From Candidatus Kapaibacterium sp. (GTDB taxonomy: Bacteria > Bacteroidota > Ignavibacteria > Kapaibacteriales > Kapaibacteriaceae): 64,000 nucleotides of DNA. Where the stretch lies: contig JAURGP010000001.1 of the NCBI GenBank assembly GCA_030833725.1, positions 113,870 to 177,869 of the forward strand. The letters run 5' to 3'. Both the position numbers and the translations under genes were made by a program. This document shows positions 1 through 64,000 of the stretch, piece after piece (within the stretch, counting starts at the first letter, position 1; each line of letters begins with the position of its first letter). Below the pieces are notes generated by a model. The model was given only the letters and a program-made list of their open reading frames with translations, was not told the DNA's origin and did not search any database.

Positions 1-8
1 ACAGCCCC

Positions 9-3000
9 TTACCGCGCAATCACAAATGGCTCTGAGAGCCGACCGGCTGAGCTGGTAAGCACAATCCGATAGCTGCCAGACGCTAATGCTGTTGGCACTG
101 GAATCTGCAGATCACCAGACGGTAGAACACCAGAGTACACTGCAGCAACAACCGTACCGATGGCATCAACAACTTCCACCGTTACCAATTGACCTGCATA
201 GCCTTGCAGCGGCGTGACAACGATCGTACCATCATGACTGCTCACAGGATTCGGAACAACTCCAACTTCTGCAAACATTCCTGACACGGATTGGTCGTTG
301 TCCACATGTGTTGCTCCCGTGGTGCCGAGCAGGCGAATTGTTTTCGTACCGTTGCGCTCGTCGTTGTTGTACACGCGCAACGTACCTGACGAGGAACCTA
401 TCTCCGGGCGGTTATACTCCACCGTCACGTACAGCGTATCTCCCTGATTCAGCGTCGCTGGAAGGGTACGGCTGGTATTCGTCACTGCAAAGTGCCCGCG
501 AATCGAGAAGGCATTCACGCTGTCGATCAGCAATGGAGCATCCGTTGCGGCGGTAATGGCAACGGTTCGCTCAACTGGCTTGATCTCGGCTGTTTCGAAA
601 TAGAGCGTATCTGCCGAGGATGCAATCGTTGGCTTAGGTGCCACGGTGAACTGAATCCAAGCACGGTTGCCGAAGTCCGGCTCGAACACCTTGATAGTGC
701 CACCACCTGATTTGAAGATCAGGCTTCCCGTACCGAGTTGATCACGGATGTACCACAGGTCCAGTCCGTAGCCTTCCTTGTTGATCAACTCGTACTCGTA
801 GCAACCATTATCCAGGTTGTAGTTCTTGGTGTACGTTGTGTTGTCCGCAAGGTTCTTTCCGGAGTCGATGATGCTGTCGGTGTCTACCTTGCGCAGCACC
901 CACTCGTACTGTTGCGCGGCAAAGTTGTTCGTCTTCAACTGGATTTCCAGATCGCTATAGTAGACCGGTGGCATCACAGCTGTACGAATCTGCTTGTTGT
1001 TCTGGGCGTACTCATCCGTGCCACCGTTGGGCGCGTTGATCGATACGACGAACTCAAAGGCACCTTCCTCCGATGGCCAGGCAGGAATTGGTAAGGCAAC
1101 GGTATCCTTCTGCAGAAAGTCCAGCTCGCCAGTCCACTCAAACGTCGACTCGTTCGCATCTCCAGCTGCATAGATGATGGTTGCGCGTGTCAGCCGCGTG
1201 GAGCCGGTGTTCTGGATCACGATAAGGGGCTCACCACAGATGGGATTCAAGCGCTGATAGTACTCCCAGGTATTGGGTCGGATGATGTCGACGACGGCTG
1301 CATCAAGCTGGAAGTTGGGATCACCATAGCCAATCAACTGACCGGTGACATCCCACACGCCCCAACTCTCGGGATCGGCTCCTTTATCCACGCCATAGTC
1401 GATCGCCACGGTTGTACCTGGAACAGCCAGTGAGGATGGCAGCTCGTGGTTGTACAGATCCACGGGAGCTCCTGGACACCATCCCGTGCGATCGATGTTC
1501 CATGTACCTCCCTGAGGGTAGACAGGATTGTCGCCGCACTCCGTCCAGAGCAGCCATTCATGTGTGCGCTCCTGGTTAACTCCGATCCAGTGAATGCGTT
1601 GACAGAACTCGGCACAGTTCGTGGGATTGTCGAAACGGTGGCCACTGGACCACGTCTTCACGCGGAACATGCTAGCTTCCTGACTCAACGTTACGTCCAC
1701 AGGAGCCAGTGCCGTTCCAGACAGAACGTTGGTGAAGTCGGCATTGCGATCGCTCCAGAGCTGATCGATTTGCTTGACGTCGCGTGGCGGTGTGCCGGTA
1801 ATGAACTTGAAGGTCAGGTCGATCAACTCCTGCTGATTACCCGCGCTAATGGTAACGTTGTTCCGCAGAATCGGTGCATAGTCCGTAACGTCGAACAGCC
1901 ACTTGAAGCCCTGCGGTCCAAGGTCCAGACCAATGCCATAGGGCGTGATGTACCGGCCAATCTCATACACCACAATCGGATCAAACCACGGTTGTTGCTT
2001 GCGGTAGAGCACATTCTCTGGCGCTACCAGTACCGAGTCCTTTACCAGTCCAGCTTCATCGATCACATACTGCCAACCTGCTACCTGAACCGTGATGGTG
2101 TCGATCGCCAGGGTTGGATAGTCTGCATCCTCTGGTCGATGAATGCGTGGCTCAACATCGTTACGGAAGAGGATCACGCTCGAGCGGCGCGCTTCCTGAT
2201 CCACAATGATGGTGCCGGGAGTGACCGAGGCAGGGAATGAACCTGCTTCAAAGGCAAGTACCGGTCGTGCCGTACTGGCAGCCGTGAGGTATCCGAGGTA
2301 GGTATCCATCAGTTGGATGCGCGTTGGCAAGCCAAATAATTCAGCGTGCGCTCCGATGCTAGATGCGTCGCGGGCCATCGTTGGGTCGGTGTCCGTTTCG
2401 GCATTGTAGTAGGCTACCAGATTCTCGGCCTTGGGGTGCAGATCGGTGATGCCACGGTGCATCCACGCACGGATGTCATCGGCCGACAACGCGGTGTTCC
2501 ATACCTGCATTTCATCGAGGATGCCCGGGTAGGAGCCAGCAGCACCAGCTCCAAACATGAACTTCGTGATGCCGGTCATCGGAAGTGTTTTTCCCGTTCC
2601 GGACAGCACCGACTGACCATTGCGGTACACCACCATTTCGCCCGTTGAGGCATTCTTGACAAAGGCCCAGTGATTCCATGCACCTCCCGTAGCTCCGGCG
2701 GGCATCGGCCCTTCAATACGATCCATCGATCCACCGGTTCGTCCGGCATCCCAGTACAGGTTGCCATTCGACCATGGCAGATGGGCATTCAGTACACGCC
2801 GACCCTGGGCATCGAAGGCCTCAAACACGTTGTTGTTTACCGGGAAGGCGCGTTCATTTCCGTAGGCCCAGAAGGCAATGGTGATCTGATTCGTCAGCGT
2901 GGCGGCAACGCTAGCTGGCAGGGTCATCTGATCACCGGCCTGAAAGGCATAGGCACGACGCGATCCGTCATCAACAATACCATTGGAACCGGAGGGGGCT

Positions 3001-3809
3001 GCCCCAGCTTCGAGACGAATCACGGATGGAGCGTTCAGGCACGACATCTCCACAACAAGATTCGATGTTCCGTCCCAGATGAACGGTGCTTCAAAGGCCA
3101 GGTCGTTCGGGCCGTCGTCGATGTTCACCGTGCGACGGATACACCGCTGATACTGAAGATTCGAGAGAATCGAGGGTACGACGTTCTCCGTTGTTTGAGC
3201 AATGCGAACGGTGAACAGCTGAACGTTGTCGACACTATCGAGAGAGGTCAGGCGAAGTCCGCTGATCGGTCCGGCTGAGAGTCCGGCTGCCGTCAGCTCC
3301 GAGGCTCTCCAGAGGTATCGCACACGGCTACCGCCAGGAATCAGGATGCCGTTGTTGACAAAACCTGACGTTCCCACCTGCGACCAGTCACCGGATCCAG
3401 AGCTTCGACTGACGCTCCGGTTGACGAACAACCTGCGCTGCGGGACAAAGCTGGACGTGTAGGCAAGACTATCCGGTGTTGAGCCCCCTACACGATAGTT
3501 CACTTGCACTCGACGCGTCGAGTCGAACTCGCCCGTTGAGTCTGTCACCATCGTGTAGGTGAGGTAATCCCACTCACCGCAAGGGAAGCGGTCCTGCGTG
3601 GTACGAGCATCGCACTTCAGCGTATACTCCATCAGGACCTTCTCGTACGATCCAGGCGGTGGAAACTGCCACGTTCCCGACCGTTTCGTGATATCGTCGA
3701 AGGTGAGTGTCCGTACCGTAATGGTGTCCTGCGCATGCAGACAGGAGACACTGACGACAAGTTGGAGCAGAAGAACGGACAGAACACGATGTACCAAGCG
3801 CATAGTCAC
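9..3809 (-). CDS. T9SS-secreted multidomain protein with PNGase F-like (peptide N-glycanase) domains and an inserted LamG/ConA-like domain
   Basis: 1266-aa ORF. N-terminal signal peptide (MRLVHRVLSVLLLQLVVSVSCLHAQ). Segments CGEWDYLTY, EIGRYITPYGIG, CAEFCQRIHWIGVN and GTWNIDRTGWCPGAPVD closely parallel Elizabethkingia PNGase F motifs (CDEWDRY, EIGRFITPYWVG, CAEWCFRTHTIAIN, GNWAPDRAGWCPGMAVP). Central block ITIAFWAYG...WNHWAFV...VVYRNGQ is LamG-like. C-terminus (VVPNPVSSHDGTIVV...SGSYRIVLTSSAGRL) fits a T9SS CTD. Confidence 0.7.
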   Translation of the reverse strand: MTMRLVHRVLSVLLLQLVVSVSCLHAQDTITVRTLTFDDITKRSGTWQFPPPGSYEKVLMEYTLKCDARTTQDRFPCGEWDYLTYTMVTDSTGEFDSTRRVQVNYRVGGSTPDSLAYTSSFVPQRRLFVNRSVSRSSGSGDWSQVGTSGFVNNGILIPGGSRVRYLWRASELTAAGLSAGPISGLRLTSLDSVDNVQLFTVRIAQTTENVVPSILSNLQYQRCIRRTVNIDDGPNDLAFEAPFIWDGTSNLVVEMSCLNAPSVIRLEAGAAPSGSNGIVDDGSRRAYAFQAGDQMTLPASVAATLTNQITIAFWAYGNERAFPVNNNVFEAFDAQGRRVLNAHLPWSNGNLYWDAGRTGGSMDRIEGPMPAGATGGAWNHWAFVKNASTGEMVVYRNGQSVLSGTGKTLPMTGITKFMFGAGAAGSYPGILDEMQVWNTALSADDIRAWMHRGITDLHPKAENLVAYYNAETDTDPTMARDASSIGAHAELFGLPTRIQLMDTYLGYLTAASTARPVLAFEAGSFPASVTPGTIIVDQEARRSSVILFRNDVEPRIHRPEDADYPTLAIDTITVQVAGWQYVIDEAGLVKDSVLVAPENVLYRKQQPWFDPIVVYEIGRYITPYGIGLDLGPQGFKWLFDVTDYAPILRNNVTISAGNQQELIDLTFKFITGTPPRDVKQIDQLWSDRNADFTNVLSGTALAPVDVTLSQEASMFRVKTWSSGHRFDNPTNCAEFCQRIHWIGVNQERTHEWLLWTECGDNPVYPQGGTWNIDRTGWCPGAPVDLYNHELPSSLAVPGTTVAIDYGVDKGADPESWGVWDVTGQLIGYGDPNFQLDAAVVDIIRPNTWEYYQRLNPICGEPLIVIQNTGSTRLTRATIIYAAGDANESTFEWTGELDFLQKDTVALPIPAWPSEEGAFEFVVSINAPNGGTDEYAQNNKQIRTAVMPPVYYSDLEIQLKTNNFAAQQYEWVLRKVDTDSIIDSGKNLADNTTYTKNYNLDNGCYEYELINKEGYGLDLWYIRDQLGTGSLIFKSGGGTIKVFEPDFGNRAWIQFTVAPKPTIASSADTLYFETAEIKPVERTVAITAATDAPLLIDSVNAFSIRGHFAVTNTSRTLPATLNQGDTLYVTVEYNRPEIGSSSGTLRVYNNDERNGTKTIRLLGTTGATHVDNDQSVSGMFAEVGVVPNPVSSHDGTIVVTPLQGYAGQLVTVEVVDAIGTVVAAVYSGVLPSGDLQIPVPTALASGSYRIVLTSSAGRLSEPFVIAR

Positions 3810-3868
3810 ACAGCGATGGTGAAGAAAAGCACTGTTATGAATCCGAAAAGTACGGAATCAGTGCTTGA

Positions 3869-4633
3869 TCAGTGCTTGGCTACGCCGCCATCGACGTTGA
3901 TTGTCTGACCCGTAATGATCCCGGAAGCCGGCAAGGCAAGGAAGGCAACCACGTTGGCAATATCCTCGGGCTCATCGGCCCTGTGAACCGCTTGGGTAGG
4001 CAGGATGTGTTCCAGCATCGTGGAGCTGACACCACCATCGCGGGCACTCTGCGTGGCGGTCAAGCCCACGCTGATGGAATTGACGGTAATCCCGTACTTG
4101 CCTACCTCCGACGCAAGAGATCGCGTGAGTCCGATCACACCCATCTTCGCCGTAACGTAGTGGGTGAGGTAGGGCGAACCAAGCCAGACAGTGTCGCTGC
4201 TGAAGGAGATGATCCGACCGAACCCTGCTGCCTTCATATGCGGAAGAACCACCTTGATGGTATGGAACAGCGTATGAAGGGTGAGGTTGATCGTTTGCTC
4301 CCATTCGTCGAAGTTCAGCAGATCAAACGGCTCCTCGTGGTAGTAGCCTACGTTGTGCACCAGAATGTCAATCCTACCGAAGGCCTCCATTGCCACATCA
4401 GCAACCCGTTGGGCATCTGCAGGCTTCAGGAGATCGGCCTGCACACTTACCACCGTCCCGCCTTGGGCCCGAAGGGCCTCGGCAAGGTCGGTGGCATCAA
4501 TCACGTCGGCAATCACCAGACGCGCGCCCTCTTGCACCAGACGTTCGCAGAAGGCACGGCCATTACCAACGGCAGCGCCGGTCACAATCGCTACCCGATC
4601 GTGTAATCCTCGTTCAAACGCTGTGATCTGCAT
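3869..4633 (-). CDS. short-chain dehydrogenase/reductase (classical SDR)
   Basis: 254 aa. TGAAVGNGRA Rossmann motif, catalytic YxxxK (YVTAK) and NVG motif. Sits immediately downstream (same strand) of the alpha-oxoamine synthase. Confidence 0.85.
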   Translation of the reverse strand: MQITAFERGLHDRVAIVTGAAVGNGRAFCERLVQEGARLVIADVIDATDLAEALRAQGGTVVSVQADLLKPADAQRVADVAMEAFGRIDILVHNVGYYHEEPFDLLNFDEWEQTINLTLHTLFHTIKVVLPHMKAAGFGRIISFSSDTVWLGSPYLTHYVTAKMGVIGLTRSLASEVGKYGITVNSISVGLTATQSARDGGVSSTMLEHILPTQAVHRADEPEDIANVVAFLALPASGIITGQTINVDGGVAKH

Positions 4634-4645
4634 GGTGAGGCGTTG

Positions 4646-5839
4646 TTAGGAAATCAGCCCAAGCTCCCGACCCACCTCCTGGAACACGTTCAAGATGGCA
4701 TCGAGATGCTCATCCTCATGCGTAGCCATGTAGCTGGTGCGCAGCATCGACAGATTAGGTGGGACTCCCGGCGGAATGAAGGCATTCACGAACACTCCCT
4801 TGTCGTAGAGCTTTCTCCACATGAGCATCGTACGCTCTACATCACCGAGTACTACCGGTACGATACCGGTGCGACTATCCATAACGGTAAAGCCCATGGC
4901 CTTGAAGCCATCGCGCATTTTGTCGGCATTGTGGAGCAGCTTTTCGATGCGCCACGGCTCCGTCTCGAGAATCTCGAGCGCTGCCAAGGCTGCGGCTACC
5001 GAAGCTGGTGTAGGCGATGCACTGAAAATCAACGCCGGCGAGTGGTGCTTCAGGTAGTTAATCACGCGCTCTGGGCCACCAACGAATCCACCGAGCGAGG
5101 CAAACGTCTTGGAGAACGTGCCCATGGTAAGGTCGGCCTTGTCGATCAGGCCATAGTGCGCAGCCGTGCCACGGCCGCCTGGCCCAACAACGCCCGTAGC
5201 ATGGGCGTCATCCACCAGAATCCTAGCCCCATACTTCTCGGCGACGGCAACCATGTCTGGCAGATTCACCAGCTCTCCCGATACGGAGAACACCCCGTCG
5301 GTTACAATCAGCTTACCAGCAGAATCCGGCACACGCTGGAGAACGCGCTCTAGGTCGTCCATGTCGTTGTGCTTGTAGCGCAGGAACTCAGCAAAGCCGC
5401 CTTTGGCCAACATGCAGGCATTGATAATGCAGGCATGGTTCTCCTTGTCGGAGATGACGTACTCGCCTTTTGAGACCAAGGCCGACACCGTGCCGAGGGC
5501 TGTTTGATACCCAGTGGAGAACAGCAGCACGCTCTCGTAGCCCAGAAATGCAGCGAGTTTCTCCTCCAGTTCATTGTGCAGGTTAATCGTGCCTGTGAGG
5601 TAGCGCGATCCTGAGCAACCGGTGCCGTAGCGCTCGATGGCATCAATAGCTGCCTTCTTCACGCGCGGGTCGGAAGTCAATCCCAGGTAGTTGTTCGAGC
5701 CCGCCATGATCACCGGCCTACCCTCGAGGGTTACGACAGGTCCCTCGTTTTCTTCGACGGCTCTGAAGTAGGGATACAAGCCGGCGGCTTTCACTTCATC
5801 GGCACGCGTGAAGTCGCGACATTTTTGAAACAGATCCAC
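4646..5839 (-). CDS. PLP-dependent alpha-oxoamine synthase family; serine palmitoyltransferase-like (alternatively 2-amino-3-ketobutyrate CoA ligase)
   Basis: 397 aa. PLP-lysine motif [13 protein letters not shown] matches the SPT signature GTFSKS(V/L)G..GGF rather than Kbl GTLGKALG or BioF GTFGKA. The C-terminal region also resembles SPT: [28 protein letters not shown] here versus Sphingomonas SPT GLYVNMARPPATPAGTFLLRCSICAEHT. Confidence 0.8.
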
Positions 5840-5917
5840 GGGAGTCTCCGCTGTACGGTGTGATCGTAATGTAACGTAGCTGCAAAGTTAGTTCGCGAAC
5901 ATGGTAGTTTTGCAGCC

Positions 5918-7387
5918 ATGCTCCTTCGCCAACTCCTGCCGTCGTTTCGGTATGCCACCAGTGACATCCTGGCAGGAATCGTTGTATTTCTAGTTGCGTT
6001 GCCGCTGTGTCTGGGAATTGCACTCGCCTCGGGAGCGCCACTCATGAGCGGGCTGATTGCCGGCATCATTGGTGGTACGATCCTTGCGCTCTTCTCTGAC
6101 TCGGAATTGAGTGTGAGCGGCCCAGCTGCAGGCCTAGCAGTTGTCGTACTAGGGGCTATCAACACGTTGGGCGGTTTTCAGACCTTCCTGGCTGCTGTGG
6201 TAGTAGCTGGTGTGATCCAGATCATCCTAGGTTGGGTGAAGGCGGGCGTCCTTGCAGAGTACGTCCCCAATAGTGTCATTCGCGGGATGCTGGCCGGCAT
6301 CGGTGTGGTCATCATCCTGAAGCAGGTCCGGCATCTCATTGGCTGGAGCAACGATATCATCGACCCGGGATCAGCAATCGTGGGCGGTACCTGCCTCACA
6401 GTGTTGTTGGTGTGGGACCTGCCGATTGGACCAATGCGAAGTTTGTCCAAGAAGATTCCCGGCCCTCTGGTAGCTGTGGTCCTAGGTACCCTCCTCAGCC
6501 AGGCACTTCATTTGGTCGCTCCTGCGTGGGCGATTTCCGATACTGCAGCGTTCGTTCAGATTCCAACAGACGTGACGCTGTTCAGCATGGTGACGCTGCC
6601 GTCAATGGCGGCCTTTGCGATCCCACAGGTATGGCTGTCGGGTGCAGCCATTGCTCTGATTGCCAGCATCGAAACACTCATGTCCATCGAGGCAACCGAC
6701 AAGCTCGATCCCTTGAAGCGTATCTCTGACTCCAACCAAGAGCTTCGGGCTCAGGGCATTGGTAACGTGGTGTCGGGTTTGGTAGGGGGCTTACCACTCA
6801 CTGCCGTCATTATTCGATCATCGACGAACGTCTATGCTGGTGGCATGACCCGACTGTCGGCCATGATACAGGGCTTGCTGATTCTCATTAGTATCCTTCT
6901 CGTCCCAGAGATCTTGAACCTGATACCGCTGGCGGCTCTCGCTGCCGTACTTGTGTCAGTTGGATACAAGCTGACCTCGCTTACGGTGCTCCGCAACGCG
7001 ATGAGGCATGGGCTTGATCAGTCCCTGCCCTTCATCGCCACGATCATTGCCGTGGTGCTCACCGACCTGCTGACGGGTATTGGTATCGGTCTGCTGGTTA
7101 GCATGTTTTGGGTGATTCGTAACAACCTACACTCCGCCGTGAGCCTCGAAGAGAACAACGGACGATGGATTGTGCGCCTGAACAAAGACGCGTTGTTTGT
7201 GAACAAGTCGGAGCTGAAGCGTGCGTTACGCTCTATTCCCAGCGACGCCCAGGTAACTATTGACGGGACGTTGGCCAGGATGATCGATCGCGATATCTAC
7301 GAGACGATCCAGGAGTTTGCCGAAGGAGCGGAGTACCGTAGCATCACGGTGGACTACGTCAACGTGTTCGGTAAACGCACGAAGTAA
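5918..7387 (+). CDS. SulP family inorganic anion (sulfate/bicarbonate) transporter with C-terminal STAS domain
   Basis: 489 aa, multiple TM helices, SulP-type N-terminal motifs (DILAGIVVFLVALPLCLGIALASG), C-terminal STAS-like domain. Confidence 0.85.
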   Translation: MLLRQLLPSFRYATSDILAGIVVFLVALPLCLGIALASGAPLMSGLIAGIIGGTILALFSDSELSVSGPAAGLAVVVLGAINTLGGFQTFLAAVVVAGVIQIILGWVKAGVLAEYVPNSVIRGMLAGIGVVIILKQVRHLIGWSNDIIDPGSAIVGGTCLTVLLVWDLPIGPMRSLSKKIPGPLVAVVLGTLLSQALHLVAPAWAISDTAAFVQIPTDVTLFSMVTLPSMAAFAIPQVWLSGAAIALIASIETLMSIEATDKLDPLKRISDSNQELRAQGIGNVVSGLVGGLPLTAVIIRSSTNVYAGGMTRLSAMIQGLLILISILLVPEILNLIPLAALAAVLVSVGYKLTSLTVLRNAMRHGLDQSLPFIATIIAVVLTDLLTGIGIGLLVSMFWVIRNNLHSAVSLEENNGRWIVRLNKDALFVNKSELKRALRSIPSDAQVTIDGTLARMIDRDIYETIQEFAEGAEYRSITVDYVNVFGKRTK

Positions 7388-7421
7388 GCGCACACTATGT
7401 AAGAGTATCACCGAGGACTGT

Positions 7422-8084
7422 ATGGGGCTTCCCAGCGGCTACTTTCGATTCTTCACCCAGCTTGCCAAGAACAATCACAAGGCGTGGTTCGACGAGCATC
7501 GCTCGGAGTACGAGCACGATGTGCGGGCCCCCTTCATCTCGCTGGTGGGCGACCTGATTAGCGAAATCCATCGTGTCGATCCGGCCATTGCCATGCAGCC
7601 CAAGGACACGATGTACCGCATCAACCGCGACGTCCGCTTCAGCAAGGATAAAGCCCCCTACAAACTGCAGATGGGAGCTAACATCTCACGCCATGGTAAG
7701 AAGGCGATGGGTAAACCAGGGTTGTACTTCGAAGTGAATGCCAAGGGCGGATTGATTGCCGTAGGCTGTTACATGCCGAACAAGGAAGAGCTCACGATGT
7801 ACCGCGATCTAATCATGCACGAAGCCGCCGACCTTCACAGTGCACTTCAGCATAAGCAGTTCACGCAGCTGTTTGGAGAGCTCCAAGGCGAACGCAACAA
7901 GGTGTTACCTGAAGAGTTCCGTGCAGCAGCTGCCCAAGAGCCTCTTCTCTTCAACAAGCAGTTCTTCGCTTGGACACAGGTGCCCAAAAGCGTGTTTACT
8001 GGTGCCGATGCAGCACAACAAATGCTGGCCTATTGGAACGCTGCAAAGCCTCTCAACGACTTCTTCGACCGCGTGTGGGAGTAG
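7422..8084 (+). CDS. DUF2461 (TIGR02453) family conserved hypothetical protein
   Basis: Start chosen at MGLPSGYFRFF, downstream of the SulP stop at 7387. YRINRDVRFSKDK motif is typical of the family. Confidence 0.6.
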   Translation: MGLPSGYFRFFTQLAKNNHKAWFDEHRSEYEHDVRAPFISLVGDLISEIHRVDPAIAMQPKDTMYRINRDVRFSKDKAPYKLQMGANISRHGKKAMGKPGLYFEVNAKGGLIAVGCYMPNKEELTMYRDLIMHEAADLHSALQHKQFTQLFGELQGERNKVLPEEFRAAAAQEPLLFNKQFFAWTQVPKSVFTGADAAQQMLAYWNAAKPLNDFFDRVWE

Positions 8085-8097
8085 GTGCCTAGGGCGC

Positions 8098-11000
8098 TTA
8101 CCAACACATCACGGTAGCACGGTATGTTGAACCGTCAGGACTGCTAACGGTAAGACCATACACCCCAGCAGCAAGGTGCGATGTGTTGATCACCTGCTCG
8201 CCATTAATCGACCGCTGGAGGACCACGCGTCCAGCGGCGTCTACCATGGTCAGCTGAGCCTGTGTGGCACGAATCCAGAGATTGGTTCCGTCCATTCGAT
8301 GCTCGATAGCTTCACTGCGGTCTTCCTGAACACTCACCACCCTGCGTTCAGCTTGTAACAGGATTGGCTCACCCAGCCAACCGCAGGAATCCACGGCAAT
8401 GCGCAGCTCACCGCTTGCCGAACCGTCGGCCTGCATCTGTGATGGGCGGAACCAGACCGTGAACGGTGCATCCGTGTTGGTTGGCAGTGTGGCGCCAACG
8501 CTCAGATCCGTGCGGAACGGTCCCGTGATCTGCACATTCGAGATCCGCGCGGGCCAAGCCTTGTTGGTGATGATGCGAAGACTTGTATCGATACGTACAT
8601 CCTCAAGGGCTGGCGAGATTGGATCGTCGAATACCAGTTCCTGCGGTGCCGTCAGTTCGGCTCGTACCCACGGGACGTCCACGGTTTGCTCGATGGTACC
8701 CTCGCACGTTGGCGTCTGGTAGCTCACTAGCAGAACATCGGCTTCGTTCTGGTCGGTGACGGTGCCACGGTATCGCAGACGCACAACGGTAGAGTTGTTA
8801 GCGGGAATGGATGCACCCGACAGTACCTGTAGCGAAACATTACGCGTCTGCAGTCGTGCAGACTGAACGGTGGCACTGGAAGATGTTGTGTTACGGACCA
8901 CAACTTCTAGGATGCGCTCTACGGGTTCATCACACAGCGTTCGTGTTGGAAACGCTGGCCTACCATCGGAGATGTCTACGCCGATGGTCGAGCGCTCACC
9001 CGCGATCGGAATGCGAATGTCGCTGCCACATAGTTCTGCTACAATGATGGTATCAGCTACGGTGGTCGTACCTGTTAGCGTGACCACCACCGGAAGCGTG
9101 TATTGCGCTCCGGGAGCTAGGCGACGCGGCAGTGCGGTGGACTGGGCGGCCCCCTGCGCCGCCGTCACACCCGTGAGTGTGGCCGTATCAGCTCCGCGAT
9201 TGATGACAGTAACCGTGGTTTCGAAAATGTTCTCACATGGATCCAGATCTGGTACGGCAATGGAAGCCGTGATGGACTGGACGTTGACCATACGAACCGG
9301 TACGAACACTGCTGCGGTGTCTGCGCACAGAGATGGCGTAACAGCGATCGCCGTATACGTAACAGCAAACGGTGTGGATGTTGTGATGGTTCTGCCAGTG
9401 CCAATCGATTGATTGTTTGCGTACCACGTCACGGTCACAGGGTCCTGCGATGCAATACGCGCTTCTAACTCAAACGTCTGATTCGGGCACGGTTTTGTAG
9501 GCGGCGTACCAACAGTAACCGTTGGCGAGGGAAGAACAACCACATTCGTGGACAACGCTCGTGTACAGGCGTTGGCGTCGGTGACTACTAGCGCGACCGT
9601 CTGATTGCGTTGCGGAACAAACGTGAGTGTGGAATCGGGACGTGTGACATTCACATCACTGCCCGACCATGCAAACGTGTACGGTGGCGTGCCCCCTACC
9701 TGAGCCACATTGATCGTAAGTGGTTGGCCGGCACACACCTCATACGTGTTCTCTACCGATGGTGTGAGTTCTGGCAACACGATGAGTTGCGTTGTAACTG
9801 CACGCTCGCATCCGTTGGCATCTGTAATGGTTGCCGTCAACAGCTGATCATCAACAGGAACAAAGCTGAAGCTCGTACCCGTCACGGTGGTATCGACCTG
9901 TGCAGACTTCCAGTTCACGGAGTAGGGGGCTGTCCCACCGGGAGTCACGATTTGAAGAATCGCGGCTTCGCCGCCGCACACGTCCATGGTAGACTCCATG
10001 GTGGCGGTAAGCGCAGGGTGAACCGTCAAGGAAGCTGTGAGCGTCTTGGTGCAGTTCTTTGCATCGGTGATGACAGCGGTTAGCGTTCCCGATGTTGCGA
10101 ATGTTCGGGTAAGTGCACCCGTGGCTGTGGTAGTGTCCACGTTCGGTGCCGTCCAGCGTACGGTGTAGGGTGCGGTTCCACCCATCGTGCCAAGCGAAAG
10201 GGCGAGCGCCTCACCGCCACATACTTCGAAACTCGAACTCATCGTTGCCGTGATCTGAGGATGAACCGTCACTACCACGGTATCACGTCGCACCACTCCC
10301 AGATCATCCGTCACTGTGAGAACATAGGACGTTGTTGTGGTTGGAGTTGCCACGGGGGTAAGTGTCGTAGCTCCCGTAAGTCCCGTAGTGGGGAGCCATG
10401 AGTAGGCATACGGTGTTGTACCTCCGCTTACCGTTCCCGACAACGTGGTGGAGTTTCCGAAGCAAACACTCACATCGGATCCAGCAGCTACGGTCATGTC
10501 GCTGATCATCGTCAAGCAGGTTGCATCTTCCAACTTGCCTTCCAGCAGGATCTGCACCGTAGGATGAAACTGCAGCGAAATCCCACCAGTCGTGAGGTGA
10601 CAGTAGCTCATGATCGTGCCCGTCTTGGGTACTGTCTGTGTGAAACAGTTACCATCTTCGGCGGCGTAACAACTGTCTAGAGCCGGATTCCATGTGCACG
10701 AATGCGTGTGGCGCGAACCTACGTTGTGACCCAGCTCGTGTGCCGTCACCTCGGTATCCCAGGCATAGGTTGTGCGCGGATACGTGTACACGTTATCCAA
10801 GCCACTCACGCCAAAGCCGAAGTTGTTGCACAGGCCATTCAAGTAGGCGATACCCCCGATGTTGTTGATGCCGCTGAACAGATGCACTACACTGCGTTCC
10901 ACGTTGGTGTGGTTATTGAGCCAGTACGTTCGCAGCTGCGTGAGCAGTGTGGCCGTAGTGGTGCCGGGGTAGGGGTCGGTGGTCGTGAAAATCGTCAGGT

Positions 11001-11763
11001 CGCTGATGTTCAGCACGGCATCGACGTCGCGATCATACAACGCGCTCACGGCAGCAATCACTGCTTCGGCGTAGTCGGTGGCATTTGCGAGGTTGCTGCC
11101 ATGGTCGAGGTAGTAGTTGTAGTCGCATTCCAGGGCAATGTCGATACGGTACTTCGACCCAGCCTGTGTAGACTCCCCACGTTTCCGTACTGGGCGATCC
11201 GGCAGTTCGGGTAGGTCGTCCGTGCTGCACCACCACGGTTCAGGTTTCTGCAGGTCGCTGTTCAGCACAACGGCAATGGGCGCTGGTCGGGCAGTATTGA
11301 GAGGACTCAAGTGATACGTTGGTTCAGCCCCCTTCACCATCGAGATGGTTCCGACAGCATACCCTGCGTACACGGACATCATGACATACGACTCGGGGTG
11401 GCCTTCAACGATTCCTGCCAAATGAACACTCTGAGGTGGAGCTACGGTAACCACACCTTGATCCGTTACAGCACGAATCTTCGTGGTTTCACTGATCACC
11501 CGATGGCGACGCAGATTCAGGGTAAGGGGCTGCCCATCAGGTACGGGCAGCTGGATGCGCACCTCGGCGTCGTCAGGTAGCGCCCGCACCTCCGAGAACA
11601 CGGCACCATTCACCTGCACAATCGGTCGTGAAGCAGGCAACGTAGCAGGCCGCTCCGAACTCGGCAGTTGATGGATCGTGAACAGCGATTGTTGAGCGGC
11701 AACGCAATCGTGCACCGTTGCCATCAGCACACATGCAAGGGCGAGAACAGGTAGCAGCTTCAT
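8098..11763 (-). CDS. T9SS-secreted metzincin-type zinc metalloprotease with 5-6 tandem Ig-like repeat domains
   Basis: 1221 aa. Signal peptide. HELGHNVGSRH matches HExxHxxGxxH. Repeated ~95-aa modules (TVHPQITATM..CGGEALAL.., TVHPALTATM..CGGEAAIL.., LPELTPSVEN..CAGQPLTI..). C-terminal T9SS CTD (AAGVYGLTVSSPDGSTYRATVMCW). Confidence 0.75.
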   Translation of the reverse strand: MKLLPVLALACVLMATVHDCVAAQQSLFTIHQLPSSERPATLPASRPIVQVNGAVFSEVRALPDDAEVRIQLPVPDGQPLTLNLRRHRVISETTKIRAVTDQGVVTVAPPQSVHLAGIVEGHPESYVMMSVYAGYAVGTISMVKGAEPTYHLSPLNTARPAPIAVVLNSDLQKPEPWWCSTDDLPELPDRPVRKRGESTQAGSKYRIDIALECDYNYYLDHGSNLANATDYAEAVIAAVSALYDRDVDAVLNISDLTIFTTTDPYPGTTTATLLTQLRTYWLNNHTNVERSVVHLFSGINNIGGIAYLNGLCNNFGFGVSGLDNVYTYPRTTYAWDTEVTAHELGHNVGSRHTHSCTWNPALDSCYAAEDGNCFTQTVPKTGTIMSYCHLTTGGISLQFHPTVQILLEGKLEDATCLTMISDMTVAAGSDVSVCFGNSTTLSGTVSGGTTPYAYSWLPTTGLTGATTLTPVATPTTTTSYVLTVTDDLGVVRRDTVVVTVHPQITATMSSSFEVCGGEALALSLGTMGGTAPYTVRWTAPNVDTTTATGALTRTFATSGTLTAVITDAKNCTKTLTASLTVHPALTATMESTMDVCGGEAAILQIVTPGGTAPYSVNWKSAQVDTTVTGTSFSFVPVDDQLLTATITDANGCERAVTTQLIVLPELTPSVENTYEVCAGQPLTINVAQVGGTPPYTFAWSGSDVNVTRPDSTLTFVPQRNQTVALVVTDANACTRALSTNVVVLPSPTVTVGTPPTKPCPNQTFELEARIASQDPVTVTWYANNQSIGTGRTITTSTPFAVTYTAIAVTPSLCADTAAVFVPVRMVNVQSITASIAVPDLDPCENIFETTVTVINRGADTATLTGVTAAQGAAQSTALPRRLAPGAQYTLPVVVTLTGTTTVADTIIVAELCGSDIRIPIAGERSTIGVDISDGRPAFPTRTLCDEPVERILEVVVRNTTSSSATVQSARLQTRNVSLQVLSGASIPANNSTVVRLRYRGTVTDQNEADVLLVSYQTPTCEGTIEQTVDVPWVRAELTAPQELVFDDPISPALEDVRIDTSLRIITNKAWPARISNVQITGPFRTDLSVGATLPTNTDAPFTVWFRPSQMQADGSASGELRIAVDSCGWLGEPILLQAERRVVSVQEDRSEAIEHRMDGTNLWIRATQAQLTMVDAAGRVVLQRSINGEQVINTSHLAAGVYGLTVSSPDGSTYRATVMCW

Positions 11764-11834
11764 ACGGTCACCTCCAAAGGATACCGGAAGTTACCGAATG
11801 ATCTCGCGTTATCGCGATGCTACGCTGGTCCCGC

Positions 11835-12386
11835 CTACGGCGTAAACGTCACGTGCCACACGCCTCGGAGATCACCCTCGGCGTATCCAGTTGCACGGTC
11901 GTCGGGGTAGGCAGCTGTAATCACTTCGGCTGTTTCCGGAGCGATGTGTTCACCAAGAGTACCATGGCAGGCCAAACACGGCTTGCTTAGAATGATCGGG
12001 CGATAGTAGTGGACAACGCCATTGTCGACGTCAACGGTTGGACGTAGGGAGTCGGAGGCGAGCTGACGCTGAGTGTAGAACTCGAGCGCAAGTTCCTCAA
12101 GCGCCGTGGCTCTGTCAACGGTGTTTCGAGGGCGCATCGTTGCGCGGCGGATCTGTGTACCTGATGCCCGAGATAGTGAGTCCATGAGCACCTGTGCTCT
12201 GCTGGCGCAAAAGGCCACAGCATTGGCAGGGCCCCCTGCCTTCAGGGCTGCCTGAAGTTCTCCCTGGAGTTTCTGCTGCGTGAGATCCGTCAGCGCGGTA
12301 CCACGGCGCTCGAACTCCGTAGTGTCAGGCCCACAACTAACAGCCCAACAGCTGATCATCAGAACCATTGTTATTCGCGACATCAT
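11835..12386 (-). CDS. DUF3365-like periplasmic protein with c-type heme-binding motif
   Basis: 183 aa. N-terminal signal/lipobox-like region. Single CxxCH (KPCLACHG). Confidence 0.5.
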   Translation of the reverse strand: MMSRITMVLMISCWAVSCGPDTTEFERRGTALTDLTQQKLQGELQAALKAGGPANAVAFCASRAQVLMDSLSRASGTQIRRATMRPRNTVDRATALEELALEFYTQRQLASDSLRPTVDVDNGVVHYYRPIILSKPCLACHGTLGEHIAPETAEVITAAYPDDRATGYAEGDLRGVWHVTFTP

Positions 12387-12447
12387 GTGACGTTCACCAC
12401 ACTAGATTGGGACTTCAGTAGTTTTCGAGCTCACATCGGAGTGTCGT

Positions 12448-13767
12448 ATGTCCTTACCCATAGCTGTTGCCTTCATCTTAGGATTCGTGATCGGTGCTGG
12501 AACCCTTTGGGTTCTTGTAGCCAAGCGATTGCGCACACCTGCCAGCATCTCCGACACGCTCGTAGCCGATCTGCGCCATATGGAGGATACCATCAACCAT
12601 CTGCGCACGGAAGTGGAACGTGAGCGTCACGAAGGTAAGACCCTGTTCGGACAACTTGAAGCGCGGAAGCAGGAAATAGCTTCGTTGCGAGAGCAGCTTG
12701 AACAGCAGCGTAACGTTGAGGATGTGATGCAGCGGGCCTTCCGCGACATTGCCAACGAGGGATTGCTCCAGCAGGGCCAACGCTTGAGCGAGCAGCAGCA
12801 GCGCGCACTTGGAGAGGTACTGGAACCTTTTCGAGTACGCCTGAAAGAGTTTCAGGAGCGCGTAGATGCCAACCAGCAGGTGGCTGTTCAAACGAATGCC
12901 GAATTGATGGAGCGCATTCGTACGCTCACGGACTTGAACCAGGCGGTGTCGGCCGAAGCGCAGAATCTTACGCGCGCACTTAAAGGCGACAACAAAGCCG
13001 CGGGAACATGGGGCGAGGTAGTATTGGACCGTATTCTCGAGGCAAGCGGGCTAACGAAGGAGCTGAACTATCGCACTCAGCACACCACCACAAACGTGGA
13101 TGGCGTTACGATCAAGCCAGATGTGATTGTTGATCTTCCCGATCACAAACACATCATCATCGACTCGAAACTCTCGCTCCAGGCCTACGATCGGTATAGT
13201 AGTCTGGACGATGGTGCACCGGGCAAGGAGGATGCCCTCAGAGCCCATGTGAACTCGATCAAGCAACACATTGCCGGACTCTCGGAGAAGCACTACCACA
13301 CCGGAGCTGGCCTGAACAGCCCGGAGTTCGTGCTCATGTTCTTCCCGGTGGAGCCCACGTTCTCGGCAACAATCGGTAACACGGACCTGTACGAGTATGC
13401 GTGGGAGCGGCACATCGTGATGGTAAGTCCCAGCACTCTCCTTGCCACGCTCAGAACAATTGCATCGATGTGGCGCATCGAGCATCAGAATCAGAATGCG
13501 CTGGACATCGCTGCACGCGCCGGGAAACTGTACGACAAGTTTGTGAACTTCGTTGCGGATCTGGAGGCGATCCGCGCAGGCGTTCAGAAAACGGAGAAGA
13601 GCGTGGACGACGCCTTCAACAAGCTGATTTCTGGAAGCGGAAACCTGATCGGTCAGGTGGAAAAGCTCAAGAGCTTGGGGGCAAAAGCACAGAAGCAGTT
13701 GCCGCGGCAACTGCTTCTTGAAGGTGACGGTCTTGAGGAAGAAAACCCTACAGAGCCTATGATGTAG
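12448..13767 (+). CDS. rmuC: DNA recombination protein RmuC
   Basis: 439 aa. N-terminal TM, long coiled-coil region, then conserved RmuC C-terminal domain. Confidence 0.8.
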   Translation: MSLPIAVAFILGFVIGAGTLWVLVAKRLRTPASISDTLVADLRHMEDTINHLRTEVERERHEGKTLFGQLEARKQEIASLREQLEQQRNVEDVMQRAFRDIANEGLLQQGQRLSEQQQRALGEVLEPFRVRLKEFQERVDANQQVAVQTNAELMERIRTLTDLNQAVSAEAQNLTRALKGDNKAAGTWGEVVLDRILEASGLTKELNYRTQHTTTNVDGVTIKPDVIVDLPDHKHIIIDSKLSLQAYDRYSSLDDGAPGKEDALRAHVNSIKQHIAGLSEKHYHTGAGLNSPEFVLMFFPVEPTFSATIGNTDLYEYAWERHIVMVSPSTLLATLRTIASMWRIEHQNQNALDIAARAGKLYDKFVNFVADLEAIRAGVQKTEKSVDDAFNKLISGSGNLIGQVEKLKSLGAKAQKQLPRQLLLEGDGLEEENPTEPMM

Positions 13768-14647
13768 CCACAGAGGTTCCCTCTTGATGCATCTGCTTTA
13801 TCCGCTCCAATCGCATCGACTTCGTCCGAAACTTCGGCACGAAGGGGGCTAGGAAGTACACACGGATAATGTACCACCAGAAACTCCGCTCGATCAGAGC
13901 TGGGTCGATCTTGTCGGCTACTTCGGCATGCAGCTCTGGAGCCTTGCTCCAGTGCGAGCCGGCTTTGTCGTGGTGGACGGTATGGAATCCGTTGTTGAAG
14001 AGCATTTTGTTCAGGAAGCCGGTGAAGTTCCGTGAGTGGTTGTACACGGACTCTTCGTCGGCATGGACGTGCTGGACGTAGTTGAAGACGAGAACGCTAA
14101 ACAAACCCACCTGCTGTGGAATGATCACGTACAGAAGAGCCTTCTGCCAGTCCAGGATCAGAAAGGTGATGATCCACACCGCCAACGCAACGTACTGACC
14201 GAAGGCCAACCAGAACTTGCGGCGATCACCTCTCCAGAGGTTACGGAGATAGTCGCGGATGGGCTTCTGTTGGTAGTACGAGCTCATCGTTGGGTACAGC
14301 AACAGCATCAGCAGTGTGTTATTCTCCGTGAGGCGATACGTAATGGTGTAGTCGCCCTCGCGATTGTTCATGCGATGGTGGTTCATGTTGTGCGTAGGGA
14401 TCCACGCAAAGGCTGGGAAGCCATAGAACACCGTTAACCAGTAATCGGTCAGGTGGTTCAGGAATGGCTTCTTCCAGATGGGTAGGTGGTTGTGGTTATG
14501 CGCAATCACCGTGACGGCAATCGACAGAAAGAGATACAGAACGTAGAGCACGGGATGAAATCCCACCACGGTCCACTGAAGCGCAAACACTGCGGTAGTC
14601 ACGAGCATGTAGGCCACTGTTCGCAGATCGGCCTGATATCGAAGCAT
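13757..14647 (-). CDS. membrane fatty-acid desaturase family protein
   Basis: 296 aa, multi-TM. Histidine boxes HNHNH, HNMNHH and HTVHH. Confidence 0.7.
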   Translation of the reverse strand: MLRYQADLRTVAYMLVTTAVFALQWTVVGFHPVLYVLYLFLSIAVTVIAHNHNHLPIWKKPFLNHLTDYWLTVFYGFPAFAWIPTHNMNHHRMNNREGDYTITYRLTENNTLLMLLLYPTMSSYYQQKPIRDYLRNLWRGDRRKFWLAFGQYVALAVWIITFLILDWQKALLYVIIPQQVGLFSVLVFNYVQHVHADEESVYNHSRNFTGFLNKMLFNNGFHTVHHDKAGSHWSKAPELHAEVADKIDPALIERSFWWYIIRVYFLAPFVPKFRTKSMRLERIKQMHQEGTSVATS

Positions 14648-14758
14648 ACGCCAGAACTCCCCTCATCGATGTGTAAATTGGCACTTCACAAGTTGGCGTG
14701 CAGAGTCCAATCTATCAAAAACCCACGCATCATCTTATTACTCTACAGTTACCCTGCC

Positions 14759-15193
14759 ATGAAGAAGCATCCACTGTTCGCTTTTTGTACCGTACTCTTT
14801 GTCGGCGCGATTCTCCTGACGTCGTGCAAGGAAGACTCTCAGCCCGTCGACCCAACACCAAGTCAGATCGACTCGATCTCCTACGTTAGCACCAACGACA
14901 CCATTGCTGTTCGTGTCTGGATGCAGACCTACACGGGATCGACTATCCAGCCGGCAATGTTCTTCCTTGGACCCTACACGAATCACTCGATCGAACTGGA
15001 AGTAGACTCGATGGTAGCTGGTACGGTTACCGTGGCCTACCTGAACGGAACAACCGTCGTATGGCAGCATACCATCACGACGGCTGAATCCAGTTGGAGA
15101 GCTGAAGGTGAGACTGGCAGTGCCTTTGATGCCATCAGGTTTCAGGCTACCGATGCTACCGGCGTTGTCCGTTTACGGACGGAGCCCCGCTAG
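14759..15193 (+). CDS. hypothetical lipoprotein
   Basis: Start at MKKHPLFAFCTVLFVGAILLTSCKED (signal peptide plus lipobox Cys). No recognisable domain. Confidence 0.5.
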   Translation: MKKHPLFAFCTVLFVGAILLTSCKEDSQPVDPTPSQIDSISYVSTNDTIAVRVWMQTYTGSTIQPAMFFLGPYTNHSIELEVDSMVAGTVTVAYLNGTTVVWQHTITTAESSWRAEGETGSAFDAIRFQATDATGVVRLRTEPR

Positions 15194-16502
15194 TACTGGC
15201 CAGAGCAAGACTCGCACTGCGGGACAGCGCCCACGCTCGTCCCTGTTCAGACCATATCGCAACGGCAACGTACATCGGATCAACACCTCGTACAGATGCG
15301 GGCAGCTTCTGCTGAATCTTTTGTACCGTGGTGGTAGACACCGAGTCGTACGTAGCACGAAGTGTTTTCAGGTTGGGCAGCGCCACACTCACCATCCGGA
15401 GTGTGTCCAGACTAATGTCATGTTCGGTTGCCAGCACCTGCGATACAACATGTGGAACCACACCGTGGTAGCCCATGTTGCGCTCGATACTCCGCCCTTT
15501 GGGGCTGTACAGGTGCTGGTATGAAACGGCAATGGACTTCCCAGATGGCAGATCATACACAACCAGACTGGTTCCCTTGCCATACGTGGTGTCGCCCACA
15601 ACCGTAGCGTAGCCAAGATCCTTCAGCCCCGAGGCGATCATCTCGGCTGCGGAGGCTGTGTTACCATTCACCACCACCACGACGTCGAAGCCATGGCAGT
15701 AACCCTGCGATGAGGCACGGACGTACTCGTACGTACCAGACCGATCCTGAGTCATGTACAGCAGATCCTGTTCTTTGGCGAACAGCTTGAGGGTTTCCTC
15801 TGCACCATGCACACTTCCACCACCACAGTTACGCAGGTCCAGCACAACTCGTGAGATACCTTTGCGCTTCCACAGTGCAGCAGAGAATGCCAGACTAAAA
15901 CCTGTGTTGGAGGTAATCGTGGTCACCTGGACATAGGCGGTAGGGGGCTCGAGGTAGATGGTCAGGCCATCGGGATACGTAGCCTTTACTGGAATCTTGA
16001 TCTTGATGGTCGCGCCTCCGCGTTCAACCGCGAGCATGATTCCGGCTCGCTCGGCAGCAACGACGGCTCGCATCGCTTCGGTCCACGTCATGCCTGTCGT
16101 TGAGGTTCCATCAATCGAAAGAACCCGGTCGCCAAGGCAGACGCCAGCATCGTAGGAGGGAGAGCCGTAGTCCACACGATCAACGAAGATGCCCTGACGA
16201 TCTCGGCCAAACTCCATTCCGAGATCGTAGCTCTTCTCGTCAAAGAGCGAGCGGTAGTCGTTGTCCTTACTCTCGAAGACGTGCGTGTATGGATCCGTGC
16301 CCATTAGGATACTGTCCACGGTAGATCTCTGCAGTACCGTCAGCGGTACATCGTACAGATATCGCGAGCGCAAGATCTCGCGTACGGCCTCTACATCGCG
16401 ATCAGGACCGGCCTGGCCCTGGGAGCGAGCTGGTACCATCTGCATCATCATCGCCGCAATCGTAGCTACAGCGGCGGCGGCAACCTTCACGGTAGAACCC
16501 AT
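15156..16502 (-). CDS. S41 family C-terminal processing peptidase
   Basis: Signal peptide MGSTVKVAAAAVATIAAMMMQMVPARSQ. PDZ-like region. Catalytic-region motifs GNTASAAE and TYGKG are typical of S41/tail-specific proteases. Confidence 0.7.
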   Translation of the reverse strand: MGSTVKVAAAAVATIAAMMMQMVPARSQGQAGPDRDVEAVREILRSRYLYDVPLTVLQRSTVDSILMGTDPYTHVFESKDNDYRSLFDEKSYDLGMEFGRDRQGIFVDRVDYGSPSYDAGVCLGDRVLSIDGTSTTGMTWTEAMRAVVAAERAGIMLAVERGGATIKIKIPVKATYPDGLTIYLEPPTAYVQVTTITSNTGFSLAFSAALWKRKGISRVVLDLRNCGGGSVHGAEETLKLFAKEQDLLYMTQDRSGTYEYVRASSQGYCHGFDVVVVVNGNTASAAEMIASGLKDLGYATVVGDTTYGKGTSLVVYDLPSGKSIAVSYQHLYSPKGRSIERNMGYHGVVPHVVSQVLATEHDISLDTLRMVSVALPNLKTLRATYDSVSTTTVQKIQQKLPASVRGVDPMYVAVAIWSEQGRAWALSRSASLALASTSGAPSVNGQRR

Positions 16503-16607
16503 GACAACCTCCATGATGAATGGTGAGGAATTGCCGTGAGGATAGGCGTCAGCCGTGACAGACGCTGTCATGCGATGCGGTATTGCCGCAGTGCGCAAGA
16601 TCTCACA

Positions 16608-17249
16608 TCATTTCGAGTTCTCACCTGATCGATACAGGTGCGTCATGTTGATCTCCGTCCACGAGTGGACATGCAACTTTCGATAGATGTTCCGAATGTG
16701 GGTACGGACTGTTTCTACGCTAATGAACAGGCTGCTGGCAATGTCCTTGTAGCTGCGGCCTGTCGCAAGAATGTGCAGGATCTCCAACTCCCGTTGCGAG
16801 AGTTTACCAACCGGCATGTCCGATCGAACGACGGTGCGAAATGCCTGGAGAACCTTGCGTGCAATCGGGCTGCTCATGGGAGAGCCCCCTGCAGCAGCTT
16901 CACGAATCGCCTGAGCCAACCCACCTTCGACGTACACTTTTCCGAGGTAGCCTACGGCACCTGCTAGGATGGCGGAGTAGATACGCTCGTAGTCCTCGTA
17001 GGCGCTCACCACCATGAAGGACGCTTCCGGCATGCGCGTGCGCAGCTCCGTTATCAGAGCTGTGCCTGTGCTATCCGGTAGCACAAGATCAACAATCACA
17101 ATCTGCGGCTCGGCAGGTGGAAACAAGCGCAGAGCCTCTGCGGCGGTTGCGGCAGTCGCTACCATTTCGATGTCGTCTTCAGGCTGGAGGTCGCGCACAA
17201 AGCCAGCGAGCTCATCAGCATGATCTTCAACGATAGCGATGCGAATCAT
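16608..17249 (-). CDS. two-component response regulator, NarL/FixJ (LuxR-type HTH) family
   Basis: 213 aa. Receiver domain (VIVDLVLPD) and C-terminal LuxR HTH (LSQRELEILHILATGRSYKDIA). Overlaps the upstream kinase by 4 bp. Confidence 0.85.
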   Translation of the reverse strand: MIRIAIVEDHADELAGFVRDLQPEDDIEMVATAATAAEALRLFPPAEPQIVIVDLVLPDSTGTALITELRTRMPEASFMVVSAYEDYERIYSAILAGAVGYLGKVYVEGGLAQAIREAAAGGSPMSSPIARKVLQAFRTVVRSDMPVGKLSQRELEILHILATGRSYKDIASSLFISVETVRTHIRNIYRKLHVHSWTEINMTHLYRSGENSK

Positions 17250-20200
17250 AGGTTGTTGTTCGGTAGAGTAAGTCGAACGGTTGTTCCCTTATCTACCTGC
17301 GAAACTACGGATAACTCCAACCCCGATCGTAGTGCTCGTTGCCGCATACTTTCCACACCTAATCCGGTTTTCGGACTCTCAATATCGAATCCAGCACCGT
17401 TGTCTTCTAACCGAAGCGACACACCATGGTCATCAACCTGAACCTCGTAGGAGATTACCGTTGCACGGCTATGCTTGATCGCATTGGTAAGTGCTTCGGT
17501 AACGATCAACGTGATGTCTCGCAACACCTGCGGTGCCACATTCAACTGCGGAATCTCTAGTGGCAGCATGATATGTGCTTCTAGCCCAGATTCCTCTGTT
17601 GTTGTGCGCACGCGCTCCGCAAGAATCGCTACAACGGCATCCAGTTGGTGCACCTCTGCTACCGACCAGATCACATCACGCAGGTTCCGATTTGCTTCAC
17701 GCACGGCACGCTGAATTCCGGTGCTGGTATCATGTTCAGCCATCGTCTTTGCCAACATGTTGATCCGCACCAATTCAGCACCTACAGCATCGTGCAGATC
17801 GCGTCCAATAGCCACGCGTTCCTCAAGGCGATCTTTCTCCCGTAACTCCTGCTGCCGTTTTCGCCGCAGTTTCACATACTGGAAGCCAACAACAAACAGC
17901 GTGAGCAACGTCGCACCCGTCATCACCCGAAACCACGTCGACTCAGCCAACGTGGGCTGTACGTTCAGGACAATCGGAACCTCGATCGGCTGGTCCTCTG
18001 CGACGATACGCAGTAGATGTTCCCCAGAGGGAATGTCGGTAAGTGTTACAACGGCACCCGCTGCGGCTGAGATGGTGCTGTCGTTCCACGGCAGGTGCAC
18101 GAGCAGTGGTAATGATACACTGCCATACTGTCCGGGGCGCGCCACGATAAGCTCCACGGCACGGTCTAGATTGACTAGGTCGATGATGGCTCCGTCACTG
18201 CCAACACGATACGATTCCGCATCAAGTGATTTATAGGCAACCAATGTGCCACCGGGTTGCCTTCTGATGCCTAACTGTTGTCCGACCACCAGGCCACGAG
18301 GACTGGTGATTCCAATGGATCCATGATCGTCGGCATACTGTAGTTGGGTTCGTCGGGAGTAACCGAGTATTGAATCCGCCACTGGTGACAGTACCATTCC
18401 GTGTGATCGTGGATCAACCACGAGTACACTGTGTGGCAGTAAGAGGTAGAGCGAAGAATCCTGCCGGAGCAACGGATGAAACTGATCAAAGTATCTCGGT
18501 TCTGCATCTTCCTTTGTGATTGCCCGTACTGGTAGTGATGCCTTCATTGTTCGTGTTGGATTCCGGGCATCGACGAGGAATCTGCTGAACAACTGACGCT
18601 CGTAGTTCCTCAGAAAGTACACATGGCTCCCAGGTGCACAGCGGATGGGATTCAGCGATAGAAGAGGATGCTCCTGTGTAGCTTCTGATTCAAACGTGAG
18701 AAGAGATCTACCATGGTACAGGTGAACGGCGTTGACTCGAGACGAGTTGATACCCTCCGGTTGAAGCGTGATCTGATGCATTTCGCCAATGTGTGGATTC
18801 ACCCACCATACGCCTCGTGACGTTGCTGTTACCAGTAATGTGTCGGACACTGCAATTGCATGGTTCACCGTGTCCGTCCACGGCCGTCCATCCGAAGTTC
18901 TTAAAGGCTTCAGATTCTCGGGTACTTCGAATGTTGTTCCCTTGCCAAACTGATGCGCAAAAAAGAACCAGAGAGAGTCTGCAGTGCCACTTGTAGGAAC
19001 AACGGCAGTTGCAGGTTTACCCTTCCAGGGCACAACATGCCAGTTGTACTGCAGGGTCGTAAGCCAGGCCGTAGAATCTGGATTTTGCTTTACAACGCTG
19101 GAGAGATCCACGCGGTTGCTTACGTCATCGTACCCATCCTGAACTAATGTGTCGTTCAGGATGCGAACATCACGGTACGGTTTCTTCTGGTCTTCCAGTG
19201 CAGAGAGAGCCAACAGACGATTTCCAGCACGCAGGTAGGTACCACTGAGTGTTGACACCCATTGCCATGAACGATGATCCGTTGCCGTGCCGGTCAGGTA
19301 CTCCAGCTCGTCTACCGTTGTGATAGGGCGTGGCTGCTCGTGCGTTCGCATCGGAAGAAGCTTCTGCAACCGTTGACGGTAGTTGGGCTTCCGATCCGTT
19401 TTTTGAGGCAACGTAGATGCCTTGGAACGTGCCTCGTCGATAATTGCAGCAAGGCGACGTCGGTAGGGGGCCCATCGTACTCCGGCCCGAATAAACCTCA
19501 GAGAATCGTCTAACACACCACGACAGATCGAGGAGCGAACTGTTGGATCACCAAGCTGATAGGAGGGCGTGCGCTCAAACACCTGTAATCCTTCGTGCAA
19601 CTCCCGCTCTGCTTGCGCCACGCTATCAAGCGAGGCATAGGCACGAGCCATGATCATTCCGCCCCATGCCTTGGCTCCATCATACTGGGCGTTTGTGGTA
19701 CGGACAACATCCCGCACGACTCTCATGTGGTAGAGTGTCGAATCGTAGTGTTGGGTTGCGATGAACAGCCACGCCATATTCCGGCGTGCATCGGTTGAAT
19801 ATGCGGGATGCGGATTCCCAGCCGTCTTGCGATACCATTGAATCGCCTTGACCGTATCACCGGACTTCTTCAGGGCATGAGCTATGGTCATATCTACCGC
19901 CACGATAAAACGCTCATCTTTCAAGAGTCCACGACGGATCATAGTGGCGTAGATCGACAGATCGTAGTTCTCCGTATCGAAGGATATAATGGAGACAGCT
20001 TCATAGTATGCCTCCGTAGCTCTTCCTGCACGATCAGCATGGGCCGCTGCTTGGATAGACTCAAGGATCGTAAGAGCAGCGTCGGTGTGCCCGACACTTC
20101 TAAGCACCAAGGCGCTGTCGATTAGCACCGCTAACTCGTCGCTTCGGTCCTCGGTGGAAGGATCGTTCGGTACGTTGTTAGGTACGTTGTTCGTGCAGCT

Positions 20201-20269
20201 ACCGAGCAGGATCGCGAGCAGAACTCCAACAATGGTGGGGCCGATGCTATGCTGTGTAACTTGCTGCAT
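17246..20269 (-). CDS. hybrid-architecture sensor histidine kinase (TPR repeats, beta-propeller/Y_Y_Y-like periplasmic region, HisKA_3 and HATPase)
   Basis: About 1000 aa. N-terminal signal/lipobox-like LLAILLGSC, TPR-like region, internal TM (ATLLTLFVVGFQYV), HisKA_3 motif (RDLHDAVGAEL), HATPase_c. Start taken at MQQVTQ (20269); the ORF extends to 20374. Confidence 0.8.
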   Translation of the reverse strand: MQQVTQHSIGPTIVGVLLAILLGSCTNNVPNNVPNDPSTEDRSDELAVLIDSALVLRSVGHTDAALTILESIQAAAHADRAGRATEAYYEAVSIISFDTENYDLSIYATMIRRGLLKDERFIVAVDMTIAHALKKSGDTVKAIQWYRKTAGNPHPAYSTDARRNMAWLFIATQHYDSTLYHMRVVRDVVRTTNAQYDGAKAWGGMIMARAYASLDSVAQAERELHEGLQVFERTPSYQLGDPTVRSSICRGVLDDSLRFIRAGVRWAPYRRRLAAIIDEARSKASTLPQKTDRKPNYRQRLQKLLPMRTHEQPRPITTVDELEYLTGTATDHRSWQWVSTLSGTYLRAGNRLLALSALEDQKKPYRDVRILNDTLVQDGYDDVSNRVDLSSVVKQNPDSTAWLTTLQYNWHVVPWKGKPATAVVPTSGTADSLWFFFAHQFGKGTTFEVPENLKPLRTSDGRPWTDTVNHAIAVSDTLLVTATSRGVWWVNPHIGEMHQITLQPEGINSSRVNAVHLYHGRSLLTFESEATQEHPLLSLNPIRCAPGSHVYFLRNYERQLFSRFLVDARNPTRTMKASLPVRAITKEDAEPRYFDQFHPLLRQDSSLYLLLPHSVLVVDPRSHGMVLSPVADSILGYSRRTQLQYADDHGSIGITSPRGLVVGQQLGIRRQPGGTLVAYKSLDAESYRVGSDGAIIDLVNLDRAVELIVARPGQYGSVSLPLLVHLPWNDSTISAAAGAVVTLTDIPSGEHLLRIVAEDQPIEVPIVLNVQPTLAESTWFRVMTGATLLTLFVVGFQYVKLRRKRQQELREKDRLEERVAIGRDLHDAVGAELVRINMLAKTMAEHDTSTGIQRAVREANRNLRDVIWSVAEVHQLDAVVAILAERVRTTTEESGLEAHIMLPLEIPQLNVAPQVLRDITLIVTEALTNAIKHSRATVISYEVQVDDHGVSLRLEDNGAGFDIESPKTGLGVESMRQRALRSGLELSVVSQVDKGTTVRLTLPNNNL

Positions 20270-20357
20270 GAACTGTAGTGGCCGCCTAATACAACTGCTT
20301 GTGGTGTTCGTGTTCCAGAACGCGTGCATGGTGGGACAGATATCAGGTTCGTCTGTG

Positions 20358-22181
20358 ATGCTTCGCGGAACCATTCGGCAATGCTATCCTGTGACGGTGA
20401 TTGATCGTGAGCTCCCGATCGACTCTCTCATTGTGGACGACTACGATGCCCAAAGCCCCCTACCAGACAGTATCCAAGATGCCGTTCTACTTGGCATGCA
20501 AAGCCCGGATGTGGTAAGCGGAACACCCAATGCTGTTGGACATGACATTGTGATTCGGGTAGCGCAGCGCATCGACAGTGTATTAATTCTCGCTGAACCC
20601 ATCACCGCAGCAAACTACTACGAAGGACGGTATCAACTGATCCTGCCAATCGTGGCGGATACCATCATTGTTGACTCGACAGTTTCTGCCCTACCGTGGA
20701 ATGGGCGCGCAGGTGGCGTACTGGATTTGCGGGCCAACAGCGTGATCATCGTGAATGATACCATTACGGCTACGGGCATGGGATTCCGTGGTGGACGGCG
20801 ATCCGTGAATGGAGGGTCGTGCAACATCGTTCAACCGTGTGATGTGCGCGGTAGCTCCATCACGGCTGAGAAGGGCGAGGGGTACCGCCTGCCCGACAGT
20901 ACCTGTATCGCTGGTCATCTTCCCTGGGGGTCGGGAGGGGGCGGTGGTGATGCGCATAATGCCGGTGGAGGGGGCGGTGGAAACGGAGGCGATGGCGGGC
21001 GTGGTGGCGATCAATGGCGCTGTGGGGGCACACCTGGCATGTGGGGCCTACCAGGGCTGGCACTCCTTGAAAACGAACCGCCAACTCGTACCCTAGGCGG
21101 TGGCGGTGGCGGTGGACATCAAAACAACAACGCTGGTACGGATGGTGCTCCAGGCGGTGGATTGATCCGCTTGCGGACACCGTTGATTACCACTGATTCA
21201 CTGGACACGGTGGTGATCTTGGCGCGCGGTGGCACGAATGCCACTCGAGCCGGTAACGATGGTGCAGGAGGTGGTGGAGGCGGTGGCACACTTGAACTGC
21301 GTGTGTGCAGCACCGATAGCCCCCTACAGCTTGATGTGTCGGGAGGGGGCGGAGGCACGTGTGATGCCGGCCACGGACCCGGTGGCGGTGGTGGTGGTGG
21401 CAGGGTGATCATTCACCCGGTGCTCCTAGCAACTGCCGAGCCGCTGCTGGACTGGATCGCCGATGGTGGACGCACCGGCGTAACGTCTGCAGGAGATCGC
21501 TACGGGGCTGAAAATGGTACCACGGGCGTCGTGGAGCTCCCTTGTTCGTGGACGTCGGTACCTACCATCAGCTCGAACAGTATCGCGCGTGTAGGCGACA
21601 CGTTGAGCCTCACCATCGAGCAGATTCCCGATGTGCTCTGTGGGACCGCCATCACACATCATATCACCATTGCGGGTGATGCCGTTACTCCCATTGCATG
21701 GGATTCGGTGGGTACGATCCTACGCCGCACGCAACAAGGGGATGTAGTCGAACTCACGGTGCTGGTTCAGTCCGACACGTCATGGACGATAGACCTTCTC
21801 GCCATACTGGGACGCGATACATCGGCAACAATCTCTGTGCGCTCTAGCGTGTCGATCTGTTCATGGGAACAACCACCGATTGTGGTGAACGTCACGGCGT
21901 GCGCCTTACCGGAGCGAAGAATCTCCCTAACACCACCAACGGTGTTTCAAGCGGCGGTGAGCAGCGATCGACGGATCAGCTATCAGGTATCGCTGCCCAG
22001 CATGCTACCGTTTACCATGCGCCTGGTGCAGGTAGATGGCCGCGTGGTATGGGAAACGTCCGGCAGCGCTCCGTCAGGAACGGAGGTTGGCGAGATCAAT
22101 GGTGTGCACCTTCAACGTGGGATCTACATCCTACTTCTCTCCACACCCTGGGGCATGGAGAGAAGAGTACTGACGTTGTAG
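20358..22181 (+). CDS. glycine-rich protein with T9SS-type C-terminal domain
   Basis: Poly-Gly tracts (GGGGGDAHNAGGGGGGNGGDGG, GGGGGGGHQNN, GAGGGGGGGT, GPGGGGGGG). C-terminal 80 aa fit a T9SS CTD (VQVDGRVVWET...LQRGIYILLLS). Start is uncertain (20328 or 20358); no obvious signal peptide. Confidence 0.55.
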   Translation: MLRGTIRQCYPVTVIDRELPIDSLIVDDYDAQSPLPDSIQDAVLLGMQSPDVVSGTPNAVGHDIVIRVAQRIDSVLILAEPITAANYYEGRYQLILPIVADTIIVDSTVSALPWNGRAGGVLDLRANSVIIVNDTITATGMGFRGGRRSVNGGSCNIVQPCDVRGSSITAEKGEGYRLPDSTCIAGHLPWGSGGGGGDAHNAGGGGGGNGGDGGRGGDQWRCGGTPGMWGLPGLALLENEPPTRTLGGGGGGGHQNNNAGTDGAPGGGLIRLRTPLITTDSLDTVVILARGGTNATRAGNDGAGGGGGGGTLELRVCSTDSPLQLDVSGGGGGTCDAGHGPGGGGGGGRVIIHPVLLATAEPLLDWIADGGRTGVTSAGDRYGAENGTTGVVELPCSWTSVPTISSNSIARVGDTLSLTIEQIPDVLCGTAITHHITIAGDAVTPIAWDSVGTILRRTQQGDVVELTVLVQSDTSWTIDLLAILGRDTSATISVRSSVSICSWEQPPIVVNVTACALPERRISLTPPTVFQAAVSSDRRISYQVSLPSMLPFTMRLVQVDGRVVWETSGSAPSGTEVGEINGVHLQRGIYILLLSTPWGMERRVLTL

Positions 22182-22231
22182 ATGGCGATGGTGTCAGATG
22201 GTATCATAGGAGTGGTAGCATAGGAGTGGTA

Positions 22232-22600
22232 ATGGTAACACGATTCATCTTTTCGGCACTACTCCTTGCTGCGGGGGTAGCTCATCTGTTTCTACCCCAG
22301 TTCTTTATTGCCTACTACCCATCCTACCTCCCCTGGCCGGAGCAGATGGTACTGCTTTCAGGGATTGTGGAGCTCCTCCTGGCCACGTTGCTGTGGATTC
22401 GTGCAGTCGAGCGACCCACGTGGCTGGCGATCTCGCTCCTGATGGCCGTGTACACGCTGGTTCACGTGTACGTGATCACGGACTATGGCACGATCCAGCA
22501 TCCTGATCCCGCGCTTCCGTTATGGCTGGCCTGGGTTCGGCTGCCGATGCAAGGTGTGCTGATTGGATGGGCGTGGAAAGAGTACCGACGCCGGGCGTGA
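22232..22600 (+). CDS. small hypothetical membrane protein
   Basis: 122 aa, 3-4 TM helices. Preceded by a duplicated Shine-Dalgarno-like block. Stop codon lies inside a palindromic repeat copy. Confidence 0.4.
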   Translation: MVTRFIFSALLLAAGVAHLFLPQFFIAYYPSYLPWPEQMVLLSGIVELLLATLLWIRAVERPTWLAISLLMAVYTLVHVYVITDYGTIQHPDPALPLWLAWVRLPMQGVLIGWAWKEYRRRA

Positions 22601-22628
22601 CGCCGGGAAAAGGTTTTCCCGGCGTCGT
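22585..22628. repeat. palindromic GC-rich element copy A: CGACGCCGGGcgtGACGCCGGGAAAAGGTTTTCCCGGCGTCGTC
   Basis: Read directly from the sequence. Perfect 28-bp hairpin core plus a third direct half-site. The stop codon TGA of the upstream membrane-protein gene lies inside the element. Confidence 0.8.
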
Positions 22629-22649
22629 CTCGTCCGCATCTTTGTGGCT

Positions 22650-23063
22650 ATGACAACCTCGAACTTCTCTCCGCGATCCGGTCTGGCCGCAGTGCTGAAA
22701 ATTGCAGCCGTGTACAACCTGCTTTGGGGTGCCTGGCAGATCCTCGCCCCCAGTAGTTTTTTCCATGTCATGGGCATGGAGCCTGTGAACTACCTGATGA
22801 TCTGGCAGGGCTTAGGCATGGTGATCGGCCTGTATGGTATCGCCTACTACTGGGCATCGTTCAACTACATCCGGCACTGGCCAATTGTTGCGATCGGCCT
22901 GATGGGGAAGGTGTTTGGCCCGATAGGGTTCATCTACAACATTGCACTGGGCACAGCCCCCTACAGCTTCGGCTACACCTTGATCCCCAACGATCTGATT
23001 TGGTGGATTCCGTTCACCATGATGTTGCTGGACGCGAAAAAGGCTGGCTTCCCTCTTCGATAA
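22650..23063 (+). CDS. small hypothetical membrane protein
   Basis: 137 aa, multi-TM, Trp/Tyr-rich. Starts at MTTSNFSPRSG, just downstream of repeat copy A. Confidence 0.4.
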   Translation: MTTSNFSPRSGLAAVLKIAAVYNLLWGAWQILAPSSFFHVMGMEPVNYLMIWQGLGMVIGLYGIAYYWASFNYIRHWPIVAIGLMGKVFGPIGFIYNIALGTAPYSFGYTLIPNDLIWWIPFTMMLLDAKKAGFPLR

Positions 23064-23196
23064 TCCAACTATTCATACAGGAAGAAGACATCGTTCACGA
23101 CGTGATCTCCACCAGCGATGGTGGTTCTGTACTGACCGGGTATACGATGTCGAACGATGGCGACTTCACTGGCATGAACAGAGTGTTTCCGTGGAC

Positions 23197-23236
23197 GTTG
23201 CCGGGAAAAGGTTTTCCCGGCAACTCTCCCGGCAAC
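23197..23236. repeat. palindromic element copy B with compensatory arm variant: GTTGCCGGGAAAAGGTTTTCCCGGCAACtctCCCGGCAAC
   Basis: Same architecture as copy A, but all three arms read GTTGCC/GGCAAC instead of GACGCC/GGCGTC. Lies between convergent genes (membrane protein and histone H1-like gene). Confidence 0.75.
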
Positions 23237-23243
23237 AGTCTGT

Positions 23244-23417
23244 TTACTTCTCTTTATCGGCAGCAATCGACGCCTTGTTGTACGGCGTGATCAGCTTCTT
23301 GATCCCATTTGCTGCCTTACGAGCCTGCGCTGCACCCTTTTTGGTGGTGGCGTTGTGACCCTCTTGAAACTGAGCGAACAGCGTCATGATCTGCTCGTAG
23401 ATCTCTTGCTTTGTCAT
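23244..23417 (-). CDS. histone H1-like small DNA-binding protein (Bacteroidota Hc1/H1-like family)
   Basis: Hand-translated 57-aa ORF not in the supplied track: MTKQEIYEQIMTLFAQFQEGHNATTKKGAAQARKAANGIKKLITPYNKASIAADKEK. Lys/Ala-rich and similar in pattern to Bacteroidota histone H1-like proteins (..EGHIKTGNQSAGTRARK..IKVLAQELRK). Confidence 0.6.
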   Translation of the reverse strand: MTKQEIYEQIMTLFAQFQEGHNATTKKGAAQARKAANGIKKLITPYNKASIAADKEK

Positions 23418-23483
23418 TCCTGAACCCTATGTGAAGGAGTGAAAACGTGCAGCTCAGCGCTGCGTAACATTCGATTATACAAC

Positions 23484-23510
23484 CGAAAATCGCGAAAATC
23501 ACGAAAATCG
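23484..23510. promoter_or_regulatory. three tandem 9-bp repeats (CGAAAATCG CGAAAATCA CGAAAATCG) upstream of the histone H1-like gene
   Basis: Read directly from the sequence. Located 67-93 bp upstream of the minus-strand ATG at 23417. Confidence 0.35.
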
Positions 23511-23536
23511 ACTGTACCGCGTTCCATCCACCACAA

Positions 23537-24250
23537 TCAAAGTGGAACCTCGATCAGGACAGCAGAAGTTTGTTGGTGTGCATGGATCTGTATGCTCCCC
23601 ACATCGGAGAGCCCCAGGGCGTCTCTCCGCTGAAGTGTTTGCTCGTGTACCGTGAGCTCTCCCTCAATCACGAAGATGAAGATACCAGTGCCTTCACTCC
23701 TAGGAATGTACTCGCGTGTATGGTCGGATTCCAGGGACACCATCGACAGCCACGCTGTTTGATGGATCCACAGTGGAGCGTCCCCATCCTTGGGACCAAC
23801 CACCAACTCTATGCTGTTTTGTGGAACGATGATTCGACGCTGGTCGTACCGCGGCTGAACGTTCGGCGTGTCAGGAATGATCCAGATCTGCAGGAACTCA
23901 ACAGGTTCAGTGTCTGATCCGTTGAACTCTGAGTGCGTAATACCTCTGCCAGCTGACATCACCTGTACATCACCGGGGTGGAGTGCTTCTGCATGGCCCA
24001 TGCTATCTCGATGCATGAGCACACCTTTCAACGGAATCGAGATGATCTCCATGTTGCGATGCGGATGCTCACCGAAGCCCGAGCCCCCTTCCACCACATC
24101 GTCATTGAAGACGCGAAGCATCCCGAAGTTCATGCGCTCGGGATGCATGTAGCTTCCAAAGCTGAACACATGGTGAGTATCAAGCCAGCCGTAGTTGGCA
24201 TGACCACGCGTATCGGCTTTGAACAGGGTTGTATTCATTGCAGTTTTCAC
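23537..24250 (-). CDS. pirin family protein (bicupin)
   Basis: 237 aa. Conserved pirin N-terminal motifs (HPHRNMEIISIPL, GDVQVMSAGRGITHSE). Confidence 0.85.
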   Translation of the reverse strand: MKTAMNTTLFKADTRGHANYGWLDTHHVFSFGSYMHPERMNFGMLRVFNDDVVEGGSGFGEHPHRNMEIISIPLKGVLMHRDSMGHAEALHPGDVQVMSAGRGITHSEFNGSDTEPVEFLQIWIIPDTPNVQPRYDQRRIIVPQNSIELVVGPKDGDAPLWIHQTAWLSMVSLESDHTREYIPRSEGTGIFIFVIEGELTVHEQTLQRRDALGLSDVGSIQIHAHQQTSAVLIEVPL

Positions 24251-24283
24251 AGATTGTATGGGGCCTTACACCGGGATAATCTC

Positions 24284-24898
24284 ATGTTTCGTAACCGACA
24301 CGATGCAGCACAACAACTGATTCCACATCTGGAACAGTACAAGCATAACGATGTTGTGGTTGTAGCCGTTCCTCGCGGGGCGGTACCCATGGCCGCAGAT
24401 CTTGCCAACCACTTCGGATGGCCACTGGGCGTAGTGTTCGTCAAGAAGCTTGGGCATCCATTCAACCACGAGTACGCTATTGGTGCTGTCGGCCTTGATG
24501 ATGTGTTTCTGGATCCCGGCCATACTGATGTGACTCCACGCGACCTGCAGGACGCTGTTGCTGAAGCCCAGGTTCTACTTCGTAGGAGACGTGCGATGTT
24601 TCTCGGCGTGCGACCAGATGTTCCATTGCGTGGCCGAACGGTTCTTCTTGTGGACGATGGAATTGCCACAGGAGCCACCGTGCGTGCGAGCATTGCTGTT
24701 CTGCGGAAGCAGGATCCAGTAGCCATCATTGTTGTGGCGCCTGTTGGATCAACTTCGGCCATTGAGGAGTTACTGTCATCTGCTGACGATGTGGTGGTTG
24801 TGCACTCAGATCCCAACTTTCGTGCAGTGGGAGAGTACTATGATGATTTTTCGGAAGTCACGGACGAAGATGTTGTCCAGGTTTTGCAGCAGATTTGA
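24284..24898 (+). CDS. phosphoribosyltransferase family protein (type I PRT)
   Basis: Start at MFRNRHD. PRPP-binding motif VLLVDDGIATGAT. Confidence 0.75.
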   Translation: MFRNRHDAAQQLIPHLEQYKHNDVVVVAVPRGAVPMAADLANHFGWPLGVVFVKKLGHPFNHEYAIGAVGLDDVFLDPGHTDVTPRDLQDAVAEAQVLLRRRRAMFLGVRPDVPLRGRTVLLVDDGIATGATVRASIAVLRKQDPVAIIVVAPVGSTSAIEELLSSADDVVVVHSDPNFRAVGEYYDDFSEVTDEDVVQVLQQI

Positions 24899-24944
24899 TA
24901 CACGTTCTAGTCACGCATTCGAAAAACTGTCACCAAGCATTCCC

Positions 24945-25661
24945 ATGAGCCGTCAATCATACATCGGGTTCACTCTATTGCTCTGTATGTTCTTGAGTAG
25001 CTGCACGAGTGACGTCGCTCCAGTACCTGAACAAACGAATGAGGAGAGATATCTCGCTGCAATCACGGATGCTATGGTTGCAGACGATGCAGAACGCTCA
25101 TCGAATCTGATTGCACTCCGCGAAGATAATCCTAGTACGGTTTGGAAGTCCTTTGGTTCGGAGCGGCGCGTGTTGGTGACCACATGGACATCCTGGGACA
25201 CGACCTACTCTGTCGGACAGATAGCCGCTGCGAAGTATGATATGTGGGTAACGGCTGCACCAGAACTTCATTCGTGGTGGAAAACGCGCTACGACAATCG
25301 CACGGATACAGCTCTTCGCCTCGAGCAGCTACTTGGTCTGTCACCTGGTAGAAACAAGACATCGTTTCTGTCTGTATGGGTTCGACCACAGGATGTGTTC
25401 CGACCTGCCGGAGATCCAGAGATCGATGATGCCTCGGCTGGACCCGAGCTTGCCGCTGATGTTGATTCAGCGTACCGCGTATGGTTCAACGCCAGCATAA
25501 TCTATTCGTACTACCCAAGATCAGCTCCCTGGACACGCCTAGGCTACACGTATGATTGGAACGGCCAGTATGGTGAGCAAGGGCTCAGTGAGTTCATCGT
25601 CCGCAAGGGGTCCGAGATCATTGTCGAGTCGGTAACTCCTACGGCTGAATACCTTCGATAG
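24945..25661 (+). CDS. hypothetical lipoprotein
   Basis: Start at MSRQSYIGFTLLLCMFLSSCTSD (signal peptide plus lipobox). No recognisable domain. Confidence 0.5.
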   Translation: MSRQSYIGFTLLLCMFLSSCTSDVAPVPEQTNEERYLAAITDAMVADDAERSSNLIALREDNPSTVWKSFGSERRVLVTTWTSWDTTYSVGQIAAAKYDMWVTAAPELHSWWKTRYDNRTDTALRLEQLLGLSPGRNKTSFLSVWVRPQDVFRPAGDPEIDDASAGPELAADVDSAYRVWFNASIIYSYYPRSAPWTRLGYTYDWNGQYGEQGLSEFIVRKGSEIIVESVTPTAEYLR

Positions 25662-25679
25662 GTCTGCTACAGCATTCGC

Positions 25680-26093
25680 TTACTTCACATACTGCTGCAC
25701 CACGTAGATGCAGGTGTCCTCGATGTACGTTACACCGGCTTCAGCGCAACGGCGAGCCCCATGCTGACTGGTGATTCCAAGCTGTAACCAGATGCAGTGA
25801 ATGTCACCCCGCTGGGCCCGACGTTCCAACGCTGCCTCGATGATCGCGTCCGTATCAGAGGATGGTCGAAACACATTGAGAATGTCGATGTCCATCCCTA
25901 CATCGTTGATGGTTGCGACCACCGGAATTGAGCCTACACTCGGTACGGCTGAGGGGTTGATACCCACGACAGAATAGCCCCACTGCGGCAGAAGCTGAGG
26001 TATGTCGTGCGCGGATTTACCGGGATTCTTTGACAAACCAACCACGGCAATGTTCCGGGCGTTACGGAGGGTTGTGATTGCAAGATCTAGCAT
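25680..26093 (-). CDS. CoA-binding domain protein (YccU/YneT-like)
   Basis: 137 aa. NIAVVGLSKNPGKSAHD Rossmann-like CoA-binding motif. Confidence 0.8.
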   Translation of the reverse strand: MLDLAITTLRNARNIAVVGLSKNPGKSAHDIPQLLPQWGYSVVGINPSAVPSVGSIPVVATINDVGMDIDILNVFRPSSDTDAIIEAALERRAQRGDIHCIWLQLGITSQHGARRCAEAGVTYIEDTCIYVVQQYVK

Positions 26094-26125
26094 GAGTGCA
26101 AACTACATAGGACTCTCATAGGCCT

Positions 26126-26168
26126 CGACGCCGGGAGTGACGCCGGGAAAAGGTTTTCCCGGCGTCGT
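26126..26168. repeat. palindromic element copy C: CGACGCCGGGagtGACGCCGGGAAAAGGTTTTCCCGGCGTCGT
   Basis: Identical to copy A except for one spacer base. Lies in the divergent promoter region between the CoA-binding gene and crtY. Confidence 0.8.
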
Positions 26169-26176
26169 GCTCAATC

Positions 26177-27289
26177 GTGGGCATCCCGGAGCTATCTTCC
26201 CCAATGGACAGCCCCCTCAATCAACGACTCACCTTTCTAGGCGGCGGTGTAGCGGCAAGTATCTATACGATTATTGCCCGCGCTGTGTGGAGCTCTTCGG
26301 AACTGACCGTTTCGGTCATCGATCCCACTGAACAGCCCCCAGAGAGAACGCTGTGTGTGTGGGGTGCACCGAGTCCACTTCTCGAAGACGCGGTTGTAGC
26401 GCAGTGGTCGAAGCTCTGTTTTGGCTACGGTACAGACACCATCACTGTTGACCTTGACACCTGGTCCTACCGTCAGTATACGGCATCGTCGCTTCGACAG
26501 CTAGCTGAGCGAATGGGTCCCATTCACCGCATTACGGCCATGGCTGATGATCCAAGTGACGAATCTGTACTCCACCTTGACAGTCGTCCACACCAGCCTG
26601 TGTCGCAGCCTGCTTCGGTTGAGTTGCTGCAGCATTTTCATGGTCGGAGAATTCGCACATCGAAGGACATCTTTCAGCCAGACACAGCCGTGATGATGGA
26701 CTTTCGTACGGACCAATCAGACGGCATCTGTTTTCTGTACGTGCTTCCGTATAGCAGCACCGAGGCCTTGGTAGAGTGTACGGCCTTTAGTCCGGCGGTG
26801 TGGGACGTGGATCAGTACGCCCATCGCTTGGACACCTACATCGAGCTCGAGCTTGGATGCTCGGACTACGAGGTTCTGGCTACTGAGACAGGTGTGATCC
26901 CGATGAATGATCGTAGTGTCGATCGTAATCGTGGACGCAACTGGATTGTGATTGGAAGTGCTGGAGCACTCACCAAACCAACCACGGGATACATGGTGGC
27001 ACGCTGTCTTCGGGACGCTACATCCCTCTTTGTAGATGCGAAGCGCTCTGGACGCATGTCTGTACCTAGTGCGCCTCCATCTCGATTCGCGTGGTACGAC
27101 AAACTCCTCCTCAGGATCATGCGAGATGAGCCTGAGGTTGTTCCGCTCATCTTGTGGACGCTATTCAAGCGAAACCCTATTCATCGCATTCTGTCGTTTC
27201 TTGACGAGCAAACGTCACTGCGTCAGGAGGTCCTTCTGTTTCTCAGGTTACCATGGATGCCCTTTCTTCGAGCTATCGTTCGGCAGTAG
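26177..27289 (+). CDS. crtY: lycopene cyclase (CrtY/CrtL family)
   Basis: 370 aa. N-terminal dinucleotide-binding-like region. Conserved lycopene cyclase motif ICFLYVLPYS. Overlaps the downstream Blh-like gene. Confidence 0.7.
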   Translation: MGIPELSSPMDSPLNQRLTFLGGGVAASIYTIIARAVWSSSELTVSVIDPTEQPPERTLCVWGAPSPLLEDAVVAQWSKLCFGYGTDTITVDLDTWSYRQYTASSLRQLAERMGPIHRITAMADDPSDESVLHLDSRPHQPVSQPASVELLQHFHGRRIRTSKDIFQPDTAVMMDFRTDQSDGICFLYVLPYSSTEALVECTAFSPAVWDVDQYAHRLDTYIELELGCSDYEVLATETGVIPMNDRSVDRNRGRNWIVIGSAGALTKPTTGYMVARCLRDATSLFVDAKRSGRMSVPSAPPSRFAWYDKLLLRIMRDEPEVVPLILWTLFKRNPIHRILSFLDEQTSLRQEVLLFLRLPWMPFLRAIVRQ

Positions 27290-28116
27290 TCTACGTCGGT
27301 TCGGCCCTGATCCTCGTGGCCCTGACAACGCTTCTGCCATCGGCCGTAGTGGTGTTGTCCGTGCTGCTGATTTCACTGGGTGGTGTTCCTCATGGCGCGG
27401 TGGATCTCCATCTCACACTTCCAGGTGCACAGAGGTGGCGTGAGTTGGCTGTCTACCTGGTAAGCATGAGCGCTGTTCTACTAGGATGGTACCTGTCGTC
27501 ACCAGTGATGCTGGCGTTCTTTCTTGTGAACTCAGCGTGGCACTTCGGTGATTGCGACTTGTCCACACCACATGCGGCTAAGCCGGTACTTGCACTCGTG
27601 TATGGACTTGCCGTGTTGTTGGTTGTGATCAACCCTCTAGATCCATCGATCTACTGGATTCTGGAGGATTTGATTGGCCAAGCTGACCTGAGTTCCTTCG
27701 TTACCATCATCGAGCCGTACCTCGTACCGATGCGGATAATCGCAATGGTTCTTGTTGTGGCTGTGCCGGTGAGTACGAACCACACTACACGTATCGCAGC
27801 TCTTGTTCGCGGGATACTGATTGTTGGTATGGGGCTGATGGCACCGTCTCTGGTAGCGTTTACGTGGTACTTCGTGGTCATCCACTCATGGACGAGTTTA
27901 TCGCGGTTACGATTCTACGTGTCGGCTAACGAGCCGTGGACATGGCGCAGACTGATCGTGGCTGCTGCACCGCTCTCTGTGGTTACCTATGCAGGGGTCG
28001 TGATCGGTTTCCTGCTGCTGCCCATCTCGTCTCTCACGGCACTTCTCTTCGTTGCACTGAGTGCGCTCACCCTACCCCATAGCCGACTGTTCAGCCGGGT
28101 GTATGCGTCGAGGTGA
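27253..28116 (+). CDS. blh: Brp/Blh family beta-carotene 15,15'-dioxygenase-like membrane protein (retinal synthesis)
   Basis: 287 aa, 7-8 TM. Conserved His motifs GGVPHGAVDL and NSAWHFGDCD resemble Brp/Blh HGAxD and HFG boxes. Translationally coupled to crtY, which is the canonical pairing. Confidence 0.55.
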   Translation: MDALSSSYRSAVVYVGSALILVALTTLLPSAVVVLSVLLISLGGVPHGAVDLHLTLPGAQRWRELAVYLVSMSAVLLGWYLSSPVMLAFFLVNSAWHFGDCDLSTPHAAKPVLALVYGLAVLLVVINPLDPSIYWILEDLIGQADLSSFVTIIEPYLVPMRIIAMVLVVAVPVSTNHTTRIAALVRGILIVGMGLMAPSLVAFTWYFVVIHSWTSLSRLRFYVSANEPWTWRRLIVAAAPLSVVTYAGVVIGFLLLPISSLTALLFVALSALTLPHSRLFSRVYASR

Positions 28117-28147
28117 GCGATCACCTCCCGTGTGTGCATGGACACAG

Positions 28148-28843
28148 TTAGTCTTTGATACAGCGAACGGAAAAGCCGTTACCCATGTAGAATGCTCCCC
28201 GGTACACCTTCGAGGTATTCCGACCCATGTACCTCTTCCACGCAAGATTGGCGTTGCTGACGGTGGAACTCCACCAGTGCCCTAACTCACCCGCGCTGTA
28301 GAACAAGCCATTGAAGTCCACAAATCCGCTAGGCAGTCCGTGGAACCCACTACTATTCGTGCCGTTTCCGTTACCCATCCAGCCTTGGGTACTCTTCATC
28401 TTGACACCTGCCTCGGCCTCGCCACCAAGGAAGCTGGTGAGCGCGGTCCATTCGTCATCGGTGGGAATGTGGTATCCCTCAGGGGCCAGCCCACGTGGGT
28501 CCGTCACAGCATACCAGTTGTACAGCTTTCCGTGCAGACGTCCATTCGCCGAGTTGTTATCGTAGTAGCACCAGGCTGGTGTTCCGTCGGTGGCGGCCTT
28601 TTCCCACTTCTCATACGTATCAGCGTGCGGAATGGAGTCGCCGTTGCGAAACAGGGCAACATCCAGGTTGGACGTCATCCATACCTGAGTTCCGATCGCA
28701 ACCTCGGAGATCGTCGGTACTTCCGGTTCTACGGGCGTGCTACTGGTGCATGCACTCACGAGTGTGATCGCAACCACTAGCCATAGCGCAACAGAAGAGT
28801 TCAGTTTGTTCACGAGACGTATCCTGAAGGGGTGAGGTAACAC
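28148..28843 (-). CDS. FISUMP-domain (Fibrobacter succinogenes major paralogous domain, TIGR02145) lipoprotein
   Basis: 231 aa. Lipobox LVSACTSS. FISUMP-like motifs (IGTQVWMTSNL, GKLYNWYA, GYHIPTDDEW, GLFYSAGELGHWWSST, SVRCIKD). Confidence 0.65.
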   Translation of the reverse strand: MLPHPFRIRLVNKLNSSVALWLVVAITLVSACTSSTPVEPEVPTISEVAIGTQVWMTSNLDVALFRNGDSIPHADTYEKWEKAATDGTPAWCYYDNNSANGRLHGKLYNWYAVTDPRGLAPEGYHIPTDDEWTALTSFLGGEAEAGVKMKSTQGWMGNGNGTNSSGFHGLPSGFVDFNGLFYSAGELGHWWSSTVSNANLAWKRYMGRNTSKVYRGAFYMGNGFSVRCIKD

Positions 28844-28904
28844 TTCAGTAAATGTACGGATTGATATCGTTTCGTTGTTGAAACGATACCATTGGGCACG
28901 GAGG

Positions 28905-29807
28905 TCATTCCCCCGTTAATGCAATGCGATCCTCGTACTTGTTGTAGATCACTTGGATGATGAGTCCGAACAACACTGCAGATATCACGAGGACATTGTT
29001 CAGCAGACCTTCCACATTAAAAGACAGCCGTATCAGGATCGTTGAGATAATGAAGCCAGAGTTACGAATAATCACGTGGAAGTAATCAGTGTAGAAGAAG
29101 GACACGAGAAGAAGAAGAACGTCAACAATCACTAGTAGTGTAAAGAACTCCTCAAAGAACACCCTGTTTACACCATGGAACGTCGAGGTGGCTGATGTAG
29201 GACTAGAGAACACATCCGTCAGCCAATGAACCAAGGAAACGGTCGCCAAAACAAACACAAGCGGTACTAGGGCCGTAGCGATCAGATTCTTGATCCTACC
29301 ATACGTCATCGTACCATCTTGAGTATGGTGTATTGCAGCAACTGCTGGCGTTCGTCGTCGACATAACGAAGAGAAGAGGTAGATGAGGAAGAATAGGATT
29401 AGTGTTGTGATAAGATCGTATGTGAACTGAAGGTCGTACTTGAGTGTGAACCAATCAGAGGTGATCTCAAGGTTTGCAAGGTCCTTGAAGAGCCGACGCA
29501 TGATGATCAGAAGGATGATCTCGTACTGCTTATTGATGTAGGTACTGAGAGACTTCGGGAGATAGAAAATCAGCAGGTATACTTCGTATACCAGGATGAA
29601 TGAAAACGGCGTGTAGAGTGCAGAAATCGGGTTGTTCAACAGATGTATCGTGGAGTCTAGTTTGACTACTCCGATCTGCACCAAACCGATCAGCAGCAAA
29701 TGAATAAGGAAGCTGGCGATAGCGATGATCAGAACCACACGCTCAATGCGCTCTCGCATCGCGGTTGAAAGCAATCCACCTGATTGATTACCTGGCGCCG
29801 GATACAT
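28905..29807 (-). CDS. hypothetical 8-TM membrane protein, anomalously low GC
   Basis: 300-aa ORF rich in I/L/F/Y/K/N. GC is visibly lower than in flanking genes. About 8 predicted TM helices. No recognisable family motif. Confidence 0.5.
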   Translation of the reverse strand: MYPAPGNQSGGLLSTAMRERIERVVLIIAIASFLIHLLLIGLVQIGVVKLDSTIHLLNNPISALYTPFSFILVYEVYLLIFYLPKSLSTYINKQYEIILLIIMRRLFKDLANLEITSDWFTLKYDLQFTYDLITTLILFFLIYLFSSLCRRRTPAVAAIHHTQDGTMTYGRIKNLIATALVPLVFVLATVSLVHWLTDVFSSPTSATSTFHGVNRVFFEEFFTLLVIVDVLLLLVSFFYTDYFHVIIRNSGFIISTILIRLSFNVEGLLNNVLVISAVLFGLIIQVIYNKYEDRIALTGE

Positions 29808-29878
29808 GAGTTAGCCTCTCATTGCAGGTGGTTCGATACGGACAGTGATCGAATCTAATGTTTTACGCCACCGAATGC

Positions 29879-29912
29879 CACGACGCCGGGAAAACCTTTT
29901 CCCGGCGTCGTC
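29879..29912. repeat. palindromic element copy D (opposite orientation, loop AAAACCTTTT): CACGACGCCGGGAAAACCTTTTCCCGGCGTCGTC
   Basis: Lies in the divergent region between the low-GC membrane gene and the VanZ-like gene. Confidence 0.8.
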
Positions 29913-30022
29913 CGTTATGTTCAATCCATGTGGTTCTGGATACCGTCTATCGTCCGTGGACATGGAGTGTCCGATGTGCCGACGCGCATCTGGCTGACTC
30001 CTTCACGAAGATCACTTCCGAT

Positions 30023-30250
30023 ATGGGTTTGTCTGCATTGATGGTTCTCTTTGAGGGCCGACGGTGGTGGAGCAGTCAGATCTCTAGTTGGCTTACCGTG
30101 CTGGTGCCCGTCCTGAGCATGGTGATCTACGAGCTGGTCCAGACCGTTCTTCCGTGGGGCCGGTTCGATCCTTGGGATGTGGCTTGGACCTTTGCGGGTG
30201 GTGGGATAGCCCTCATCGTGAAGCGACGCTGGGAAGCTCCGGTGTGGTAA
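30023..30250 (+). CDS. VanZ-like family protein (short, possibly truncated)
   Basis: C-terminal motif RFDPWDVAWTFAGGGIALIV resembles the VanZ FDxxDxxxNxxGxxxG motif. Upstream part of the ORF is occupied by a palindromic repeat copy. Confidence 0.35.
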   Translation: MGLSALMVLFEGRRWWSSQISSWLTVLVPVLSMVIYELVQTVLPWGRFDPWDVAWTFAGGGIALIVKRRWEAPVW

Positions 30251-30275
30251 TTTCCGCTCTCATTTTTCACACGTT

Positions 30276-31055
30276 TTGAAAGCGTTCATGAAACGTTTTG
30301 TTGTCGCGTGGTCTATCGCCATGCTGGTAAGTGCTGCCAGTGTATCTCTGGTTGCTGCTAGTGATTCGACAAGCCCCTTTCACGGATTCAACATCGGCAT
30401 GCACGGAGGCTACGGCTCTGCCCAGCGTGTTGGTGTAAACAGTTGGTGGTTTGAAGGTCTTGACATCGAGAGAGGATGGGCTCAGTTCTCACAGAGTGGT
30501 GGTCAGATTGGCGTACACATGGGGTACAACTACGTTCTTCCTTCCGGGCTCCTGTTTGGGGCTCGTGTAAGTTTTGCTGCCTCAAACATTCACGGCATGG
30601 ATATCGACAGCGTTCGTGACGGAGCAGATGAGTTCACGTCGGATGGAAGAAACAGGCAGGAGAGTATCACAATGGCACAGGCTCGCATCGGCTATGCCAC
30701 AGACACGTGGTCGGTGCATGCTATTGGTGGTTACACGATAACTACGTCGCGGAATGAGGGCTCGTTCACGTCATTGACACCGGCAGCTGTTCCGCCAGGT
30801 GGTGAAAGAATCTATGGATCCTGGAGCGGCGTCGAAATGCAATCGGGTTTGGTTGCGGGCGTTGGAGCCGGCTTCATGCTGACAGATCGAGTTTCCGTCA
30901 GCTTGGACTATACCTTGCTGTTGTTCGATAAGGTGACCAATGGCCTTCCTGGATCCGCCGGTATCTTGGGATCCGGCTCAGTACCAACGTATCTCACGTC
31001 CGTTGTTGAGTCTGAAATGCACCTGTTCACGGTTGGTGTTTCGTATCGCCTCTAA
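30276..31055 (+). CDS. outer-membrane beta-barrel protein (OmpA-like barrel)
   Basis: 259 aa. Signal peptide. Alternating amphipathic beta-strands, Gly/aromatic-rich. C-terminal VGVSYRL. Confidence 0.6.
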   Translation: MKAFMKRFVVAWSIAMLVSAASVSLVAASDSTSPFHGFNIGMHGGYGSAQRVGVNSWWFEGLDIERGWAQFSQSGGQIGVHMGYNYVLPSGLLFGARVSFAASNIHGMDIDSVRDGADEFTSDGRNRQESITMAQARIGYATDTWSVHAIGGYTITTSRNEGSFTSLTPAAVPPGGERIYGSWSGVEMQSGLVAGVGAGFMLTDRVSVSLDYTLLLFDKVTNGLPGSAGILGSGSVPTYLTSVVESEMHLFTVGVSYRL

Positions 31056-31075
31056 AGGTTTTCCCGGCGTTGTCC
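31055..31075. repeat. truncated half-copy E of the palindromic element: AAAGGTTTTCCCGGCGTTGTC
   Basis: Begins at the stop codon of the OMP gene. Only the right arm is present. Confidence 0.55.
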
Positions 31076-31215
31076 AACCAACGTCGTCTGATCGTATACC
31101 AAAAGCCCCTTACAGGATCGTCCTGCAAGGGGCTTTGTCGTATGTGGTTCGGGAAGATATCTGTGCGGTCAGGGAGGCTGGTGCTCATCGTGCAGATTGA
31201 AGTGCATCAAGGAAA

Positions 31216-31605
31216 TCAAGCGCCTTTTGATTGAAACAATCCGATCCTATTGCCTTCGCTGTCTTCGAACTCGGCAACGCAACCCCATTCAGTATCCGAT
31301 GCTATCTCGAGCACGATCCGGCCTCCGTTGGCCATCACACGTTGAAGTGTGTCTCCAATATCTACGGTTCGCAAGTAGAGAATCACGCCTTCATGCGTCG
31401 GCCGATAGACATCTCCTTTGCACAATGCACCCGTGATTCCAGTAAGCCGCTCGTCAAATGGAAACAAAGCCATCTCGTAGTGATCGATAACGGTTCGATG
31501 GAACGGAACTCCCAACACCGCCCCGTAGAATTCAACAGCACGTTCAAGGTCTGTGACTGGAATCTCGAAGTAAACCGCAGGATTGAATTTCGAGGGTATC
31601 TTCAT
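31216..31605 (-). CDS. VOC (glyoxalase/bleomycin-resistance) family protein
   Basis: 129 aa. YFEIPVTDLERAVEFY and GGRIV motifs of the VOC fold. Confidence 0.8.
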   Translation of the reverse strand: MKIPSKFNPAVYFEIPVTDLERAVEFYGAVLGVPFHRTVIDHYEMALFPFDERLTGITGALCKGDVYRPTHEGVILYLRTVDIGDTLQRVMANGGRIVLEIASDTEWGCVAEFEDSEGNRIGLFQSKGA

Positions 31606-31895
31606 TATTCGAAGTTAATTAGGTTCACCGCACACGTGGTGACGGCATTGTGGGCGACGATTCGTAGAACGAATCGGGACTGACAAGACCCGAACAACCC
31701 CACTTCACTGAGGCTCTGAACCCGATGGACGGGTCAAAAAGTGTAGTCTTAAAAGTGTAGTCTTTTTTCTGGTTTCCGTCCTCGTAAGTCCCTGTAAAAC
31801 AAGGAAACGGGTAGAAACGGTCAGACCCCTTGAAACACGGGGTTTCAAAGGGTCTAACACTGTTGTGATTCAACCACTTGGGGTTGAAGTTCCTG

Positions 31896-31968
<73 letters not shown>

Positions 31969-32092
31969 GTGTCTGGTTCTCTACAGCGTAAGCGCCGTAG
32001 GGCAACAAATATACAGAACCGGCGAAAGGTGACAAACGTCATAGTGTGGGTTCGCGGATGGCCATAGGTTGCCGAACACGGTAATGGGCATG

Positions 32093-32122
32093 ATTCACCG
32101 TAGTTCACCGGAAATCACCGGA
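32093..32122 (+). promoter_or_regulatory. three phased TCACCG(G) direct repeats immediately upstream of lipoprotein gene start
   Basis: aTTCACCGtagTTCACCGGaaaTCACCGGatacaacc-ATG. Spacing 10-11 bp. Ends 8 bp before the ATG at 32130. Confidence 0.3.
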
Positions 32123-32129
32123 TACAACC

Positions 32130-32909
32130 ATGGAGTACACAATGAGAAGATATCTGAACGTGCTAGTCGGCACTGCACTGCTGCTGGCAACGACAAGCTG
32201 CGGCTTGATCGAGTCCTCGACAGAGGGACCCAATGAAATGGGAGGTGATGGCAACATCGACCTCATAGAAGTAGTAAACAGCTGGGGCGTGAGCTTCAAC
32301 ACCGAGACCTTTGGCCCTGGTTTCAGTGGTGTTGAGGAGGACATCAAGCTGGTGAGTAACGAGAATGGCCTGATCACGTTAGATGCTACGCTCACCTTCG
32401 ACACCGTTGCTACCAAGGCCTTAGATACCTTGCTGGGAGTCACGGAGTTGCCGTACTCTGTGAAGATGGGCATTCTAGATGCGTATCTGGCGCGATATGG
32501 TGCGAGCATCGATACCACAGATAAAGGATCGATGAAGCTACGGGCAGTACTGAAGGCAAAGGTCACGGACCGCGGGATCCAAGAGTATTTCAGCTCCGGC
32601 GGTAACACATCACGCCCCTTCACCATTGTGAAGTATGATGCTGGTATCGGAGATTCCTACGAGTTCACCCTTGATGACGGCACCAAGAAGAAGCGCACCG
32701 TTATGTCACGTTCCACCACCGACGACTACCCAGTAGCATTCTGGCTGCTGAAAGTGATCAAGGTAAAGGAGGAAACAGTAGATGCAGAAGATCCACTGCT
32801 GGACGAACTCTGGTACATCACCAATCACAAGTACGGACTTGTGGGTATCGAGGGTACGCTAAAGAGCGGGAAGCCGCTCAAGATTACCGTGTTCCCACCC
32901 ACACTGTAG
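32130..32909 (+). CDS. hypothetical lipoprotein
   Basis: 259 aa. Signal peptide plus lipobox (LLLATTSCG). No recognisable domain. Confidence 0.5.
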   Translation: MEYTMRRYLNVLVGTALLLATTSCGLIESSTEGPNEMGGDGNIDLIEVVNSWGVSFNTETFGPGFSGVEEDIKLVSNENGLITLDATLTFDTVATKALDTLLGVTELPYSVKMGILDAYLARYGASIDTTDKGSMKLRAVLKAKVTDRGIQEYFSSGGNTSRPFTIVKYDAGIGDSYEFTLDDGTKKKRTVMSRSTTDDYPVAFWLLKVIKVKEETVDAEDPLLDELWYITNHKYGLVGIEGTLKSGKPLKITVFPPTL

Positions 32910-32926
32910 GGGGCTTTGATACCGTG

Positions 32927-33862
32927 CTAGTCCCACGGTGTCCAGGCGAAGGCCACGGTGGGCACCACAAATGGGCCCTGCACAATCGTAAAACCGAAAT
33001 CTGATGCCACAGCACGGCTCGTAAGCCTCAATCCAAGGTAGAGAGCCGTGTTGGCTGGCCGAGTCAGGTCAGCATTCCAGAGTTCACCCACAACGTGAAG
33101 GTTGCGCATCTCAGGAAAGCGTGTGTCGAGTCCGATACCAACGCCAAAGGTTCCATTTGGTAACGGGAATGCTGATGGACCAAAGAAGTTGCCGGCCTTG
33201 ATCGTGTAGTTGTCCTTACCTGCCACCTTGGCAAACATCATGAGTGTTGCCTGCGTGCGCTTACCGGTGAACGTAGCAACACCATATACGTGGCCTAGAA
33301 AATTCACATCATTCAGCCAGCCCCCGTTGATACCAACGGCATAGTACTGTTCGCCCCCTTCAACTAATCCATGTGGAGCTGTGTGAACCGTGAATTTCGC
33401 ATTCACCAGCGAGACCTGCTCGCTCCAGGCAATTCCGGGCACCAGTGTGCGGCCGGCCGTGATGCTGAGCCAGTTGCCTACTCCTACGCCGGCATAGGGC
33501 AGAACACCCTCTATAAGTGAGATGAAGGCATCATTCCCAATGGGAATGGCCGTTGGCAGAATGTATCCTCGATGTCGGTGGCGGTAGTCTGCTTCACTTG
33601 AGTAGATCGAGTGAATCTCCTTGGCATAGATTTTCGCCCTACCAACAACTGATGCAACACGCACATAGGCGCCAGTGTCATCTTCGGAGAACTCAACGAT
33701 GGCACCACTGAGAATATCGCCGTTTTCCAACCGGACAACGTAGATCTCGTCATCAATGAAGGACATACGGAGGAGTTCTTCATTTGTCATAGCTGCTGCA
33801 TTCACATGGAGCAACCAGAAGAGTGCGATGAGGCAAGCAGTAACGGTTCGTGTTGTCTTCAT
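32927..33862 (-). CDS. hypothetical secreted/outer-membrane protein
   Basis: 311 aa. Signal peptide (MKTTRTVTACLIALFWLLHVNAAA). Beta-rich alternating pattern. Confidence 0.5.
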   Translation of the reverse strand: MKTTRTVTACLIALFWLLHVNAAAMTNEELLRMSFIDDEIYVVRLENGDILSGAIVEFSEDDTGAYVRVASVVGRAKIYAKEIHSIYSSEADYRHRHRGYILPTAIPIGNDAFISLIEGVLPYAGVGVGNWLSITAGRTLVPGIAWSEQVSLVNAKFTVHTAPHGLVEGGEQYYAVGINGGWLNDVNFLGHVYGVATFTGKRTQATLMMFAKVAGKDNYTIKAGNFFGPSAFPLPNGTFGVGIGLDTRFPEMRNLHVVGELWNADLTRPANTALYLGLRLTSRAVASDFGFTIVQGPFVVPTVAFAWTPWD

Positions 33863-34965
33863 AACTCACTGAGGGCCAACTGGCCGCAGGCAGCATCGAT
33901 ATCCAGCCCCGATGAACTGCGAATCAGTACGTGCGCACCTTCTTCCCGCAGTCGATCAAGAAACCATTGGAAGCGGTCAGGGGGCGTAGGACGCAATGTT
34001 GCAGCGAAGCCAGATGGATGAGTGAAGTCGATCTCATGAAATGGGATCACGTTAATCTTGGTTGGAAACCTCCGAGCCATGCGTGCCAGACGGACAACGT
34101 CCTGCTCGGTGTCGTTCAGTCCGTCGAAGAGAATGTATTCGAAGGTGATACTCTTGCGAGTGGCGCGATAGTATTGCTCCAATGCATCCATCACCACCGG
34201 CAAAGGCCAGCGTTTGGCGATGGGCATCAATTGCTCGCGCACCCCCTGCGTGGTAGCATGAAGACTCAAGGCTAGCTTGATGATCTGGCCTTCTTCGGCC
34301 AACCGCAGGATTCCCGGTACTACTCCGGCAGTACTCAGCGTTGTTCGTCGAGGAGCAACCATGTTTGTGCGCTGATCATTGAAGATCGTGGTGGCACGCA
34401 TCACAGCATCGTAGTTGTTCATGGGTTCACCCATGCCCATGTAGACGATATTGGTGATTGGTTTCTCGGAGTGTCGCTGAGCTTGCAGAAACTGATCGAC
34501 GATCTCGCCGCTCGACAGATTACGTTTCAAGTTGAGTGTGGCCGTTGCACAAAACTCACAGCCGAGATTACATCCCACTTGGGTAGAGATGCAGAGTGTA
34601 CGTCGGCGAGGCTGTCCGTCGGCTTCTACCAGTTCACTGGGAATCAGAACAGACTCGATCGTAGCACCATCCCAAAGCGAGAACAAGAACTTCTTCGTGC
34701 CGTCGGAACTCTCTTGAACCGTTTGTAACTCAACACTCTGCGTTCGAAACTCCGTACTCAGCTGTTGCTGCAGATCAGCTGGAAGCACATGCATGGCATG
34801 CATGTCGTTGATACGCTGCACGTACAGGGCGTCGTACACCTGGCGTGCACGGTACTTCCTGATGCCGCGCTCCTCAAAGAGCGTTTCGAGTGCAGCTACA
34901 GGCCAACCCTTGAGTTCTGTAGGGCCCTTGACGCGGTCTCGCTGTGGAATAGAGGGAAGGGACAT
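33859..34965 (-). CDS. rlmN: 23S rRNA (adenine2503-C2)-methyltransferase RlmN (radical SAM)
   Basis: 368 aa. Radical SAM CxxxCxxC (CNLGCEFC) and conserved RlmN/Cfr motifs (YMGMGEP, second Cys region). Confidence 0.85.
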   Translation of the reverse strand: MSLPSIPQRDRVKGPTELKGWPVAALETLFEERGIRKYRARQVYDALYVQRINDMHAMHVLPADLQQQLSTEFRTQSVELQTVQESSDGTKKFLFSLWDGATIESVLIPSELVEADGQPRRRTLCISTQVGCNLGCEFCATATLNLKRNLSSGEIVDQFLQAQRHSEKPITNIVYMGMGEPMNNYDAVMRATTIFNDQRTNMVAPRRTTLSTAGVVPGILRLAEEGQIIKLALSLHATTQGVREQLMPIAKRWPLPVVMDALEQYYRATRKSITFEYILFDGLNDTEQDVVRLARMARRFPTKINVIPFHEIDFTHPSGFAATLRPTPPDRFQWFLDRLREEGAHVLIRSSSGLDIDAACGQLALSEL

Positions 34966-34995
34966 ATCACAAACATCGGGAAGTTGCCGCGATGA

Positions 34996-36075
34996 TCAGT
35001 CTGACAGAAGTGCGACGGCCTCTGCAGCTACGGTACTACCGAGTGCTACCCCCATGCCATTGCAACCGAACACTCTCATCGTGTGTGGTTGTATGTGCTC
35101 TATCAGCGGTTGCTTGTCGGGTCGAAATCCCATGATTCCCGACCATCGGTATTCGATACTGAATACCTGGCCTGGAAGAATGGTGGTGCGGAGCAGATCT
35201 TCTAGGTAGTGCTGAATCACATCGGTTGTTCCAAACTCAGTTGTTTCCTCTTCGGCGAAGGCAAGGTTTCTTCCACCGCCCAGCAGGACGCGATCACCCA
35301 CGTTTCGGAAGTACACGTACCCCTCGTCCATATGGAACGAACCACGCAACGGCAAGCCCCTTACCGGTGATGTCACCAGAATCTGACCTCGTCCAGGAGT
35401 GATGTCGGTGGATGGTCCCAATGGAAACGCATTTGTTGCAATCACCACCTTGCGCGCCTCGATGCGACCATTGTTCGTGGTAATGTGTGCATGAGTATCG
35501 GCGGATTGTACATCCCGCGCTTCTGTGATCTGAAAAGTGATGCCAACATCCTGGGCAATCGTCCAGAGCCGTTGCACCAGAAGCCCACTATTGATCGTTC
35601 CCTCGAAAGGTGTGCGGACCATAGCCTGGACGTTAGAGAAACCCAGCTGGTCGCAGAGGTGATCGGCGCGCTCAAACATGGTGTGCTCAAACACCGGAAG
35701 GAGGAGTTCATTCACCTCGTCCAAACGCTCGAGTGCTGGATGGTTCGTGGTAAAGATTTCGTGTCCACCATTCTCCTCGAATCCGATGGCATCGTCTCCG
35801 CAGCGCTCTCGCAGCCGCTGCAGCCCTGCCCATCGTCGCTGAACCAGATCTCGTGCACGGTCGGCCCCCATCAGGTTGATGTCGTAGGCGATCTCGCTCA
35901 GCGAACCAATGCAGGCAAAACCTGCATTCCGCATACTCGCCCCTGCCGGTGGCGCTGTCCTCTCCAGAACAAGGACGGCGTGGGACGGATGGCGCTGCTG
36001 GTACTCGATTGCTGCGGAGGTTCCGATGATACCGCCACCAATCACCACCAGATCGTACGTGCCGGGAACCACGCC
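34996..36075 (-). CDS. FAD-dependent oxidoreductase (DAO family)
   Basis: GxGxxG motif YDLVVIGGGIIGTSAA sits right at the N-terminus. No ATG is available there; a probable GTG start at about 36075 lies inside a palindromic repeat copy. The ORF as listed extends to 36159 through the repeat. Confidence 0.7.
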   Translation of the reverse strand, partial: GVVPGTYDLVVIGGGIIGTSAAIEYQQRHPSHAVLVLERTAPPAGASMRNAGFACIGSLSEIAYDINLMGADRARDLVQRRWAGLQRLRERCGDDAIGFEENGGHEIFTTNHPALERLDEVNELLLPVFEHTMFERADHLCDQLGFSNVQAMVRTPFEGTINSGLLVQRLWTIAQDVGITFQITEARDVQSADTHAHITTNNGRIEARKVVIATNAFPLGPSTDITPGRGQILVTSPVRGLPLRGSFHMDEGYVYFRNVGDRVLLGGGRNLAFAEEETTEFGTTDVIQHYLEDLLRTTILPGQVFSIEYRWSGIMGFRPDKQPLIEHIQPHTMRVFGCNGMGVALGSTVAAEAVALLSD

Positions 36076-36108
36076 GGGAAAACCTTTTCCCGGCGTCGTT
36101 CCCGGCAT
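36058..36108. repeat. palindromic element copy F, nested double hairpin: GTGCCGGGAACCACGCCGGGAAAACCTTTTCCCGGCGTCGTTCCCGGCA
   Basis: Inner stem ACGCCGGG/CCCGGCGT and outer stem GCCGGGAAC/GTTCCCGGC. Overlaps the 5' end and probable GTG start of the FAD oxidoreductase. Confidence 0.75.
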
Positions 36109-36240
36109 CGGCCCCACCTCCTGCCAAACCGTAGCCTCAATGCTAATATTGTTTACCATTTTCCCCTCCTAGTTCATTCTTCCTGTAACTTGAATGGAAA
36201 GCGAGGGTTCTTGCCCACGTACGCAATCATTGTTGTGCGA

Positions 36241-36786
36241 ATGACCTACGAATTACTCTCAGATGAAGCTGTCTTCGCACTTGTGCGAGACGAGAATGAT
36301 CAGGAGGCCTTCGCGGTTCTGTACCGGCGGTACAATAAGCGGGTTTACGCTTACTGTGTGCGTGCCTTAGGGAACCCTGAAGACGCACGTGATGTATTCC
36401 AGTCCGTCGTCCTCACGATTTACGACAAGCGACGTTCATTTTCTGATGGCTCTTTTGCTGCGTGGCTGTTTACCATCACGCGCAATATGTGCCTGAAGAC
36501 ACTTCGAAATCGAAAACAAACCTCGGAATTCGTTGAAGAACTCCACGATACCGAGGAATCTGGTTCTAATAGTCCGGACTTCCTGCTACGAGCGGAACTT
36601 CGAAAGGCAATCAATGATTTGCCAGCAGAGTTCCGTGAAGCACTGGAACTTCGATACTTCGACGACCTGACATACGAAGACATTGCCGAGGCGCTTGGTG
36701 TTTCGGTATCGCTGGCAAAGGTTCGTGTGTTCCGAGCAAAGAAAATTCTAGCGAAGACGCTGTCTCCGATTTTGGACGAGCTTTAA
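36241..36786 (+). CDS. RNA polymerase ECF-type sigma-70 factor
   Basis: 181 aa starting at MTYELLSDEA. Sigma-70 region 2 (VFQSVVLTIYDKRRSF) and region 4 HTH (LTYEDIAEALGVSVSLAKVRVFRAKK). Confidence 0.85.
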   Translation: MTYELLSDEAVFALVRDENDQEAFAVLYRRYNKRVYAYCVRALGNPEDARDVFQSVVLTIYDKRRSFSDGSFAAWLFTITRNMCLKTLRNRKQTSEFVEELHDTEESGSNSPDFLLRAELRKAINDLPAEFREALELRYFDDLTYEDIAEALGVSVSLAKVRVFRAKKILAKTLSPILDEL

Positions 36787-36798
36787 GACGAGTTATCA

Positions 36799-37740
36799 AT
36801 GACGAACGATGAACTATTGGCAGGCTTTCTTGATCGGTCGCTGAACGAGGATCAACTCCTCGAGTTTCAAGCGCGCCGCGAGTCAGATCCTGAGTTTGCA
36901 CAACAAGTGTTTACCATGCTGCGAATCGAGGAGGCGCTTCCAATCGCAGCTCCATCTATTTCTGCACCCGTTGCACTGTTTCAGTCCGTTGAAGCCACGG
37001 TAGCGAACCACATTGCTCAGCAGGCAGCTCATCTGGGTATTGCTGCCTCGGTAGGGGGCTTTGGTAGCATGATCAAGTCTACCCTCTCTACCGTTGCCAC
37101 AAGTGTGTGGACCTACGCCACGGCTGCTGGTCTTGCAGCTATTGGAGCAGGTGTGGCTTACTTCTCGGACCCGTCCACGGCGCAGTCATTTTCTACGGGA
37201 TCACGTGTCGTTGCCGTAAGTGATGCACCGAGAGCACAGCCGGTAGAGCTGCGTCTTGTTGCCCCGCACGAAGAGACACCGTCACGCGCTCAGCGCGTTA
37301 GCTCCGATCGGATGTCTCGCAACGGCGTTGAATGGACGACAGCAGCCGATGTACCGAAGTTCTCGAATCGTACCCATCGCTTAGACGTGCAGGCACCTAG
37401 CGCAGATCCAGCTCTTGAGAGCCTGCTTGGTGATCTCGACCGAAGCCGTAACGCTTCCGACTTGGTTCGGAGCGCACAGATTGGGTTGGCAATTGGCCGT
37501 ACCTACCGTGAGCGTGGTCAGCATACACTGGCAGAGCGATACCTCGGTAAGTCACTGGTCGACGCTCGCCAATCACGCGTGGTAGAGTATGAGGTGGAGG
37601 TTCTCACGGAACTGGCACTGAATGCCAATGCTACCGGTAGACGCACGGACGCTCAGGGGTATGCCCAAAAGGCACAGTCCGTCGCAGAGAGAGCAGGAAT
37701 CACGTATCAACCACTTGAGTTTACAGACTCGCCAGACTAG
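36799..37740 (+). CDS. putative anti-sigma factor (TM protein with C-terminal TPR-like region)
   Basis: Immediately downstream of the ECF sigma. Short N-terminal cytoplasmic domain, one TM (AAGLAAIGAGVAYF), then a periplasmic region. The call is positional. Confidence 0.45.
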   Translation: MTNDELLAGFLDRSLNEDQLLEFQARRESDPEFAQQVFTMLRIEEALPIAAPSISAPVALFQSVEATVANHIAQQAAHLGIAASVGGFGSMIKSTLSTVATSVWTYATAAGLAAIGAGVAYFSDPSTAQSFSTGSRVVAVSDAPRAQPVELRLVAPHEETPSRAQRVSSDRMSRNGVEWTTAADVPKFSNRTHRLDVQAPSADPALESLLGDLDRSRNASDLVRSAQIGLAIGRTYRERGQHTLAERYLGKSLVDARQSRVVEYEVEVLTELALNANATGRRTDAQGYAQKAQSVAERAGITYQPLEFTDSPD

Positions 37741-37768
37741 ATCAGCTTCTGTCTTCGCGAGGTCTACT

Positions 37769-37810
37769 GAGCGGCGATCGTAACAGCTTCACGGTCGCCG
37801 CTCGTTTTTT
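37769..37810 (+). terminator. rho-independent terminator candidate for the sigma/anti-sigma operon
   Basis: GAGCGGCGATCG-taacagcttcac-GGTCGCCGCTC followed by GTTTTTTAT. The hairpin and T-run overlap the last codons (KNERRP) of the convergent 667-aa gene. Confidence 0.45.
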
Positions 37811-39792
37811 ATGTAGAACTCGATGTTACCAAAGATGGATTGCTCCGGTTCCTGTAAGCCTGCCTGAATCCACTCACGTTGCCGACCGCGAATCACAGGA
37901 ACCACATCGTAGTCTCGTGGGGTGCCCAACAGTTCACGGTCCGGCGTACGCAGGTCGTCGGGGCCCAGCCACCGGATTGCCACCGTTCGGTCGATCGTGA
38001 TACTACGAGGAATCATGGACGCCGCCGGCTGATCACCTCCACCCAGGACAATGCGCGTCGGGTCGCTCTGTTGCTGATTTCCATCTCGATCCACAACATG
38101 CAGTGTGATGGCAATCGGCGAACCAGATGCTACCACACGCGGATCAAGATCGGTACTCATATCCCAGAATAGCTGTTTCGGGAGTGGTCCGTCTCCACGT
38201 TGCTCGTATAGCGTATCACCCCCTCCCGTCACGGTGAGTACCCACTGGCGAATGCCACGCTCCGACACCACATCCGGCGTGATACGGAGCTTTGGGACTT
38301 GCACTTCGATGATGGTATCGGTGATGGCCATCGGCTTGAGCAGTCGGCGTGTTGGATCAACAAACACCACCCAGGGCTTCTCCGATGGCTTTCCCCGAAG
38401 GGTCGTCACTGGGATTCGCGACTGGTCAACACCGAACACCTGCGTAAGGTAGCTCCGAATGGAGGTGGTGCGCTGTGCATTTAGAATGGCACCGTCGGCC
38501 GTGCCGTCATCGTAGGACACAATCTGCATGGTAGTGCTCGGCATAGCCTGCATGCGAGACCCCAACACGTTCAGGATGTGGTACTGCCAATGAATGACCG
38601 TATCAACGAAAATCTGCTCCTCGCGCCATGCGCTGGCCTGCTGCTGATCCAGCTGCACGTATCGATCCGGGAGAGACTGCTCCGACGATTGGAATGCAAC
38701 CAAGGGTAACACCGGTAAACGCCGCGTTCGGCGAACGGCGTGAACGCGTACGTTGGTGCCGCCGATGATTGCTCCATCACCCTCTTCGAAGGCTGCCCTG
38801 AGCGCAACCTTGAGAACGGCCGGTGGTTTGGGGATCAGTCGCTGATAGCGATAGCGTACCAAGACGTTGACAAGTTCGTCCCCTGGAAACTCTTGGACGA
38901 TCTCACCAGCATACACCACGGTGTCCGTACCTACCAAATCGCTGAGCAGTGTAATCGTGTCACGAACGACGATGGTATCGCGACGAAGGCCATCGTCGAA
39001 CCCTGTGCCATCAGCAAACCGGTAGCGGATGCCCACGCCTACCATTGCCGTGAACGTTCGCATCCCCGACCCTGACTCCCATGGCAATAGCGGAATCATG
39101 GCCGAGACACGTGGCGTGAGAAACAGCGTGCGGCCTCTTCGCAGTGGTATAAGCCCCTCGGCAGCAATCTGAAGTGTAGGAACCAACACGGATAGACGAG
39201 GTATCGGACCAGAGCCTACTGCGATTTCGGTGGAACCATCTACAAACTGCTGACCCACTGGATCGGAGAATCGCATGCGCTGTTCGTAGTAGGATGCCGA
39301 AGACAAGTGTAATGGTATCCCACCCTCAACAGCCAACCACGACTCAATCTGATAGCGCAGAAACGGCTCTACAAACACCGTAGCAAACCGAACCTGAAGA
39401 TCGTGTTCGATGGTAGCATCGTACGTGCCTCCGTCGTCCGTTGCAAGCGGTACTTGTTCTGGAGCCGTGTAATGGAATCGATTCCACGAAACTCCAACGC
39501 GACCTCCAAGTCGTAGCTGACGATTGCCAGGTGTCAGTTCGGCATCAGCTCCAATCACAAACCATGGCTGCCACGTGGCTGTTGCGCCAGAGAATAGTAG
39601 TCCCTTCGGTGTAGGTACACCACCTAGGGCCGTAATGGCGGTAACCGGCGTTGTGAGAACACCGCCTCCTGTGAGATGAAGAGCTATTCTCTCCTGTGCT
39701 GTGCCAACTGTCGCATATAGCATCACCAGGAGACTATAGGCCAGACACTTCCCAACTCGCGATCGTAGAATGGTTCTCACATGCACCGTCAC
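37789..39792 (-). CDS. large hypothetical secreted protein
   Basis: 667 aa. Signal peptide. No recognisable catalytic motif. Overlaps the upstream gene by 4 bp. Confidence 0.5.
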   Translation of the reverse strand: MTVHVRTILRSRVGKCLAYSLLVMLYATVGTAQERIALHLTGGGVLTTPVTAITALGGVPTPKGLLFSGATATWQPWFVIGADAELTPGNRQLRLGGRVGVSWNRFHYTAPEQVPLATDDGGTYDATIEHDLQVRFATVFVEPFLRYQIESWLAVEGGIPLHLSSASYYEQRMRFSDPVGQQFVDGSTEIAVGSGPIPRLSVLVPTLQIAAEGLIPLRRGRTLFLTPRVSAMIPLLPWESGSGMRTFTAMVGVGIRYRFADGTGFDDGLRRDTIVVRDTITLLSDLVGTDTVVYAGEIVQEFPGDELVNVLVRYRYQRLIPKPPAVLKVALRAAFEEGDGAIIGGTNVRVHAVRRTRRLPVLPLVAFQSSEQSLPDRYVQLDQQQASAWREEQIFVDTVIHWQYHILNVLGSRMQAMPSTTMQIVSYDDGTADGAILNAQRTTSIRSYLTQVFGVDQSRIPVTTLRGKPSEKPWVVFVDPTRRLLKPMAITDTIIEVQVPKLRITPDVVSERGIRQWVLTVTGGGDTLYEQRGDGPLPKQLFWDMSTDLDPRVVASGSPIAITLHVVDRDGNQQQSDPTRIVLGGGDQPAASMIPRSITIDRTVAIRWLGPDDLRTPDRELLGTPRDYDVVPVIRGRQREWIQAGLQEPEQSIFGNIEFYIKNERRP

Positions 39793-41507
39793 TCGTACCT
39801 GAACATGCGAACAATACGCAGGGGTGGGATACCCACGCCACGCTGCACGAGACAGCGGGCATAGTACATGCCAGGCTGCAGGTTGAAGTCAGACATCGCG
39901 ACGGTGCGACTGTTGCCGGAGGGCATGTTCTCTACGGTAGCAACAATAGAGCCATCTATACTCACGATGTCCAGTCGTGCATTGGCCTGTTCCGCGCCAT
40001 AGAGAGTAATCGTACCACCGATGGTCAGCGGATTTGGAGAAATGGTAAGTCGGAGAGCCCCCTTCAAGGAACTCACCAGACGTTGCATCCCCGCTCCGTA
40101 CGTGTAGATGTTATCCACCTTCACAGTGGTGGTATCTGCTAGCACGATTTGTGGGTCGCTGGCTCGAATACCCACAATGCCATGTCGGATTACGAGATCG
40201 GAATACGGTGCATCGCCAAGAGCAACTACTGCATACACGGTATCAAGTGGAGTACGACTGCCATTGGGTATGATGCCTCGCTGTGCTGCGTCCATGCGCC
40301 ACCACAATGTGTCGCGATCGACCACCCTGCGCTGACCGGCACGAGCAATCGGTACAAGCACCGTGGGATTGTAGGCAACGTCGAGTTGGTGTCCGGTGAT
40401 CTCGACCGGCTCGTCGAACGGAGTTTGCGTTACGGCAGATAACACCAATTGGATGGTGTCTCCGATCTCGGCGGTGATCGTATCTGCCTGCCACTGAAAT
40501 GAAAAAGTAACCGGCCGAGGCTTCAGAAGAAGATCAACGTTGATCCGGGTTGAATCCCACACGCGCGACGAGTCGGCACTGAAGCGTCGGAGATGACACT
40601 CCACGCGTTCGTTGCGATATTCTGTGGGTTGGGCTATCAACTTGAGAGTAAGTACGGATCGTCGTGTTGGTCGGTTGGGATCTACTTCAATACGTAGCGG
40701 TTGATCATCTGCAACACGTACATCGTACAGAAATCTCTCCTGTATGACGAAACTCGGCAAGCGGAGGAAGGTCACGGTCGTATCCGTGCTACCCACCATG
40801 GCATCTCGAACCACCACGGTGGTATCGGCCCTCATCTGAACAGCAGTTGCCTGAAGTACCAGTGTCAGCGTGTCGAGCGGCACAAGCTGCTGATACCACC
40901 GGATCAATCTCAACGTGTCGAAGTAGGAGCCTTGTACTGTTGGCTGAAAACGTACACGCACTTCCAGGCTATCATCGGGATCGGCGCGTAGCAGGCCCCC
41001 GGAAGTATCAATCTGAAACGGCTGCGACACATTCCGATGTAACGCGTAATCAGCAACAACGTATGCAGGGCCATACACATCAATGCGTTTCTCTTGAACG
41101 TCGCCGGTAAGCGCTGTAAAGAACTGCACCTGTTGCGTCGTGGTGAGGGACCGCCCCGACCCGGTGAAGACAATCGTGATTGTATCTACCACGCTGCGAC
41201 CCTCAAGACGGAGTATCACAGCGCTATCACGAAACTCGCCCTTGGAAAGGGGCTGAAACGCACACAACCATGCTCGACTCCCCGCGAGGTCGATGGGAAT
41301 CTCGGAGGACAGTGTAAATGGCGGAGATACGCGGCGGAGAACACGCCACCGTGTATCTCCATCGGCATCCTCCGGTGCGAATACAGCACGCGTTGCCTCT
41401 ATTCCCAGGAGTACCTCGCCGAAGTCGACGGCATACGACACGTCCATCGGCAGGAGCAGAAGTGCTGCCGTGATAAGTCTCACCGCATAGTGCGAGATGC
41501 GTGCCAT
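39789..41507 (-). CDS. hypothetical secreted protein with T9SS-type C-terminal domain
   Basis: Signal peptide MARISHYAVRLITAALLLLPMDVSYA. C-terminal TISPNPLTIGG...LDIVSIDGSIVATV...LQPGMYYARCLV fits a T9SS CTD. Confidence 0.5.
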   Translation of the reverse strand: MARISHYAVRLITAALLLLPMDVSYAVDFGEVLLGIEATRAVFAPEDADGDTRWRVLRRVSPPFTLSSEIPIDLAGSRAWLCAFQPLSKGEFRDSAVILRLEGRSVVDTITIVFTGSGRSLTTTQQVQFFTALTGDVQEKRIDVYGPAYVVADYALHRNVSQPFQIDTSGGLLRADPDDSLEVRVRFQPTVQGSYFDTLRLIRWYQQLVPLDTLTLVLQATAVQMRADTTVVVRDAMVGSTDTTVTFLRLPSFVIQERFLYDVRVADDQPLRIEVDPNRPTRRSVLTLKLIAQPTEYRNERVECHLRRFSADSSRVWDSTRINVDLLLKPRPVTFSFQWQADTITAEIGDTIQLVLSAVTQTPFDEPVEITGHQLDVAYNPTVLVPIARAGQRRVVDRDTLWWRMDAAQRGIIPNGSRTPLDTVYAVVALGDAPYSDLVIRHGIVGIRASDPQIVLADTTTVKVDNIYTYGAGMQRLVSSLKGALRLTISPNPLTIGGTITLYGAEQANARLDIVSIDGSIVATVENMPSGNSRTVAMSDFNLQPGMYYARCLVQRGVGIPPLRIVRMFRYE

Positions 41508-41532
41508 ACCAACCGTGATGTATCGTGCGAGT

Positions 41533-43593
41533 TTATCGTGCGTGAACAGTGCAGTTTCGACCGCTGTATTCCACTGTTTCCACATGGCCACTGCCTTGTA
41601 CCCGAACGGTGTAACCCGCGTTCTGGAGAATAGTAACAGCACGTCGCAGCGTAAGTCCGCGAACGTCTGGTTTGTAGGTGCCGTTGTTCTGTGCAATCCG
41701 AACGGAGATCATGCCACCTCGTTGAACACGCTTTCCGGGAAGGGGCTCTTGCGACACAATCAGCCCCGTATCCGTCAGCGATCGAATCCGTAATCCCAGC
41801 CGTTGGAGAATGGTATCTGCCAAGCCCACTCGTAAGCCCCGCACATCAGGAATCAGCAGGGAATCCGCTACGGACGAGGCTGCTATGAACTTCCTGGTCC
41901 GGTCGTCCAGATCTAACATTGTCATGCTTTTCTGCACGATTTTCCGAAAGATCGGTGCTGCAGCTGATCCCCCGTAGATCGTTGATTGTGGACGGTCGAG
42001 CATGACGATCATGCATACTTTGGGTTTGTCGGCAGGATAGTATCCCACAAACGAGGCCGTGTAGGACTTTCGTGAGTACGACCCATCCTCCAACTGCTGC
42101 GCCGTGCCCGTCTTTCCAGCAATCAGCACGCCGGGAATGCGCGCTAGCTGGCCAGTACCCTGTTCCACCACACCAATCAGCATGTTGGTGAGACGCGTGG
42201 CGGTAGTGTCGGCTATCACACGGCGTATCACTTGTGGCTTGATCTTTCGGAGAACCTCGCCGTCTGGTCGCACAATCTGCTGCACGACGTGTGGCTCCAT
42301 CATGACTCCACCGTTGGCGATCGTAGCATAGGCATTCAGCATTTGTAGTGCCGTAGCTGTGAGCTCGTACCCAAAGGCCATGAAGTACTGCGTGGTGTTG
42401 TCGAATGCGTCTGGCCGCTTTAGCACGCCCCGAACTTCACCGGGCAGGTCGATACCACTGGGGATTCCAAATCCGAAGTCACGAAAGTACTTGTAGAACT
42501 TCCGGCTATTGATGCGTCGGGCCTGCGTTGCAAACACAACGTTGCTTGACTGCTCCAGTGCAATCTGAAATGTGGTTTTTCCCAGGGGATGATCATCGCG
42601 TATAACGTGACCTGGAAGCTGCAGGATGCCACCCAGCCCGTCAACCTGATCGCCTGGCTGGAGCAATCCCTCTTCGAGGAGAGCCGCAGCCGTGATGGCC
42701 TTGATCGTTGATCCGGGTTCGTACTGATCCGTGACTCCCCGCGTGCGAATAGCCTCGGACGTTGCACGGTCCAGCCGCATCGGATCAAATGTGGGCATCG
42801 ACGCCATGGCAAGGATCTCACCGGTCGATGGTTTGATAGCAATCACGGTGCCCGAACTTGCCCCCGTGGTGGTTACACCACGTCGAAGCTCTTCTTCTGC
42901 GATGCGCTGCAGTTCGATGTCGATGGTCAATTGCAGTCCGTTGCCGTTGCGCGGAGCCTTACGCTCGGGGTTGACGCCCGGACGCAGTCGTCCGCGACCA
43001 TCACGCTGCATGACCACAAAGCCACTCTCACCCCGTAGTTCGTGATTGTAGGCCAACTCAATGCCAGTGACGCCATTGTTATCTACGTCGGTCACGCCAA
43101 TGATCTGTGCCGCGGTGTTCCCATACAGGAAACTCCTCTTGGGTTCATCAACACGGATCAACCCAGGATCACGCAGCGTGTCGAGATCGGGATACAGGAT
43201 AGCATTGACACCTCTGGCGAGCCATACAAACCGACCCTTGTGTTGCTTGATCTTGTTCAGGTAGTAGCCAACGCTGTCGCCGGCAGCCATCGCCAGCGAA
43301 TTGGCAACGAGCTCCGGATTTGTAAGCATCACCGGATCGGCTGCATATGACGTCATCGTCATCATGCTAGCGATGTCGCGTCCATTGCGGTCGTACAGAC
43401 TGCCACGCTGTGCACGAAGCTCTACCTTCGATTCATACTGCCGCTTGGCGAGCTCGCGGTACCGAGCCCCCTCCATCACCTGCACCCAGAACAGCCGACC
43501 CAGTACCAGCGAGAACAGTACGCTGAAGAGCAGGATCAACACGCCTGCCTTCCACCGTATGGGATCGTATGGTGCCGGTGGAGTGGGTTCCAT
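41533..43593 (-). CDS. ftsI: peptidoglycan D,D-transpeptidase FtsI-like (class B PBP) with two C-terminal PASTA domains
   Basis: 686 aa. N-terminal TM. PBP dimerisation domain. Transpeptidase motifs STIK (GSTIKAITA), SSN and KTGT (AGKTGTA). Two PASTA repeats (PDVRGLRVGLADTIL..., PDVRGLTLRRAVTIL...). Confidence 0.8.
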   Translation of the reverse strand: MEPTPPAPYDPIRWKAGVLILLFSVLFSLVLGRLFWVQVMEGARYRELAKRQYESKVELRAQRGSLYDRNGRDIASMMTMTSYAADPVMLTNPELVANSLAMAAGDSVGYYLNKIKQHKGRFVWLARGVNAILYPDLDTLRDPGLIRVDEPKRSFLYGNTAAQIIGVTDVDNNGVTGIELAYNHELRGESGFVVMQRDGRGRLRPGVNPERKAPRNGNGLQLTIDIELQRIAEEELRRGVTTTGASSGTVIAIKPSTGEILAMASMPTFDPMRLDRATSEAIRTRGVTDQYEPGSTIKAITAAALLEEGLLQPGDQVDGLGGILQLPGHVIRDDHPLGKTTFQIALEQSSNVVFATQARRINSRKFYKYFRDFGFGIPSGIDLPGEVRGVLKRPDAFDNTTQYFMAFGYELTATALQMLNAYATIANGGVMMEPHVVQQIVRPDGEVLRKIKPQVIRRVIADTTATRLTNMLIGVVEQGTGQLARIPGVLIAGKTGTAQQLEDGSYSRKSYTASFVGYYPADKPKVCMIVMLDRPQSTIYGGSAAAPIFRKIVQKSMTMLDLDDRTRKFIAASSVADSLLIPDVRGLRVGLADTILQRLGLRIRSLTDTGLIVSQEPLPGKRVQRGGMISVRIAQNNGTYKPDVRGLTLRRAVTILQNAGYTVRVQGSGHVETVEYSGRNCTVHAR

Positions 43594-43594
43594 G

Positions 43595-43930
43595 TTACTC
43601 TGAGATCACCGTTGGAGCCTCGGAAGGGGGCTCCAGGTTCAAGCGCGTAGTAGCGATGTGCGTAATGCGCGTAATGGACTGCAGATCCATAGCCTGCTGA
43701 CGCAGGCTTTGGTGCAGGGTTTGCAGCGAGTCGCGCTGATGCTTCAGGAGATCAACCTGTGCGGAGAGTTCGTTTACGGCCAATACGTTGCTCACGTAGC
43801 CAACAGTAGCAAGAGCACTCATGAAGAACAACGCGAACATACTCCAGCGGTTCAGCAGCTGGCGCTGCTTTACGAGCGTCGGTGAATCATTCACCGGAAG
43901 TGGTCCGTCGTCGATCGGCTGCTGTACCAC
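43595..43930 (-). CDS. ftsL: cell division protein FtsL-like
   Basis: 111 aa. Single TM followed by coiled-coil. Immediately upstream of ftsI with a 1-bp spacer. Confidence 0.5.
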   Translation of the reverse strand: MVQQPIDDGPLPVNDSPTLVKQRQLLNRWSMFALFFMSALATVGYVSNVLAVNELSAQVDLLKHQRDSLQTLHQSLRQQAMDLQSITRITHIATTRLNLEPPSEAPTVISE

Positions 43931-46002
43931 TACCGTACCTCTGCGCCAGGACCGATTCCTACATCCGACGGTTGCACCAGCGTAAGCACTCCACTGTCGT
44001 TCGACGCTGCCAGTACCATCCCCTGCGATTCAAGACCCATAAGTTTAGCTGGCTGCAGGTTGGCCACCACAACGATCGTCTTGCCGATCAACTGTTCGGG
44101 GTTGTAGTGCTGTGCGATTCCTGCCAGAATCTGCCGACGCTCCGTGCCCAGATCCACCTGCAGCTTGAGCAGCTTTTTCGATTTTTCAACGGGCTCGGCC
44201 TGCAGCACCACCGCTGTTCGCAGCTTCACCTTCATGAAGTCGTCGATCGTGATCATCGGCTCGGCAGGTTCTGTGGGCTCCGACGGCTTTTGATCTCCCA
44301 ACTGTGCGATCTTCTCTTCCACAACGCTGTCCTCTATCCGGGTAAACAAGATTCCTGGTTCGTGCAGCACCCGTCCGGTGGGTAACAACGCTACACCTGC
44401 GGACGTCCATACGTCCTGTGTCGTGCCAGGTGCACCCGTGTGAACAGGCTCTCCGACGGCTGTCTGCATTGCTGCAGCGGCATGTGGCAGGAACGGAGCA
44501 AACACCACGGACAGTGTGCGAATCGTTTGCAGACACACGTTCAACGCATGGGCAGCCCGTGCGGGATCCTCCTTGATCGCCTTCCACGGTGCCGTGTCGT
44601 TGAAGTACTTGTTGGCTGCGCGGGCGATGTTCATCGCTTCGGTAAGGGCATCCCGGTATCGGAATGCGTCCAGATTACGCGCAACACTCTCAATGCCATG
44701 CGTGATGGCGCTCTGCAGAGCCTGCTCGTGTTCATCCGGTTCGGCTGCTGTACGTGCAGGGACAGCACCGTTGAAGTTCTTGATTGTGAACTGCACCACC
44801 CTGTTGACGTAATTCCCCAGAATGGCAGCCAGCTCGTTGTTGGTGCGGGCTTGGTAGTCGCGCCAGGTGAAGTCTGAGTCCTTGGTTTCCGGCATGTTCA
44901 TCGTGAGCACGTATCGCAGGATATCGACGTGCTGTGCTTCAGGGAAATCACGCAGGTACTGTACCAGATCGATAGCCCAGTTCCGACTCTTGGAGAACTT
45001 TTGTCCCTCAAGGTTCAGGAACTCATTGGCAGGGACCTGCTCTGGCAGGATGAAGCCTTCTTCGGCACGAGAGTGGAGTAGGATGGGAAAGATGATCGTG
45101 TGAAACACGATGTTGTCCTTCCCAAGAAAGGCAGTGTAGATCGTTTCAGGATCCTGCCACCATGTCTTCCATGCATCGGGTGTGCCCTGTTGCTCGGCCC
45201 ACTGTTTTGTTGCCGAGATGTATCCCAGGACGGCCTCAAACCATACATACAGAACCTTACCATCAGCATCCGGCACAGGCACAGGAATTCCCCACTGCAT
45301 GTCGCGCGTAGCAGCACGCTCTGCAAGTCCCTGCTTCACCCACGATCGAGACTGCTGTACAACGTTATCCTTCCACGACGGAGCATGACCCTCGATGTAG
45401 GAATGGATCCAGTCCTGGAAGGCGTCAAGCTTGAAGTACCAATGTTTCGTTCGGCGTACGACGGGGGTTTGTCCTGTCACCACGGATCGGGGTTGCTTCA
45501 GCTCCAACTGATTGTAGTAGGCGCCGCAGCTATCGCATTGGTCACCGCGTGCTTTGTCGTAGTTGCAGTTGGGACACACGCCCTCGACATAGCGGTCGGG
45601 CAGAAAGATCCGTGCCTCCTCGTCGTAGAACTGATCGTCCTCTCGCTCTACCAACAGCCCCTTACGCAACCACGACTGGAAGAACTCCTGTGCGGTGGCA
45701 ATGTGGAGCGGATCGGTTGTCCTACCGTAGACGTCGAATGCAATACCGGCACCAGCCAGCGCTGTTGCATTGGCTTGGTGGTATCGGTCTACCAGCTCGC
45801 GAGGTGACACACCTTCTTTTTCGGCAGCGATGGTGATGGCTACGCCGTGTTCATCGGAGCCACACACGTAGAGGGTTTCCCTCCCGAGTAGGCGGCAATA
45901 CCGGGCGTAGATGTCGGCCGGTAGCGTGGATCCCACTACGTTACCCAAGTGGGTGATTCCGCTGGCATACGGCAAGGCCGACGTGATCAGATAGCGTTTC
46001 AT
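43930..46002 (-). CDS. metG: methionine--tRNA ligase
   Basis: Class I aaRS HIGH-like (SALPYASGITHLGN) and KMSKS (KFSKSRN). Zn-knuckle Cys cluster. C-terminal EMAP/tRNA-binding domain. Start at MKRYLITSALPY. Confidence 0.9.
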   Translation of the reverse strand: MKRYLITSALPYASGITHLGNVVGSTLPADIYARYCRLLGRETLYVCGSDEHGVAITIAAEKEGVSPRELVDRYHQANATALAGAGIAFDVYGRTTDPLHIATAQEFFQSWLRKGLLVEREDDQFYDEEARIFLPDRYVEGVCPNCNYDKARGDQCDSCGAYYNQLELKQPRSVVTGQTPVVRRTKHWYFKLDAFQDWIHSYIEGHAPSWKDNVVQQSRSWVKQGLAERAATRDMQWGIPVPVPDADGKVLYVWFEAVLGYISATKQWAEQQGTPDAWKTWWQDPETIYTAFLGKDNIVFHTIIFPILLHSRAEEGFILPEQVPANEFLNLEGQKFSKSRNWAIDLVQYLRDFPEAQHVDILRYVLTMNMPETKDSDFTWRDYQARTNNELAAILGNYVNRVVQFTIKNFNGAVPARTAAEPDEHEQALQSAITHGIESVARNLDAFRYRDALTEAMNIARAANKYFNDTAPWKAIKEDPARAAHALNVCLQTIRTLSVVFAPFLPHAAAAMQTAVGEPVHTGAPGTTQDVWTSAGVALLPTGRVLHEPGILFTRIEDSVVEEKIAQLGDQKPSEPTEPAEPMITIDDFMKVKLRTAVVLQAEPVEKSKKLLKLQVDLGTERRQILAGIAQHYNPEQLIGKTIVVVANLQPAKLMGLESQGMVLAASNDSGVLTLVQPSDVGIGPGAEVR

Positions 46003-46003
46003 A

Positions 46004-46552
46004 CTACTCGTACAGGACGATGTCGGTAGCCACACGGGTTGCAACCGTGTCGCCAACGAGTCGTTGGATGATGATCAAAGCAAACTCAAAAGCTGTACCG
46101 GCACCACGACTTGTTACGATGTGACCATCTTCTACCACACGATCGGTAGAGTACTGATACACCGATAGATCGGATGCCACTCCGGGGTGCGACGTAACCG
46201 CGGCGTCGCCCTTCAGGAAGCCGTATTCATGCAGAATCATCGGTGCTGCACAGATAGCTCCGATCAAACGCCGTGCTGCATGATGAGGGGCCATGAGTCG
46301 CGTCAGCGTGTCGTTTTGGATCATGTGATCCACACCCTGACTGCCCCCAGGCAGAACGATAGCATCGAACACATCATCAGCATCCAGCTCGTCGATGGAG
46401 AGATCAGGCACAAGCCGTAATCCATGGGCACAGGTGATGATGTCGGCATCTCCGGCCACCGTTACGTCAAGGCCAGCGCGTCGGAACATGTCTATGATAA
46501 TCACCGCTTCCATGTCCTCGGTGCCGTTTGAGATCGGTACTAATACCTTCAT
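46004..46552 (-). CDS. DJ-1/PfpI family protein
   Basis: 182 aa. Conserved nucleophile-elbow Cys (AICAAP). Confidence 0.8.
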   Translation of the reverse strand: MKVLVPISNGTEDMEAVIIIDMFRRAGLDVTVAGDADIITCAHGLRLVPDLSIDELDADDVFDAIVLPGGSQGVDHMIQNDTLTRLMAPHHAARRLIGAICAAPMILHEYGFLKGDAAVTSHPGVASDLSVYQYSTDRVVEDGHIVTSRGAGTAFEFALIIIQRLVGDTVATRVATDIVLYE

Positions 46553-47043
46553 TCATGTTCTCCGTGTGGTGCTGGTGCAGAAGTGGTTGCTGCACCTAAG
46601 TCTGGTCGGCGAATCTTGCCACCCTCATGTCCGGCCATACCCACGGCAATCGTACCAGCAATACCTGCAAGGAAGAATGCCGACAAGACAAGTCGCTGGA
46701 CGCTCTGCGATGGTGGAACATTCACGAGATGCACCAACGCCAGAATCAACCCGATCACTGTGATGGTCATGGCTGTTTCCGCAGCCTCTTCATGTTCATG
46801 AATCTGATCGTGGGATACCCACGACACGCGTTCTTCTACGAGATCCTCGGCTTCCTCACCAGAAACATTAGCCGCAAACACGAATAGGCCCGTTGCGATG
46901 TAGATCGCCAGACCTGTTCTCTTCACAACATCAGCTTTCACGATAGCACCCAGCAGCGTTACCAGCACGCCAATGATCGTGCCGATGATGGGAACGTGAT
47001 TCACCAGCAGGTGGATTTGCAGACCGTCCATGGTTACTCCCAT
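46549..47043 (-). CDS. hypothetical membrane protein
   Basis: 164 aa, 4 TM helices, acidic loop. No family recognised. Confidence 0.4.
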
Positions 47044-48575
47044 TCAATCGTGGCAGGGGGCTTGGAGGAAATGTCGTACACCACGCGATTGATTCCGCGA
47101 ACTTCATTGATGATCCGGTTGCTCATCCGAGCAAGCAGGTCGTAGGGCATGTGGAACCAGTCGGCCGTCATACCATCTACGCTGGTCACAGCACGCAATG
47201 CACACACGTACTCATACGTGCGCTCATCACCCATCACGCCTACGGTTTGGACGGGCAGAAGCACGGCAAAGGCCTGCCAGATCTCGTCGTACAAACCGGC
47301 TGCGTGGATCTCTTCAAGGTAGATCTCATCAGCCTCGCGCAGGATATCGGCCTTCTCTCGTGTGATCGCTCCGGGAATGCGAATAGCCAGACCTGGACCG
47401 GGAAAGGGATGTCGGTTCACAAACCAGTCCGGAATCCCAAGCTCGCGTCCTACGGCTCGAACCTCGTCTTTGAACAGCTCACGGAAGGGTTCGATGAGCT
47501 TCAGGTTCATGCGCTCCGGCAAGCCCCCTACATTGTGATGAGTCTTGATGGTCACACTTGGACCTTTAATGCTCACCGATTCGATCACGTCGGGATAGAG
47601 CGTACCCTGTGCCAGAAACTTGGCGTCGCTGAACTTCTTGGCCTCTACCTCAAAGAGCTCGATGAAGGCATTGCCAATAATCTTGCGCTTCTTTTCAGGA
47701 TCGGATACGCCGTCAAGGCGTCCCATGAAGAACTCTTCGCCATCCACGAGATCGACCGTCATGCTGAAATTCTCTTTGAACAACCGCACGATCTGCTCCG
47801 ACTCGCCCTTTCTCATCAGACCGCTGTCCACATGGATACAGTGTACCTGATTGCCGATAGCCTTATGCAGCAGTACAGCTGCAACGGTAGAATCAACACC
47901 GCCACTCAGGGCGCAGATCACACCACCATCACCTACTGTTGCACGGATGTCAGCTATGACAGCATCGATGAAACTGGAGGCATTCCACGTTGGGGCACAT
48001 CCGCAGATGTTCACCACGAAGTTTCGCAGGAGCGTGTTGCCCTCATCGGAGTGATGAACCTCCGGATGAAACTGCACACCCCAGATGCGTCGGTCGGCAT
48101 TGCGAATGGCACAGATATCGGCATTCTCTGTGCGTCCGATCACATCAAAACCTGGAGGAATCGCCGTAAGGTGGTCGCCATGACTCATCCATACCGTTGT
48201 AGGAGTAGCCATCATGGCAAACAGATCTGTCGAGTCTGTGATCTGCAGATGTGCGCGACCGAACTCGCGGCGGGCAGCTTTATCAACTCCGCCACCCAAC
48301 TGGAACGCTATCAGCTGTAGGCCGTAGCAGATGCCCAGCACGGGCACGCCTTGGCTGAACACATCGAACGATGGAATCGGTGCACCGTTGGCATAGACGC
48401 TGCTGGGTCCGCCCGACAGAATGATGCCCTTAGGCTGAAGGTCCTGCAGGGCTTCCTGCGAGATGGAAAACGGGTGGATCTCCGCATACACGCCGGCCTC
48501 TCGCACCTTTCGTGCGATCAGCTGTGTGTACTGCGATCCAAAGTCAAGGATGACGATACGTTCTGTGTGGGTCAT
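47034..48575 (-). CDS. guaA: GMP synthase (glutamine-hydrolysing)
   Basis: 513 aa. GATase start [23 protein letters not shown]-PPase SGGVDS. C-terminal dimerisation domain ending IEWE. Confidence 0.9.
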
Positions 48576-48581
48576 GCAAGT

Positions 48582-49229
48582 TTATTCGGTGAGAGCACCA
48601 AGGTCGAAGAGGAAGTTGATACCGAGAGCACCGGAAGCTACCTTCGGGCTGAATTCGTCGCTCTCGCTGTCCATGCCGGTAACCATGTACCCACCGCGAA
48701 GGACAATGTTCAGCTGGCCGATGTCGGCCGTCATCACGGGAATCATTCCACCAATGCGGAGTTCAATGGATGGGCTGGTAAGGTCGTCGGCACCTACGTT
48801 TGGCACCTCTGTACCTGAAACGAACTTGGTGGAGAGTGCGGAGGGGAATCCAAAAGCAGCTCCGAGCGTAAGACCACTCAGATAGAGTGAAGGGGCAAAC
48901 GAAATGTACTGAGCCTGGGTGATCAGCGTGTTGTTATCGTTGGCACCGTCATTGGGCTTCATCTGATACGAGTACGTTGCATACTCCAGATCGGCAATCA
49001 TACCGATCGACGTTTCTTTACTAAACATGAACTTCAGCGTTACGCCCAGATCTGGCAGGCCATTGAAGTTGACGCCTGTTTTGAATCCGTTAGGAATCTC
49101 GCCAGCATTCACGCCAGCTTTTGCAAGAATTGACGGACCGGCAAACACCTGTTGCCGTTGGGCCTGCACGCTTACCACAGCCGTGGCAAGCACAACAAGC
49201 ACGAGAATGCGATGAAGAGAAGAGTGCAT
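48582..49229 (-). CDS. outer-membrane beta-barrel protein (porin-like)
   Basis: 215 aa. Signal peptide. Beta-strand periodicity. Confidence 0.5.
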   Translation of the reverse strand: MHSSLHRILVLVVLATAVVSVQAQRQQVFAGPSILAKAGVNAGEIPNGFKTGVNFNGLPDLGVTLKFMFSKETSIGMIADLEYATYSYQMKPNDGANDNNTLITQAQYISFAPSLYLSGLTLGAAFGFPSALSTKFVSGTEVPNVGADDLTSPSIELRIGGMIPVMTADIGQLNIVLRGGYMVTGMDSESDEFSPKVASGALGINFLFDLGALTE

Positions 49230-49276
49230 AGTGGGACTCCAGAAAAAATCCAGGAAAAATCCAGTAAAGAGTGGGT

Positions 49277-50554
49277 TTATGATAGCTCGACGTAGTCTAG
49301 ATCCTTACCAAAGGTTTCATGTAACAGAAACCATCCAACAAGTGCGAGAAGAAACACCACTCCTCCCACCAACAACGCAGCACTGGCAAGGGGCTGATCG
49401 AGGCGTACCCACTCTACGCCCGATACCTGACCAGTGTGCAACATCGAATACAGAGCTAACGTTGGTACCAGAGCACCACGAACAAAGTTCGGAACCGTTG
49501 TGGCAACCGTCGCACGCAGATTTGTTCCGAACTGCTCGGCGGCAGTGGTAACGAATACGGCCCAATACCCTGCTCCAAAGCCCAACAGACCTGTCTGCAG
49601 GTAGGTAATTGTCTCCGAGCGATTCGGTGTGTGCAGGTACCACCACACGAGGCCCGCGGTGAGCCCCAGGAACAATAGGACGGTACGTTTCCTGCTGCCC
49701 AGCCATTGACTGATCAGTCCGCTTACGAGATCACCAGCTGCTAGGCCAACGTAGCACCACATCACGGCCTGACCTGCAACGATCGAGGCAGCAGATCCGG
49801 ATTCACGCGTCAGCTCCGGAGAGAAGGTCACCAGGATACCAACGACGTACCAGATGGGTAAGCCAATGGCAACGCAGCCAACGTACAACAACAGGCGCTT
49901 TGGTGTAAAGAGCATGAAGAAATTGCCCCGCTGCGCTGTACTAGCTTCGGCCTTGGCAAACATTCCCGACTCATGCACCCGTACGCGCATCACCAGCAGC
50001 AGCAGACCCAACACACCTCCGGCCACGAATGCTGCGCGCCAATCGAACAGCTCATGCACGAAGTACGCCGCCACGGCACCCAGAATCCCCATTGAAGCAA
50101 CGATCGTTGTTCCGTACCCACGGGTCTCCTTGGGCATGATTTCGGCCACGAGTGTGATCGCTACGCCTAGCTCACCGGCCAAGCCGATGCCTGAGAGAAA
50201 TCGAAAGAGGGCATACATTTCCACCGAGCTTACAAAGGCGTTAGCGATGTTCATGATGCTGTAGAGTAAGATCGAGCCCAACAACACGGAGAGTCTGCCA
50301 CGCCGGTCGGCCAGAACACCAAAGAGCAAGCCCCCTATCAGCATTCCCCCCATCTGCCACTGTAGGATTGTCTCGCTGGCCTTCATCATGTTGGCCGCAG
50401 ATACGCCAATGTCGGCCAGCGATTCCTGGCGTACGATGGAGAACAGAATCAGATCGTAAATGTCTACAAAGTATCCCAGGCCGCACACTAGCACTGTGAG
50501 CCAGATACGCGGAGAAAGTGCAGATGATGACGTTGACGATGTACTCACAACCAC
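49277..50554 (-). CDS. MFS transporter
   Basis: 425 aa, about 12 TM. MFS motif GVLADRRGR. Confidence 0.8.
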   Translation of the reverse strand: MVVSTSSTSSSALSPRIWLTVLVCGLGYFVDIYDLILFSIVRQESLADIGVSAANMMKASETILQWQMGGMLIGGLLFGVLADRRGRLSVLLGSILLYSIMNIANAFVSSVEMYALFRFLSGIGLAGELGVAITLVAEIMPKETRGYGTTIVASMGILGAVAAYFVHELFDWRAAFVAGGVLGLLLLVMRVRVHESGMFAKAEASTAQRGNFFMLFTPKRLLLYVGCVAIGLPIWYVVGILVTFSPELTRESGSAASIVAGQAVMWCYVGLAAGDLVSGLISQWLGSRKRTVLLFLGLTAGLVWWYLHTPNRSETITYLQTGLLGFGAGYWAVFVTTAAEQFGTNLRATVATTVPNFVRGALVPTLALYSMLHTGQVSGVEWVRLDQPLASAALLVGGVVFLLALVGWFLLHETFGKDLDYVELS

Positions 50555-50559
50555 GGCAG

Positions 50560-50994
50560 TTATCCTCGAGCTGGAAGAGAAGTGGGGCCAAAGCTATGTG
50601 GCAGTAATTCCGACAGCATCGCTATCCGCTCAGCACCCGATAGCGTGCGTGATACCACGAGCAGATCCGTACCATACTCAGCCAGAACCTGTCGGCAGGC
50701 GCCACAGGGCATCGTGGGCTCCTCGGTATCGGTAACAATCACGCAGGCAAGCATGGATCTCCTGCCTGCTGCCGTAGCCGCAGTAACGGCAGATCGCTCG
50801 GCACACTGTGTAAGGCCATAGGAGGCATTCTCTACATTGCACCCCATATGAAAGTGGTGCTGATCGTCGATCAGGACAGCACCTACCAAGAACTGCGAGT
50901 AGGGGGCATAGGCACGCTGGCGTACCTCGAGTGCCACATCGACGGCCTTGTTCAACAGGCCGGATTCGTGCAGAGTGTTGTAGGTTGCTTTCAT
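50560..50994 (-). CDS. cdd: cytidine deaminase
   Basis: Start at MKATYN. Zinc-binding motifs CAERSA and PCGACRQ. Confidence 0.8.
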   Translation of the reverse strand: MKATYNTLHESGLLNKAVDVALEVRQRAYAPYSQFLVGAVLIDDQHHFHMGCNVENASYGLTQCAERSAVTAATAAGRRSMLACVIVTDTEEPTMPCGACRQVLAEYGTDLLVVSRTLSGAERIAMLSELLPHSFGPTSLPARG

Positions 50995-51901
50995 GGAAAC
51001 AGCCAAAGATACCACGCACATTCGGAGGAATCTGCTTCGATGGTACCGGAAGAACGGCCGTAGTTTCCCGTGGAGAATGCCGGAAACCGACCCCTACGTG
51101 GTGATGGTGTCCGAGGTGATGCTTCAACAAACGCAGGCTCCGCGAGTAGCGGAACTGCTGCCGATCTTTCTGGAGCGCTTTCCATCAGTGCAGCAGCTGT
51201 CGACAGCGTCGAATGCAGCCGTCATCATGGCCTGGAAGGGGCTGGGCTACAACAATCGTGCCCTGCGCCTGAGGGATGCCGCACGTATGGTGATGGAGGA
51301 GTTCTCAGGCCAGATTCCCTCAGCCATGGACGATCTGCGGCGGCTGCCGGGAATTGGTCCGTATGCCTCGGCGGCCATCAGCACCTTTGCCTTCAACACA
51401 CGAACCATCGTGTTGGACGTCAACGTTCGGCGGGTGTACTCAAGGTTGTCGTCGTGGCAGCCCGATTCCGCAGGTATTGCAGCAGACGCCACGTTGGAGC
51501 CTTTTGCACAGTCCGTCTTGCCCAAGAGGAATCCTTCTGAATGGTACCATGCCGTGATGGATCTGGGTGCCACGATCTGTATGGCGCGGAGAACACTGTG
51601 CAGCGGCTGTCCTCTTCAGAACCACTGTCCAAGTTCACACCTCGAGCATACCCCACCGCCACTTCGAACATCACAGCGCTCCGAACCGATGTTTCGTGGC
51701 GAGCCCCGCAGGCTGTGGCGAGGAAGAGTTGTTCAGGCGCTGCGGTCGATCGACGGCCGAGTCCGGCACGACGACCTTCTTACCATGGTGTTCGGCGTTC
51801 TGAACCAGCCGGAGCGAGAGGTGGTGGCACAGGTACTCACGGCCCTTGAAACCGACGGCCTGATTACACGGGATGCTGGGTATGTGAGGCTGTCGGACTA
51901 G
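50993..51901 (+). CDS. mutY: A/G-specific adenine DNA glycosylase-like (HhH-GPD with 4Fe-4S cluster)
   Basis: N-terminal LLRWYRKNGRSFPWR. HhH-GPD (LPGIGPYASAAI). Cys cluster CMARRTLCSGCPLQNHC. Confidence 0.7.
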   Translation: METAKDTTHIRRNLLRWYRKNGRSFPWRMPETDPYVVMVSEVMLQQTQAPRVAELLPIFLERFPSVQQLSTASNAAVIMAWKGLGYNNRALRLRDAARMVMEEFSGQIPSAMDDLRRLPGIGPYASAAISTFAFNTRTIVLDVNVRRVYSRLSSWQPDSAGIAADATLEPFAQSVLPKRNPSEWYHAVMDLGATICMARRTLCSGCPLQNHCPSSHLEHTPPPLRTSQRSEPMFRGEPRRLWRGRVVQALRSIDGRVRHDDLLTMVFGVLNQPEREVVAQVLTALETDGLITRDAGYVRLSD

Positions 51902-53214
51902 AACGAGTACGATACCGCTGCCGACAGGATGTTAAACGCACTCACGCTATAGTCCACGGCGATTCGCACATTGGCGTAGTGGGCCGTAGCGCCGATCGTC
52001 CACTTCACGTTGGTGTTCTGTACGTTGACCACGCTGACCTGCGTTTGCGTATCACCCGGTTGCTCTGGCGTTGGTACCGATGGTTGTCCTGGTGCAGGGG
52101 GCTGTGGCAGCAAGCCCAAGGCAATCTGGATCTCCTGCGGCAGGACGTACGAGTACGTGGATGTTACATCGATGGTTTCGTAGCTCAGGCCTGTGTACAC
52201 AGCCACTACATCCCACAGTTCCTTGCTGGCGTGGATATTTCCACTCCAGATTGTGGCATCTGCCTCAAGCTTCGATTCCGTCAACCCTACCGTATTCGTC
52301 AGATTGGTGCCCTGATACACCACCTGGGCAGCCAGATCGAACCAGCGCTCAGGGAAGTACTGCGACAGGCTATGCTTCAAGCCAAAGCCCCAGAAGGCAA
52401 ACTTGCCAACGTTCTTGTCGATCTCCACTGGTGGGATAAAGCGCACCAGTGCTTCCGTACCGTACAGTGATCCAATCTCGAACTGTGGGACGGCTGCCAT
52501 CAGAGAGCTGATATTCACCCCAGGCGGTAGCGTGAGATAGGGCGGCAGGGCAAGCGTCAGCAGCAGCGAGTCCAGTGCTGCCTGGCCCTCGGCATTCAGA
52601 AGTTGGTACTCCGGGCGGTTCTGAAGGAGCGTTCGCATCTGATCCTGGTTTGGGAGCGTCACCTGTTTGTCCGGCATGTTGCCAAACAGCGTTGCGGCTG
52701 CCTCGGGAAGAACGATGAAACCCGAATCCAGGCCATCGCGAAACAACTCCTTAATCAGGCTCGAGGTCAAGCCGAGCGTGTCGGCATACGTTGGATTGAT
52801 GTTGTACTGAAAGCCGTTAGGGCCAATCGAAATGGTACCATGGCGTAGCAGCACGTCCTGGACTCCCTCACGCGGGCCGAAGTCCAAACCCGGTGTATAG
52901 GTTTTCATGTCGTCGGCGATCTGCCCAAACATGCCGTTGATGCTCACCTTGAAGTACGGCTTCTCGACGGACGCCGGTACGTATGCATGGTCATAGAAGC
53001 GTGCGTTCGACGTTGCGTTGATCGTGGTGACCAACGGCTGCACGTACGGCACGGCATTACTCTGGAAGATGTCCCTCGTCAGTGCGCGTGTAACGTCTAC
53101 GGCAAGTGGATTCCACAGCTGCTGAGCCGATAGCATCTGGATGCTGCAGCACATCACAACCAGTACAAGGACACGTGAGCGCATCGAGTGGTGTTGTTTC
53201 ATGATCGTGTTCAT
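51898..53214 (-). CDS. hypothetical outer-membrane/secreted protein
   Basis: 438 aa. Signal peptide. Ends in an aromatic residue (VSYSF), as many OMPs do. Overlaps upstream GT4 by 4 bp. Confidence 0.45.
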   Translation of the reverse strand: MNTIMKQHHSMRSRVLVLVVMCCSIQMLSAQQLWNPLAVDVTRALTRDIFQSNAVPYVQPLVTTINATSNARFYDHAYVPASVEKPYFKVSINGMFGQIADDMKTYTPGLDFGPREGVQDVLLRHGTISIGPNGFQYNINPTYADTLGLTSSLIKELFRDGLDSGFIVLPEAAATLFGNMPDKQVTLPNQDQMRTLLQNRPEYQLLNAEGQAALDSLLLTLALPPYLTLPPGVNISSLMAAVPQFEIGSLYGTEALVRFIPPVEIDKNVGKFAFWGFGLKHSLSQYFPERWFDLAAQVVYQGTNLTNTVGLTESKLEADATIWSGNIHASKELWDVVAVYTGLSYETIDVTSTYSYVLPQEIQIALGLLPQPPAPGQPSVPTPEQPGDTQTQVSVVNVQNTNVKWTIGATAHYANVRIAVDYSVSAFNILSAAVSYSF

Positions 53215-54542
53215 GATCGTTCTAGCAGGTGATCGAGTATTCGTGCCAATTGAGCAGCAGATTCTCGGCGCTCGTACTTGCGCACTTCGTTGAGGAGTGG
53301 CGATGCAATTGGCAGGCCATCTTTCCAGCGTTGAACCGCCTGATCCACAGCCGTTGCAATACCCGCGACATCCGACTGAGGACAGCTCACTCCCGCCTTG
53401 GTTTCATGGATGAGTGTTTCGATTGCACTACCCCGAGGCGCCAGGGCCAGAATCGGCCTACCAACACCAAGGTACTCATACACCTTGCCAGGTACGATCT
53501 CTGCCGACTCCTTTGCATCGTCCACAATCAGCAGACTCATTTCCGAGCGCATCAGATGGGCAATACTCTCCTGATGCGGCACATAGTCGATCACCTCGAT
53601 TGACGGTGCAAAGGTGCTGGCGGTTAACATCTGCTGGACGTCGTCGCCAAATCGTCCAACAAGTCGGAGTTTGATGGAAGGGGGCTCCAGGCGACCTTGG
53701 GTATGCAGGAGTTCCAGAGCCTCTAAAAGGGCCTTGGGCGTGCGCCTTCCATACATCGACCCCGTGTATGTGATGGTAAACACGCTGTTGGGCGTGTAGT
53801 CGATGGTTGGAAAGTCCGAAGCATCGTAGCCGTTGGGCACATGGTGAAACTTCTCGACGGGGAGCTCTGGGTACTTGCCTCGGGCATCGTCGATGATTCC
53901 CTGCCAGGCGCACTCCACAGCTGTTGCCTCGGTGAAGACAGTTCGCTCGAGCGCTCGATCAATCCAGGCCGGTAGCCACCATCGATCCGGCGTGGTAAGG
54001 AACAGTGTCCAGGGATCACGGAAGCTGGCTACCCACGGAAGCTTCATTGCTCGATGCGTATTGCGGCCAATCAGAGCGCAGGTATAGGGCGGCGACGAGC
54101 TATAGATTGCCGAGATACCCTCCTCGCGGATCAGCTCCACGGCTCGTCGTGTGGCGGGTCGCAGCCAGGCAATGCGGGCGTCGGGAATGAAGAACGTGGC
54201 ACGAATCCACTCGCTGAGTTGCTCCTTCCATCCGGAGCGTTGCTCACTGGACTTGTTCACGTTGACGTCTACCGCAGCCCCTTTCCTACCCATGAAGCGC
54301 CGGTAGAGCGTGTAGGGCTCGTTAATGGGAACGCGTTCAACGCGGACGTCAGCCGGGATCTTTGCCAGCAGACTTTCATCACGTGCAGGAAAGTCTCCGT
54401 TCTCCACCGTAAGCACAACTGGTTGCCAACCGGCATCACGCAGATAGGTGACGTGTTTGAGAACGCGCTGTACACCGGGACCACCTCCTGGAGGGAAGTG
54501 GTAGGCAATCACGAGGACCTTCTTTGCAGACACGCCACTCAC
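53211..54542 (-). CDS. glycosyltransferase family 4
   Basis: 443 aa. GT-B fold. EYLGVGRPILAL motif matches the conserved GT4 Glu-containing (EX7E-type) region. Confidence 0.75.
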   Translation of the reverse strand: MSGVSAKKVLVIAYHFPPGGGPGVQRVLKHVTYLRDAGWQPVVLTVENGDFPARDESLLAKIPADVRVERVPINEPYTLYRRFMGRKGAAVDVNVNKSSEQRSGWKEQLSEWIRATFFIPDARIAWLRPATRRAVELIREEGISAIYSSSPPYTCALIGRNTHRAMKLPWVASFRDPWTLFLTTPDRWWLPAWIDRALERTVFTEATAVECAWQGIIDDARGKYPELPVEKFHHVPNGYDASDFPTIDYTPNSVFTITYTGSMYGRRTPKALLEALELLHTQGRLEPPSIKLRLVGRFGDDVQQMLTASTFAPSIEVIDYVPHQESIAHLMRSEMSLLIVDDAKESAEIVPGKVYEYLGVGRPILALAPRGSAIETLIHETKAGVSCPQSDVAGIATAVDQAVQRWKDGLPIASPLLNEVRKYERRESAAQLARILDHLLERS

Positions 54543-55387
54543 GCAGGATTCCGGAAGACAAGAGCTGTTTCCATTCCCAGGGTTCGCACAAGTGGAAGGT
54601 TCTTCAGCGGCGTTAGTTCCAACGTGGGAATAGGCTTGTTGTACTTCCAGCGGAATACCGGACGCAAGCCGAAGTATCGCTCATCTACAAGCGACAGGCC
54701 GGCGTTCTTGGCATCATGTAGGATCTGCGACGCCGAGCAACGAATACGGTGCAACCGACGCAGCTCTTCTTGATTCATCGAATCTCCCTGATCGATCATC
54801 CAAAAGAAGATCGACCGTGGCAGAAGGTGAACCCACGGCAGGCTGCCAAGAGCTGTACCGAGCAGTTGCTGGTGGCCTCCGTACGCTGACAGGTACGGTG
54901 GAAACGTGATCAGAATCACACCGCCGGGACGCATGATCCGGGCGATGTTGCGCAACGCGACGGCAGCATCATCTAGGTGCTCGATCACATCGCGGAGTAC
55001 CACAACATCAAACCGCTCCTGCCAAGCCTCTGGAATGGCATCGTAGATCACATCGTGGTGAACGAAGGACACATCTAGATCCAGGGCCTGTGCAATGGGA
55101 GTGGAAACCTCCTCCAGTAGCGGCGCCATGATGTCCGTACCCAGGGCAAATCCCGCACCGTGTTGTACAAAGGCATCCAGGACGCCTCCTTCAGCACAGC
55201 CGATCTCGCACACGCTTGCTCGTTGCGGCAGAGCGTTCAAACGCTCCAACCACGGAATCAGGGTATGCACTGCCAAACGATACTGCATGCGGAAGTTCCG
55301 CTTCGTTCGCGGAATCCACTCCATCTGTTCCACCCGATCCGACAGATCGTACTGGTTTCCGGCTATGGGGGTGTAAGGGGCTGTCAC
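54539..55387 (-). CDS. class I SAM-dependent methyltransferase
   Basis: 282 aa. Motif I VCEIGCAEGGV. Confidence 0.75.
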   Translation of the reverse strand: MTAPYTPIAGNQYDLSDRVEQMEWIPRTKRNFRMQYRLAVHTLIPWLERLNALPQRASVCEIGCAEGGVLDAFVQHGAGFALGTDIMAPLLEEVSTPIAQALDLDVSFVHHDVIYDAIPEAWQERFDVVVLRDVIEHLDDAAVALRNIARIMRPGGVILITFPPYLSAYGGHQQLLGTALGSLPWVHLLPRSIFFWMIDQGDSMNQEELRRLHRIRCSASQILHDAKNAGLSLVDERYFGLRPVFRWKYNKPIPTLELTPLKNLPLVRTLGMETALVFRNPA

Positions 55388-55413
55388 AATGCTTCAAAGA
55401 TACTGAGGGAGCC

Positions 55414-56460
55414 ATGCGTTCAGGCGTATTTTTGGGAATGAGCAGCATACGGTACTCCATCCGATACTCGATCATTGTGGCCGTCTACAATCGTCCGGAT
55501 GAGATGGACGAACTTCTCGAGAGTCTGTCGCAGCAAACACTGCGCAACTTCGAAGTAGTCGTGGTCGAGGATGGGTCGCAGCAGCCATCGAAGGCGGTCT
55601 GCGATCGGTATGCAGGGCAACTCGAGATTTCGTACTTCGCCAAGGAGAATTCCGGCCCTGGCCTGTCGAGGAACTATGGCTGCGATCGCGCTCGCGGTGA
55701 GGTGTTCCTCTTCCTTGACTCCGACTGCACCGTGCCTCCAACGTGGTTGGAAGTGGTCGATCATGGCTTGCACACCACCGGCTTTGATGCTTTCGGTGGA
55801 CCCGATCGGGAACACGATGCCTTCAGCCCCCTCCAGAAAGCGATCTCCTATGCCATGACGTCGGTGCTTACGACCGGAGGCATACGAGGATCGAAGATTC
55901 GTGTAGGCGGTGCCTTCCACCCGCGCTCATTTAACATGGGGATGCGGCGCGAGGTGTACACCACTACGCATGGGTTTTCCACGATGCGGTTCGGTGAGGA
56001 CATCGACTTCAGCATTCGCATGGTTAAGGCTGGATTTCAGGTGGGTCTACTTCCAGAAGCGTGGGTGTATCACAAGCGACGAACGGACCTCAAGAAGTTC
56101 TTCAAGCAAGTGCACAACTCCGGAATGGCTCGCATCAATCTTACGCTGCGCCACCCGGGTACGTTGAAACTGACCCACTTCTTTCCCGCTGCGTTTACCG
56201 TGTACGTTGCCGTTGCGCTGCTCTACCTTGTGATTCATCCACTTGGCGTGTGGGCGCTGCTTCCACTGGCTGTGTGGGGTGCAGCTATTGCGCTCCATGC
56301 ATCACTGCGCATGCGCTCGGCATCCATTGGAGTACTTGCCGTGTTGGCTTCGATGGTGCAGATGATTGGATACGGAACAGGCTTCATCCGCGGGCTGGTT
56401 CGGCGAGTGATTCTCAATAAGCCTGAGGGCTACGCCTACCAGAACACGTTCTACAAATAG
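55414..56460 (+). CDS. glycosyltransferase family 2 with C-terminal TM segments
   Basis: SIIVAVYNRPDEM, DGS and DSD motifs of GT-A. Two C-terminal TM helices. Confidence 0.75.
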   Translation: MRSGVFLGMSSIRYSIRYSIIVAVYNRPDEMDELLESLSQQTLRNFEVVVVEDGSQQPSKAVCDRYAGQLEISYFAKENSGPGLSRNYGCDRARGEVFLFLDSDCTVPPTWLEVVDHGLHTTGFDAFGGPDREHDAFSPLQKAISYAMTSVLTTGGIRGSKIRVGGAFHPRSFNMGMRREVYTTTHGFSTMRFGEDIDFSIRMVKAGFQVGLLPEAWVYHKRRTDLKKFFKQVHNSGMARINLTLRHPGTLKLTHFFPAAFTVYVAVALLYLVIHPLGVWALLPLAVWGAAIALHASLRMRSASIGVLAVLASMVQMIGYGTGFIRGLVRRVILNKPEGYAYQNTFYK

Positions 56461-56463
56461 ACG

Positions 56464-57549
56464 CTACACGTAGGCCAGTCTGGCTTCTACTGCATCAGCA
56501 ATGGTTGATGGCTGCAGATGCTCCATGCACCGGTAGTTTGGATTGGTGCAGTCGTGCTGGAAGAAACACGTGCACGCCTTCTCTGGCTCGAGTAATACAC
56601 CGCGATCGTACAACTCAAACTCATGCTTGTTGAAGATGTTGTTCATCAACACAAGTTGTTTCTTCAGGCCGATGGCAATGTGCATCGCCATCGTTACGGC
56701 GGTGACGACAACGTCGCACACATTCACCACAGCGATGAAGTTGCGAATCGCATGTGTGCCCTGGTAGATCGCTCCCGTTCGCTCGTGCAGAAGCACGTTA
56801 CGCTCGTGTTCGGACGGACCGCCTAGTAGCACTACGCGGTAACCCCGATCCTGCAACATTCCAATCAATTGAATCCAGTAGTCTACTGGCCACTCTCGAG
56901 CAATCCATCGGTCCCCACAGCCGGTGTTGAGTCCAACAACCGGTCCACCGGGTGGCATCGCTATTGGTGACGAACCTGGAGGGTCCATCACATACTCCTG
57001 CCGTGTGTACGGCAGGTTGCTCATCATCGTGATTTCTTCAGGATAGGACAGTGTGTTCGCCTTGTTCACATCGTCGAAGACGCCCGTGCGGTACTTGGCC
57101 TCGGCCAGATGATTCGCGGGTGCTGGAAGTCCATCACGCAGCACAAAGCCGTAACGCTCTCCAGCGGCAACAGCATTCATCAGCGCACAGGCCTGAGCGT
57201 CCTTGTCAAGGTTCATGACTACGTCGAAGTGTAGCTGCTGCAGAAGCACGATATTCTCCGCCGAGGGCTTCAGCACGCGATGAACGGCCGATGGAACCAG
57301 CTCGGGTGAATAAGTCAACCACCAGATTTCGTGATCTGGATACTTGGCCGTAAGGGGCTCAAGGATGACCGTCGTGCGGATGACATCACCAGCCGCACCT
57401 AGCTTGATGATCAGGATGCGACCGGCACGTTTAGCATAGTGCGTACAGCCGTCACAATGCGTGCCGAACTGTTTATGCGGTGTGCAGGGAACGTCACCAC
57501 GAGCATGCAGACAATCCGACCGGAACACCTCCCCATCCACCTGCATCAT
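56464..57549 (-). CDS. glycosyltransferase family 9 (heptosyltransferase-like) with N-terminal Cys-rich extension
   Basis: 361 aa. GT9-like ILIIKLGAAGDVIRTT and GCGDRW motifs. N-terminus carries CLHARGDVPCTPHKQFGTHCDGCTHY (C4-like). Confidence 0.6.
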   Translation of the reverse strand: MMQVDGEVFRSDCLHARGDVPCTPHKQFGTHCDGCTHYAKRAGRILIIKLGAAGDVIRTTVILEPLTAKYPDHEIWWLTYSPELVPSAVHRVLKPSAENIVLLQQLHFDVVMNLDKDAQACALMNAVAAGERYGFVLRDGLPAPANHLAEAKYRTGVFDDVNKANTLSYPEEITMMSNLPYTRQEYVMDPPGSSPIAMPPGGPVVGLNTGCGDRWIAREWPVDYWIQLIGMLQDRGYRVVLLGGPSEHERNVLLHERTGAIYQGTHAIRNFIAVVNVCDVVVTAVTMAMHIAIGLKKQLVLMNNIFNKHEFELYDRGVLLEPEKACTCFFQHDCTNPNYRCMEHLQPSTIADAVEARLAYV

Positions 57550-58343
57550 ATTCGTACCTGCAGCATGAACGTGAAGTTCAAGTGGTAGATCAAGCTCTCG
57601 CCGGCTTCGTTGATCGATCGTGGTGTGAGAAGTTCACCACGACCACCCTCCCACGTAGGGCGGGTGTCCCGGCCCACAAGGTTCATCGCTCCCCACGAGA
57701 CGCTGGTATTCAGAAACAGAGGATAGTAGATCTCGCCTTCGATGCCGAGACGCACCATGCCTCCAAGGCGCATGGCTGCCGGTTTCCCCATCGTGATACG
57801 CGTGGTATCAATAGGCGGAATGGCATTGGGGTAGCGCTCGTTGTACGTAATCGTATTCTGTCCTACGGCTGTAAGACGTGCCTCTGCTCCCAGATACGCC
57901 CGTGCATAGGCTAAGGGAAACTCCACAAACGACCACTCAAAACCACCGTGGAAGGAGTACAGGCTCACATCATTCTGAACGCGAATGGCATAGCTCGTTG
58001 ATCGGATCGACTGTGTGCCGGAGTACATGAAGTAATCCACACCGAACGGGATACGCGTGATCTTCTGTTTGTCGAGATCTGCGAAGCCTTTCACGCCCCA
58101 ACCGATCTGCATGCCATCGAAGCCCCCTCCAAACCCAGCCGTTGTATCAGTATCGTTACCGGTTCCAGCAATGCGATACACTGCGGGGTTATCGTTGGTG
58201 ATCCAGCTGGTGGATAATCCAGCTGCGACGCGATACCGCACCTGACTCTGTGCAGGCAGCACGGCAACAGTACACAGTACTGCCGCGGCAAACAGCAGGG
58301 TAATGCTGTTACTGAAGGCGCTCTTGAATGCTGTAGCGTTCAT
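57546..58343 (-). CDS. hypothetical outer-membrane beta-barrel protein
   Basis: Signal peptide (MNATAFKSAFSNSITLLFAAAVLCTVAVLPAQSQ). Beta-strand periodicity. Ends in aromatic-x-hydrophobic. ORF extends to 58385. Confidence 0.45.
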   Translation of the reverse strand: MNATAFKSAFSNSITLLFAAAVLCTVAVLPAQSQVRYRVAAGLSTSWITNDNPAVYRIAGTGNDTDTTAGFGGGFDGMQIGWGVKGFADLDKQKITRIPFGVDYFMYSGTQSIRSTSYAIRVQNDVSLYSFHGGFEWSFVEFPLAYARAYLGAEARLTAVGQNTITYNERYPNAIPPIDTTRITMGKPAAMRLGGMVRLGIEGEIYYPLFLNTSVSWGAMNLVGRDTRPTWEGGRGELLTPRSINEAGESLIYHLNFTFMLQVRI

Positions 58344-59379
58344 GTTCCTGATGTTGCTTGACGATGAGCTCGCCAATGAGACCAATAGAAATCAACTGCA
58401 CCCCTACGATAATCATGGCTACGCCAAACAGGGCGAGAGGTCGGTTACTCAGACTCGTTCGGCCAAGAAACCACTCGACGGCCAGCCATGCGTCCGTTAC
58501 AAATCCGGTTAGGGCAAAGAGTGTACCCACTGCGCCGAAGAAGTGAAGCGGACGCTTCACATACCGCGTGGTAAACATCACGGTAAGCAGGTCCAAGAAG
58601 CCCTTCAGGAAGCGGCTCATGCCAAACTTCGACACGCCAAACTTACGCTCATGGTGCTGAACAGGGATCTCCGTGACTTTGAAGCCTTCCCAATGCGCTA
58701 GGGCTGGAATGTAGCGATGCATCTCGCCGTACACCTGTACGGTCTTTACCACGTCGCGTCGGTATGCTTTCAGGCCACAGTTGAAATCATGCAGCTTGAT
58801 CCCGCTCATGATGGACGTTACGACGTTGAAGAGCTTCGACGGCACGGTTTTGTGCCACGGATCATGTCGCTTGCGTTTCCAGCCAGATACAAGGTCGTAA
58901 CCCTCATCCAGCTTCGTCATGAGTGCGGGAATCTCATGTGGATCGTCCTGAAGATCGGCATCCATGGTAATCACCACGTCGCCCTCCACATGAGCAAAGG
59001 CTACACCAAGAGCAGCAGACTTCCCGTAATTGCGACGGAACCGAATGGCTTTGAATCGCTGATTCTTTGCGTGGATCGCCTCGATCTCGCGGTACGACCC
59101 GTCCGTTGATCCGTCATCTATGAAGAGTACATCCCACTTGTTGGGAGCATATCGCTGCAACACATCTTCAAGTTGTCGCGCCAGTTCGGGGAGAGACTCT
59201 TCCTCGTTCAGCAATGGCACAACTACGCTAATGGATCCCTGAGAACGTGGTGAGCGTGGAGAATATCCCTGATCACGGCGTCGATCACGGTCGTTCGGCC
59301 GACGACGGCGACGACGTGATCGCTGTTGCGACGGCTGCGACGGTTGAGGATTTGATTGTTGTTCACTCATGCAGTACAC
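58309..59379 (-). CDS. polyprenol-phosphate glycosyltransferase (GT2, DPM1/GtrB/ArnC-like) with Arg-rich N-terminal extension
   Basis: 356 aa. GT2 core ISVVVPLLNEEE, DDGSTDGS and DADLQ motifs. Two C-terminal TM helices. About 45-aa N-terminal low-complexity basic tract (QQRSRRRRRRPNDRDRRRDQ). Confidence 0.8.
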   Translation of the reverse strand: MYCMSEQQSNPQPSQPSQQRSRRRRRRPNDRDRRRDQGYSPRSPRSQGSISVVVPLLNEEESLPELARQLEDVLQRYAPNKWDVLFIDDGSTDGSYREIEAIHAKNQRFKAIRFRRNYGKSAALGVAFAHVEGDVVITMDADLQDDPHEIPALMTKLDEGYDLVSGWKRKRHDPWHKTVPSKLFNVVTSIMSGIKLHDFNCGLKAYRRDVVKTVQVYGEMHRYIPALAHWEGFKVTEIPVQHHERKFGVSKFGMSRFLKGFLDLLTVMFTTRYVKRPLHFFGAVGTLFALTGFVTDAWLAVEWFLGRTSLSNRPLALFGVAMIIVGVQLISIGLIGELIVKQHQEHERYSIQERLQ

Positions 59380-59388
59380 GTGGTACGG

Positions 59389-60174
59389 TTACAAACGGAT
59401 CAAGGGAACCGACTGTACACCTGTAGGGGTGGTGACACTAATACGGTAGATTCCCGCAGGCACATCCTGGAGGTTCAGTTCCAAGGCCTGCTCTGTCGTG
59501 AAGTTGCGGTGAACGACACGACCGGTTGGGTCAATGATGCAAATTTCGGCACTTCCTCCCGATAAGCCACCCACCGTTACGCGATCAGTTGCAGGATTCG
59601 GGTACACGTTGGGCGACGGGACGTTGAATAGCTCGGATACACTCACGACTGTTCCGGACAACCACATGATCACCGTGAAACGATCGATGGCCGGATTGTT
59701 CGTGACAAGCGATGTTCCGGGTACGAGCTTTTGTGACAGGATGTTATCGGGGAACGTGGTGAAGCCGTCCACAATGTAGGCGGAATCAACACCTGCGGGC
59801 AGGAAGTTGTCCCATGCGAACGTTAGTGTTCCACCGCTCCAGTTCACGCGTAGATCGTACTCTATGCGTGTGGGAACGTTTTCTTCGTAACCCCGCACGT
59901 CTGTTGGACTCAACCAAATTGGCGGTGTGGTGGGTGCTACGGTCCACACGTAGAATACATCGCCAGGTAGCGGTAGGTCCGGAATCTCCACTTCGTTGAA
60001 TTGGGCATCCACGGAGTCAGTCGCATCGGGATCGGCTGCACACAGGAACGTAAAGCTCTGCGATGTTTCTAGTGTTAGTGTTGCCTTCAGCGGAAGTTGA
60101 ATTCGTTGCGCATGGATGACCGGTACACAAAGTGCCATAACCCACAAACAACATGTGACCAGCGCACATCTCAT
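59389..60174 (-). CDS. hypothetical secreted protein with T9SS C-terminal domain
   Basis: 261 aa. Signal peptide. CTD motifs VYPNPATDRVTV, IIDPTGRVV and LQDVPAGIYRISV. Confidence 0.55.
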   Translation of the reverse strand: MRCALVTCCLWVMALCVPVIHAQRIQLPLKATLTLETSQSFTFLCAADPDATDSVDAQFNEVEIPDLPLPGDVFYVWTVAPTTPPIWLSPTDVRGYEENVPTRIEYDLRVNWSGGTLTFAWDNFLPAGVDSAYIVDGFTTFPDNILSQKLVPGTSLVTNNPAIDRFTVIMWLSGTVVSVSELFNVPSPNVYPNPATDRVTVGGLSGGSAEICIIDPTGRVVHRNFTTEQALELNLQDVPAGIYRISVTTPTGVQSVPLIRL

Positions 60175-60250
60175 GGAGGTTCTATGATGTGTGGAATAAA
60201 AAAGGGCAGCAGTGATCCTGCTGCCCTTCGAATATGCATATCGTGCGGGA

Positions 60251-63200
60251 TTAGCGTACGATGGTTACAGGTCCCGTGACAACGTTGTTGTTGTTCGTGA
60301 CCTTCACGATGTAGCGTCCAGCTGGATACTGAGCAGCGTTGATATCGAAGCTGTATACACCAGCATTCTTCGACTCGTCAACGAGTGTGGCGATGCGCTC
60401 GCCAACGACGTTGAACAGCTCAACAACTACACGGCCGGTGGCTGGTACTGTAACGTTAACCATACCTTCTGCCGAAGCAGGGTTTGGTGTAACGTTAACA
60501 GCCAGGGCACCAAGGTTGGTGTCTTCACCCAGCAGGCGGATAGCCGATGCGTTAGGTACTACAATCGTGTTGTTCGTACCAGCAACAACTGAACCGAGCA
60601 CTTCACCCGTGATAGCGTTTACTACCGTGTAGTTACGCTCGGCGTTGTTCATCGTTACTGTTACTGGGAACGTAGCACCTTGCAAACGGATCATTGGGTT
60701 CACAGCATCTTCCACGTAAGAGTGGTTGCTGAAGCGAACGTCGAACATGTTGCTTGGTGGTACTGGTGGAAGTTGGAACATGTCCATCACCTCAACAGTA
60801 CCGTTCTCAGCTACATACAAGTCGTTGGTGCGGTTAGCTGCGTCAGCAACCGTTACAACCGTAGCGTTCGAGCGTACTGATTCGCGGGCTGCACCGAAGT
60901 TGATACCAGCCTTGGTGCGACCATTCGTCATACGCAGGTAGGCTTGACCCGAGATCTTCATCCAGTAACCAAGACCTGGTTGGATCTCAGAGACTGCCTG
61001 ATAACCGCGATCTGTTACGTAGCGATAGATGTCAGCCGTGATCTCAGGGAATGCACCCGAACCATAAGGAACGAGGGTAACATTCTCGATGGATGTTGGC
61101 GTGCTGAGCGAACCGATCGTATTCCAACCTTCATACATACGTACTGGGAAGGTTTGCTCGTCGATGCGCGTAACACGGGCACCAGCGATACGAGTGTCAA
61201 CTTCATCCGAGTACTTCACGAAGTAGCCAACACCAACTTGCAGATCTGGGTCGTTGGTTTGGTAGCTGTTTTGAGCGAAGCGGATTGGAATGTTCAACGA
61301 GTTCTTGAAGACGCTCTTCCAGTTCGTCGAAGCAGGGTTTACTGGCATCGACAACAGGTTCCAGCCCTTGTTGATCACTGGGAACTGAGCAACCTTTGGA
61401 AGCGTGTATTCAATCACGAAGGCGTCGATATCGGCGTCGGTGATTGTGTACGAGTAACGTGAGCCACCAATGTTCGTGGCATTACGCATGTTCACGTTGA
61501 ACAGCGATCCACCGGCTGTGTCACGGAGGAAGAGCTCCGAGGCTGGCGAAAACTCACTCGTGTTCCATGTGATCACGATTGGATAGTCTTCAGCAGCTGG
61601 TGTTTTCACACGGCAGTAGTACAGAAGAGTCGTGTCTGCATAGATGTCGCGGATGTCACGCGATTCATTACGAGCACGTGTACTTGTTGGTGTCCAAAGA
61701 TCACCAAGACCGTTTGTGTAAATGGTTGCACCGCTCTCGTTGCGTGGGAACCAACGTGCGCTGAAGCCCGACTGAGCCGTTGTGTAGACCGTTTCACCAA
61801 ACAGCGTATCAACTTCGTTAGTAGCACGGTGTCCAACACCGAATACGATGTTCGTGCTCTGTACTGGCTGCGCAGAGTTGCGGATGTTCAACAGGATACC
61901 AGCGCCACGGCGGCCGTCTGGATCTTCTTCCCAGTTTCCAGCCTCGTCGAAGACGTTTGGCTCGAATGGATTACGGAAGTAGATAAACGTCACCTTGATG
62001 CGTACTGGCTGGTGAGCCAGAGTGGTCGACTTGAATGTGAGGTATCCAACGTGGATACCAGCAATCTCGTTACCGGAGCCTTGATCGAGTTCGTTTGGAT
62101 CACAGATGATGCGCATGTTCAAGTCACGCATACCAACGGTGTTCGAACCGTCTGGTGTTACACCCAGCGTTGTACCAAGGATACCCTTGTCCAGCATGGC
62201 TACGTAGCCTTCACGAACAGGTTGTGGGAATGGGTTGATCTCACCATTGCCACCCTTCAGGAACGACTTGAACTTCAACCAACGTGAGTCTGACTGCACC
62301 GTGATATCGGTTGCGCGTGAACCCGTAACAGCGTTGATCACGTCGATGTCGCGTGTACCCATGCCGTTGACGTTGTCGTCGTAGTTGGAGCCAACGTCGA
62401 TCGTGATTGGGTTTACTACGTACCATTCGGTGCCGTTCGAGCCTGCAACAGAGTCAACCTCACGGAAGCGCGGGTCAGCAACGTTTGTGAAGGACAGTTG
62501 TGGGATAAGGTCAGTTACTTCCACCCACAGCATGCCTGGCTTCGATGGACGAAGAGGATCGCGAATTTCTTCCAACAGGGTCTGCTGGTTGATGAAGAAG
62601 TTATCGACGCCACCAAGACCCGTGAAGATCGAAGGAATTGGATCATCTGGGAAGGCGCGCTCAAATCCCATCTGGAAGTCGTTGTAGAACAACGTGTCAT
62701 TCGTGATGATCAATGGCGTACGACCGCTCACTGGGAAGCGAACTGGGTCGGCTACAACCTTGAAGCGCAGGTACACGAGTTCAACGAACGGACGCTGATC
62801 ACATGGCGAGTTGATGTCGCCTGTTTGTGGCAGCGCTTTCGAGGAGATACCCGTGATCATCACGCGCTTACCGCGACGACGGTTTTCACGGTCTGCACCG
62901 ATAATGGTTTGGTACGTGGTGTCGCGATCAACGTCCGTGCTGAATTCGAAGTCTTCAGCAAGACAGCCGATCGGCATGTTCTGCGTTCCACGACGTGGAC
63001 CATTCTTCTCTACGCCAATAAACTCAAGGGCGGTGCTGTCGAACTGCACCTTGAATTTGAAGCTATAGATCGGGAATGCTTCGAACGTGGATGTCGTGCG
63101 CCAGCAGTTCTTGATGAACACTGGTACGAGCATCGTACGCTCGGAGTTAACTGTCTGACGTTGTGGCACCCAAATGCGCCCGTCAGGATAATATGAGGCA

Positions 63201-63355
63201 TTCCAGCCTGATTGCGAACCAGTCAGTGACAGGGTAGGCAGCTCGGGACGGTTTTGAGCAACCGTCTCTTGCGTGCTTACACCGATCAGCGCTGCGAGAA
63301 GGAGAACCATTCCTAGAATGGCGCTTCCTCCCTTGAGTGCGAATCGACGATTCAT
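60251..63355 (-). CDS. large (1034 aa) T9SS cargo protein of unknown function
   Basis: Signal peptide (GSAILGMVLLLAALIGVSTQETVAQ). C-terminal T9SS CTD (VTPNPASAEGMVNVTV..VELFNVVGERIATL..AGRYIVKVT). No catalytic motif recognised. Confidence 0.6.
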   Translation of the reverse strand: MNRRFALKGGSAILGMVLLLAALIGVSTQETVAQNRPELPTLSLTGSQSGWNASYYPDGRIWVPQRQTVNSERTMLVPVFIKNCWRTTSTFEAFPIYSFKFKVQFDSTALEFIGVEKNGPRRGTQNMPIGCLAEDFEFSTDVDRDTTYQTIIGADRENRRRGKRVMITGISSKALPQTGDINSPCDQRPFVELVYLRFKVVADPVRFPVSGRTPLIITNDTLFYNDFQMGFERAFPDDPIPSIFTGLGGVDNFFINQQTLLEEIRDPLRPSKPGMLWVEVTDLIPQLSFTNVADPRFREVDSVAGSNGTEWYVVNPITIDVGSNYDDNVNGMGTRDIDVINAVTGSRATDITVQSDSRWLKFKSFLKGGNGEINPFPQPVREGYVAMLDKGILGTTLGVTPDGSNTVGMRDLNMRIICDPNELDQGSGNEIAGIHVGYLTFKSTTLAHQPVRIKVTFIYFRNPFEPNVFDEAGNWEEDPDGRRGAGILLNIRNSAQPVQSTNIVFGVGHRATNEVDTLFGETVYTTAQSGFSARWFPRNESGATIYTNGLGDLWTPTSTRARNESRDIRDIYADTTLLYYCRVKTPAAEDYPIVITWNTSEFSPASELFLRDTAGGSLFNVNMRNATNIGGSRYSYTITDADIDAFVIEYTLPKVAQFPVINKGWNLLSMPVNPASTNWKSVFKNSLNIPIRFAQNSYQTNDPDLQVGVGYFVKYSDEVDTRIAGARVTRIDEQTFPVRMYEGWNTIGSLSTPTSIENVTLVPYGSGAFPEITADIYRYVTDRGYQAVSEIQPGLGYWMKISGQAYLRMTNGRTKAGINFGAARESVRSNATVVTVADAANRTNDLYVAENGTVEVMDMFQLPPVPPSNMFDVRFSNHSYVEDAVNPMIRLQGATFPVTVTMNNAERNYTVVNAITGEVLGSVVAGTNNTIVVPNASAIRLLGEDTNLGALAVNVTPNPASAEGMVNVTVPATGRVVVELFNVVGERIATLVDESKNAGVYSFDINAAQYPAGRYIVKVTNNNNVVTGPVTIVR

Positions 63356-63387
63356 ACCAACTCCTCTGATGAGATGATCATGTGATT

Positions 63388-63960
63388 TTACTTAGTGATT
63401 TTCTTCGTAGCTCGAATGTGTGGTCCACGTGCCTGGATGATATACATGCCTGTGGACCAGGACTCCAACGGAAGTATCATGTTTTCGTAGGGGGCTAGTG
63501 TACCGTGGTACACCGTGTTTCCTTCTACGGTGCTAAGAGATATTTCCAGTGGTTTCCCATGAAGACTCTGGATGTTCAGTTCGTTATCGATAACGAAACT
63601 GTTCATTACAGCTCCTTCGTGGAGAACCTTGTCGGTTTCTTGGGTTGATTCAACGGACGTGGCAATGCCGGATCCCTGAATCACCATGCTGTCTTGTTTA
63701 CCTGGTTTAACACACCCACAAGAATCGTCGAGTGAGGTTGTGACTCTTAGGGTTGCTTCTACCGTGTCGATCCGTATTCGACGTAAGACCACGTTGAAAC
63801 GATAGGTGGAGTCCGTATTTGCCCTTCGTGTGATCTCTGCAGATGTACGAGTGAGATCAATGTTCACTTCAAGTGCGTCAGGTGCTTCAACCGTGTCGAT
63901 CGTGATTGAACTCTTGTCATCGTTCACAGTGATGTATTCCTTCAACTGCAAACCCGTCAA
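63388..63960 (-). CDS. secreted protein with T9SS-like C-terminal domain (N-terminus may continue beyond window)
   Basis: 190-aa ORF. C-terminal LNIQSLHGKPLEISL...GMYIIQARGPHIRATKKITK is CTD-like. The ORF reaches within 40 bp of the window end. Confidence 0.45.
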   Translation of the reverse strand: MTGLQLKEYITVNDDKSSITIDTVEAPDALEVNIDLTRTSAEITRRANTDSTYRFNVVLRRIRIDTVEATLRVTTSLDDSCGCVKPGKQDSMVIQGSGIATSVESTQETDKVLHEGAVMNSFVIDNELNIQSLHGKPLEISLSTVEGNTVYHGTLAPYENMILPLESWSTGMYIIQARGPHIRATKKITK

Positions 63961-64000
63961 CTTCTCTTGCCTCGATTCAATGCCGATAACGCTAGTACTG

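Follow-up and report, generated by a model that had tools for sequence, protein, structure and literature searches.

Enzymes of the PNGase F family cut N-linked sugars off proteins. In the window, by which we mean the whole 64-kb stretch of DNA analysed here, a single uninterrupted open reading frame encodes a 1266-residue protein in which resemblance to the N-terminal domain of PNGase F appears in two separate stretches. Two questions are raised by this arrangement: whether the protein carries two copies of that domain or a single one that has been split, and what a protein built in this way would do.

A PNGase F homolog with additional modules

The product of this reading frame is a true PNGase F homolog with a double jelly-roll core. 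The family is defined by the Pfam domains N-glycanase_N (PF09112) and N-glycanase_C (PF09113) of clan CL0612, and the preliminary description of this DNA had made its assignment depend on a significant match to PNGase F in Pfam. Such a match exists for N-glycanase_C, which scores 40.4 bits over residues 702–825 against a gathering threshold of 25. N-glycanase_N, in contrast, stays below its threshold of 22.4 bits, with 12.2 bits for the intact protein and 17.3 bits for the spliced N-domain, and PF09112 is absent from every family member in precomputed lists. The N-domain goes undetected by Pfam throughout the family because a two-level nested domain insertion, described below, splits the jelly-roll.

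PNGase F is the top PDB match of both the single sequence (E = 6e-16) and the family profile (E = 1e-29), and a Foldseek search with a structure model of pLDDT 88.8 returned 1png as the best match (E = 2e-12, 27% identity). The motifs cited earlier for the two domains are present and align with PNGase F as claimed, KCDARTTQDRFPCGEWDY with ECPNKTCDEWDR in the N-domain, and CAEFC and GWCPG with CAEWC and GWCPG in the C-domain. Gene callers elsewhere start at an ATG two codons downstream, giving a protein of 1264 residues; the identical protein (P0001) is called on five further public contigs. The overall layout is given in Table 1.

Table 1. Features of the reading frame, with positions in the window and residue numbers (aa) of the product.
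Feature	Window positions	Strand	Details
Whole ORF	9..3809	-	1266 aa, GTG start; stop codon 9-11
Probable Sec signal peptide, aa 1-26	3732..3809	-	Basic n-region, hydrophobic core VLSVLLLQLVVSVS, then ...CLHA/QD; read directly from sequence
PNGase F N-terminal jelly-roll part 1, aa 27-97	3519..3731	-	Strands B, C, D, E; C66-C77 pair; W80-D81-Y82
Insertion module C' first half, aa 98-148	3366..3518	-	Strands pair with aa 512-610
Insertion module A, aa ~149-272	2994..3365	-	Jelly-roll/CBM-like beta-sandwich
Insertion module B, LamG/concanavalin A-like, aa 276-455	2445..2984	-	Pfam match 291-446
Insertion module C' second half, aa 456-610	1980..2444	-	Beta-rich
PNGase F N-terminal jelly-roll part 2, aa 611-690	1740..1979	-	Strands F, G, H, I; YEIGRYITPY; N658-Q-Q660-E661
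PNGase F C-terminal jelly-roll, aa 691-830	1320..1739	-	H724, C732/C736, E734, C758/C778, W770, R774, W777
Two beta-sandwich (Ig-like) spacer modules, aa 831-945 and 946-1055	645..1319	-	
ASH/DUF1573/choice-of-anchor-D-like Ig module, aa 1056-1165	315..644	-	All matches sub-threshold
Putative T9SS type-A C-terminal sorting domain, aa 1180-1266	12..272	-	VVPNPV ... D-x-x-G ... G-S-Y

Residues 1–26 show, by eye, the n/h/c pattern typical of a signal peptide. At the other end, beta-rich extensions and a T9SS tail had been proposed; the modules and a sorting-type tail are present, but the protein's own tail falls short of the Pfam threshold, with 14.0 bits for the isolated segment against 27 for PF18962. 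A search with TIGR04183 and NCBIfam gave no match for the tail, and a single-sequence search against the PDB returned only spurious repeat-protein matches. Assignment as a T9SS type-A C-terminal domain is supported at the level of the family only, through homology: the C-terminal end of the family profile matches the solved domains 8glk_D (E = 1.8e-6) and 8glj_D (E = 1.2e-3), and a tail profile of the clade aligns with PF18962-positive tails at an hhalign probability of 98.6% (E = 7e-16). Two further reading frames in the window bear such domains, scoring 28.2 and 20.6 bits with PF18962. Between core and tail, the spacer modules post1 and post2 have no Pfam match as isolated segments and no PDB match by family profile, and the module that follows reaches 30.1 bits with the choice-of-anchor D domain (NF012200), whose curated cut-off is 45. 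The protein would be exported by Sec and then cross the outer membrane via the type IX secretion system, with the Ig-like modules probably serving as a stalk.

One N-terminal jelly-roll in two halves, separated by a nested insert

Residues 27–97 and 611–690 are complementary halves of one N-terminal jelly-roll, 513 residues apart in sequence. The preliminary description had read the two stretches (there about 60–100 and 600–640) as a duplicated N-domain segment and had placed the LamG domain between the N- and C-domains, a reading to which the resemblance of both stretches to the PNGase F N-domain lends itself. However, each of them corresponds to its own portion of PNGase F, the two portions being adjacent. 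A single-sequence PDB search with residues 27–133 was uninformative, yielding only an irrelevant rhamnosidase match, so a family profile was needed; the profile of residues 27–97 matched PNGase F alone among 177,635 PDB sequences, at residues 4–71 (E = 0.01). The stretch from residue 611 onward matches PNGase F from residue 75/76 up to 297. When the insert was spliced out, the alignment ran continuously over PNGase F residues 28–277 and the score rose from 60 to 74 bits. Nor do the two stretches resemble each other: hhalign detected no similarity between them, and an all-against-all comparison of ten segments found no significant internal duplication, except for a weak Ig-like similarity of post1/post2 and the tail.

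Covariation points the same way. Direct coupling analysis (DCA) of 318 sequences (Meff 207) placed 35 of its top 100 couplings between the two N-domain pieces, where 13.8 were expected (P = 8e-8), and only a single one between the first piece and the C-domain, where 24 were expected (P = 3e-11). The couplings form antiparallel ladders for all six inter-strand pairings (B-I, I-D, D-G, C-H, H-E and E-F), as paired strands of one jelly-roll would, and the two pieces make up a complete eight-stranded N-terminal jelly-roll homologous to PNGase F residues 1–137. Profile search, hhalign and covariation refute the duplication, to which we give practically no remaining probability. The insert emerges at the tip of the E-F beta-hairpin, and the LamG domain lies inside the N-domain.

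The 513-residue insert consists of three modules and not of LamG alone, and they are nested at two levels: a discontinuous beta domain, C', carries both the CBM-like sandwich A and the LamG domain. Insert length ranges from 494 to 528 residues in 121 relatives. The inserted LamG domain reported earlier is real, scoring 57.9 bits (E = 1.7e-15) with PF13385 (Laminin_G_3) against a gathering score of 27.6, and its structural neighbours by Foldseek and profile matches include PAPP-A, pentraxins, 4dqa and 5hon. It has a conserved cluster of polar and aromatic residues (E330, R338, H343, W346, Y352, W353, D354, D363, R364, H380 and K385). Module A has no Pfam match as an isolated segment and no PDB match from the whole-family profile; a separate model of it retrieved nothing at E ≤ 1e-3 in Foldseek, with generic jelly-roll/CBM-like resemblance only, and the module is missing in the natural variants P0227 and P0248. 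Module C' likewise has no Pfam match on the isolated segment and no PDB match by family profile.

Covariation between insert and core gave no signal, inter-domain pairs being strongly depleted and free of ladders. With no conserved insert-core contact to build on, we can therefore only infer the role of the insert, which would be that of a lectin-like head for targeting or substrate capture. The base of the E-F hairpin holds D81 and Y624, so the insert would exit remote from the catalytic cleft, about 8–10 residues (roughly 30 Å) away, at the opposite pole of the jelly-roll.

Active site, gene context and predicted function

We counted residue conservation over 342 aligned relatives, clustered at ≤50% identity. 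The equivalents of the catalytic PNGase F residues Asp60 (D81) and Glu206 (E734), which had been sought in the alignment, are each present in 340 of the 342 sequences, as is R774, the counterpart of the substrate-binding Arg248; H724, W80 and Y624 (Tyr85 in PNGase F) are each found in 339. With these near-invariant residues and the significant PF09113 match, the original headline of a large T9SS-type cargo with a PNGase F-like amidase core and an inserted LamG domain holds. All three PNGase F disulfides (51-56, 204-208 and 231-252) are represented, by C66/C77, C732/C736 and C758/C778; C66, C77, C758 and C778 each occur in at least 339 of 342 relatives, and the C732/C736 pair is variable, with C736 in 230. 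Equivalents of Asp60 and Glu206 are essential even in the distant zebrafish enzyme Ngly2, as established by mutagenesis (PMC12753239).

From the PNGase F set of chitobiose-binding residues (Trp59, Arg61, Tyr85, Glu118, Trp120, Trp191, Arg248 and Trp251), W80, Y624, R774 and W777 are retained. W59-D60-R61 has become W80-D81-Y82, Glu118 is replaced by Gln660, which adjoins the near-invariant E661, and Trp120 and Trp191 are lost; the chitobiose subsite therefore differs from that of PNGase F. Like most other PNGases, the protein carries a histidine, His724, and W-D-Y together with His+Glu fits the superfamily active-site motifs aromatic-Asp-aromatic and His+Glu (PMC12381499).

The most probable reading, at roughly 0.6, is that the protein works as an N-glycan amidase, either at the cell surface or after release, and is targeted by a lectin-like head. 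Such an enzyme would hydrolyse the GlcNAc-Asn amide bond in N-glycoproteins or glycopeptides of aquatic eukaryotes such as algae, protists and animals. The multi-module surface architecture, comprising LamG, CBM-like sandwich, Ig-like spacers and T9SS tail, would also suit a non-catalytic surface lectin or adhesin in which the PNGase F cleft, like the LamG and CBM-like modules, only binds glycans, the more so as amidase catalysis is predicted from sequence. Enzyme-derived lectins usually lose their catalytic residues, however, and here the catalytic Asp and Glu persist in 340 of 342 sequences, alongside the Arg248 equivalent and His724, and no other part of the protein is as conserved as the PNGase F-like core. 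We regard a purely binding function as decidedly improbable.

A second alternative keeps fold and chemistry unchanged and alters the substrate, which would be an amide-linked glycan other than a eukaryotic N-glycan. Candidates are the GlcNAc-Asn-linked glycans that Cytophaga hutchinsonii reportedly attaches to its T9SS cargo, or some other glycoconjugate of bacterial surfaces, and the enzyme would process its owner's or a competitor's envelope and would not serve nutrition. The altered chitobiose subsite is in line with this, as are the restriction of the family to T9SS-using lineages and the PNGase F-sensitive N-glycosylation reported for T9SS C-terminal domains in C. hutchinsonii (PMC11611037). 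Gene context can be cited in its favour as well: at none of 81 loci does the gene lie in a PUL or have a glycosidase gene as a neighbour. Against it, aromatic-Asp-aromatic and His+Glu are described as the usual condition in PNGases acting on eukaryotic N-glycans (Bakshani et al., PMC12381499), so that the departures from PNGase F are nothing out of the ordinary; N-glycosylation of T9SS cargo has been reported for one species only, and no glycosylation genes are linked to the PNGase F-like gene. We consider this alternative unlikely, and still prefer an amidase acting on eukaryotic N-glycoproteins. The role in host or algal glycoprotein foraging suggested at the outset is plausible for the latter, but a gene context free of PULs and conserved neighbours lends it no support.

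The family spans at least 594 species genomes of Kapaibacteria/Ignavibacteria and Bacteroidota, and its sequences form over 150 clusters at 50% identity. It is known almost solely from uncultured aquatic bacteria, and nearly all of the 80 family genomes examined are labelled as MAGs. Database homologs with the same full-length architecture share 35–65% identity and carry automatic NCBI names ('peptide-N-glycosidase F-related protein', 'LamG-like jellyroll fold domain-containing protein', 'T9SS type A sorting domain-containing protein'); we found no published account of the split domain layout in the literature, nor of any assay. An operon of KBL, SDR, PNGase F-like and arginase-family genes was considered and rejected, this order being confined to Kapaibacteria/Ignavibacteria and never seen in Bacteroidota. 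Within the Kapaibacteria/Ignavibacteria clade, the flanks are 80–88% identical, and in Bacteroidota no neighbour family occurs at more than 5 of 62 loci.

PNGases are key tools of glycobiology, and there is an active search for enzymes with new specificities (PMC12381499). The protein described here is a clean natural case of a double jelly-roll enzyme with inserted domains nested at two levels, and with defined constructs and the natural variants that lack module A, the contribution of accessory lectin modules becomes testable. Should the enzyme prove active, this would suggest that the removal of N-glycans from eukaryotic or bacterial glycoproteins is widespread among Kapaibacteria and environmental Bacteroidota. 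There is a small chance, in our view a quite doubtful one, that the nested insert does not serve as a passive lectin attachment only and defines a PNGase class with a new target, with the conserved polar and aromatic LamG patch acting as a second obligatory recognition site. Such a class may consist of surface enzymes that strip GlcNAc-Asn-linked glycans from the T9SS cargo of the bacterium itself or of its neighbours, or may have a specificity for algal or protist N-glycans outside that of current PNGases.

Comparison with known PNGases

The closest solved relative is PNGase F of Elizabethkingia meningoseptica (1PNG, 1PNF, 1PGS, 3PMS), with about 27% identity over the contiguous core. Both proteins share the double jelly-roll, the residues Asp60, Glu206, Arg248, Trp59, Tyr85 and Trp251, and three disulfide positions. 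PNGase F has 314 residues and a four-residue E-F turn, whereas the present protein accommodates 513 residues and three modules in that turn, and carries three Ig-like modules and a T9SS tail in addition. Unlike PNGase F, it has Tyr82 and Gln660 in place of Arg61 and Glu118, no equivalents of Trp120 and Trp191, and a histidine, His724.

PNGase F-II (4R4X) and PNGasePm (7ZGN), which gave weaker PDB matches (E = 1.5e-8 and 4e-5), likewise have a PNGase F-family core to which a large accessory beta module is attached at a distance from the active site. Their bowl-like domain, however, is appended N-terminally and not placed within the jelly-roll, and they are without LamG. These two enzymes have a pocket for core alpha-1,3-fucose. 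The zebrafish acid PNGase Ngly2 (9LWG, PMC12753239), a distant family member with large extra domains, differs in being eukaryotic and dimeric with an acidic pH optimum, and in that its core is uninterrupted and preceded by thioredoxin-like and PA domains. PNGaseL and PNGaseDo, compared by description (PMC12381499), are Bacteroidota enzymes that, as here, have accessory beta modules and T9SS signals at the C-terminus; their accessory modules flank the catalytic module, a split catalytic domain not being described for them, and they share with the present protein the aromatic-Asp-aromatic/positive and His+Glu active-site motifs.

Core domain and split jelly-roll

The ORF product belongs to the PNGase F family, with type I PNGase F closest. 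An identical protein (1264 aa, with an ATG start two codons in) is encoded on five other public contigs and the GC content is even along the ORF (0.53-0.57), so this is a real gene and not an assembly artefact. The relationship to PNGase F proposed in the preliminary description is borne out by N-glycanase_C, which scores above its gathering threshold, and by a search of PDB sequences, in which the only real matches were PNGase F entries (E 6e-16 to 3e-15) and zebrafish Ngly2 (9lwg). N-glycanase_N, however, gave only a sub-threshold fragment (aa 614-654, 12.2 bits). The PDB alignment pairs aa 615-805 with PNGase F residues 76-277 and thus begins in the middle of the N-domain.

Splicing aa 27-97 to aa 608 onward yields a continuous alignment with PNGase F residues 28-277, raising the score from 60 to 74 bits and placing CGEWD on PNGase F C56-D-E-W59-D60. 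A profile of aa 27-97 from 36 relatives, searched against 177,635 PDB sequences, retrieved three PNGase F sequences only (residues 4-71, E 0.01), and the whole-family profile spans residues 75-297 (E 1e-29); adjoining stretches of the enzyme are thus covered by the two pieces, and the break falls in the turn joining residues 71 and 75. Mean-field DCA drew on 318 unique sequences (Meff 207). Of its 100 strongest couplings, 35 connect piece 1 (aa 27-97) with piece 2 (aa 611-690), versus 13.8 expected (P 8e-8), and just 1 connects piece 1 with the C-domain, versus 24 expected (P 3e-11). Antiparallel ladders emerge for all six strand pairings, the insert being carried in the turn of the E-F hairpin. 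In a confident AlphaFold2 model of aa 27-900 (mean pLDDT 88.8), piece 1, mostly at 87-93, contains four strands; in Foldseek the best-ranked structures are those of PNGase F (1png, E 2e-12, 27% identity), with only 236 contiguous columns covered because the alignment is local.

The preliminary description had also proposed a duplicated N-domain segment, which we reject: the pieces match different PNGase F residues, show no similarity in a piece-versus-piece comparison and covary as paired strands, as complementary halves of one jelly-roll would. The reported LamG domain is present, but it sits in the E-F turn of the N-domain rather than between the N- and C-domains. Both the earlier observation and its interpretation thus hold in part, with a single split N-domain in place of a duplicated one. 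We consider the split, insert-bearing architecture well established; for the full explanation as a whole, we put the probability at about 0.6.

Features of the ORF, its strand pairings and other genes (aa, residues of the 1266-aa protein; L001, a database record)
Feature	Location	Strand	Details
PNGase F-family ORF	window 9..3809	minus	single uninterrupted frame, 1266 aa
Laminin_G_3	aa 291-446		Pfam 57.9 bits, E 1.7e-15, above gathering score
N-glycanase_C	aa 702-825		Pfam 40.4 bits, E 3e-10, above gathering score
Two beta-sandwiches	aa 831-1055	minus	without family match
ASH/DUF1573/choice-of-anchor-D-like module	aa 1056-1165	minus	likeness below threshold
B-I ladder	T29-I670, T31-K668, R33-T666, L35-I663		DCA
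D-G ladder	L59/E61-L638, T63-K636, L64-W637		DCA
D-I ladder	G53-T671, M60-L665, K65-L662		DCA
C-H ladder	S44-T653, Q48-N651, F49-V652		DCA
E-H ladder	Y82-Q660, L83-N658		DCA
E-F ladder	L83-I621, V88-I617, M87-V614, D90-V613		DCA
KBL/SDR/arginase-family neighbours	window 3869..5839; L001 8083-9072	minus (window)	
Reprolysin-like (M12B) metalloprotease	window 8098..11763	minus	1221 aa; SprB/Ig-type repeats; Por_Secre_tail sub-threshold (20.6 bits)
Adjacent predicted ORFs	window 37789..39792, 39789..41696	minus	667 and 635 aa; no Pfam match at E 1e-3
PBP transpeptidase gene	window 41533..43593		adjoins the two preceding ORFs
ORF with T9SS-type tail	window 60251..63355	minus	1034 aa; sole Pfam match Por_Secre_tail, 28.2 bits, above threshold

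Active site and nested insert

Conservation was counted in 121 relatives and in 342, the latter including representatives of 50%-identity clusters. D81 (Asp60 in PNGase F), E734 (Glu206), R774 (Arg248), W80, Y624 (Tyr85), W777 and H724 are near-invariant, as are C66/C77 and C758/C778; at least 339 of the 342 sequences have any one of these residues. The catalytic Asp and Glu both have aligned equivalents. Mutagenesis has shown this pair to be essential even in zebrafish Ngly2 (PMC12753239). W-D-Y and His plus Glu also agree with the superfamily motifs of Bakshani et al., "aromatic-Asp-positive/aromatic" and "His and Glu", to which Trp191 of PNGase F is an exception (PMC12381499). PNGase F Arg61 is replaced by Tyr82, and Glu118 by Gln660, which is followed by the near-invariant E661. 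Kuhn et al. (1995) reportedly assigned Glu118 of PNGase F a role in binding substrate and not in catalysis. Tyr82 and Gln660 covary (coupling rank 25), and one relative has Arg and Glu, the PNGase F state, at these positions, suggesting that the two residues compensate for each other in the putative substrate site. PNGase-type amidase activity is likely.

The insert (aa 98-610) is 494-528 aa long in all 121 close relatives and is modelled by AlphaFold2 as three beta-rich units. When aa 96-275 were modelled alone, a fold formed only from about residue 150 and aa 98-148, confident strands in the larger model, had none, because their partners are aa 528-540 and 598-602: covariation ladders join aa 122-134 with 528-540 (i+j about 662) and aa 114-119 with 598-602 (i+j about 716), and R100 is coupled to D610. 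Residues 98-148 and 456-610 therefore form one discontinuous domain, C', into which module A (about aa 149-272) and LamG (aa 276-455) are both inserted, giving two levels of nesting. For module A, Pfam gave no match and the PDB no structural match at E 1e-3 or better, only a weak jelly-roll/CBM-like likeness; two relatives, P0227 and P0248, lack it and keep all other modules. These two proteins are about 900 aa long, with an insert of about 340 aa and intact LamG, C' and core; their C-termini look truncated, perhaps by contig ends. LamG is the most conserved insert module, and a polar/aromatic cluster kept in about 85-93% of 342 sequences suggests a putative ligand site. No conserved insert-core interface was detected by covariation. 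With D81 and Y624 at the base of the E-F hairpin and the insert at its tip, we infer from strand geometry that the insert emerges from the pole facing away from the catalytic cleft.

Secretion, gene neighbourhood and distribution

The T9SS sorting domain proposed earlier is supported at family level but not by the protein's own Pfam score (Por_Secre_tail on the last 87 residues, 14 bits): the family profile, at its C-terminal end, matches the solved sorting domains 8glk_D (1.8e-6) and 8glj_D, and the clade tail profile matches PF18962-positive Bacteroidota tails with 98.6% probability. Two further ORFs in the window bear T9SS-type tails. The nearby metalloprotease is probably another T9SS cargo, and the 1034-aa ORF is a large predicted cargo to which Pfam assigns no function.

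The genes directly upstream encode a KBL-type aminotransferase and an SDR (gaps, 12 and 59 bp), and an arginase-family gene starts 8 bp past the stop. The order KBL, SDR, PNGase F-family gene, arginase-family is kept in 13-16 Kapaibacteria/Ignavibacteria loci and is absent from Bacteroidota; with ABC-F added, the order is confined to the Kapaibacteria/Ignavibacteria clade. No neighbour recurs in 62 Bacteroidota loci, and no PUL surrounds the gene in the loci compared; the context thus gives neither a functional clue nor a PUL. The flanks are 80-88% identical to those of Kapaibacterium MAGs and the gene itself 50-55%, indicating that the DNA comes from an organism of Kapaibacteria type and that the gene evolves fast.

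The word-sharing candidates yielded 426 proteins at E 1e-5 or better, and relatives with one of two signature motifs occur in at least 594 species-representative genomes. Among the best 80 of these, nearly all labelled as MAGs, 78 align over query residues 1-2 to 870-874 and so carry the full core and insert; the other two are truncated records. They come from Kapaibacteria, Ignavibacteria, Flavobacteriales, Chitinophagales, Sphingobacteriales, Saprospiraceae and others, and, by record names, mostly from lake, marine and sludge sources. Clustered at 50% identity, proteins with the full architecture form more than 150 groups. Five MAG records (L007, L042, L019, L044, L031) with this Kapaibacteria/Bacteroidota-type gene are assigned to Patescibacteria, Chitinophaga pinensis, Alphaproteobacteria or Chloroflexota; in two of them, L007 and L019, the flanks are Kapaibacteria-like too (80-87% identity). 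Probably, these taxon labels are wrong or the contigs mis-binned.

Comparison with known PNGases

In PNGase F-II and PNGasePm an NBL domain is attached at the end, in PNGaseDo and PNGaseL beta modules are attached at the ends, and in Ngly2 PA and Tx-like domains are attached at the end, whereas here the insert lies inside the jelly-roll. The sole insertion mentioned in the PNGase literature found, of 60 aa and following strand F' in 3ks7, occupies a different site, and a LamG-bearing or split PNGase F was not found described there. Some homologs have already been auto-named "peptide-N-glycosidase F-related protein". Taken together, the protein belongs to a known family and has a layout for which the literature searched gave no description.

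Follow-up and report, generated by a model that had tools for sequence, protein, structure and literature searches.

Gene organization of the locus

The window, the 64-kb stretch of DNA analysed here, comes from an uncultured Kapabacteria bacterium (Bacteroidota/Chlorobi group) and carries two adjacent genes on its minus strand. The gene at 4646..5839 starts with GTG and encodes a 397-aa alpha-oxoamine synthase (AOS) that resembles serine palmitoyltransferase (Spt, SPT); the gene at 3869..4633 starts with ATG and encodes a classical short-chain dehydrogenase/reductase (SDR) of 254 aa. Both open reading frames lie on one strand and at exactly the limits given in the first-pass annotation; the spacer from the AOS stop codon (TAA) to the SDR start codon (ATG), put there at 13 bp, measures 12 nt (4634..4645, minus strand). 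Read from the GTG codon, the AOS begins with MDLFQKCR, an N-terminus common to its homologues. Since the homologue search returned hundreds of full-length homologues for each protein, both are real genes. A terminator scan found no terminator-like site in 3600-6200, and a spacer free of such sites implies co-transcription, so that the AOS and SDR genes would form a two-gene operon read as one transcript. Among homologous loci, the AOS-SDR spacer spans ~6-25 nt throughout the main synteny group; three further loci (L049, L078, and L095) have 71-92 nt.

A divergent intergenic region of 78 nt (5840..5917) separates the AOS gene from a SulP-family transporter gene on the plus strand (5918-7387). 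Within this region, at 5890..5883 on the minus strand and 43 nt before the AOS GTG start, stands TAACTTTG, which we take to be a putative promoter element, possibly of the Bacteroidota -7 type; of 104 distinct regions upstream of AOS homologues, 20 contain the pattern TAnnTTTG, against 1 of 104 in-gene control windows. A sigma-70 promoter scan gave nothing above shuffle expectation.

When most of the larger ORFs of the window were scanned with Pfam or NCBIfam, no further sphingolipid gene came to light. The presence of a ceramide synthase homologue had been suggested as a check on the annotation; tblastn with Ignavibacteria queries (E<=1e-3) returned neither cerR-like nor bCerS-like homologues in the 64 kb. 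A fatty-acid-desaturase-family ORF is located 8 kb from the AOS-SDR pair, outside the operon.

Assignment of the alpha-oxoamine synthase

An Aminotran_1_2 domain (Pfam PF00155, E=2e-54) and the catalytic motifs place the first protein in the alpha-oxoamine synthase superfamily (PLP fold-type I). The previously noted PLP-lysine motif was recovered in the translation, with the lysine within GTFSK; the motifs GTFSK, NHAC, and VDDAH, which hold the PLP lysine, the PLP-stacking histidine, and the D-x-x-H element, align with those of the Sphingobacterium multivorum enzyme (SmSPT) and of SpSPT. The best NCBIfam match is the Bacteroidota SPT model NF047600 (SerpalmtaseCFB), which at 483 bits leads the other families by ~100 bits (BioF/Kbl subfamily, 387 bits; BioF, 385 bits; Kbl, 363 bits) and lies below its own cutoff of 640 bits. 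The AOS thus falls under the curated equivalog cutoff of the SPT models (NF047600, NF047599, or NF047603); the NF047600 cutoff is a narrow one, since ten representatives of neighbouring 50%-identity clusters, when tested, all fall short of it too. Among solved structures the best match is SmSPT (PDB 3a2b/8guh; 397 bits), followed by Kbl (~250-260 bits), cysteate acyltransferases (239 and 213 bits), and BioF (~195-203 bits); sequence identity is 47% to SmSPT in a full-length alignment, 39.5% to SpSPT, 34.6% to Escherichia coli Kbl, and 31.9% to E. coli BioF. Like SmSPT, the AOS of the window is predicted to be a soluble protein of ~400 aa; it differs from the NF047600 enzymes in its score below the cutoff and in its origin from Kapabacteria. 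A Kapabacteria MAG encodes, on contig CAZBOW010000008.1, an AOS 98% identical to that of the window.

Equivalents of SmSPT residues Asn52, Ser81, His138, Ser185, Asp210, His213, and Thr241 are kept in the alignment [active-site and serine-contacting residues according to PMC10196870]. Thirty positions after the catalytic lysine (GTFSK...LIFSAS) the AOS has an alanine, aligned with SmSPT Ala274; at this position cysteate acyltransferases carry a diagnostic lysine (SulA Lys281), and Spt carries alanine (PMC9304779). Assignment as a cysteate acyltransferase was rejected on this residue and on the structure scores.

In a neighbor-joining tree, the AOS of the window, all orthologues from Kapabacteria, Ignavibacteria, and Chlorobiota, and the Aureispira AOS, which is flanked by cerR and bcerS, form a clade with a bootstrap value of 100. 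E. coli Kbl and BioF join last, after SmSPT, SpSPT, and the AOS of a Streptomyces ceramide cluster, at deep nodes with very low bootstrap values. The phylogeny that had been proposed to separate SPT from Kbl, BioF, and ALAS gives this order without bootstrap support at depth; for ALAS, CqsA, and cysteate acyltransferases the comparison consists of HMM and PDB bit scores.

Ceramide genes beside the orthologues

Known bacterial clusters combine spt with genes for CerR, an extended NDUFA9-like SDR, and for bCerS (PMC11087976, PMC11334938); in Caulobacter the cerR-spt-bcerS set is CC_1164/CC_1162/CC_1154 (Stankeviciute et al. 2022, as relayed by PMC11334938 and PMC11087976). Exactly this arrangement is found around AOS orthologues of Ignavibacteria, Chlorobiota, and Aureispira, those of Ignavibacteria being 67-72% identical to the AOS of the window and part of the canonical cerR / spt / bcerS set for ceramide. 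The cultured Melioribacter roseus and Rosettibacter firmus likewise carry the canonical cluster. Upstream of the AOS orthologue, 28 of 80 related genomes have a divergent gene of the NAD-dependent epimerase family (cerR-like; the proteins match PF01370 and NDUFA9), and in 22 of the 80 a gene for a 373-aa double-GNAT (bCerS-like) protein follows directly downstream. The same double-GNAT family occurs in a Streptomyces AOS-GNAT-epimerase operon and in Aureispira; in Roseomonas its gene stands after LptF/G paralogues, as in the Caulobacter sphingolipid locus (PMC11324152). Four orthologues (L092, P0243, P0250, and P0376) are fused in frame to a bCerS-like acyltransferase. Two loci considered as Kapabacteria-type bCerS contexts (P0487 and P0510) were dismissed as such, both being canonical cerR / spt-bcerS-ilvE loci. 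With a profile of eight bCerS-like proteins as the query, the best 120 matches were only of Ignavibacteria, Kryptoniota, and Planctomycetes type.

The association with bCerS and CerR thus holds for orthologues at 67-72% identity, not inside the window: the window and its Kapabacteria relatives are without adjoining cerR or bcerS and have the classical SDR gene directly downstream of spt instead. The earlier proposal that the AOS is closer to bacterial SPT than to Kbl or BioF is upheld by the HMM and PDB scores, the tree, the alanine in place of lysine, the orthologues in cerR-spt-bcerS clusters, and the bCerS fusions; judged from these comparisons, the AOS is very probably a bacterial Spt.

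The short-chain dehydrogenase/reductase

The second protein matches Pfam adh_short_C2 (E=1e-52) and adh_short, and is a classical SDR by its motifs TGAAVGNG, HNVG, the serine in FSSDT, and YVTAK (YxxxK). Beta-2 closes with an aspartate, in VIADV, which is an NAD(H)-type signature and predicts a preference for NADH. NCBIfam gave 219 family matches, all under cutoff (best, pyridoxal 4-dehydrogenase, 208 against 325 bits), so that the function cannot be read from these models. The closest solved relative is (S)-1-phenylethanol dehydrogenase (PED) of Aromatoleum aromaticum (PDB 2EW8; 189 bits, 41% identity), which agrees with the SDR in length, in an IAD that closes beta-2, and in VDGGxxxH at the C-terminus; PED serves anaerobic ethylbenzene catabolism in a betaproteobacterium, whereas the window holds no hint of that pathway and the partner of the SDR is Spt.

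The only characterised bacterial KDSR that is a classical SDR is the NADPH-dependent BT_0972 of Bacteroides thetaiotaomicron, whose gene is not clustered with spt (PMC9278070). BT_0972 and the eukaryotic FVT1 and TSC10 have the same Ser-Tyr-Lys catalytic centre as the SDR, and the 3-keto reduction of the Spt product proposed for it would be identical to theirs. They differ in that identity is only 24-25% (E=1e-14 to 3e-3) and that beta-2 ends in GTSR, VARN, and VSRS, with an NADPH-type arginine, in place of VIADV (sequences from the PMC9278070 supplement); the specific affinity and the basic residue after beta-2 that mark this type of 3-ketosphinganine reductase are both lacking. Identity to the FabG-like BT_3771, merely an unconfirmed KDSR candidate (PMC9278070), is 32%. 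Nor is the SDR a CerR, which is an NDUFA9-like extended SDR of ~300-330 aa with an epimerase/dehydratase-family fold; it has no significant similarity (E>1) to the cerR-like proteins of Ignavibacteria, Aureispira, and Streptomyces. By sequence the SDR is placed outside every known 3-ketosphinganine reductase family.

The first-pass annotation had read SPT followed by a classical SDR as the arrangement expected for an SPT-KDSR pair. That expectation is unsupported: known clusters pair spt with CerR and bCerS, and BT_0972 is unclustered, only distantly similar to the SDR, and of the opposite cofactor type. On its wider question, an SPT-KDSR pair or a Kbl-dehydrogenase threonine pathway, the SPT half is supported; the KDSR half is unsupported as worded, yet a reductase role is plausible, the pairing being conserved across Kapabacteria.

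Linkage of the two genes among relatives

Of 80 AOS-centred related genomes, 30 have the SDR gene directly downstream of AOS, and so do 32 of the 52 SDR-centred metagenome loci that could be scored, which leaves ~38% of the scorable SDR orthologues away from AOS. The flanks of the adjoining pair fall into at least three unrelated contexts. The SDRs concerned form a narrow orthogroup (>=53% identity), sharply set apart from other SDRs (<=40%); its distribution is largely that of the Kapabacteria Spt clade. At none of the 139 AOS- and SDR-centred loci scanned do the SDR gene and cerR or bcerS both adjoin AOS. A delimited orthogroup that recurs beside AOS in unrelated flanks argues for functional coupling of the SDR to AOS. 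The adjacency is limited to one clade and was lost in several Kapabacteria lineages, and may therefore reflect only a few evolutionary events; within ~6 kb of the Spt orthologues of Ignavibacteria, and of those in several Kapabacteria, there is no SDR gene.

One unlinked SDR gene directly follows that of a GT2 glycosyltransferase with a match to GT21, the ceramide-glucosyltransferase family, a hint of lipid context.

These observations bear in both directions on the most serious alternative, that the AOS is Spt and the SDR a lineage-specific neighbour with another substrate (e.g., a hydrophobic secondary alcohol or ketone), sharing the transcript through an accident of history or in some accessory or unrelated capacity. 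The nearest characterised relatives of the SDR, PED and pyridoxal 4-dehydrogenase, are NAD-dependent catabolic dehydrogenases, the similarity to KDSR is slight and the cofactor signature opposite, and both the unlinked SDR orthologues and the Spt orthologues without an SDR gene nearby would be expected of such a neighbour. Against it, a short-spacer adjacency has outlasted full turnover of both flanks, the orthogroup is narrow and follows the Spt clade, and the GT2 neighbour hints at lipids. We regard this alternative as possible though rather doubtful.

Proposed pathway

In the reading that we prefer, the AOS would act as a soluble PLP-dependent Spt that forms a 3-keto long-chain base by condensing a long-chain acyl thioester with L-serine (or possibly alanine or glycine), the reaction that commits substrate to sphingolipid (ceramide) synthesis. 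The SDR, cytoplasmic, of NAD(H) type, and made from the AOS transcript, would most likely reduce the 3-keto group of 3-ketosphinganine or of an N-acylated oxo-ceramide, and so do the job done elsewhere by the extended SDR CerR and in Bacteroides by the NADPH-dependent BT_0972. The N-acyltransferase would be encoded elsewhere in the genome. The comparisons show the family of the AOS, its orthology to Spt genes of ceramide clusters, and the conserved place of the SDR gene beside it; from them we infer the substrates and the reductase role of the SDR. That the SDR is the keto-reductase of the pathway, to which its linkage in the operon is the one pointer, we put at slightly short of an even chance; taken together, AOS as Spt and SDR as pathway keto-reductase, the two-part statement is at best nearly an even call.

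A further-reaching version is more tentative. The spt operon of Kapabacteria may have recruited a PED-like classical SDR of NADH type, which would be a third kind of sphingoid 3-keto reductase, of independent evolutionary origin and unrelated to CerR and to BT_0972/KDSR; the SDR would take the spt-adjacent place that cerR holds in the sister Ignavibacteria, possibly with its function, and would reduce the long-chain base in the cytoplasm right after condensation, in the eukaryote-like order.

Other possible products of the pair

The pair might instead make an amino-ketone or amino-alcohol other than a sphingolipid, from another amino acid and/or acyl donor and with the SDR reducing the product, for instance a capnine-like compound. 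The sulfonolipid pathway of Bacteroidota (SulA/CapB/CFAT and the 3-ketocapnine reductase CapC/KCR; PMC9304779, PMC11211663) follows the same logic of an AOS and then an SDR-type keto-reductase; the AOS of the window scores under the SPT equivalog cutoff, the SPT-like AOS enzymes among which it falls form a very large radiation, with many fused to other domains, and sequence is an unreliable guide to substrate choice among AOS enzymes. It nevertheless differs from the sulfonolipid enzymes in its Spt-type alanine for Lys281 (PMC9304779) and in scoring 397 bits to SPT against 239 and 213 bits to the cysteate acyltransferase structures; it keeps the serine-contacting residues of SmSPT (PMC10196870), and its 67-72% identical orthologues are found within ceramide clusters and fused to bCerS-like acyltransferases. 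Such a product is improbable.

Far less probable is a threonine pair, in which the SDR would oxidize L-threonine to 2-amino-3-ketobutyrate and the AOS, as Kbl (glycine C-acetyltransferase), would cleave this to glycine and acetyl-CoA. An NAD-type SDR would fit an oxidative dehydrogenase, and 363 bits against a Kbl model is substantial; both Kbl models are nonetheless below cutoff (NF005394, 363 against 460 bits; TIGR01822, 308 against 493 bits) and below the SPT score, and the assignment as Kbl was rejected on them. In the neighbor-joining tree E. coli Kbl joins at a late stage, among the last sequences, no tdh-type gene adjoins AOS in any context examined, and orthologues of the AOS sit in ceramide clusters. 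To our knowledge, moreover, threonine dehydrogenases are Zn-MDR proteins or extended GalE-like SDRs and not 254-aa PED-like classical SDRs.

That the AOS is BioF (8-amino-7-oxononanoate synthase) with an unrelated SDR, as the JGI automatic annotation of several homologues and 385 bits to TIGR00858 would have it, is hardly credible and was rejected, that score being below both the cutoff of 426 bits and the SPT score, identity to E. coli BioF being 31.9%, bioA, bioB, and bioD being absent from all AOS contexts examined, and cerR and bcerS flanking AOS orthologues.

Significance

Bacterial sphingolipid synthesis has been worked out only recently and its reduction step is contested, with CerR acting after N-acylation on one account and KDSR before N-acylation on the other (PMC11087976, PMC9278070). 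An spt gene co-transcribed, as predicted here, with a different reductase, in a lineage whose sister carries the canonical cerR-spt-bcerS set, would be a natural experiment on that step, and the AOS-SDR pair is a cheap two-gene construct for E. coli. Should the SDR have no part in the pathway, what remains would be a further Spt orthologue from a phylum whose sphingolipids are already known.

On the Spt assignment, Kapabacteria, Ignavibacteria (including Melioribacter and Rosettibacter), and some Chlorobiota are predicted to make sphingolipids, a prediction of relevance where such lipids serve as environmental biomarkers. The Black Sea supplements mention neither Kapabacteria nor Ignavibacteria. 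The Ignavibacteria Melioribacter and Rosettibacter, both in culture, carry bCerS homologues.

The two-gene locus

Exactly two open reading frames (ORFs), both on the minus strand, occupy positions 3869-5839, as the first-pass annotation had proposed: an alpha-oxoamine synthase (AOS) gene at 4646..5839 (397 aa; GTG start; N-terminus MDLFQKCR, common to homologues) and, just 3' of it, a short-chain dehydrogenase/reductase (SDR) gene at 3869..4633 (254 aa; ATG start). The two genes are separated by 12 nt rather than the 13 bp first given, and no intrinsic-terminator-like structure was found within 3600-6200. The AOS matches Pfam Aminotran_1_2 (E=2e-54), the SDR adh_short/adh_short_C2 (E=1e-52). 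Homologues of both (65-100% identity) come almost all from metagenome-assembled genomes (MAGs) labelled Kapabacteria/Kapaibacterium, Ignavibacteria, Chlorobi or Bacteroidota; the AOS of species-representative contig L021 is 98% identical to that of the window.

Identity of the AOS

The AOS is very probably a functional serine palmitoyltransferase (Spt), judged from its sequence and its relatives. The PLP-lysine motif noted at first pass is present, and the initial placement nearer to bacterial SPT than to Kbl or BioF is backed by profile and structure rankings, identities and orthologue context. The best NCBIfam model is NF047600, the Bacteroidota SPT equivalog (483 bits), followed by BioF/Kbl subfamily (387), BioF (385), betaproteobacterial SPT (368) and Kbl (363); every score lies below its curated cutoff, which for NF047600 is 640 bits. 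Among solved structures, Sphingobacterium multivorum SPT (SmSPT) leads with 397 bits, ahead of Sphingomonas SPT (SpSPT; 283), Thermus BioF/Kbl (260), Kbl (about 250), the cysteate acyltransferases 28EH (239) and 7U7H (213), and BioF (about 195-203). In a common profile alignment, the AOS is 47.0% identical to SmSPT and 39.5% to SpSPT, compared with 34.6% for Kbl and 31.9% for BioF of E. coli. The eight SmSPT residues that hold the cofactor PLP and the substrate L-serine (Asn52, Ser81, His138, Ser185, Asp210, His213, Thr241, Lys244; PMC10196870) are all kept.

BioF and Kbl are rejected on these scores and identities, and on the occurrence of AOS orthologues in ceramide clusters. The sole reported active-site difference between Spt and the sulfonolipid cysteate acyltransferase SulA is at position +30 from the catalytic lysine, where SulA has Lys281 and Spt has Ala (PMC9304779); Ala in the window AOS (GTFSK...LIFSAS) excludes a cysteate acyltransferase as far as sequence goes, and the lower structure scores also speak against one. 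The JGI label '8-amino-7-oxononanoate synthase' on AOS homologues is automatic annotation and was set aside.

A neighbour-joining tree (192 sequences) groups the window AOS with the AOS of Aureispira and with all Kapabacteria, Ignavibacteria and Chlorobiota orthologues in one clade (bootstrap 100); SmSPT, SpSPT and a Streptomyces cluster AOS join ahead of E. coli Kbl and BioF, at deep nodes without support. With about 40 phyla already predicted to carry Spt-like genes (PMC11334938), the AOS adds one more member to a known family.

Orthologues in ceramide gene clusters

The strongest evidence on AOS identity is the genomic context of its orthologues. One genome per species was scanned (80 loci; AOS identity 67-98%), and neighbours were compared by ORF calling, clustering and tblastn. 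A divergent gene of about 330 aa lies upstream of the AOS in 28 of the 80 loci, and a 373-aa gene directly downstream in 22 of the 80; the 28 are of Ignavibacteria/Chlorobiota type, their AOS being 67-72% identical to that of the window. The upstream product is an extended SDR of the NAD-dependent epimerase/dehydratase family (PF01370, 3Beta_HSD) with NDUFA9 among its PDB matches; the downstream product has two GNAT stretches and is matched by no NCBIfam model. Bacterial ceramide synthesis combines Spt, the NDUFA9-like reductase CerR and the N-acyltransferase bCerS, often clustered (PMC11087976, PMC11334938, PMC11324152), and by sequence the two neighbours fit the descriptions of CerR and bCerS.

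Among annotated plasmids and chromids, full-length homologues of the GNAT-like family (36-45% identity) were found in Streptomyces, inside an AOS-GNAT-epimerase operon; in Roseomonas mucosa, right behind two LptF/LptG paralogues, an order mirroring Caulobacter CC_1156-CC_1154, where CC_1154 is cerS (PMC11324152); and in Aureispira, whose oxidoreductase/AOS/GNAT-like layout is that of Ignavibacteria. The Ignavibacteria reductase has homologues in the reductases of the Aureispira (45% identity, E=1e-105) and Streptomyces (30%, E=1e-44) loci. Two more bCerS-centred loci read cerR/spt-bcerS-ilvE; the matches listed by a bCerS profile search were saturated by Ignavibacteria. AOS and bCerS-like domain share one uninterrupted 947-aa ORF in L092 (5566-8409), and database proteins P0243, P0250 and P0376 are in-frame AOS-bCerS-like double-GNAT fusions (777, 780 and 919 aa). 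The window AOS, bracketed by genes embedded in ceramide clusters, is thus read as Spt.

The compact cluster, with cerR divergent from spt-bcerS, occurs in Ignavibacteria/Chlorobiota genomes at L066-L100 (e.g. L093 4900-8386; L066 4772-9267) and also at L184 (7571-12100) and L185 (7728-11920). A branched-chain amino-acid aminotransferase gene (ilvE) often trails it in these genomes, which suggests iso-branched sphingolipids. A bCerS-like gene is present in cultured Melioribacter and Rosettibacter. Proteins P0391-P0394 (600-664 aa; one labelled Planctomycetaceae) carry two bCerS-like modules in tandem.

Within the 64-kb window neither cerR nor bcerS homologues were found, and Pfam/NCBIfam scans covering most of the larger ORFs revealed no other sphingolipid gene. 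That cerR and bcerS are missing from the window says little, because sphingolipid-producing Bacteroidota with unclustered sphingolipid genes are known (PMC11334938).

Identity of the SDR

The SDR is a complete classical SDR (TGAAVGNG, HNVG, Ser in FSSDT, YVTAK) in which no signal peptide was found. Its 219 NCBIfam matches are all below cutoff. The closest solved relative is NAD-dependent (S)-1-phenylethanol dehydrogenase (PED; 189 bits, 41% identity), which shares the IAD motif ending beta-2 and the C-terminal VDGGxxxH. Identity to the characterised 3-ketosphinganine reductases (KDSR) BT_0972, human FVT1 and yeast TSC10 (sequences from the supplement of PMC9278070) is 24-25%, lower than the 32% to FabG-like BT_3771, a candidate only in that study. 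After beta-2 the SDR has Asp, whereas BT_0972, which is NADPH-dependent (PMC9278070), FVT1 and TSC10 have Arg. Similarity to cerR-like proteins was not detectable. On these three grounds the SDR stands outside both known reductase families. Of the SPT-KDSR pair initially suggested, the Spt half is supported and the pairing is conserved, but the SDR is no member of the known KDSR family.

Linkage of the two genes and putative pathway

An SDR orthologue lies directly downstream of the AOS in 30 of the 80 genomes (spacer mostly 6-25 nt, maximum 92 nt): every main-synteny-group locus with AOS identity of at least 78%, plus L078 and L095 (71-73%). An SDR-centred metagenome scan gave 59 orthologues (53-100% identity), of which 32 immediately follow an AOS gene and 20 have none beside them, while 7 could not be scored; the orthogroup has a sharp boundary, with the nearest outside SDRs at most 40% identical. 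The two genes stay adjacent in no fewer than three unrelated gene neighbourhoods: YajQ-AOS-SDR-LamG/PNGaseF-like-arginase; that of L078, L095 and L125; and carboxyltransferase-AOS-SDR (L150, L153). SDR-linked loci fall inside a Kapabacteria clade of the tree (bootstrap 68), sister to the cerR/bcerS-linked clade, and none of the 139 loci of both scans has both SDR and cerR/bcerS as neighbours.

Spt would condense serine with an acyl thioester to 3-ketosphinganine, a well-supported step. The co-translated cytoplasmic SDR would then use NADH to reduce the 3-keto group; N-acylation, by an acyltransferase whose gene would lie elsewhere, could precede or follow this reduction. Operon conservation, from which this role is drawn, makes it possible, if somewhat short of probable. 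The main rival is an unrelated substrate for the SDR; adjacency is lost in several Kapabacteria, and its pattern may rest on few evolutionary events only. In a limited literature search we found no description of a conserved spt-classical-SDR operon with a PED-like NAD-type SDR adjoining spt.

In L013 (3957-6765; 985-kb metagenome contig) a DUF559 (endonuclease-like) gene splits AOS and SDR, with an HNH gene just downstream. In L128 (2741-4768) an AOS-unlinked SDR orthologue (71% identity) lies directly 3' of a GT2 glycosyltransferase gene, whose product also matches Glyco_transf_21 (ceramide-glucosyltransferase family; 33.8 bits).

Surroundings of the locus

G+C of the window is 51-58%. Large genes flanking the pair carry type-IX-secretion (T9SS) sorting domains. 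The minus-strand gene at 9-3809 (secreted, 1266 aa; LamG and PNGase-F C-terminal domains) starts 60 nt 3' of the SDR without a terminator, a synteny kept in most relatives; that at 8098-11763 (minus strand) encodes a secreted 1221-aa reprolysin-like M12 metalloprotease whose sequence includes SprB/Ig repeats and a weak T9SS tail. TAnnTTTG, the Bacteroidota -7 promoter consensus, occurs 5' of the AOS at 5883-5890 (minus strand) as a possible promoter element; of 104 distinct regions upstream of AOS genes, 20 contain it vs 1 of 104 in-gene controls, most commonly 50-59 nt from the start codon.

Separated from the AOS gene by some 8 kb that hold unrelated genes lies a minus-strand gene (13757-14647) for a 296-aa membrane protein of the fatty-acid-desaturase family (PF00487; no NCBIfam match), a possible desaturase, hydroxylase or ketolase acting on lipids or carotenoids. 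At 26177-28116 (plus strand) a lycopene-cyclase-family ORF overlaps one for a Brp/Blh-family beta-carotene 15,15'-dioxygenase, whose score exceeds its NCBIfam cutoff. The two genes together imply that retinal is made; the neighbouring stretch at 24.7-26.3 kb showed no rhodopsin-like ORF. Eight MAG records (L021, L024, L032, L034, L043, L055, L058, L070) hold Kapabacteria-type loci under the titles Hyphomicrobiales, Didemnitutus, Patescibacteria or Chitinophaga pinensis, probably through binning or labelling errors at source.

Follow-up and report, generated by a model that had tools for sequence, protein, structure and literature searches.

A palindromic repeat family in gene-variable islands of a Candidatus Kapaibacteriota bacterium, probably of the REP type and partnered with a RAYT

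A 64-kb stretch of a Candidatus Kapaibacteriota genome (hereafter the window) contains a GC-rich palindrome that recurs within a limited part of it. What kind of element is this, and why are its copies crowded together? The preliminary description of the window read the copies as REP/BIME-like elements or, failing that, as binding sites of a dimeric protein. To our knowledge, REP/RAYT systems have been studied almost exclusively in Proteobacteria.

The repeat is real. Its 28-bp consensus in the window is GACGCCGGGAAAA(GG/CC)TTTTCCCGGCGTC, represented by five full copies and one half copy (Table 1); shuffled sequence yields 0 matches to the 28-mer. The exact 28-mer occurs with a GG centre at 22599-22626 and 26139-26166 and with a CC centre at 29882-29909; the copy at 36070-36097 has one mismatch. 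The 9-mers CCGGGAAAA/TTTTCCCGG occur 11 times in the window, 11/11 within the cluster, and in the comparison with shuffles 9 occurrences of the 9-mer were observed against 0.65. All copies fall between 22587 and 36110 (P ~0.002 for six uniform points on 64 kb all falling within the observed span), and none was found in ~10 kb rightward or ~6 kb leftward of the window. The confinement noted in the preliminary description thus holds for the other ~50 kb of the window, which has no copy, but not for the genome, where a second island elsewhere carries at least 13 loci. Flanking sequence is unique at every copy, so the copies are not pieces of a larger duplicated segment.

The basic unit is a half-site, NNNGCCGGGA. 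Two inverted half-sites flanking AAAA-SS-TTTT make a palindrome of 28-34 nt, to which further half-sites are appended at 12-nt steps, and two palindromes with 27 nt spacing make a REPIN-like doublet. The extra GCCGGG half-sites reported to the left of copies A and C and on both sides of F were recovered, 12 bp outward (22587, 26127, 36061 and 36101). The foot of the element reads (G/C/A)AC-(G/C/A)AC-GCCGGG, with GACG/CGTC base-paired inside the stem, and no GTAG tag adjoins any copy examined. The steps of this 12/15/27-nt modular architecture are all multiples of three, and the palindrome contains no stop codon. Stable folding is predicted: as single-stranded DNA, the copies in the window form hairpins of -15 to -28 kcal/mol, and one doublet reaches -36.2 kcal/mol, which forms a single long hairpin (z against shuffles, as DNA, -3.6 to -11.2 for the window copies and doublet). 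A literature search for the exact palindrome sequence gave no match, and an Rfam scan of the window at gathering thresholds found the tRNA-Phe gene alone. In a metagenome scan, most single matches (human gut and others) were unrelated chance palindromes.

Table 1. Palindromic copies in the window and the tRNA gene at the island boundary (window coordinates; hairpins predicted for DNA)
Feature	Position	Strand	Structure	Placement	Hairpin, kcal/mol (z)	Element at orthologous site in sister species
REP copy A	22587..22629	.	One extra direct half-site (GACGCCGGG CGT), then 28-bp palindrome, GG centre	Spans TGA stop (22598-22600) of MauE-like ORF 21863-22600	-18.4 (-3.6)	L009 3379-3451
REP copy B	23197..23236	.	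GTTGCC/GGCAAC subfamily; palindrome 23197-23224, right-hand third arm 23228-23236	Between convergent genes	-15.0 (-4.6)	L009 4702-4774
REP copy C	26127..26168	.	Left extra half-site and palindrome, GG centre	Between divergent CoA-binding gene (25680-26093, minus) and lycopene cyclase gene (26177-27289, plus)	-15.9	
REP copy D	29879..29912	.	34-bp extended palindrome CACGACGCCGGGAAAACCTTTTCCCGGCGTCGTC, CC centre	Between divergent genes	-18.4 (-6.3)	
REP copy E	31054..31074	.	Half copy AAAGGTTTTCCCGGCGTTGTC	Begins inside TAA stop of OMP gene		
REP copy F	36058..36110	.	Nested four-arm palindrome, CC centre	In frame within 5' end of annotated 387-aa DAO oxidoreductase ORF (34996-36159, minus)	-28.2 (-7.0)	L001 4234-4291, GG centre, ATG/CAT arms
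tRNA-Phe gene	31895..31968	-		Right boundary of strain-variable region; context, not part of an element		

Placement at gene boundaries, another early observation, is essentially as described: of the six copies in the window, five are intergenic or reach no further into an ORF than its stop codon. The exception is F, which sits in frame inside an annotated ORF; a codon-position test on the 17 codons upstream of it gave an ambiguous signal. No doublet occurs in the window, only singlets with additional arms. Genes neighbouring the copies include crtY, blh and rhodopsin, oxidases and glyoxalases. Copy B had been taken to show coherent, compensatory change of its arms. It is instead a member of a second subfamily, GTTGCC...GGCAAC-TCT-CCCGGCAAC, which predominates in a sister species (its loci L004-L015), and its difference is not evidence of compensatory evolution in place.

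The crowding has a genomic context. Copies A-E are contained in a strain-variable region (~22259-31900), and synteny with the sister species picks up again at 31894. The second island, elsewhere in the genome, has its at least 13 element loci in 16 kb (locus L093). Element density in the islands is ~1 copy per gene, and ~20-25 loci were seen in all (6 in the window, 13 in L093, others in L027 and L038); classical REP families have more than 100 copies. The clustering is real, with copies concentrated in at least two strain-variable islands. Elements also vary between strains in doublet or singlet state, in half-site number and by one half-deletion. The last is copy E, whose half state had been correctly noted; it reflects a strain-level deletion of ~25-27 bp, however, and L018, L022 and L083 keep the full palindrome and a third arm. 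At copy D, a 2.9-kb CAT/ferredoxin/P450 module abuts the element in L022, L083 and L088 with one extra 12-bp half-site, and the same module end in L090 has ~2.7 extra. Element-bearing contigs of a MAG labelled Hyphomicrobiales (CAZBOW01) are Bacteroidota-like and syntenic with the window; that bin may therefore be mixed, and it was left aside for genome-wide counting.

The sister species, at ~75% DNA identity to the window species, has elements at the sites orthologous to copies A, B and F and to most copies of L093. They are mostly inverted doublets of REPIN-like form; pairs with opposite centres (CC then GG) at a spacing of 27 nt are frequent in that species and also occur in L093 and L083. 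Element positions are largely kept between the two species, and the sequences are species-flavoured, a pattern of concerted evolution.

The search for a RAYT proposed in the preliminary description found one, though outside the 64-kb window, which contains none. It is a 197-aa ORF on another contig of the same species (L056:5487-6080), scoring 82.5 bits against NCBIfam NF047646 REP_Tyr_transpos (cutoff 80) and 53.1 bits against Pfam Y1_Tnp (cutoff 23); transpos_IS200, at 17.4 bits (cutoff 55), is below threshold. A profile of its homologues has as its best PDB match 4ER8 (TnpAREP; E 3.7e-13); ISDra2 and IS200 transposases rank lower (best E 6.6e-5). The HUH motif (NHFHLL) and the tyrosine of YIHLNP align. 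H60, H62 and Y120 are invariant across 22 homologues. A single-sequence search of solved structures gave no match, and only the profile recovered E. coli TnpAREP, to which the protein is a distant relative.

The same palindrome lies on both sides of the RAYT gene in L056, L093, L095 and L092; in L093 the upstream element is a singlet at 78 nt and the downstream one a doublet at 21 nt. The sister species has an intact orthologue at the same syntenic position, with 80% amino-acid identity. One RAYT cluster only was seen among the loci examined. The RAYT and the window share one genome, as indicated by MAG binning and sample co-occurrence rather than by one closed genome: MAG GCA_049443125.1 contains the RAYT contig (L092) together with L097, 99.3% identical to window 31044-34775, and a RAYT contig and a window-like contig co-occur in four metagenome samples.

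We conclude, with a probability of roughly 0.85, that the copies are a REP family of Candidatus Kapaibacteriota partnered with a RAYT of the HUH/Y1 type. The REP/BIME-like reading of the preliminary description is borne out by a RAYT that is flanked by the same palindrome and present in the same species and MAG. As this cognate RAYT sits elsewhere in the same genome, the family is a new example of a known REP kind. Its unusual traits are the 12/15/27-nt modularity, the density of ~1 copy per gene and an in-frame copy in a secreted enzyme gene. The family is a known selfish or domesticated type of DNA, unusually dense in gene-variable islands.

Several features of the islands could be read in another way, as a cassette system in which the palindromes are double-stranded recombination sites (integron attC or Xer/dif-like, with 11-bp arms and a 6-bp spacer AAGGTT) and a tyrosine recombinase inserts and excises single genes. 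The 28-mer parses as 11+6+11, and the ~1 element per gene would suit such a system. Strain indel breakpoints fall at an element or at most 15 bp from one in 4/6 cases; gene-plus-element units (GNAT with a doublet; an OYE gene with an element, L012 compared with L093) vary among strains and species; and in metagenome contig L062 copy C is joined to copy A, a junction expected of an excised circle, although this contig could be an assembly chimera over the 32-bp identical core. We consider this reading very unlikely and set it aside because no recombinase was found in the loci covered, gene orientation is mixed and many variable segments lack terminal elements. No Phage_integrase match was found in the scanned window ORFs, in Pfam tables spanning the window and its extensions (~10 kb right, ~6 kb left) or in the RAYT island, and no recombinase appears in these extensions, the window or annotated related loci. 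Genes between elements run in both orientations, many variable segments have an element at one end only or at neither, and the empty GNAT site has no element. The attC cores RYYYAAC/GTTRRRY are not matched by the element's ends, GACGCC/GGCGTC, and the element-flanked RAYT suffices as an explanation.

The alternative raised at the outset, that the palindrome serves as operator for a dimeric transcription factor, for example of a light or oxidative-stress regulon, proved unsupported and is the least credible reading. Copies C, D and F do lie in divergent or 5' regions, and the neighbouring genes named above would fit such a regulon. Operators, however, are normally degenerate in sequence, and these elements are perfectly identical over 28-34 bp at many loci; copies also lie between convergent genes, over stop codons and within coding sequence, half-site number differs among strains, and the element is linked to a RAYT. 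That the copies act for the host at the RNA level only, as terminators working in both directions or as hairpins that stabilise mRNA, and are not mobile DNA is highly improbable too, even with hairpins stable in both orientations and A, B and E at gene 3' ends. Copy D alone passes a loose scan for a hairpin with a T-run, terminator-like sites are not enriched (14 found, 11.0 expected), a separate terminator-like hairpin with a T-rich tail (stem 31120-31133) stands beside E, and 3/6 copies are in 5' regions; nor would an RNA role explain the near-identity of the copies and the RAYT flanks. Terminator and mRNA-stabilising roles are documented for E. coli REPs (PMC2817692), and an RNA role could coexist with the REP explanation. 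Chromosome-organisation sites of the parS, Noc or matS kind were also considered, on account of the perfect palindrome and the clustering; the Noc site contains TTTCCCGGGAAA. They were dropped after the RAYT was found, and there is a second cluster elsewhere.

Under the REP reading, E. coli TnpAREP and the IS200/IS605 transposases suggest by analogy a possible mechanism. At replication forks, the RAYT would bind the hairpin formed by single-stranded DNA, and cut and rejoin beside it, whereby elements may be copied or replaced and their population kept uniform. Replication slippage on the palindrome could produce the 12- and 27-nt length variants. Elements would pile up in gene-variable islands and might there serve as short portable homologies for gene gain and loss. 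RAYT genes are typically single-copy, flanked by REPs or REPINs and vertically inherited (PMC5581495, PMC3116915), and REPs in coding regions are also known (PMC3733652). Group 4 RAYTs have ~14 copies of their flanking 16-mer (PMC5581495), and the genome-wide total of the present family may be similarly low.

A stronger proposal, which we think rather doubtful, is that the REP arrays form a gene-shuffling platform on which REP-bounded single genes are excised, inserted and exchanged by REP-by-REP events. These might proceed by recombination across 30-60 bp repeats, or else the RAYT might perform a single-strand 'peel and paste' involving a pair of hairpins; flexible islands would be built in this way, with modules even moving between species, and the multiple-of-three modules without a stop would allow copies to persist within genes without breaking the reading frame. 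Pointers in this direction are the breakpoints at elements, the gene-plus-REP indels between strains and species, and the circle-like C-to-A junction in one contig. A near-identical OMP module also ends exactly at copy E, with 96-98.6% identity to the sister species against a background of ~75%. A further pointer is one copy in L093/L014, carried by the gene of a secreted phosphodiesterase as a conserved in-frame insert of 42-69 nt that separates the signal peptide from the catalytic domain.

The REP family described here adds a clear example, with its cognate RAYT, from an uncultured Bacteroidota-related lineage. It bears on REP function through its location in strain-variable islands, bordering genes that are gained and lost, its positions kept across species, its sequences homogenised per genome, and its in-frame carriage in a gene. 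For annotation, the copies account for MAG contig breaks in the group and for several doubtful gene starts and stops.

Among known systems, integron attC sites and Acinetobacter pdif sites are likewise perfect or imperfect palindromes bordering strain-variable single-gene modules; here, in contrast, no integrase or Xer-type recombinase is nearby, genes are not co-oriented, and many variable segments have no element at one or both ends. Rickettsia RPEs resemble the phosphodiesterase copy as in-frame palindromic repeats in an apparently functional gene. RPEs are 100-150 bp long, whereas the insert here is shorter (42-69 nt) and comes from a family linked to a RAYT.

CGTC-tagged palindromic repeats, known from Proteobacteria, Chlorobi, Bacteroidetes, Spirochaetes and Thermotogae, have an unpaired CGTC, 8-9 bp stems starting with A/T pairs and 4-5 nt loops (Di Nocera et al. 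2013, PMC3733652). The present elements also end in ...CGTC (GACG... on the other strand), and share with them an FCB-group host, dimers and occasional coding-region copies; here, however, CGTC lies within a 12-14 bp stem. The 2013 survey, which places RPE-4 and RPE-6 among the CGTC repeat families, found no transposase associated with these families (PMC3733652), whereas the CGTC-ending element here has a RAYT that it flanks.

The REP reading itself invites comparison with the E. coli REP/BIME-TnpAREP (4ER8) and P. fluorescens REPIN-RAYT systems. The elements here differ from those REPs in having no unpaired GTAG tag, in being perfect palindromes with only a 2-nt asymmetric centre, in arms made from a 12-nt repeating half-site, and in occupying a few strain-variable islands at ~1 per gene instead of a genome-wide scatter. 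Copies are as frequent in divergent promoter regions as at 3' ends, unlike in E. coli. The host belongs to a Bacteroidota-related candidate lineage, and its RAYT is distant from TnpAREP. Shared traits are short GC-rich palindromes able to form hairpins in single-stranded DNA, mostly intergenic and in near-identical copies, arranged as singlets, inverted doublets and clusters, with a repeat-flanked Y1/HUH transposase that is syntenic in a sister species, and with repeat positions that last across species while the sequences stay uniform within a genome.

The GC-rich palindromes belong to a hairpin-forming repeat family with a cognate REP-associated tyrosine transposase (RAYT) gene that is itself flanked by the repeat (REP, repetitive extragenic palindrome). 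Element positions are conserved and sequences are homogenised within a genome, and elements vary in length by 12-nt and 27-nt steps.

A search of the window with the 28-mer GACGCCGGGAAAAGGTTTTCCCGGCGTC (34-mer form of the palindrome, GACGACGCCGGGAAAACCTTTTCCCGGCGTCGTC) gave two exact matches, one match with a CC centre and one with a single mismatch, and no match in shuffled window sequence, which confirms the preliminary description of a repeated GC-rich hairpin. The 9-mer GACGCCGGG was observed nine times (0.65 expected from shuffles). Copies A, B, C and F carry additional half-sites 12 bp beyond the palindrome. The local clustering reported earlier also holds: all 11 occurrences of CCGGGAAAA/TTTTCCCGG fall within 22.5-36.1 kb, and none was found outside the window on contigs reaching about 10 kb past its right end and about 6 kb past its left end. 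Under uniform placement, six copies would all lie within the observed span with p of about 0.002. Flanks are unique to each copy, so the copies are not pieces of a larger duplication, a case that had been named as undoing the REP reading.

Palindrome copies, neighbouring features and strain indel breakpoints (window coordinates)
Feature	Position	Remarks
Copy A	22587-22629	exact 28-mer at 22599-22626
Copy B	23197-23236	GTTGCC/GGCAAC variant
Copy C	26127-26168	exact 28-mer at 26139-26166
Copy D	29879-29912	CC-centre form at 29882-29909
Copy E	31054-31074	half copy
Copy F	36058-36110	one-mismatch 28-mer at 36070-36097
Lycopene cyclase, Blh	26177-28116	retinal pathway; within island
OMP segment	30195-31055	ends at E
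Terminator-like hairpin	31095-31135	stem 31120-31133; adjoins E
tRNA-Phe	31895-31968	
DAO ORF	34996-36159	minus strand; copy F in frame at 5′ end (36058-36159)
Beta-propeller remnant	23084-23183	~100 bp
Indel breakpoint	22259	no element
Indel breakpoint	23184	13 nt from B
Indel breakpoint	24889/24891	GNAT gene and doublet; empty site without element
Indel breakpoint	29909/29924	at D; 2.9-kb CAT/ferredoxin/P450 module
Indel breakpoint	30219/30224	no element; 51-bp deletion relative to OMP-region sequences of other strains and sister species
Indel breakpoint	31055	at E

As single-stranded DNA the window copies are predicted to form hairpins of -15 to -28 kcal/mol, in line with the earlier suggestion of folding, and a doublet (two inverted palindromes 27 nt apart) a single long hairpin that at -36 kcal/mol is much more stable than folded shuffles. 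Canonical intrinsic terminators are a poor fit to the copies, since only D passes a loose hairpin-plus-T-run test and a terminator-like hairpin separate from the REP family, AAAAGCCCCTTACAGGATCGTCCTGCAAGGGGCTTTG with flanking A- and T-runs, is found beside E between the OMP and glyoxalase genes.

Type IX secretion tails mark the source of the window as a Bacteroidota-related bacterium; identical proteins carry the label Candidatus Kapaibacteriota. From left to right, the genes around the copies encode MauE-like, pirin, phosphoribosyltransferase, CoA-binding, lycopene cyclase, Blh, Fib_succ, VanZ-like, OMP and glyoxalase proteins, tRNA-Phe, RlmN and the DAO oxidoreductase. The scanned window ORFs and the precomputed gene tables (rest of the window, ~10 kb to the right and ~6 kb to the left) yielded no integrase, transposase or RAYT.

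The RAYT gene lies outside the window, on a 22-kb metagenome contig (L056/L069/L094) with the window-type element at 12 sites, from a sample series that also gives contigs 99.7% identical to the window. Its 197-aa product scores 82.5 bits against NCBIfam NF047646 (cutoff 80), 53.1 bits against Pfam Y1_Tnp and just 17.4 bits against the IS200 model (cutoff 55). Across 22 aligned homologues the HUH histidines and the tyrosine of YIHLNP never vary, and the profile of this alignment has E. coli TnpAREP (4ER8, E 3.7e-13) as its best structure match, with IS200/IS605 transposases next at E values of ~1e-4 and above (6.6e-5 to 5e-3). In L093, a contig of 68.5 kb, an element singlet is placed 78 nt upstream of the gene and a doublet 21 nt downstream; there are 13 element loci in the 16 kb around RAYT and none in the 11.5 kb to the left of this element-rich stretch. 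A RAYT flanked by repeats is what defines a REP/RAYT system (PMC5581495, PMC3116915, PMC2817692), and with the element on both sides of a cognate RAYT gene the original REP-like reading is supported. The RAYT contig is binned in NCBI MAG GCA_049443125.1 together with a contig that matches window 31044-34775 at 99.3% identity, and RAYT and window-type contigs were found together in four samples. The source samples include Ga0129333, Ga0222713/4 and ERZ27296344. The closest relatives of this RAYT are from Ignavibacteria and Cyanobacteria, in keeping with the taxonomic range given for Group 4 RAYTs, a candidate group with low reported repeat counts (PMC5581495).

Relatives were sought by a core 22-mer scan of species-representative genomes. 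The 22-mer occurs many times in one MAG, CAZBOW01, and also matched one contig 97-99% identical to the window. Although labelled Hyphomicrobiales, CAZBOW01 has element-bearing contigs that keep synteny with the window (median identity 75%); we therefore treat it as a sister species, from a bin that probably is mixed or carries a wrong label. REPs lie at the ends of many of its contigs and scaffold gaps, so these repeats break assemblies. It has an intact RAYT orthologue (80% aa identity) in the same syntenic place with elements adjoining. Its elements are mostly doublets with 27-nt spacing and opposite centres, also bear runs of the 12-nt unit xxxGCCGGGAGx, and form arrays at nearly every gene boundary among genes for rhodopsin, OYE oxidoreductase, binding protein, phosphodiesterase, multicopper oxidase, tyrosinase and a beta-lactamase-fold protein. 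The sites orthologous to A, B and F are occupied by elements, and the preferred arm sequence is genome-specific: the window species favours ACG/CGT, the sister species TTG or ATG. Copy B is an exact match to the sister-type subfamily, down to the CAAC-TCT-CCCGGCAAC third arm; the coherent change in this copy, previously read as a compensatory pattern, thus reflects subfamily membership. A truncated IS3-type transposase (rve + HTH_21) directly beside two REP clusters on a sister-species contig (contig 34; L013 6157-7096) is reminiscent of the IS elements that target REPs in Proteobacteria.

Window 22259-31900, beside tRNA-Phe, is a flexible island. Strains of over 99% identity differ there in the 2.9-kb module, the GNAT gene, the left flank beyond 22259 and a 265-aa beta-propeller gene, of which the window has only a remnant. 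Differences within the elements themselves were seen among strains of 99.2-99.9% identity. Copy E is full, with a third arm, in three strains (L018, L022 and L083), whereas the window copy has lost ~25-27 bp; the number of extra 12-nt units at D is 0, 1 or ~2.7 by strain, and L092 has a singlet in place of the doublet downstream of RAYT. The retinal pathway genes lie within this island and a rhodopsin gene adjoins RAYT in the other REP-rich island (L093 7446-8234; L012 3947-4828), so both halves of the light-harvesting system are in REP-dense regions.

The sister species carries, and the window species lacks, an OYE gene with one element, the borders running element-to-element. The ~0.9-kb OMP module (the beta-barrel gene and the 3′-terminal ~18 codons of the VanZ-like gene) ends exactly at E and is 96-98.6% identical to its sister-species counterpart (L013 7369-8000 and L004 1-283) against the 75% median, the rest of that contig being ~74% identical; by this comparison it looks like a recent inter-species transfer. 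In L062 (Ga0129333_10075652, 894-936) the left flank of C is joined to the right flank of A across a 32-bp identical core (window ...26168 direct to 22586...). This junction could be a circle or tandem duplication formed by C-by-A recombination, and could equally be an assembly chimera over the 32 identical bases.

REPs are also found inside coding sequence. In the RAYT island a type I phosphodiesterase gene carries one in frame (L093 8781-8826; L014 387-459), placed after the conserved signal peptide and before the mature domain. The encoded peptide is TTPGKGFPGVTPGK (14 aa) for the window species and TLPGKPFPGVMPGKGFPGNSPGK (23 aa) for the sister species, each insert having its own species' REP flavour, and both genes retain the reading frame and the position of the start codon. 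PGKGFPG is the candidate REP-encoded peptide of this enzyme and of the DAO enzyme. The DAO ORF as annotated reads MVNNISIEATVWQEVGP-MPGTTPGKGFPGVVPG-TYDLVVIGGG; the true start could be either a GTG immediately downstream of the element or an ATG within it that has GGAGG upstream. The 17 codons upstream of copy F are conserved in the sister species, with an ambiguous codon-position pattern.

By analogy with the biochemistry of E. coli TnpAREP and IS200/IS605 (PMC3479197, PMC8266576), the RAYT would recognise the hairpin on single-stranded DNA and cut and rejoin beside it, spreading or replacing copies, and palindrome slippage would make arm arrays and flip the 2-nt centre. The clustering could be due to insertion tolerance in accessory regions, local RAYT action or arrival with transferred genes.

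The unpaired GTAG tag of REPs is absent here; the GAC/GTC triplets may serve as the recognition tag. With its CGTC end the element resembles the ‘CGTC-tagged’ repeats described from Bacteroidetes and Chlorobi, but since those repeats have an unpaired tag and a transposase was not found for them (PMC3733652), we do not file it there. The system has the main defining features of REP/RAYT systems, among which its density, modular architecture and in-frame carriage are unusual.

Follow-up and report, generated by a model that had tools for sequence, protein, structure and literature searches.

An intact crtY-blh retinal module in a freshwater Candidatus Kapabacteria species, with an empty proteorhodopsin slot nearby and a xanthorhodopsin-type opsin on another contig

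The 64-kb stretch of DNA analysed here (the window) comes from a freshwater Candidatus Kapabacteria species and carries a lycopene cyclase gene overlapping a Brp/Blh-like gene, a combination expected to yield retinal, and no opsin gene beside it. What such a pair serves is the question raised by this locus. The initial annotation had offered three answers: an opsin elsewhere in the genome, a cluster reduced to a remnant, or another apocarotenoid function for the Blh-like protein. Its description of the pair, with a 37-bp overlap, was borne out for both open reading frames, their coordinates and their families, and only the start of crtY was moved. The CoA-binding gene that it had placed upstream and the FISUMP gene downstream were also recovered. 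The features of this region are the following:

25680..26093, minus strand: CoA_binding_2 gene, divergent upstream neighbour (PF13380, E 4.9e-26)
26138..26167: REP-like palindromic element (stem of 13 bp) within the 110 bp that separate crtY from its divergent upstream neighbour
26204..27289, plus strand: crtY-type lycopene cyclase gene, 361 aa from ATG 26204 (PF05834)
27253..28116, plus strand: blh, Brp/Blh-family beta-carotene 15,15'-dioxygenase gene, ATG start, 287 aa (TIGR03753, PF15461)
28148..28843, minus strand: FISUMP-domain lipoprotein gene, convergent downstream neighbour (PF09603, E 1.3e-45; TIGR02145)
28905..29807, minus strand: gene for a conserved 300-aa multi-pass membrane protein, matching no Pfam/NCBIfam family

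The longest open reading frame of crtY extends over 26177-27289 (+) and encodes 370 aa from a GTG codon. The alignment of orthologues and the gene calls of six other assemblies place the start at ATG 26204 rather than at GTG 26177. A full-length match to PF05834 Lycopene_cycl was obtained with the 370-aa frame (E 4.7e-44, 151.4 bits; cut-off 23.4), residues 20-366 being aligned to positions 4-378 of the 380 in the profile. The dinucleotide (FAD)-binding GxGxxA/G motif at the N-terminus, FLGGGVAAS, is kept in four Kapabacteria orthologues, and identity with the orthologues of this group is 53-54%. The protein nevertheless scores below the NCBIfam cut-offs for the TIGR01789 CrtY equivalog (49.6 vs 215.2) and for the TIGR01790 carotene cyclase subfamily (79.1 vs 209.5). 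Judged from its sequence, CrtY is a divergent member of the lycopene cyclase family PF05834 and, because these scores are so far below the equivalog cut-offs, it is family membership alone that suggests a beta-cyclase specificity. None of the lycopene-making genes crtE/B/I was seen within the 64-kb window. An FA_desaturase-family frame at 13757-14647, which has a Pfam match and no NCBIfam match, was considered as a possible carotenoid ketolase/hydroxylase for an antenna pigment.

The product of blh exceeds the TIGR03753 Brp/Blh cut-off (110.5 bits vs 95.25) and matches PF15461 BCD (E 5.4e-26, 92.2 bits vs cut-off 28), and these two are its only Pfam/NCBIfam matches at E<=0.01. A hydropathy scan found seven hydrophobic segments, several of which could each accommodate two helices, as in a predicted multi-pass integral membrane protein. 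His47, His97, His211 and His276 are invariant across 21 homologues. Family assignment, multi-pass character and the four histidines are common to this protein and to 66A03 Blh (UniProt Q4PNI0), a characterised beta-carotene 15,15'-dioxygenase in which His21/78/188/256 show the matching spacing; His192 of 66A03 Blh is replaced by Ser215 in the Kapabacteria protein. In a preprint, a plane formed by these four residues of 66A03 Blh is proposed as the iron site (bioRxiv 10.64898/2026.08.06.743266).

The retinal synthase assignment is thus drawn from sequence, which gives some room to a CruF-like or similar function on carotenoids or apocarotenoids. A different phenotype has reportedly been seen for one brp/blh homologue. 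Blh enzymes are moreover able to cleave other carotenoids, according to the same preprint (bioRxiv 10.64898/2026.08.06.743266). However, no profile of the CruF, C50-carotenoid or heterodimeric lycopene-cyclase-domain families was matched by the protein in Pfam or NCBIfam at E<=0.01. A grouping with CruF/C50-type proteins, which the initial annotation regarded as fatal to its Brp/Blh-like assignment, was therefore not what the profile search returned. The score above the TIGR03753 cut-off, the four invariant histidines and the lack of a match to another family argue for a true Brp/Blh protein and not a CruF-type one. The orthologues of relatives furthermore adjoin a rhodopsin gene or lie a few kb from one, and an opsin is present in the genome, as described below. 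A function other than retinal synthesis is consequently very improbable.

The two genes share 37 nt in different frames (27253..27289, +), the region of the crtY stop lying over the start of blh. The same overlap occurs in loci L007, L009, L011, L012 and L013 and is kept in every Kapabacteria orthologue seen. The genes are presumably co-transcribed and translationally coupled, the coupling being suggested by the conserved overlap alone. A sigma-70 promoter scan of the region gave 0 sites, an uninformative result since Bacteroidota-type promoters are outside the coverage of its models.

The statement that no opsin is adjacent also holds for the window as a whole: no PF01036 protein was detected among the ~30 open reading frames scanned, and tblastn of the 64 kb with PR-type and XR-type opsins (proteorhodopsin and xanthorhodopsin types, respectively), for genes or pseudogene remnants, gave nothing below E 0.4. 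The 300-aa protein encoded at 28905-29807, with its 6-7 TM segments, was tried as a novel opsin and rejected. It belongs to no Pfam/NCBIfam family, has ~8000 homologues across Bacteroidota, and the genes neighbouring its Flavobacterium homologues are unrelated to opsin or blh. Its AF2 model is mediocre (pLDDT 65) and matches no PDB fold (best E 1.7, TM <=0.26).

A second region, a few kb downstream of the pair, is defined by two synteny anchors:

33859..34965, minus strand: rlmN, radical-SAM rRNA methyltransferase gene (TIGR00048, 309.7 vs cut-off 290)
34966..34995: empty rhodopsin slot, the rlmN start and the stop of the DAO gene being just 30 bp apart
34996..36159, minus strand: DAO-family FAD oxidoreductase gene (PF01266, E 9e-42)

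In about 20 related species, the slot between rlmN and the DAO gene is occupied by a proteorhodopsin-type gene (256 aa) located 0-8 kb from crtY-blh; this is the case in L007, in L013 and in nearly all of 24 Kapabacteria loci. The PR-crtY-blh clusters of L007 and L013 have the same two enzymes, gene order and 37-nt overlap as the window, and their neighbourhood matches it as well, with rlmN, the DAO gene, a sigma-70 gene and a gene for a 311-aa protein. Since the window has the backbone of these relatives and just 30 bp from rlmN to the DAO gene, its PR slot is empty, and the PR gene found about 7 kb away in relatives is missing. The clusters L007, L013 and L032 hold an opsin nearby, whereas the window has none in or near the pair. 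Another difference concerns the CoA_binding_2 gene, which lies 3' of blh in L011 and L032, unlike in the window. Across the rlmN/DAO junction, the independent assemblies L001, L002, L003 and L111 are colinear with the window and 98.7-99.8% identical to it.

No evidence of a relocated PR gene came from a scan of the GTDB species genomes, a collection in which the membership of this species is uncertain: the Kapabacteria PR query identified the 24 Kapabacteria loci, none of them from this species. These PR-bearing loci have at most ~70% nucleotide identity to it and lack the REP-like element. None of the accessions listed for the five Kapabacteria PR protein clusters lies within the numbering of the two metagenome-assembled genomes (MAGs) discussed below, which is weak evidence against a PR gene in them, and a literature search on rhodopsin in Kapabacteria/Kapaibacteri found nothing relevant.

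The empty slot could mean that the pair is a decaying and functionless remnant left after the loss of the neighbouring PR gene, and the rapid evolution of Blh, just 62% identical to the Blh of the sister species where the XR-type opsin described below is 98% identical, points in the same direction. Both open reading frames are nevertheless intact in every assembly, the catalytic histidines are invariant, and an identical Blh protein is encoded in 16 contigs. Within the species, seven assemblies differ in crtY by 6 synonymous vs 1 non-synonymous change and contain 0 variable codons in blh. Between the two species, at dS above 1, the dN/dS values of crtY (0.076) and blh (0.236) are well below 1, and both genes are under purifying selection. 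The presence in the same MAGs of an XR-type opsin requiring retinal also argues against decay. Of the remnant proposed by the initial annotation there stands the loss of a neighbouring opsin gene, suggested by the empty slot, whereas the pair itself is conserved and a functionless remainder is extremely improbable.

The opsin was reached through the palindromic element noted earlier in the promoter region of crtY, which proved real: the 13-bp hairpin at 26138-26167 has a folding energy of -31 kcal/mol. Five copies are present in the window (the others at 22603, 23201, 29886 and 36074), against 0 expected by chance. The element is confined to this species and its sister and was found on no other Kapabacteria locus examined. 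Used as a barcode, it led to contigs encoding an XR-type opsin, which share a 22-nt REP core with the window and carry 13 copies of the element per 20.8 kb (L137). A RAYT-family gene at L137:7641-8234 (NF047646, 82.5 bits vs cut-off 80) has REP copies on both sides; a palindrome together with a flanked Y1 transposase gene is what characterizes a REP/RAYT system, and the two may be assigned to one. Metagenomic contigs can be assigned to a common genome by means of a species-specific element of this kind.

The opsin gene itself lies at L137:10001-10789 and matches PF01036 with 126 bits. Its nearest solved relatives are the Salinibacter ruber xanthorhodopsin (3DDL, E 4.9e-86, 58% identity) and Kin4B8 (7YTB, 1.9e-80, 57%), proteorhodopsins following at 1e-25 or weaker. 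The residues His64, D96/T100/E107 (DTE motif), G159, D234 and the Schiff-base K238 were identified, so that the DTE motif, the His-Asp pair, the Schiff-base lysine and the fenestration glycine are common to the three proteins. G159, within MWGFLSTIPF, aligns with G156 of the Salinibacter protein and G153 of Kin4B8, and a glycine at XR position 156 opens the fenestration for the carotenoid antenna (bioRxiv 10.1101/2022.08.24.505090). By these features the unlinked opsin belongs to the xanthorhodopsin clade. It differs from 3DDL and 7YTB in its Kapabacteria host, in the putative status of its pumping and antenna binding, and in the position of its gene within a REP-rich region, where it adjoins the REP-associated tyrosine transposase gene.

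The link between XR and crtY-blh is made by MAG binning, co-occurrence in samples and the common repeat; no contig was found in which the two are physically joined. In MAG GCA_049428825.1, the exact XR protein (P0297) is encoded on contig JBMTAP010000009.1, and contig JBMTAP010000008.1 (L001) aligns with 20.9 kb of the window at 99.4% identity. The accessions of Blh (MFZ9869900.1) and XR (MFZ9869947.1) are 47 apart in this MAG, and 225 apart in a second one. XR is also present in all four metagenomes found to have the window locus (ERZ27296344, ERZ27296389, ERZ922568 and JGI 3300021961).

As this evidence is all indirect and the MAG contigs are short (~32-33 kb), XR could in principle have been binned from a different co-occurring organism, the species then having no opsin or using retinal in an opsin-free or exogenous way. 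This artefact is nonetheless very unlikely. Two or more MAGs of the species contain both Blh and XR, and so does a MAG of the sister species, GCA_964493635.1 (L012 and L143, respectively). The 22-nt REP core is dense both on the XR contigs and in the window, whereas the other Kapabacteria loci examined lack it; the XR contigs and the window each have a GC content of 0.55. Compared with the sister XR (L143), the gene has 98% amino acid and ~82% nucleotide identity, with a dN/dS of 0.016, and this nucleotide identity resembles that of the XR-flanking genes (73-78%) and of the window genes (77-79%). The same genome thus encodes a microbial rhodopsin, of XR type, on another contig, as the first option of the initial annotation had it, and the case that it regarded as adverse, a genome without an opsin, does not apply. 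A further opsin, for instance a heliorhodopsin, may be encoded elsewhere in the genome.

The crtY-blh pair is very probably a functional retinal module serving the unlinked XR-type pump, an earlier PR-type gene having been lost. CrtY would convert lycopene to beta-carotene by cyclisation. Blh, as a membrane iron enzyme, would split beta-carotene across its 15,15' bond, and the all-trans-retinal released would be supplied to a proton pump of xanthorhodopsin type whose gene is in the same genome but not linked to the pair. The pair itself is ordinary and intact, a known kind of retinal module and, with such a working module and an unlinked opsin present, no new apocarotenoid biology is required.

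The synteny suggests a history for this arrangement. The lineage would formerly have had a PR-type gene between rlmN and the DAO gene, a few kb from crtY-blh; this gene would have been lost and the retinal module retained at its original place. A complete exchange of opsins in this species and its sister, with loss of the ancestral PR, a fenestrated XR in a REP/RAYT-rich locus and crtY-blh kept, is somewhat favoured, the relative timing of XR gain and PR loss being conjectural. If this exchange did take place, the beta-carotene made by CrtY would serve as the source of retinal and perhaps of an antenna carotenoid as well. The locus would then be a synteny-anchored case of one opsin type (PR) giving way to another (XR) inside a single bacterial class while the chromophore pathway persisted: a modest evolutionary footnote, yet a useful one for studying the gain, loss and exchange of rhodopsin phototrophy in freshwater bacteria.

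Retinal genes unlinked to the opsin gene are found in acI Actinobacteria and other photoheterotrophs, where pathway and opsin occupy separate loci as in the present species. In the present case, unlike in acI, synteny with relatives reveals a former linkage, lost along with the change in opsin type: the opsin of this species is both of another type than that of the PR-crtY-blh clusters and unlinked. Finally, a search of a representative library (without taxonomy) with XR returned a large XR family.

As an accessory module, a crtY-blh pair is standard at proteorhodopsin-type (PR) and xanthorhodopsin-type (XR) opsin loci. The initial annotation placed such a pair, overlapping by 37 nt, between a CoA-binding and a FISUMP gene. 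This arrangement was borne out by the ORF calls, which put the two ORFs in different frames, and by the Pfam domains of both neighbours:

25680-26093, minus strand: CoA_binding_2 gene, upstream neighbour
26177-27289, plus strand: crtY-type lycopene cyclase ORF, 370 aa from GTG
27253-28116, plus strand: blh ORF, 287 aa from ATG
28148-28843, minus strand: FISUMP-domain gene, downstream neighbour

The ORF opening at GTG 26177 exists, but the gene calls in six other assemblies and the orthologue alignment move the likely start of crtY to ATG 26204 (361 aa). The Pfam lycopene cyclase model covers this whole ORF (PF05834, E 4.7e-44), whose product carries the N-terminal nucleotide-binding motif FLGGGVAA and scores well under the NCBIfam CrtY equivalog cut-offs. 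Judged from its sequence, CrtY is a divergent member of the lycopene cyclase family, with a presumed beta-cyclase specificity. The Blh-like identity proposed for the second product holds: it matches PF15461 (E 5.4e-26) and passes the curated NCBIfam cut-off for Brp/Blh (TIGR03753, 110.5 bits against 95.25), and no CruF-type or other family was matched at E<=0.01 in Pfam and NCBIfam. Four histidines (His47, His97, His211 and His276) do not vary among 21 aligned homologues that share 24-61% identity with Blh of the window, and their spacing agrees with that of the His21/78/188/256 plane, proposed as the iron-binding site of 66A03 Blh, a characterised enzyme (bioRxiv 10.64898/2026.08.06.743266). 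The alternative raised for this protein, a grouping with CruF, does not apply, because it matches TIGR03753 and PF15461 only and retains the four histidines. The 37-nt overlap and the surrounding sequence are conserved in every Kapabacteria orthologue seen, which supports a probable co-expression of crtY and blh; the two genes may also be translationally coupled.

The reported lack of an adjacent opsin was confirmed for the whole window, where no PF01036 match occurs among the ~30 ORFs scanned against Pfam and tblastn with PR-type and XR-type queries found nothing. Only five ORFs have at least five hydrophobic segments in a hydropathy screen: a SulP permease, an MFS transporter, a fatty-acid-desaturase-family protein, Blh and a 300-aa protein with 6-7 TM segments (28905-29807, minus strand) that matches no Pfam or NCBIfam family. 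The latter was considered as a possible novel opsin and rejected. It belongs to a very large, strongly conserved Bacteroidota family (~8000 homologues; from Kapabacteria to Flavobacterium and Gillisia they share 55-72% identity, and numerous charged residues are invariant), and its AF2 model (pLDDT 65) has no fold match in the PDB. Its gene lies directly downstream of blh in a relative (L013) and has unrelated neighbours in Flavobacterium, none of them opsin genes. No crtE, crtB or crtI, as a source of lycopene, was seen in the window.

An identical Blh protein was found on 16 contigs, one being JBMTAP010000008.1 of the NCBI MAG GCA_049428825.1 (L001) and the remainder including contigs from several metagenomes, freshwater ones among them. 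L001 aligns with window positions 17253-38090 at 99.4% identity, four further loci of the species (L003-L006) match at 99.4-99.8%, and L002 matches at 96-99.6% in colinear blocks. Homologues are labelled Candidatus Kapabacteria or Kapaibacterium in their source records. In a distant member (L007, a 612-kb contig; Blh 40% identical to that of the window), crtY-blh is preceded immediately upstream by a divergent 257-aa PF01036 gene, which separates the pair from a DAO-family oxidoreductase gene; a radical-SAM gene and a 311-aa gene then follow. In the closer relative L013 (Blh 50% identical), the order is crtY-blh, three genes, a 310-aa gene, radical-SAM, a 256-aa rhodopsin, DAO and sigma-70. 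This rhodopsin is PR-type, its best solved relative being 9JOV 'Proteorhodopsin' (E 1.4e-73), with xanthorhodopsin 3DDL at E 4e-21 only. Used as query over one genome per GTDB species, it returned 24 Kapabacteria-type loci at 77-100% identity, and in nearly all of them the radical-SAM/rhodopsin/sigma-70 backbone is, by blastn, arranged as in the window. The anchoring radical-SAM gene is rlmN (TIGR00048, 309.7 bits, cut-off 290). The window keeps the order and orientation of the relatives' loci without the rhodopsin:

32927-33862, minus strand: 311-aa gene
33859-34965, minus strand: rlmN
34996-36159, minus strand: DAO
beyond DAO: sigma-70 gene, then a 313-aa gene

Here the rlmN start and the DAO stop are just 30 bp apart (34966-34995), at the position where L013 accommodates ~960 bp of rhodopsin gene and flanking spacers and where ~20 related species carry a PR-type gene. 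No remnant of a PR gene was detectable in the window by tblastn. This absence is not an assembly artefact, because the junction is colinear with the window at 98.7-99.8% in four independent assemblies (L001, L002, L003 and L111). Since the slot is occupied in every major Blh clade except the window's own, we infer that the PR gene was probably ancestral and lost in this lineage.

The palindrome noted upstream of crtY is indeed present, as a perfect 13-bp hairpin at 26138-26167 (stem GACGCCGGGAAAA/TTTTCCCGGCGTC) with the invariant 22-nt core GCCGGGAAAAGGTTTTCCCGGC. Five copies occur in the window, where chance alone predicts 0:

22603-22622
23201-23220
26143-26162
29886-29905
36074-36093

Among all loci compared ahead of the metagenome scan described below, the core is confined to this species and its sister species (L012). 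The copies lie mostly between genes, and CGTC stands at the right end of the palindrome, like in the 'CGTC-tagged' REP class (PMC3733652). The palindrome behaves as a REP element. The CoA_binding_2 gene, upstream of crtY in the window (25680-27289), is downstream of blh in the relatives L011 (2715-5020) and L032. In the window, the breakpoint of this order coincides with the REP copy at 26143, a hint that the local rearrangement may have been associated with the repeat. In the 'crustacean metagenome' assembly of the same species (L002:12668-15495), a cytochrome P450, a ferredoxin, a chloramphenicol-acetyltransferase-family gene and others are inserted beside a REP copy, relative to window ~29900-30220; this assembly also has an acetyltransferase gene near the phosphoribosyltransferase gene.

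With the 22-nt core as a barcode, a metagenome collection was scanned and 41 stretches were returned. Two contigs, Ga0222714_10001987 (L115, L127) and Ga0222713_10039871 (L120), carry 12 and 4 copies, and their JGI samples also contain this species at 99.7-99.8% identity. Both encode a 262-aa rhodopsin (PF01036, 126 bits) that shares only 33% identity with the Kapabacteria PR. Among solved structures it is closest to Salinibacter xanthorhodopsin 3DDL (E 4.9e-86, 58%) and Kin4B8 7YTB (E 1.9e-80, 57%), with proteorhodopsins matching at 1e-25 or weaker. This XR possesses His64, the DTE motif D96/T100/E107, D234 and the Schiff-base K238, and its G159 occupies the position of Salinibacter Gly156, where glycine creates the fenestration that a carotenoid antenna requires (bioRxiv 10.1101/2022.08.24.505090). 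The palindrome is very dense around the gene, with 13 copies in 20.8 kb of L137. Beside it lies a 197-aa Y1 transposase (L137:7641-8234, minus strand) with REP copies on both sides, which passes the NCBIfam threshold for REP-associated tyrosine transposases (NF047646, 82.5 bits, cut-off 80); its gene is present in L137, L140, L141 and L143 and absent in L138, L139 and L142, so that assemblies of one and the same species differ in having it.

Five lines of evidence agree in placing XR in the same genome as crtY-blh, the linkage being indirect, with no contig joining the two loci. The exact XR protein is encoded on JBMTAP010000009.1 of GCA_049428825.1, and the window locus is on contig 8 of that MAG. 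The NCBI accessions of Blh and XR are 47 apart in this submission (MFZ9869900.1, MFZ9869947.1) and 225 apart in a second MAG (MGA0045795.1, MGA0045570.1). The XR contigs are densely populated by the REP element of the window and have the window's GC content (0.55). An XR contig was also recovered in 4/4 comparable metagenome assemblies that yielded the window's locus:

Blh and XR contigs by assembly
ERZ27296344: Blh L004, XR L137
ERZ27296389: Blh L003, XR L138
ERZ922568: Blh L002, XR L141
JGI 3300021961: Blh L006, XR L140

The sister MAG GCA_964493635.1 likewise encodes Blh (62% identical, L012) and XR (98% aa, in syntenic context, L143). The suggestion of an opsin elsewhere in the genome is thereby upheld, and that of a genome lacking one does not apply, since XR was found in the same MAGs and samples and in the sister species. 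XR is an orthologue that both species inherited from their common ancestor and not a recent transfer, because its nucleotide identity to the sister (~82%) resembles that of its flanking genes (73-78%) and of the window crtY and FISUMP genes (77-79%).

Seven assemblies of the species show 0 variable codons in blh and, in crtY, six synonymous and one non-synonymous change. Divergence from the sister species was estimated by the Nei-Gojobori method:

Selection between the two species
CrtY: dN/dS 0.076, dS 1.36
Blh: dN/dS 0.236, dS 1.33
XR: dN/dS 0.016, dS 0.88
FISUMP: dN/dS 0.039, dS 2.17

Constraint is far stronger on the opsin than on Blh, the enzyme that makes its chromophore (dN/dS 0.016 vs 0.24; proteins 98% identical, L137:10001-10789 vs L143:10001-10789, vs 62%). 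On these values, purifying selection acts on CrtY and Blh in a clade that has XR and apparently no PR, which is consistent with a working retinal supply and speaks against the decaying remnant that had been offered as an explanation of the cluster. Family membership, conserved ligands, selection, gene order and opsin co-occurrence are established here; by family function, CrtY would convert lycopene to beta-carotene, Blh, as an iron-dependent membrane dioxygenase, would cleave it at C15-C15' into two molecules of all-trans-retinal, and retinal would bind Lys238 of the putative XR-type pump. It is common for retinal genes to be unlinked. Less ordinary, in evolutionary terms, is a conserved PR slot found empty with the retinal module still nearby and the other opsin type at a REP-rich locus; a swap from PR to XR in the window lineage is judged to lie slightly on the probable side.

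A 296-aa fatty-acid-desaturase-family membrane protein is also encoded in the window (13757-14647, minus strand; PF00487 match, no NCBIfam match). It may act as an ordinary lipid desaturase, or as a carotenoid ketolase/hydroxylase-type enzyme with a bearing on a possible XR antenna pigment.
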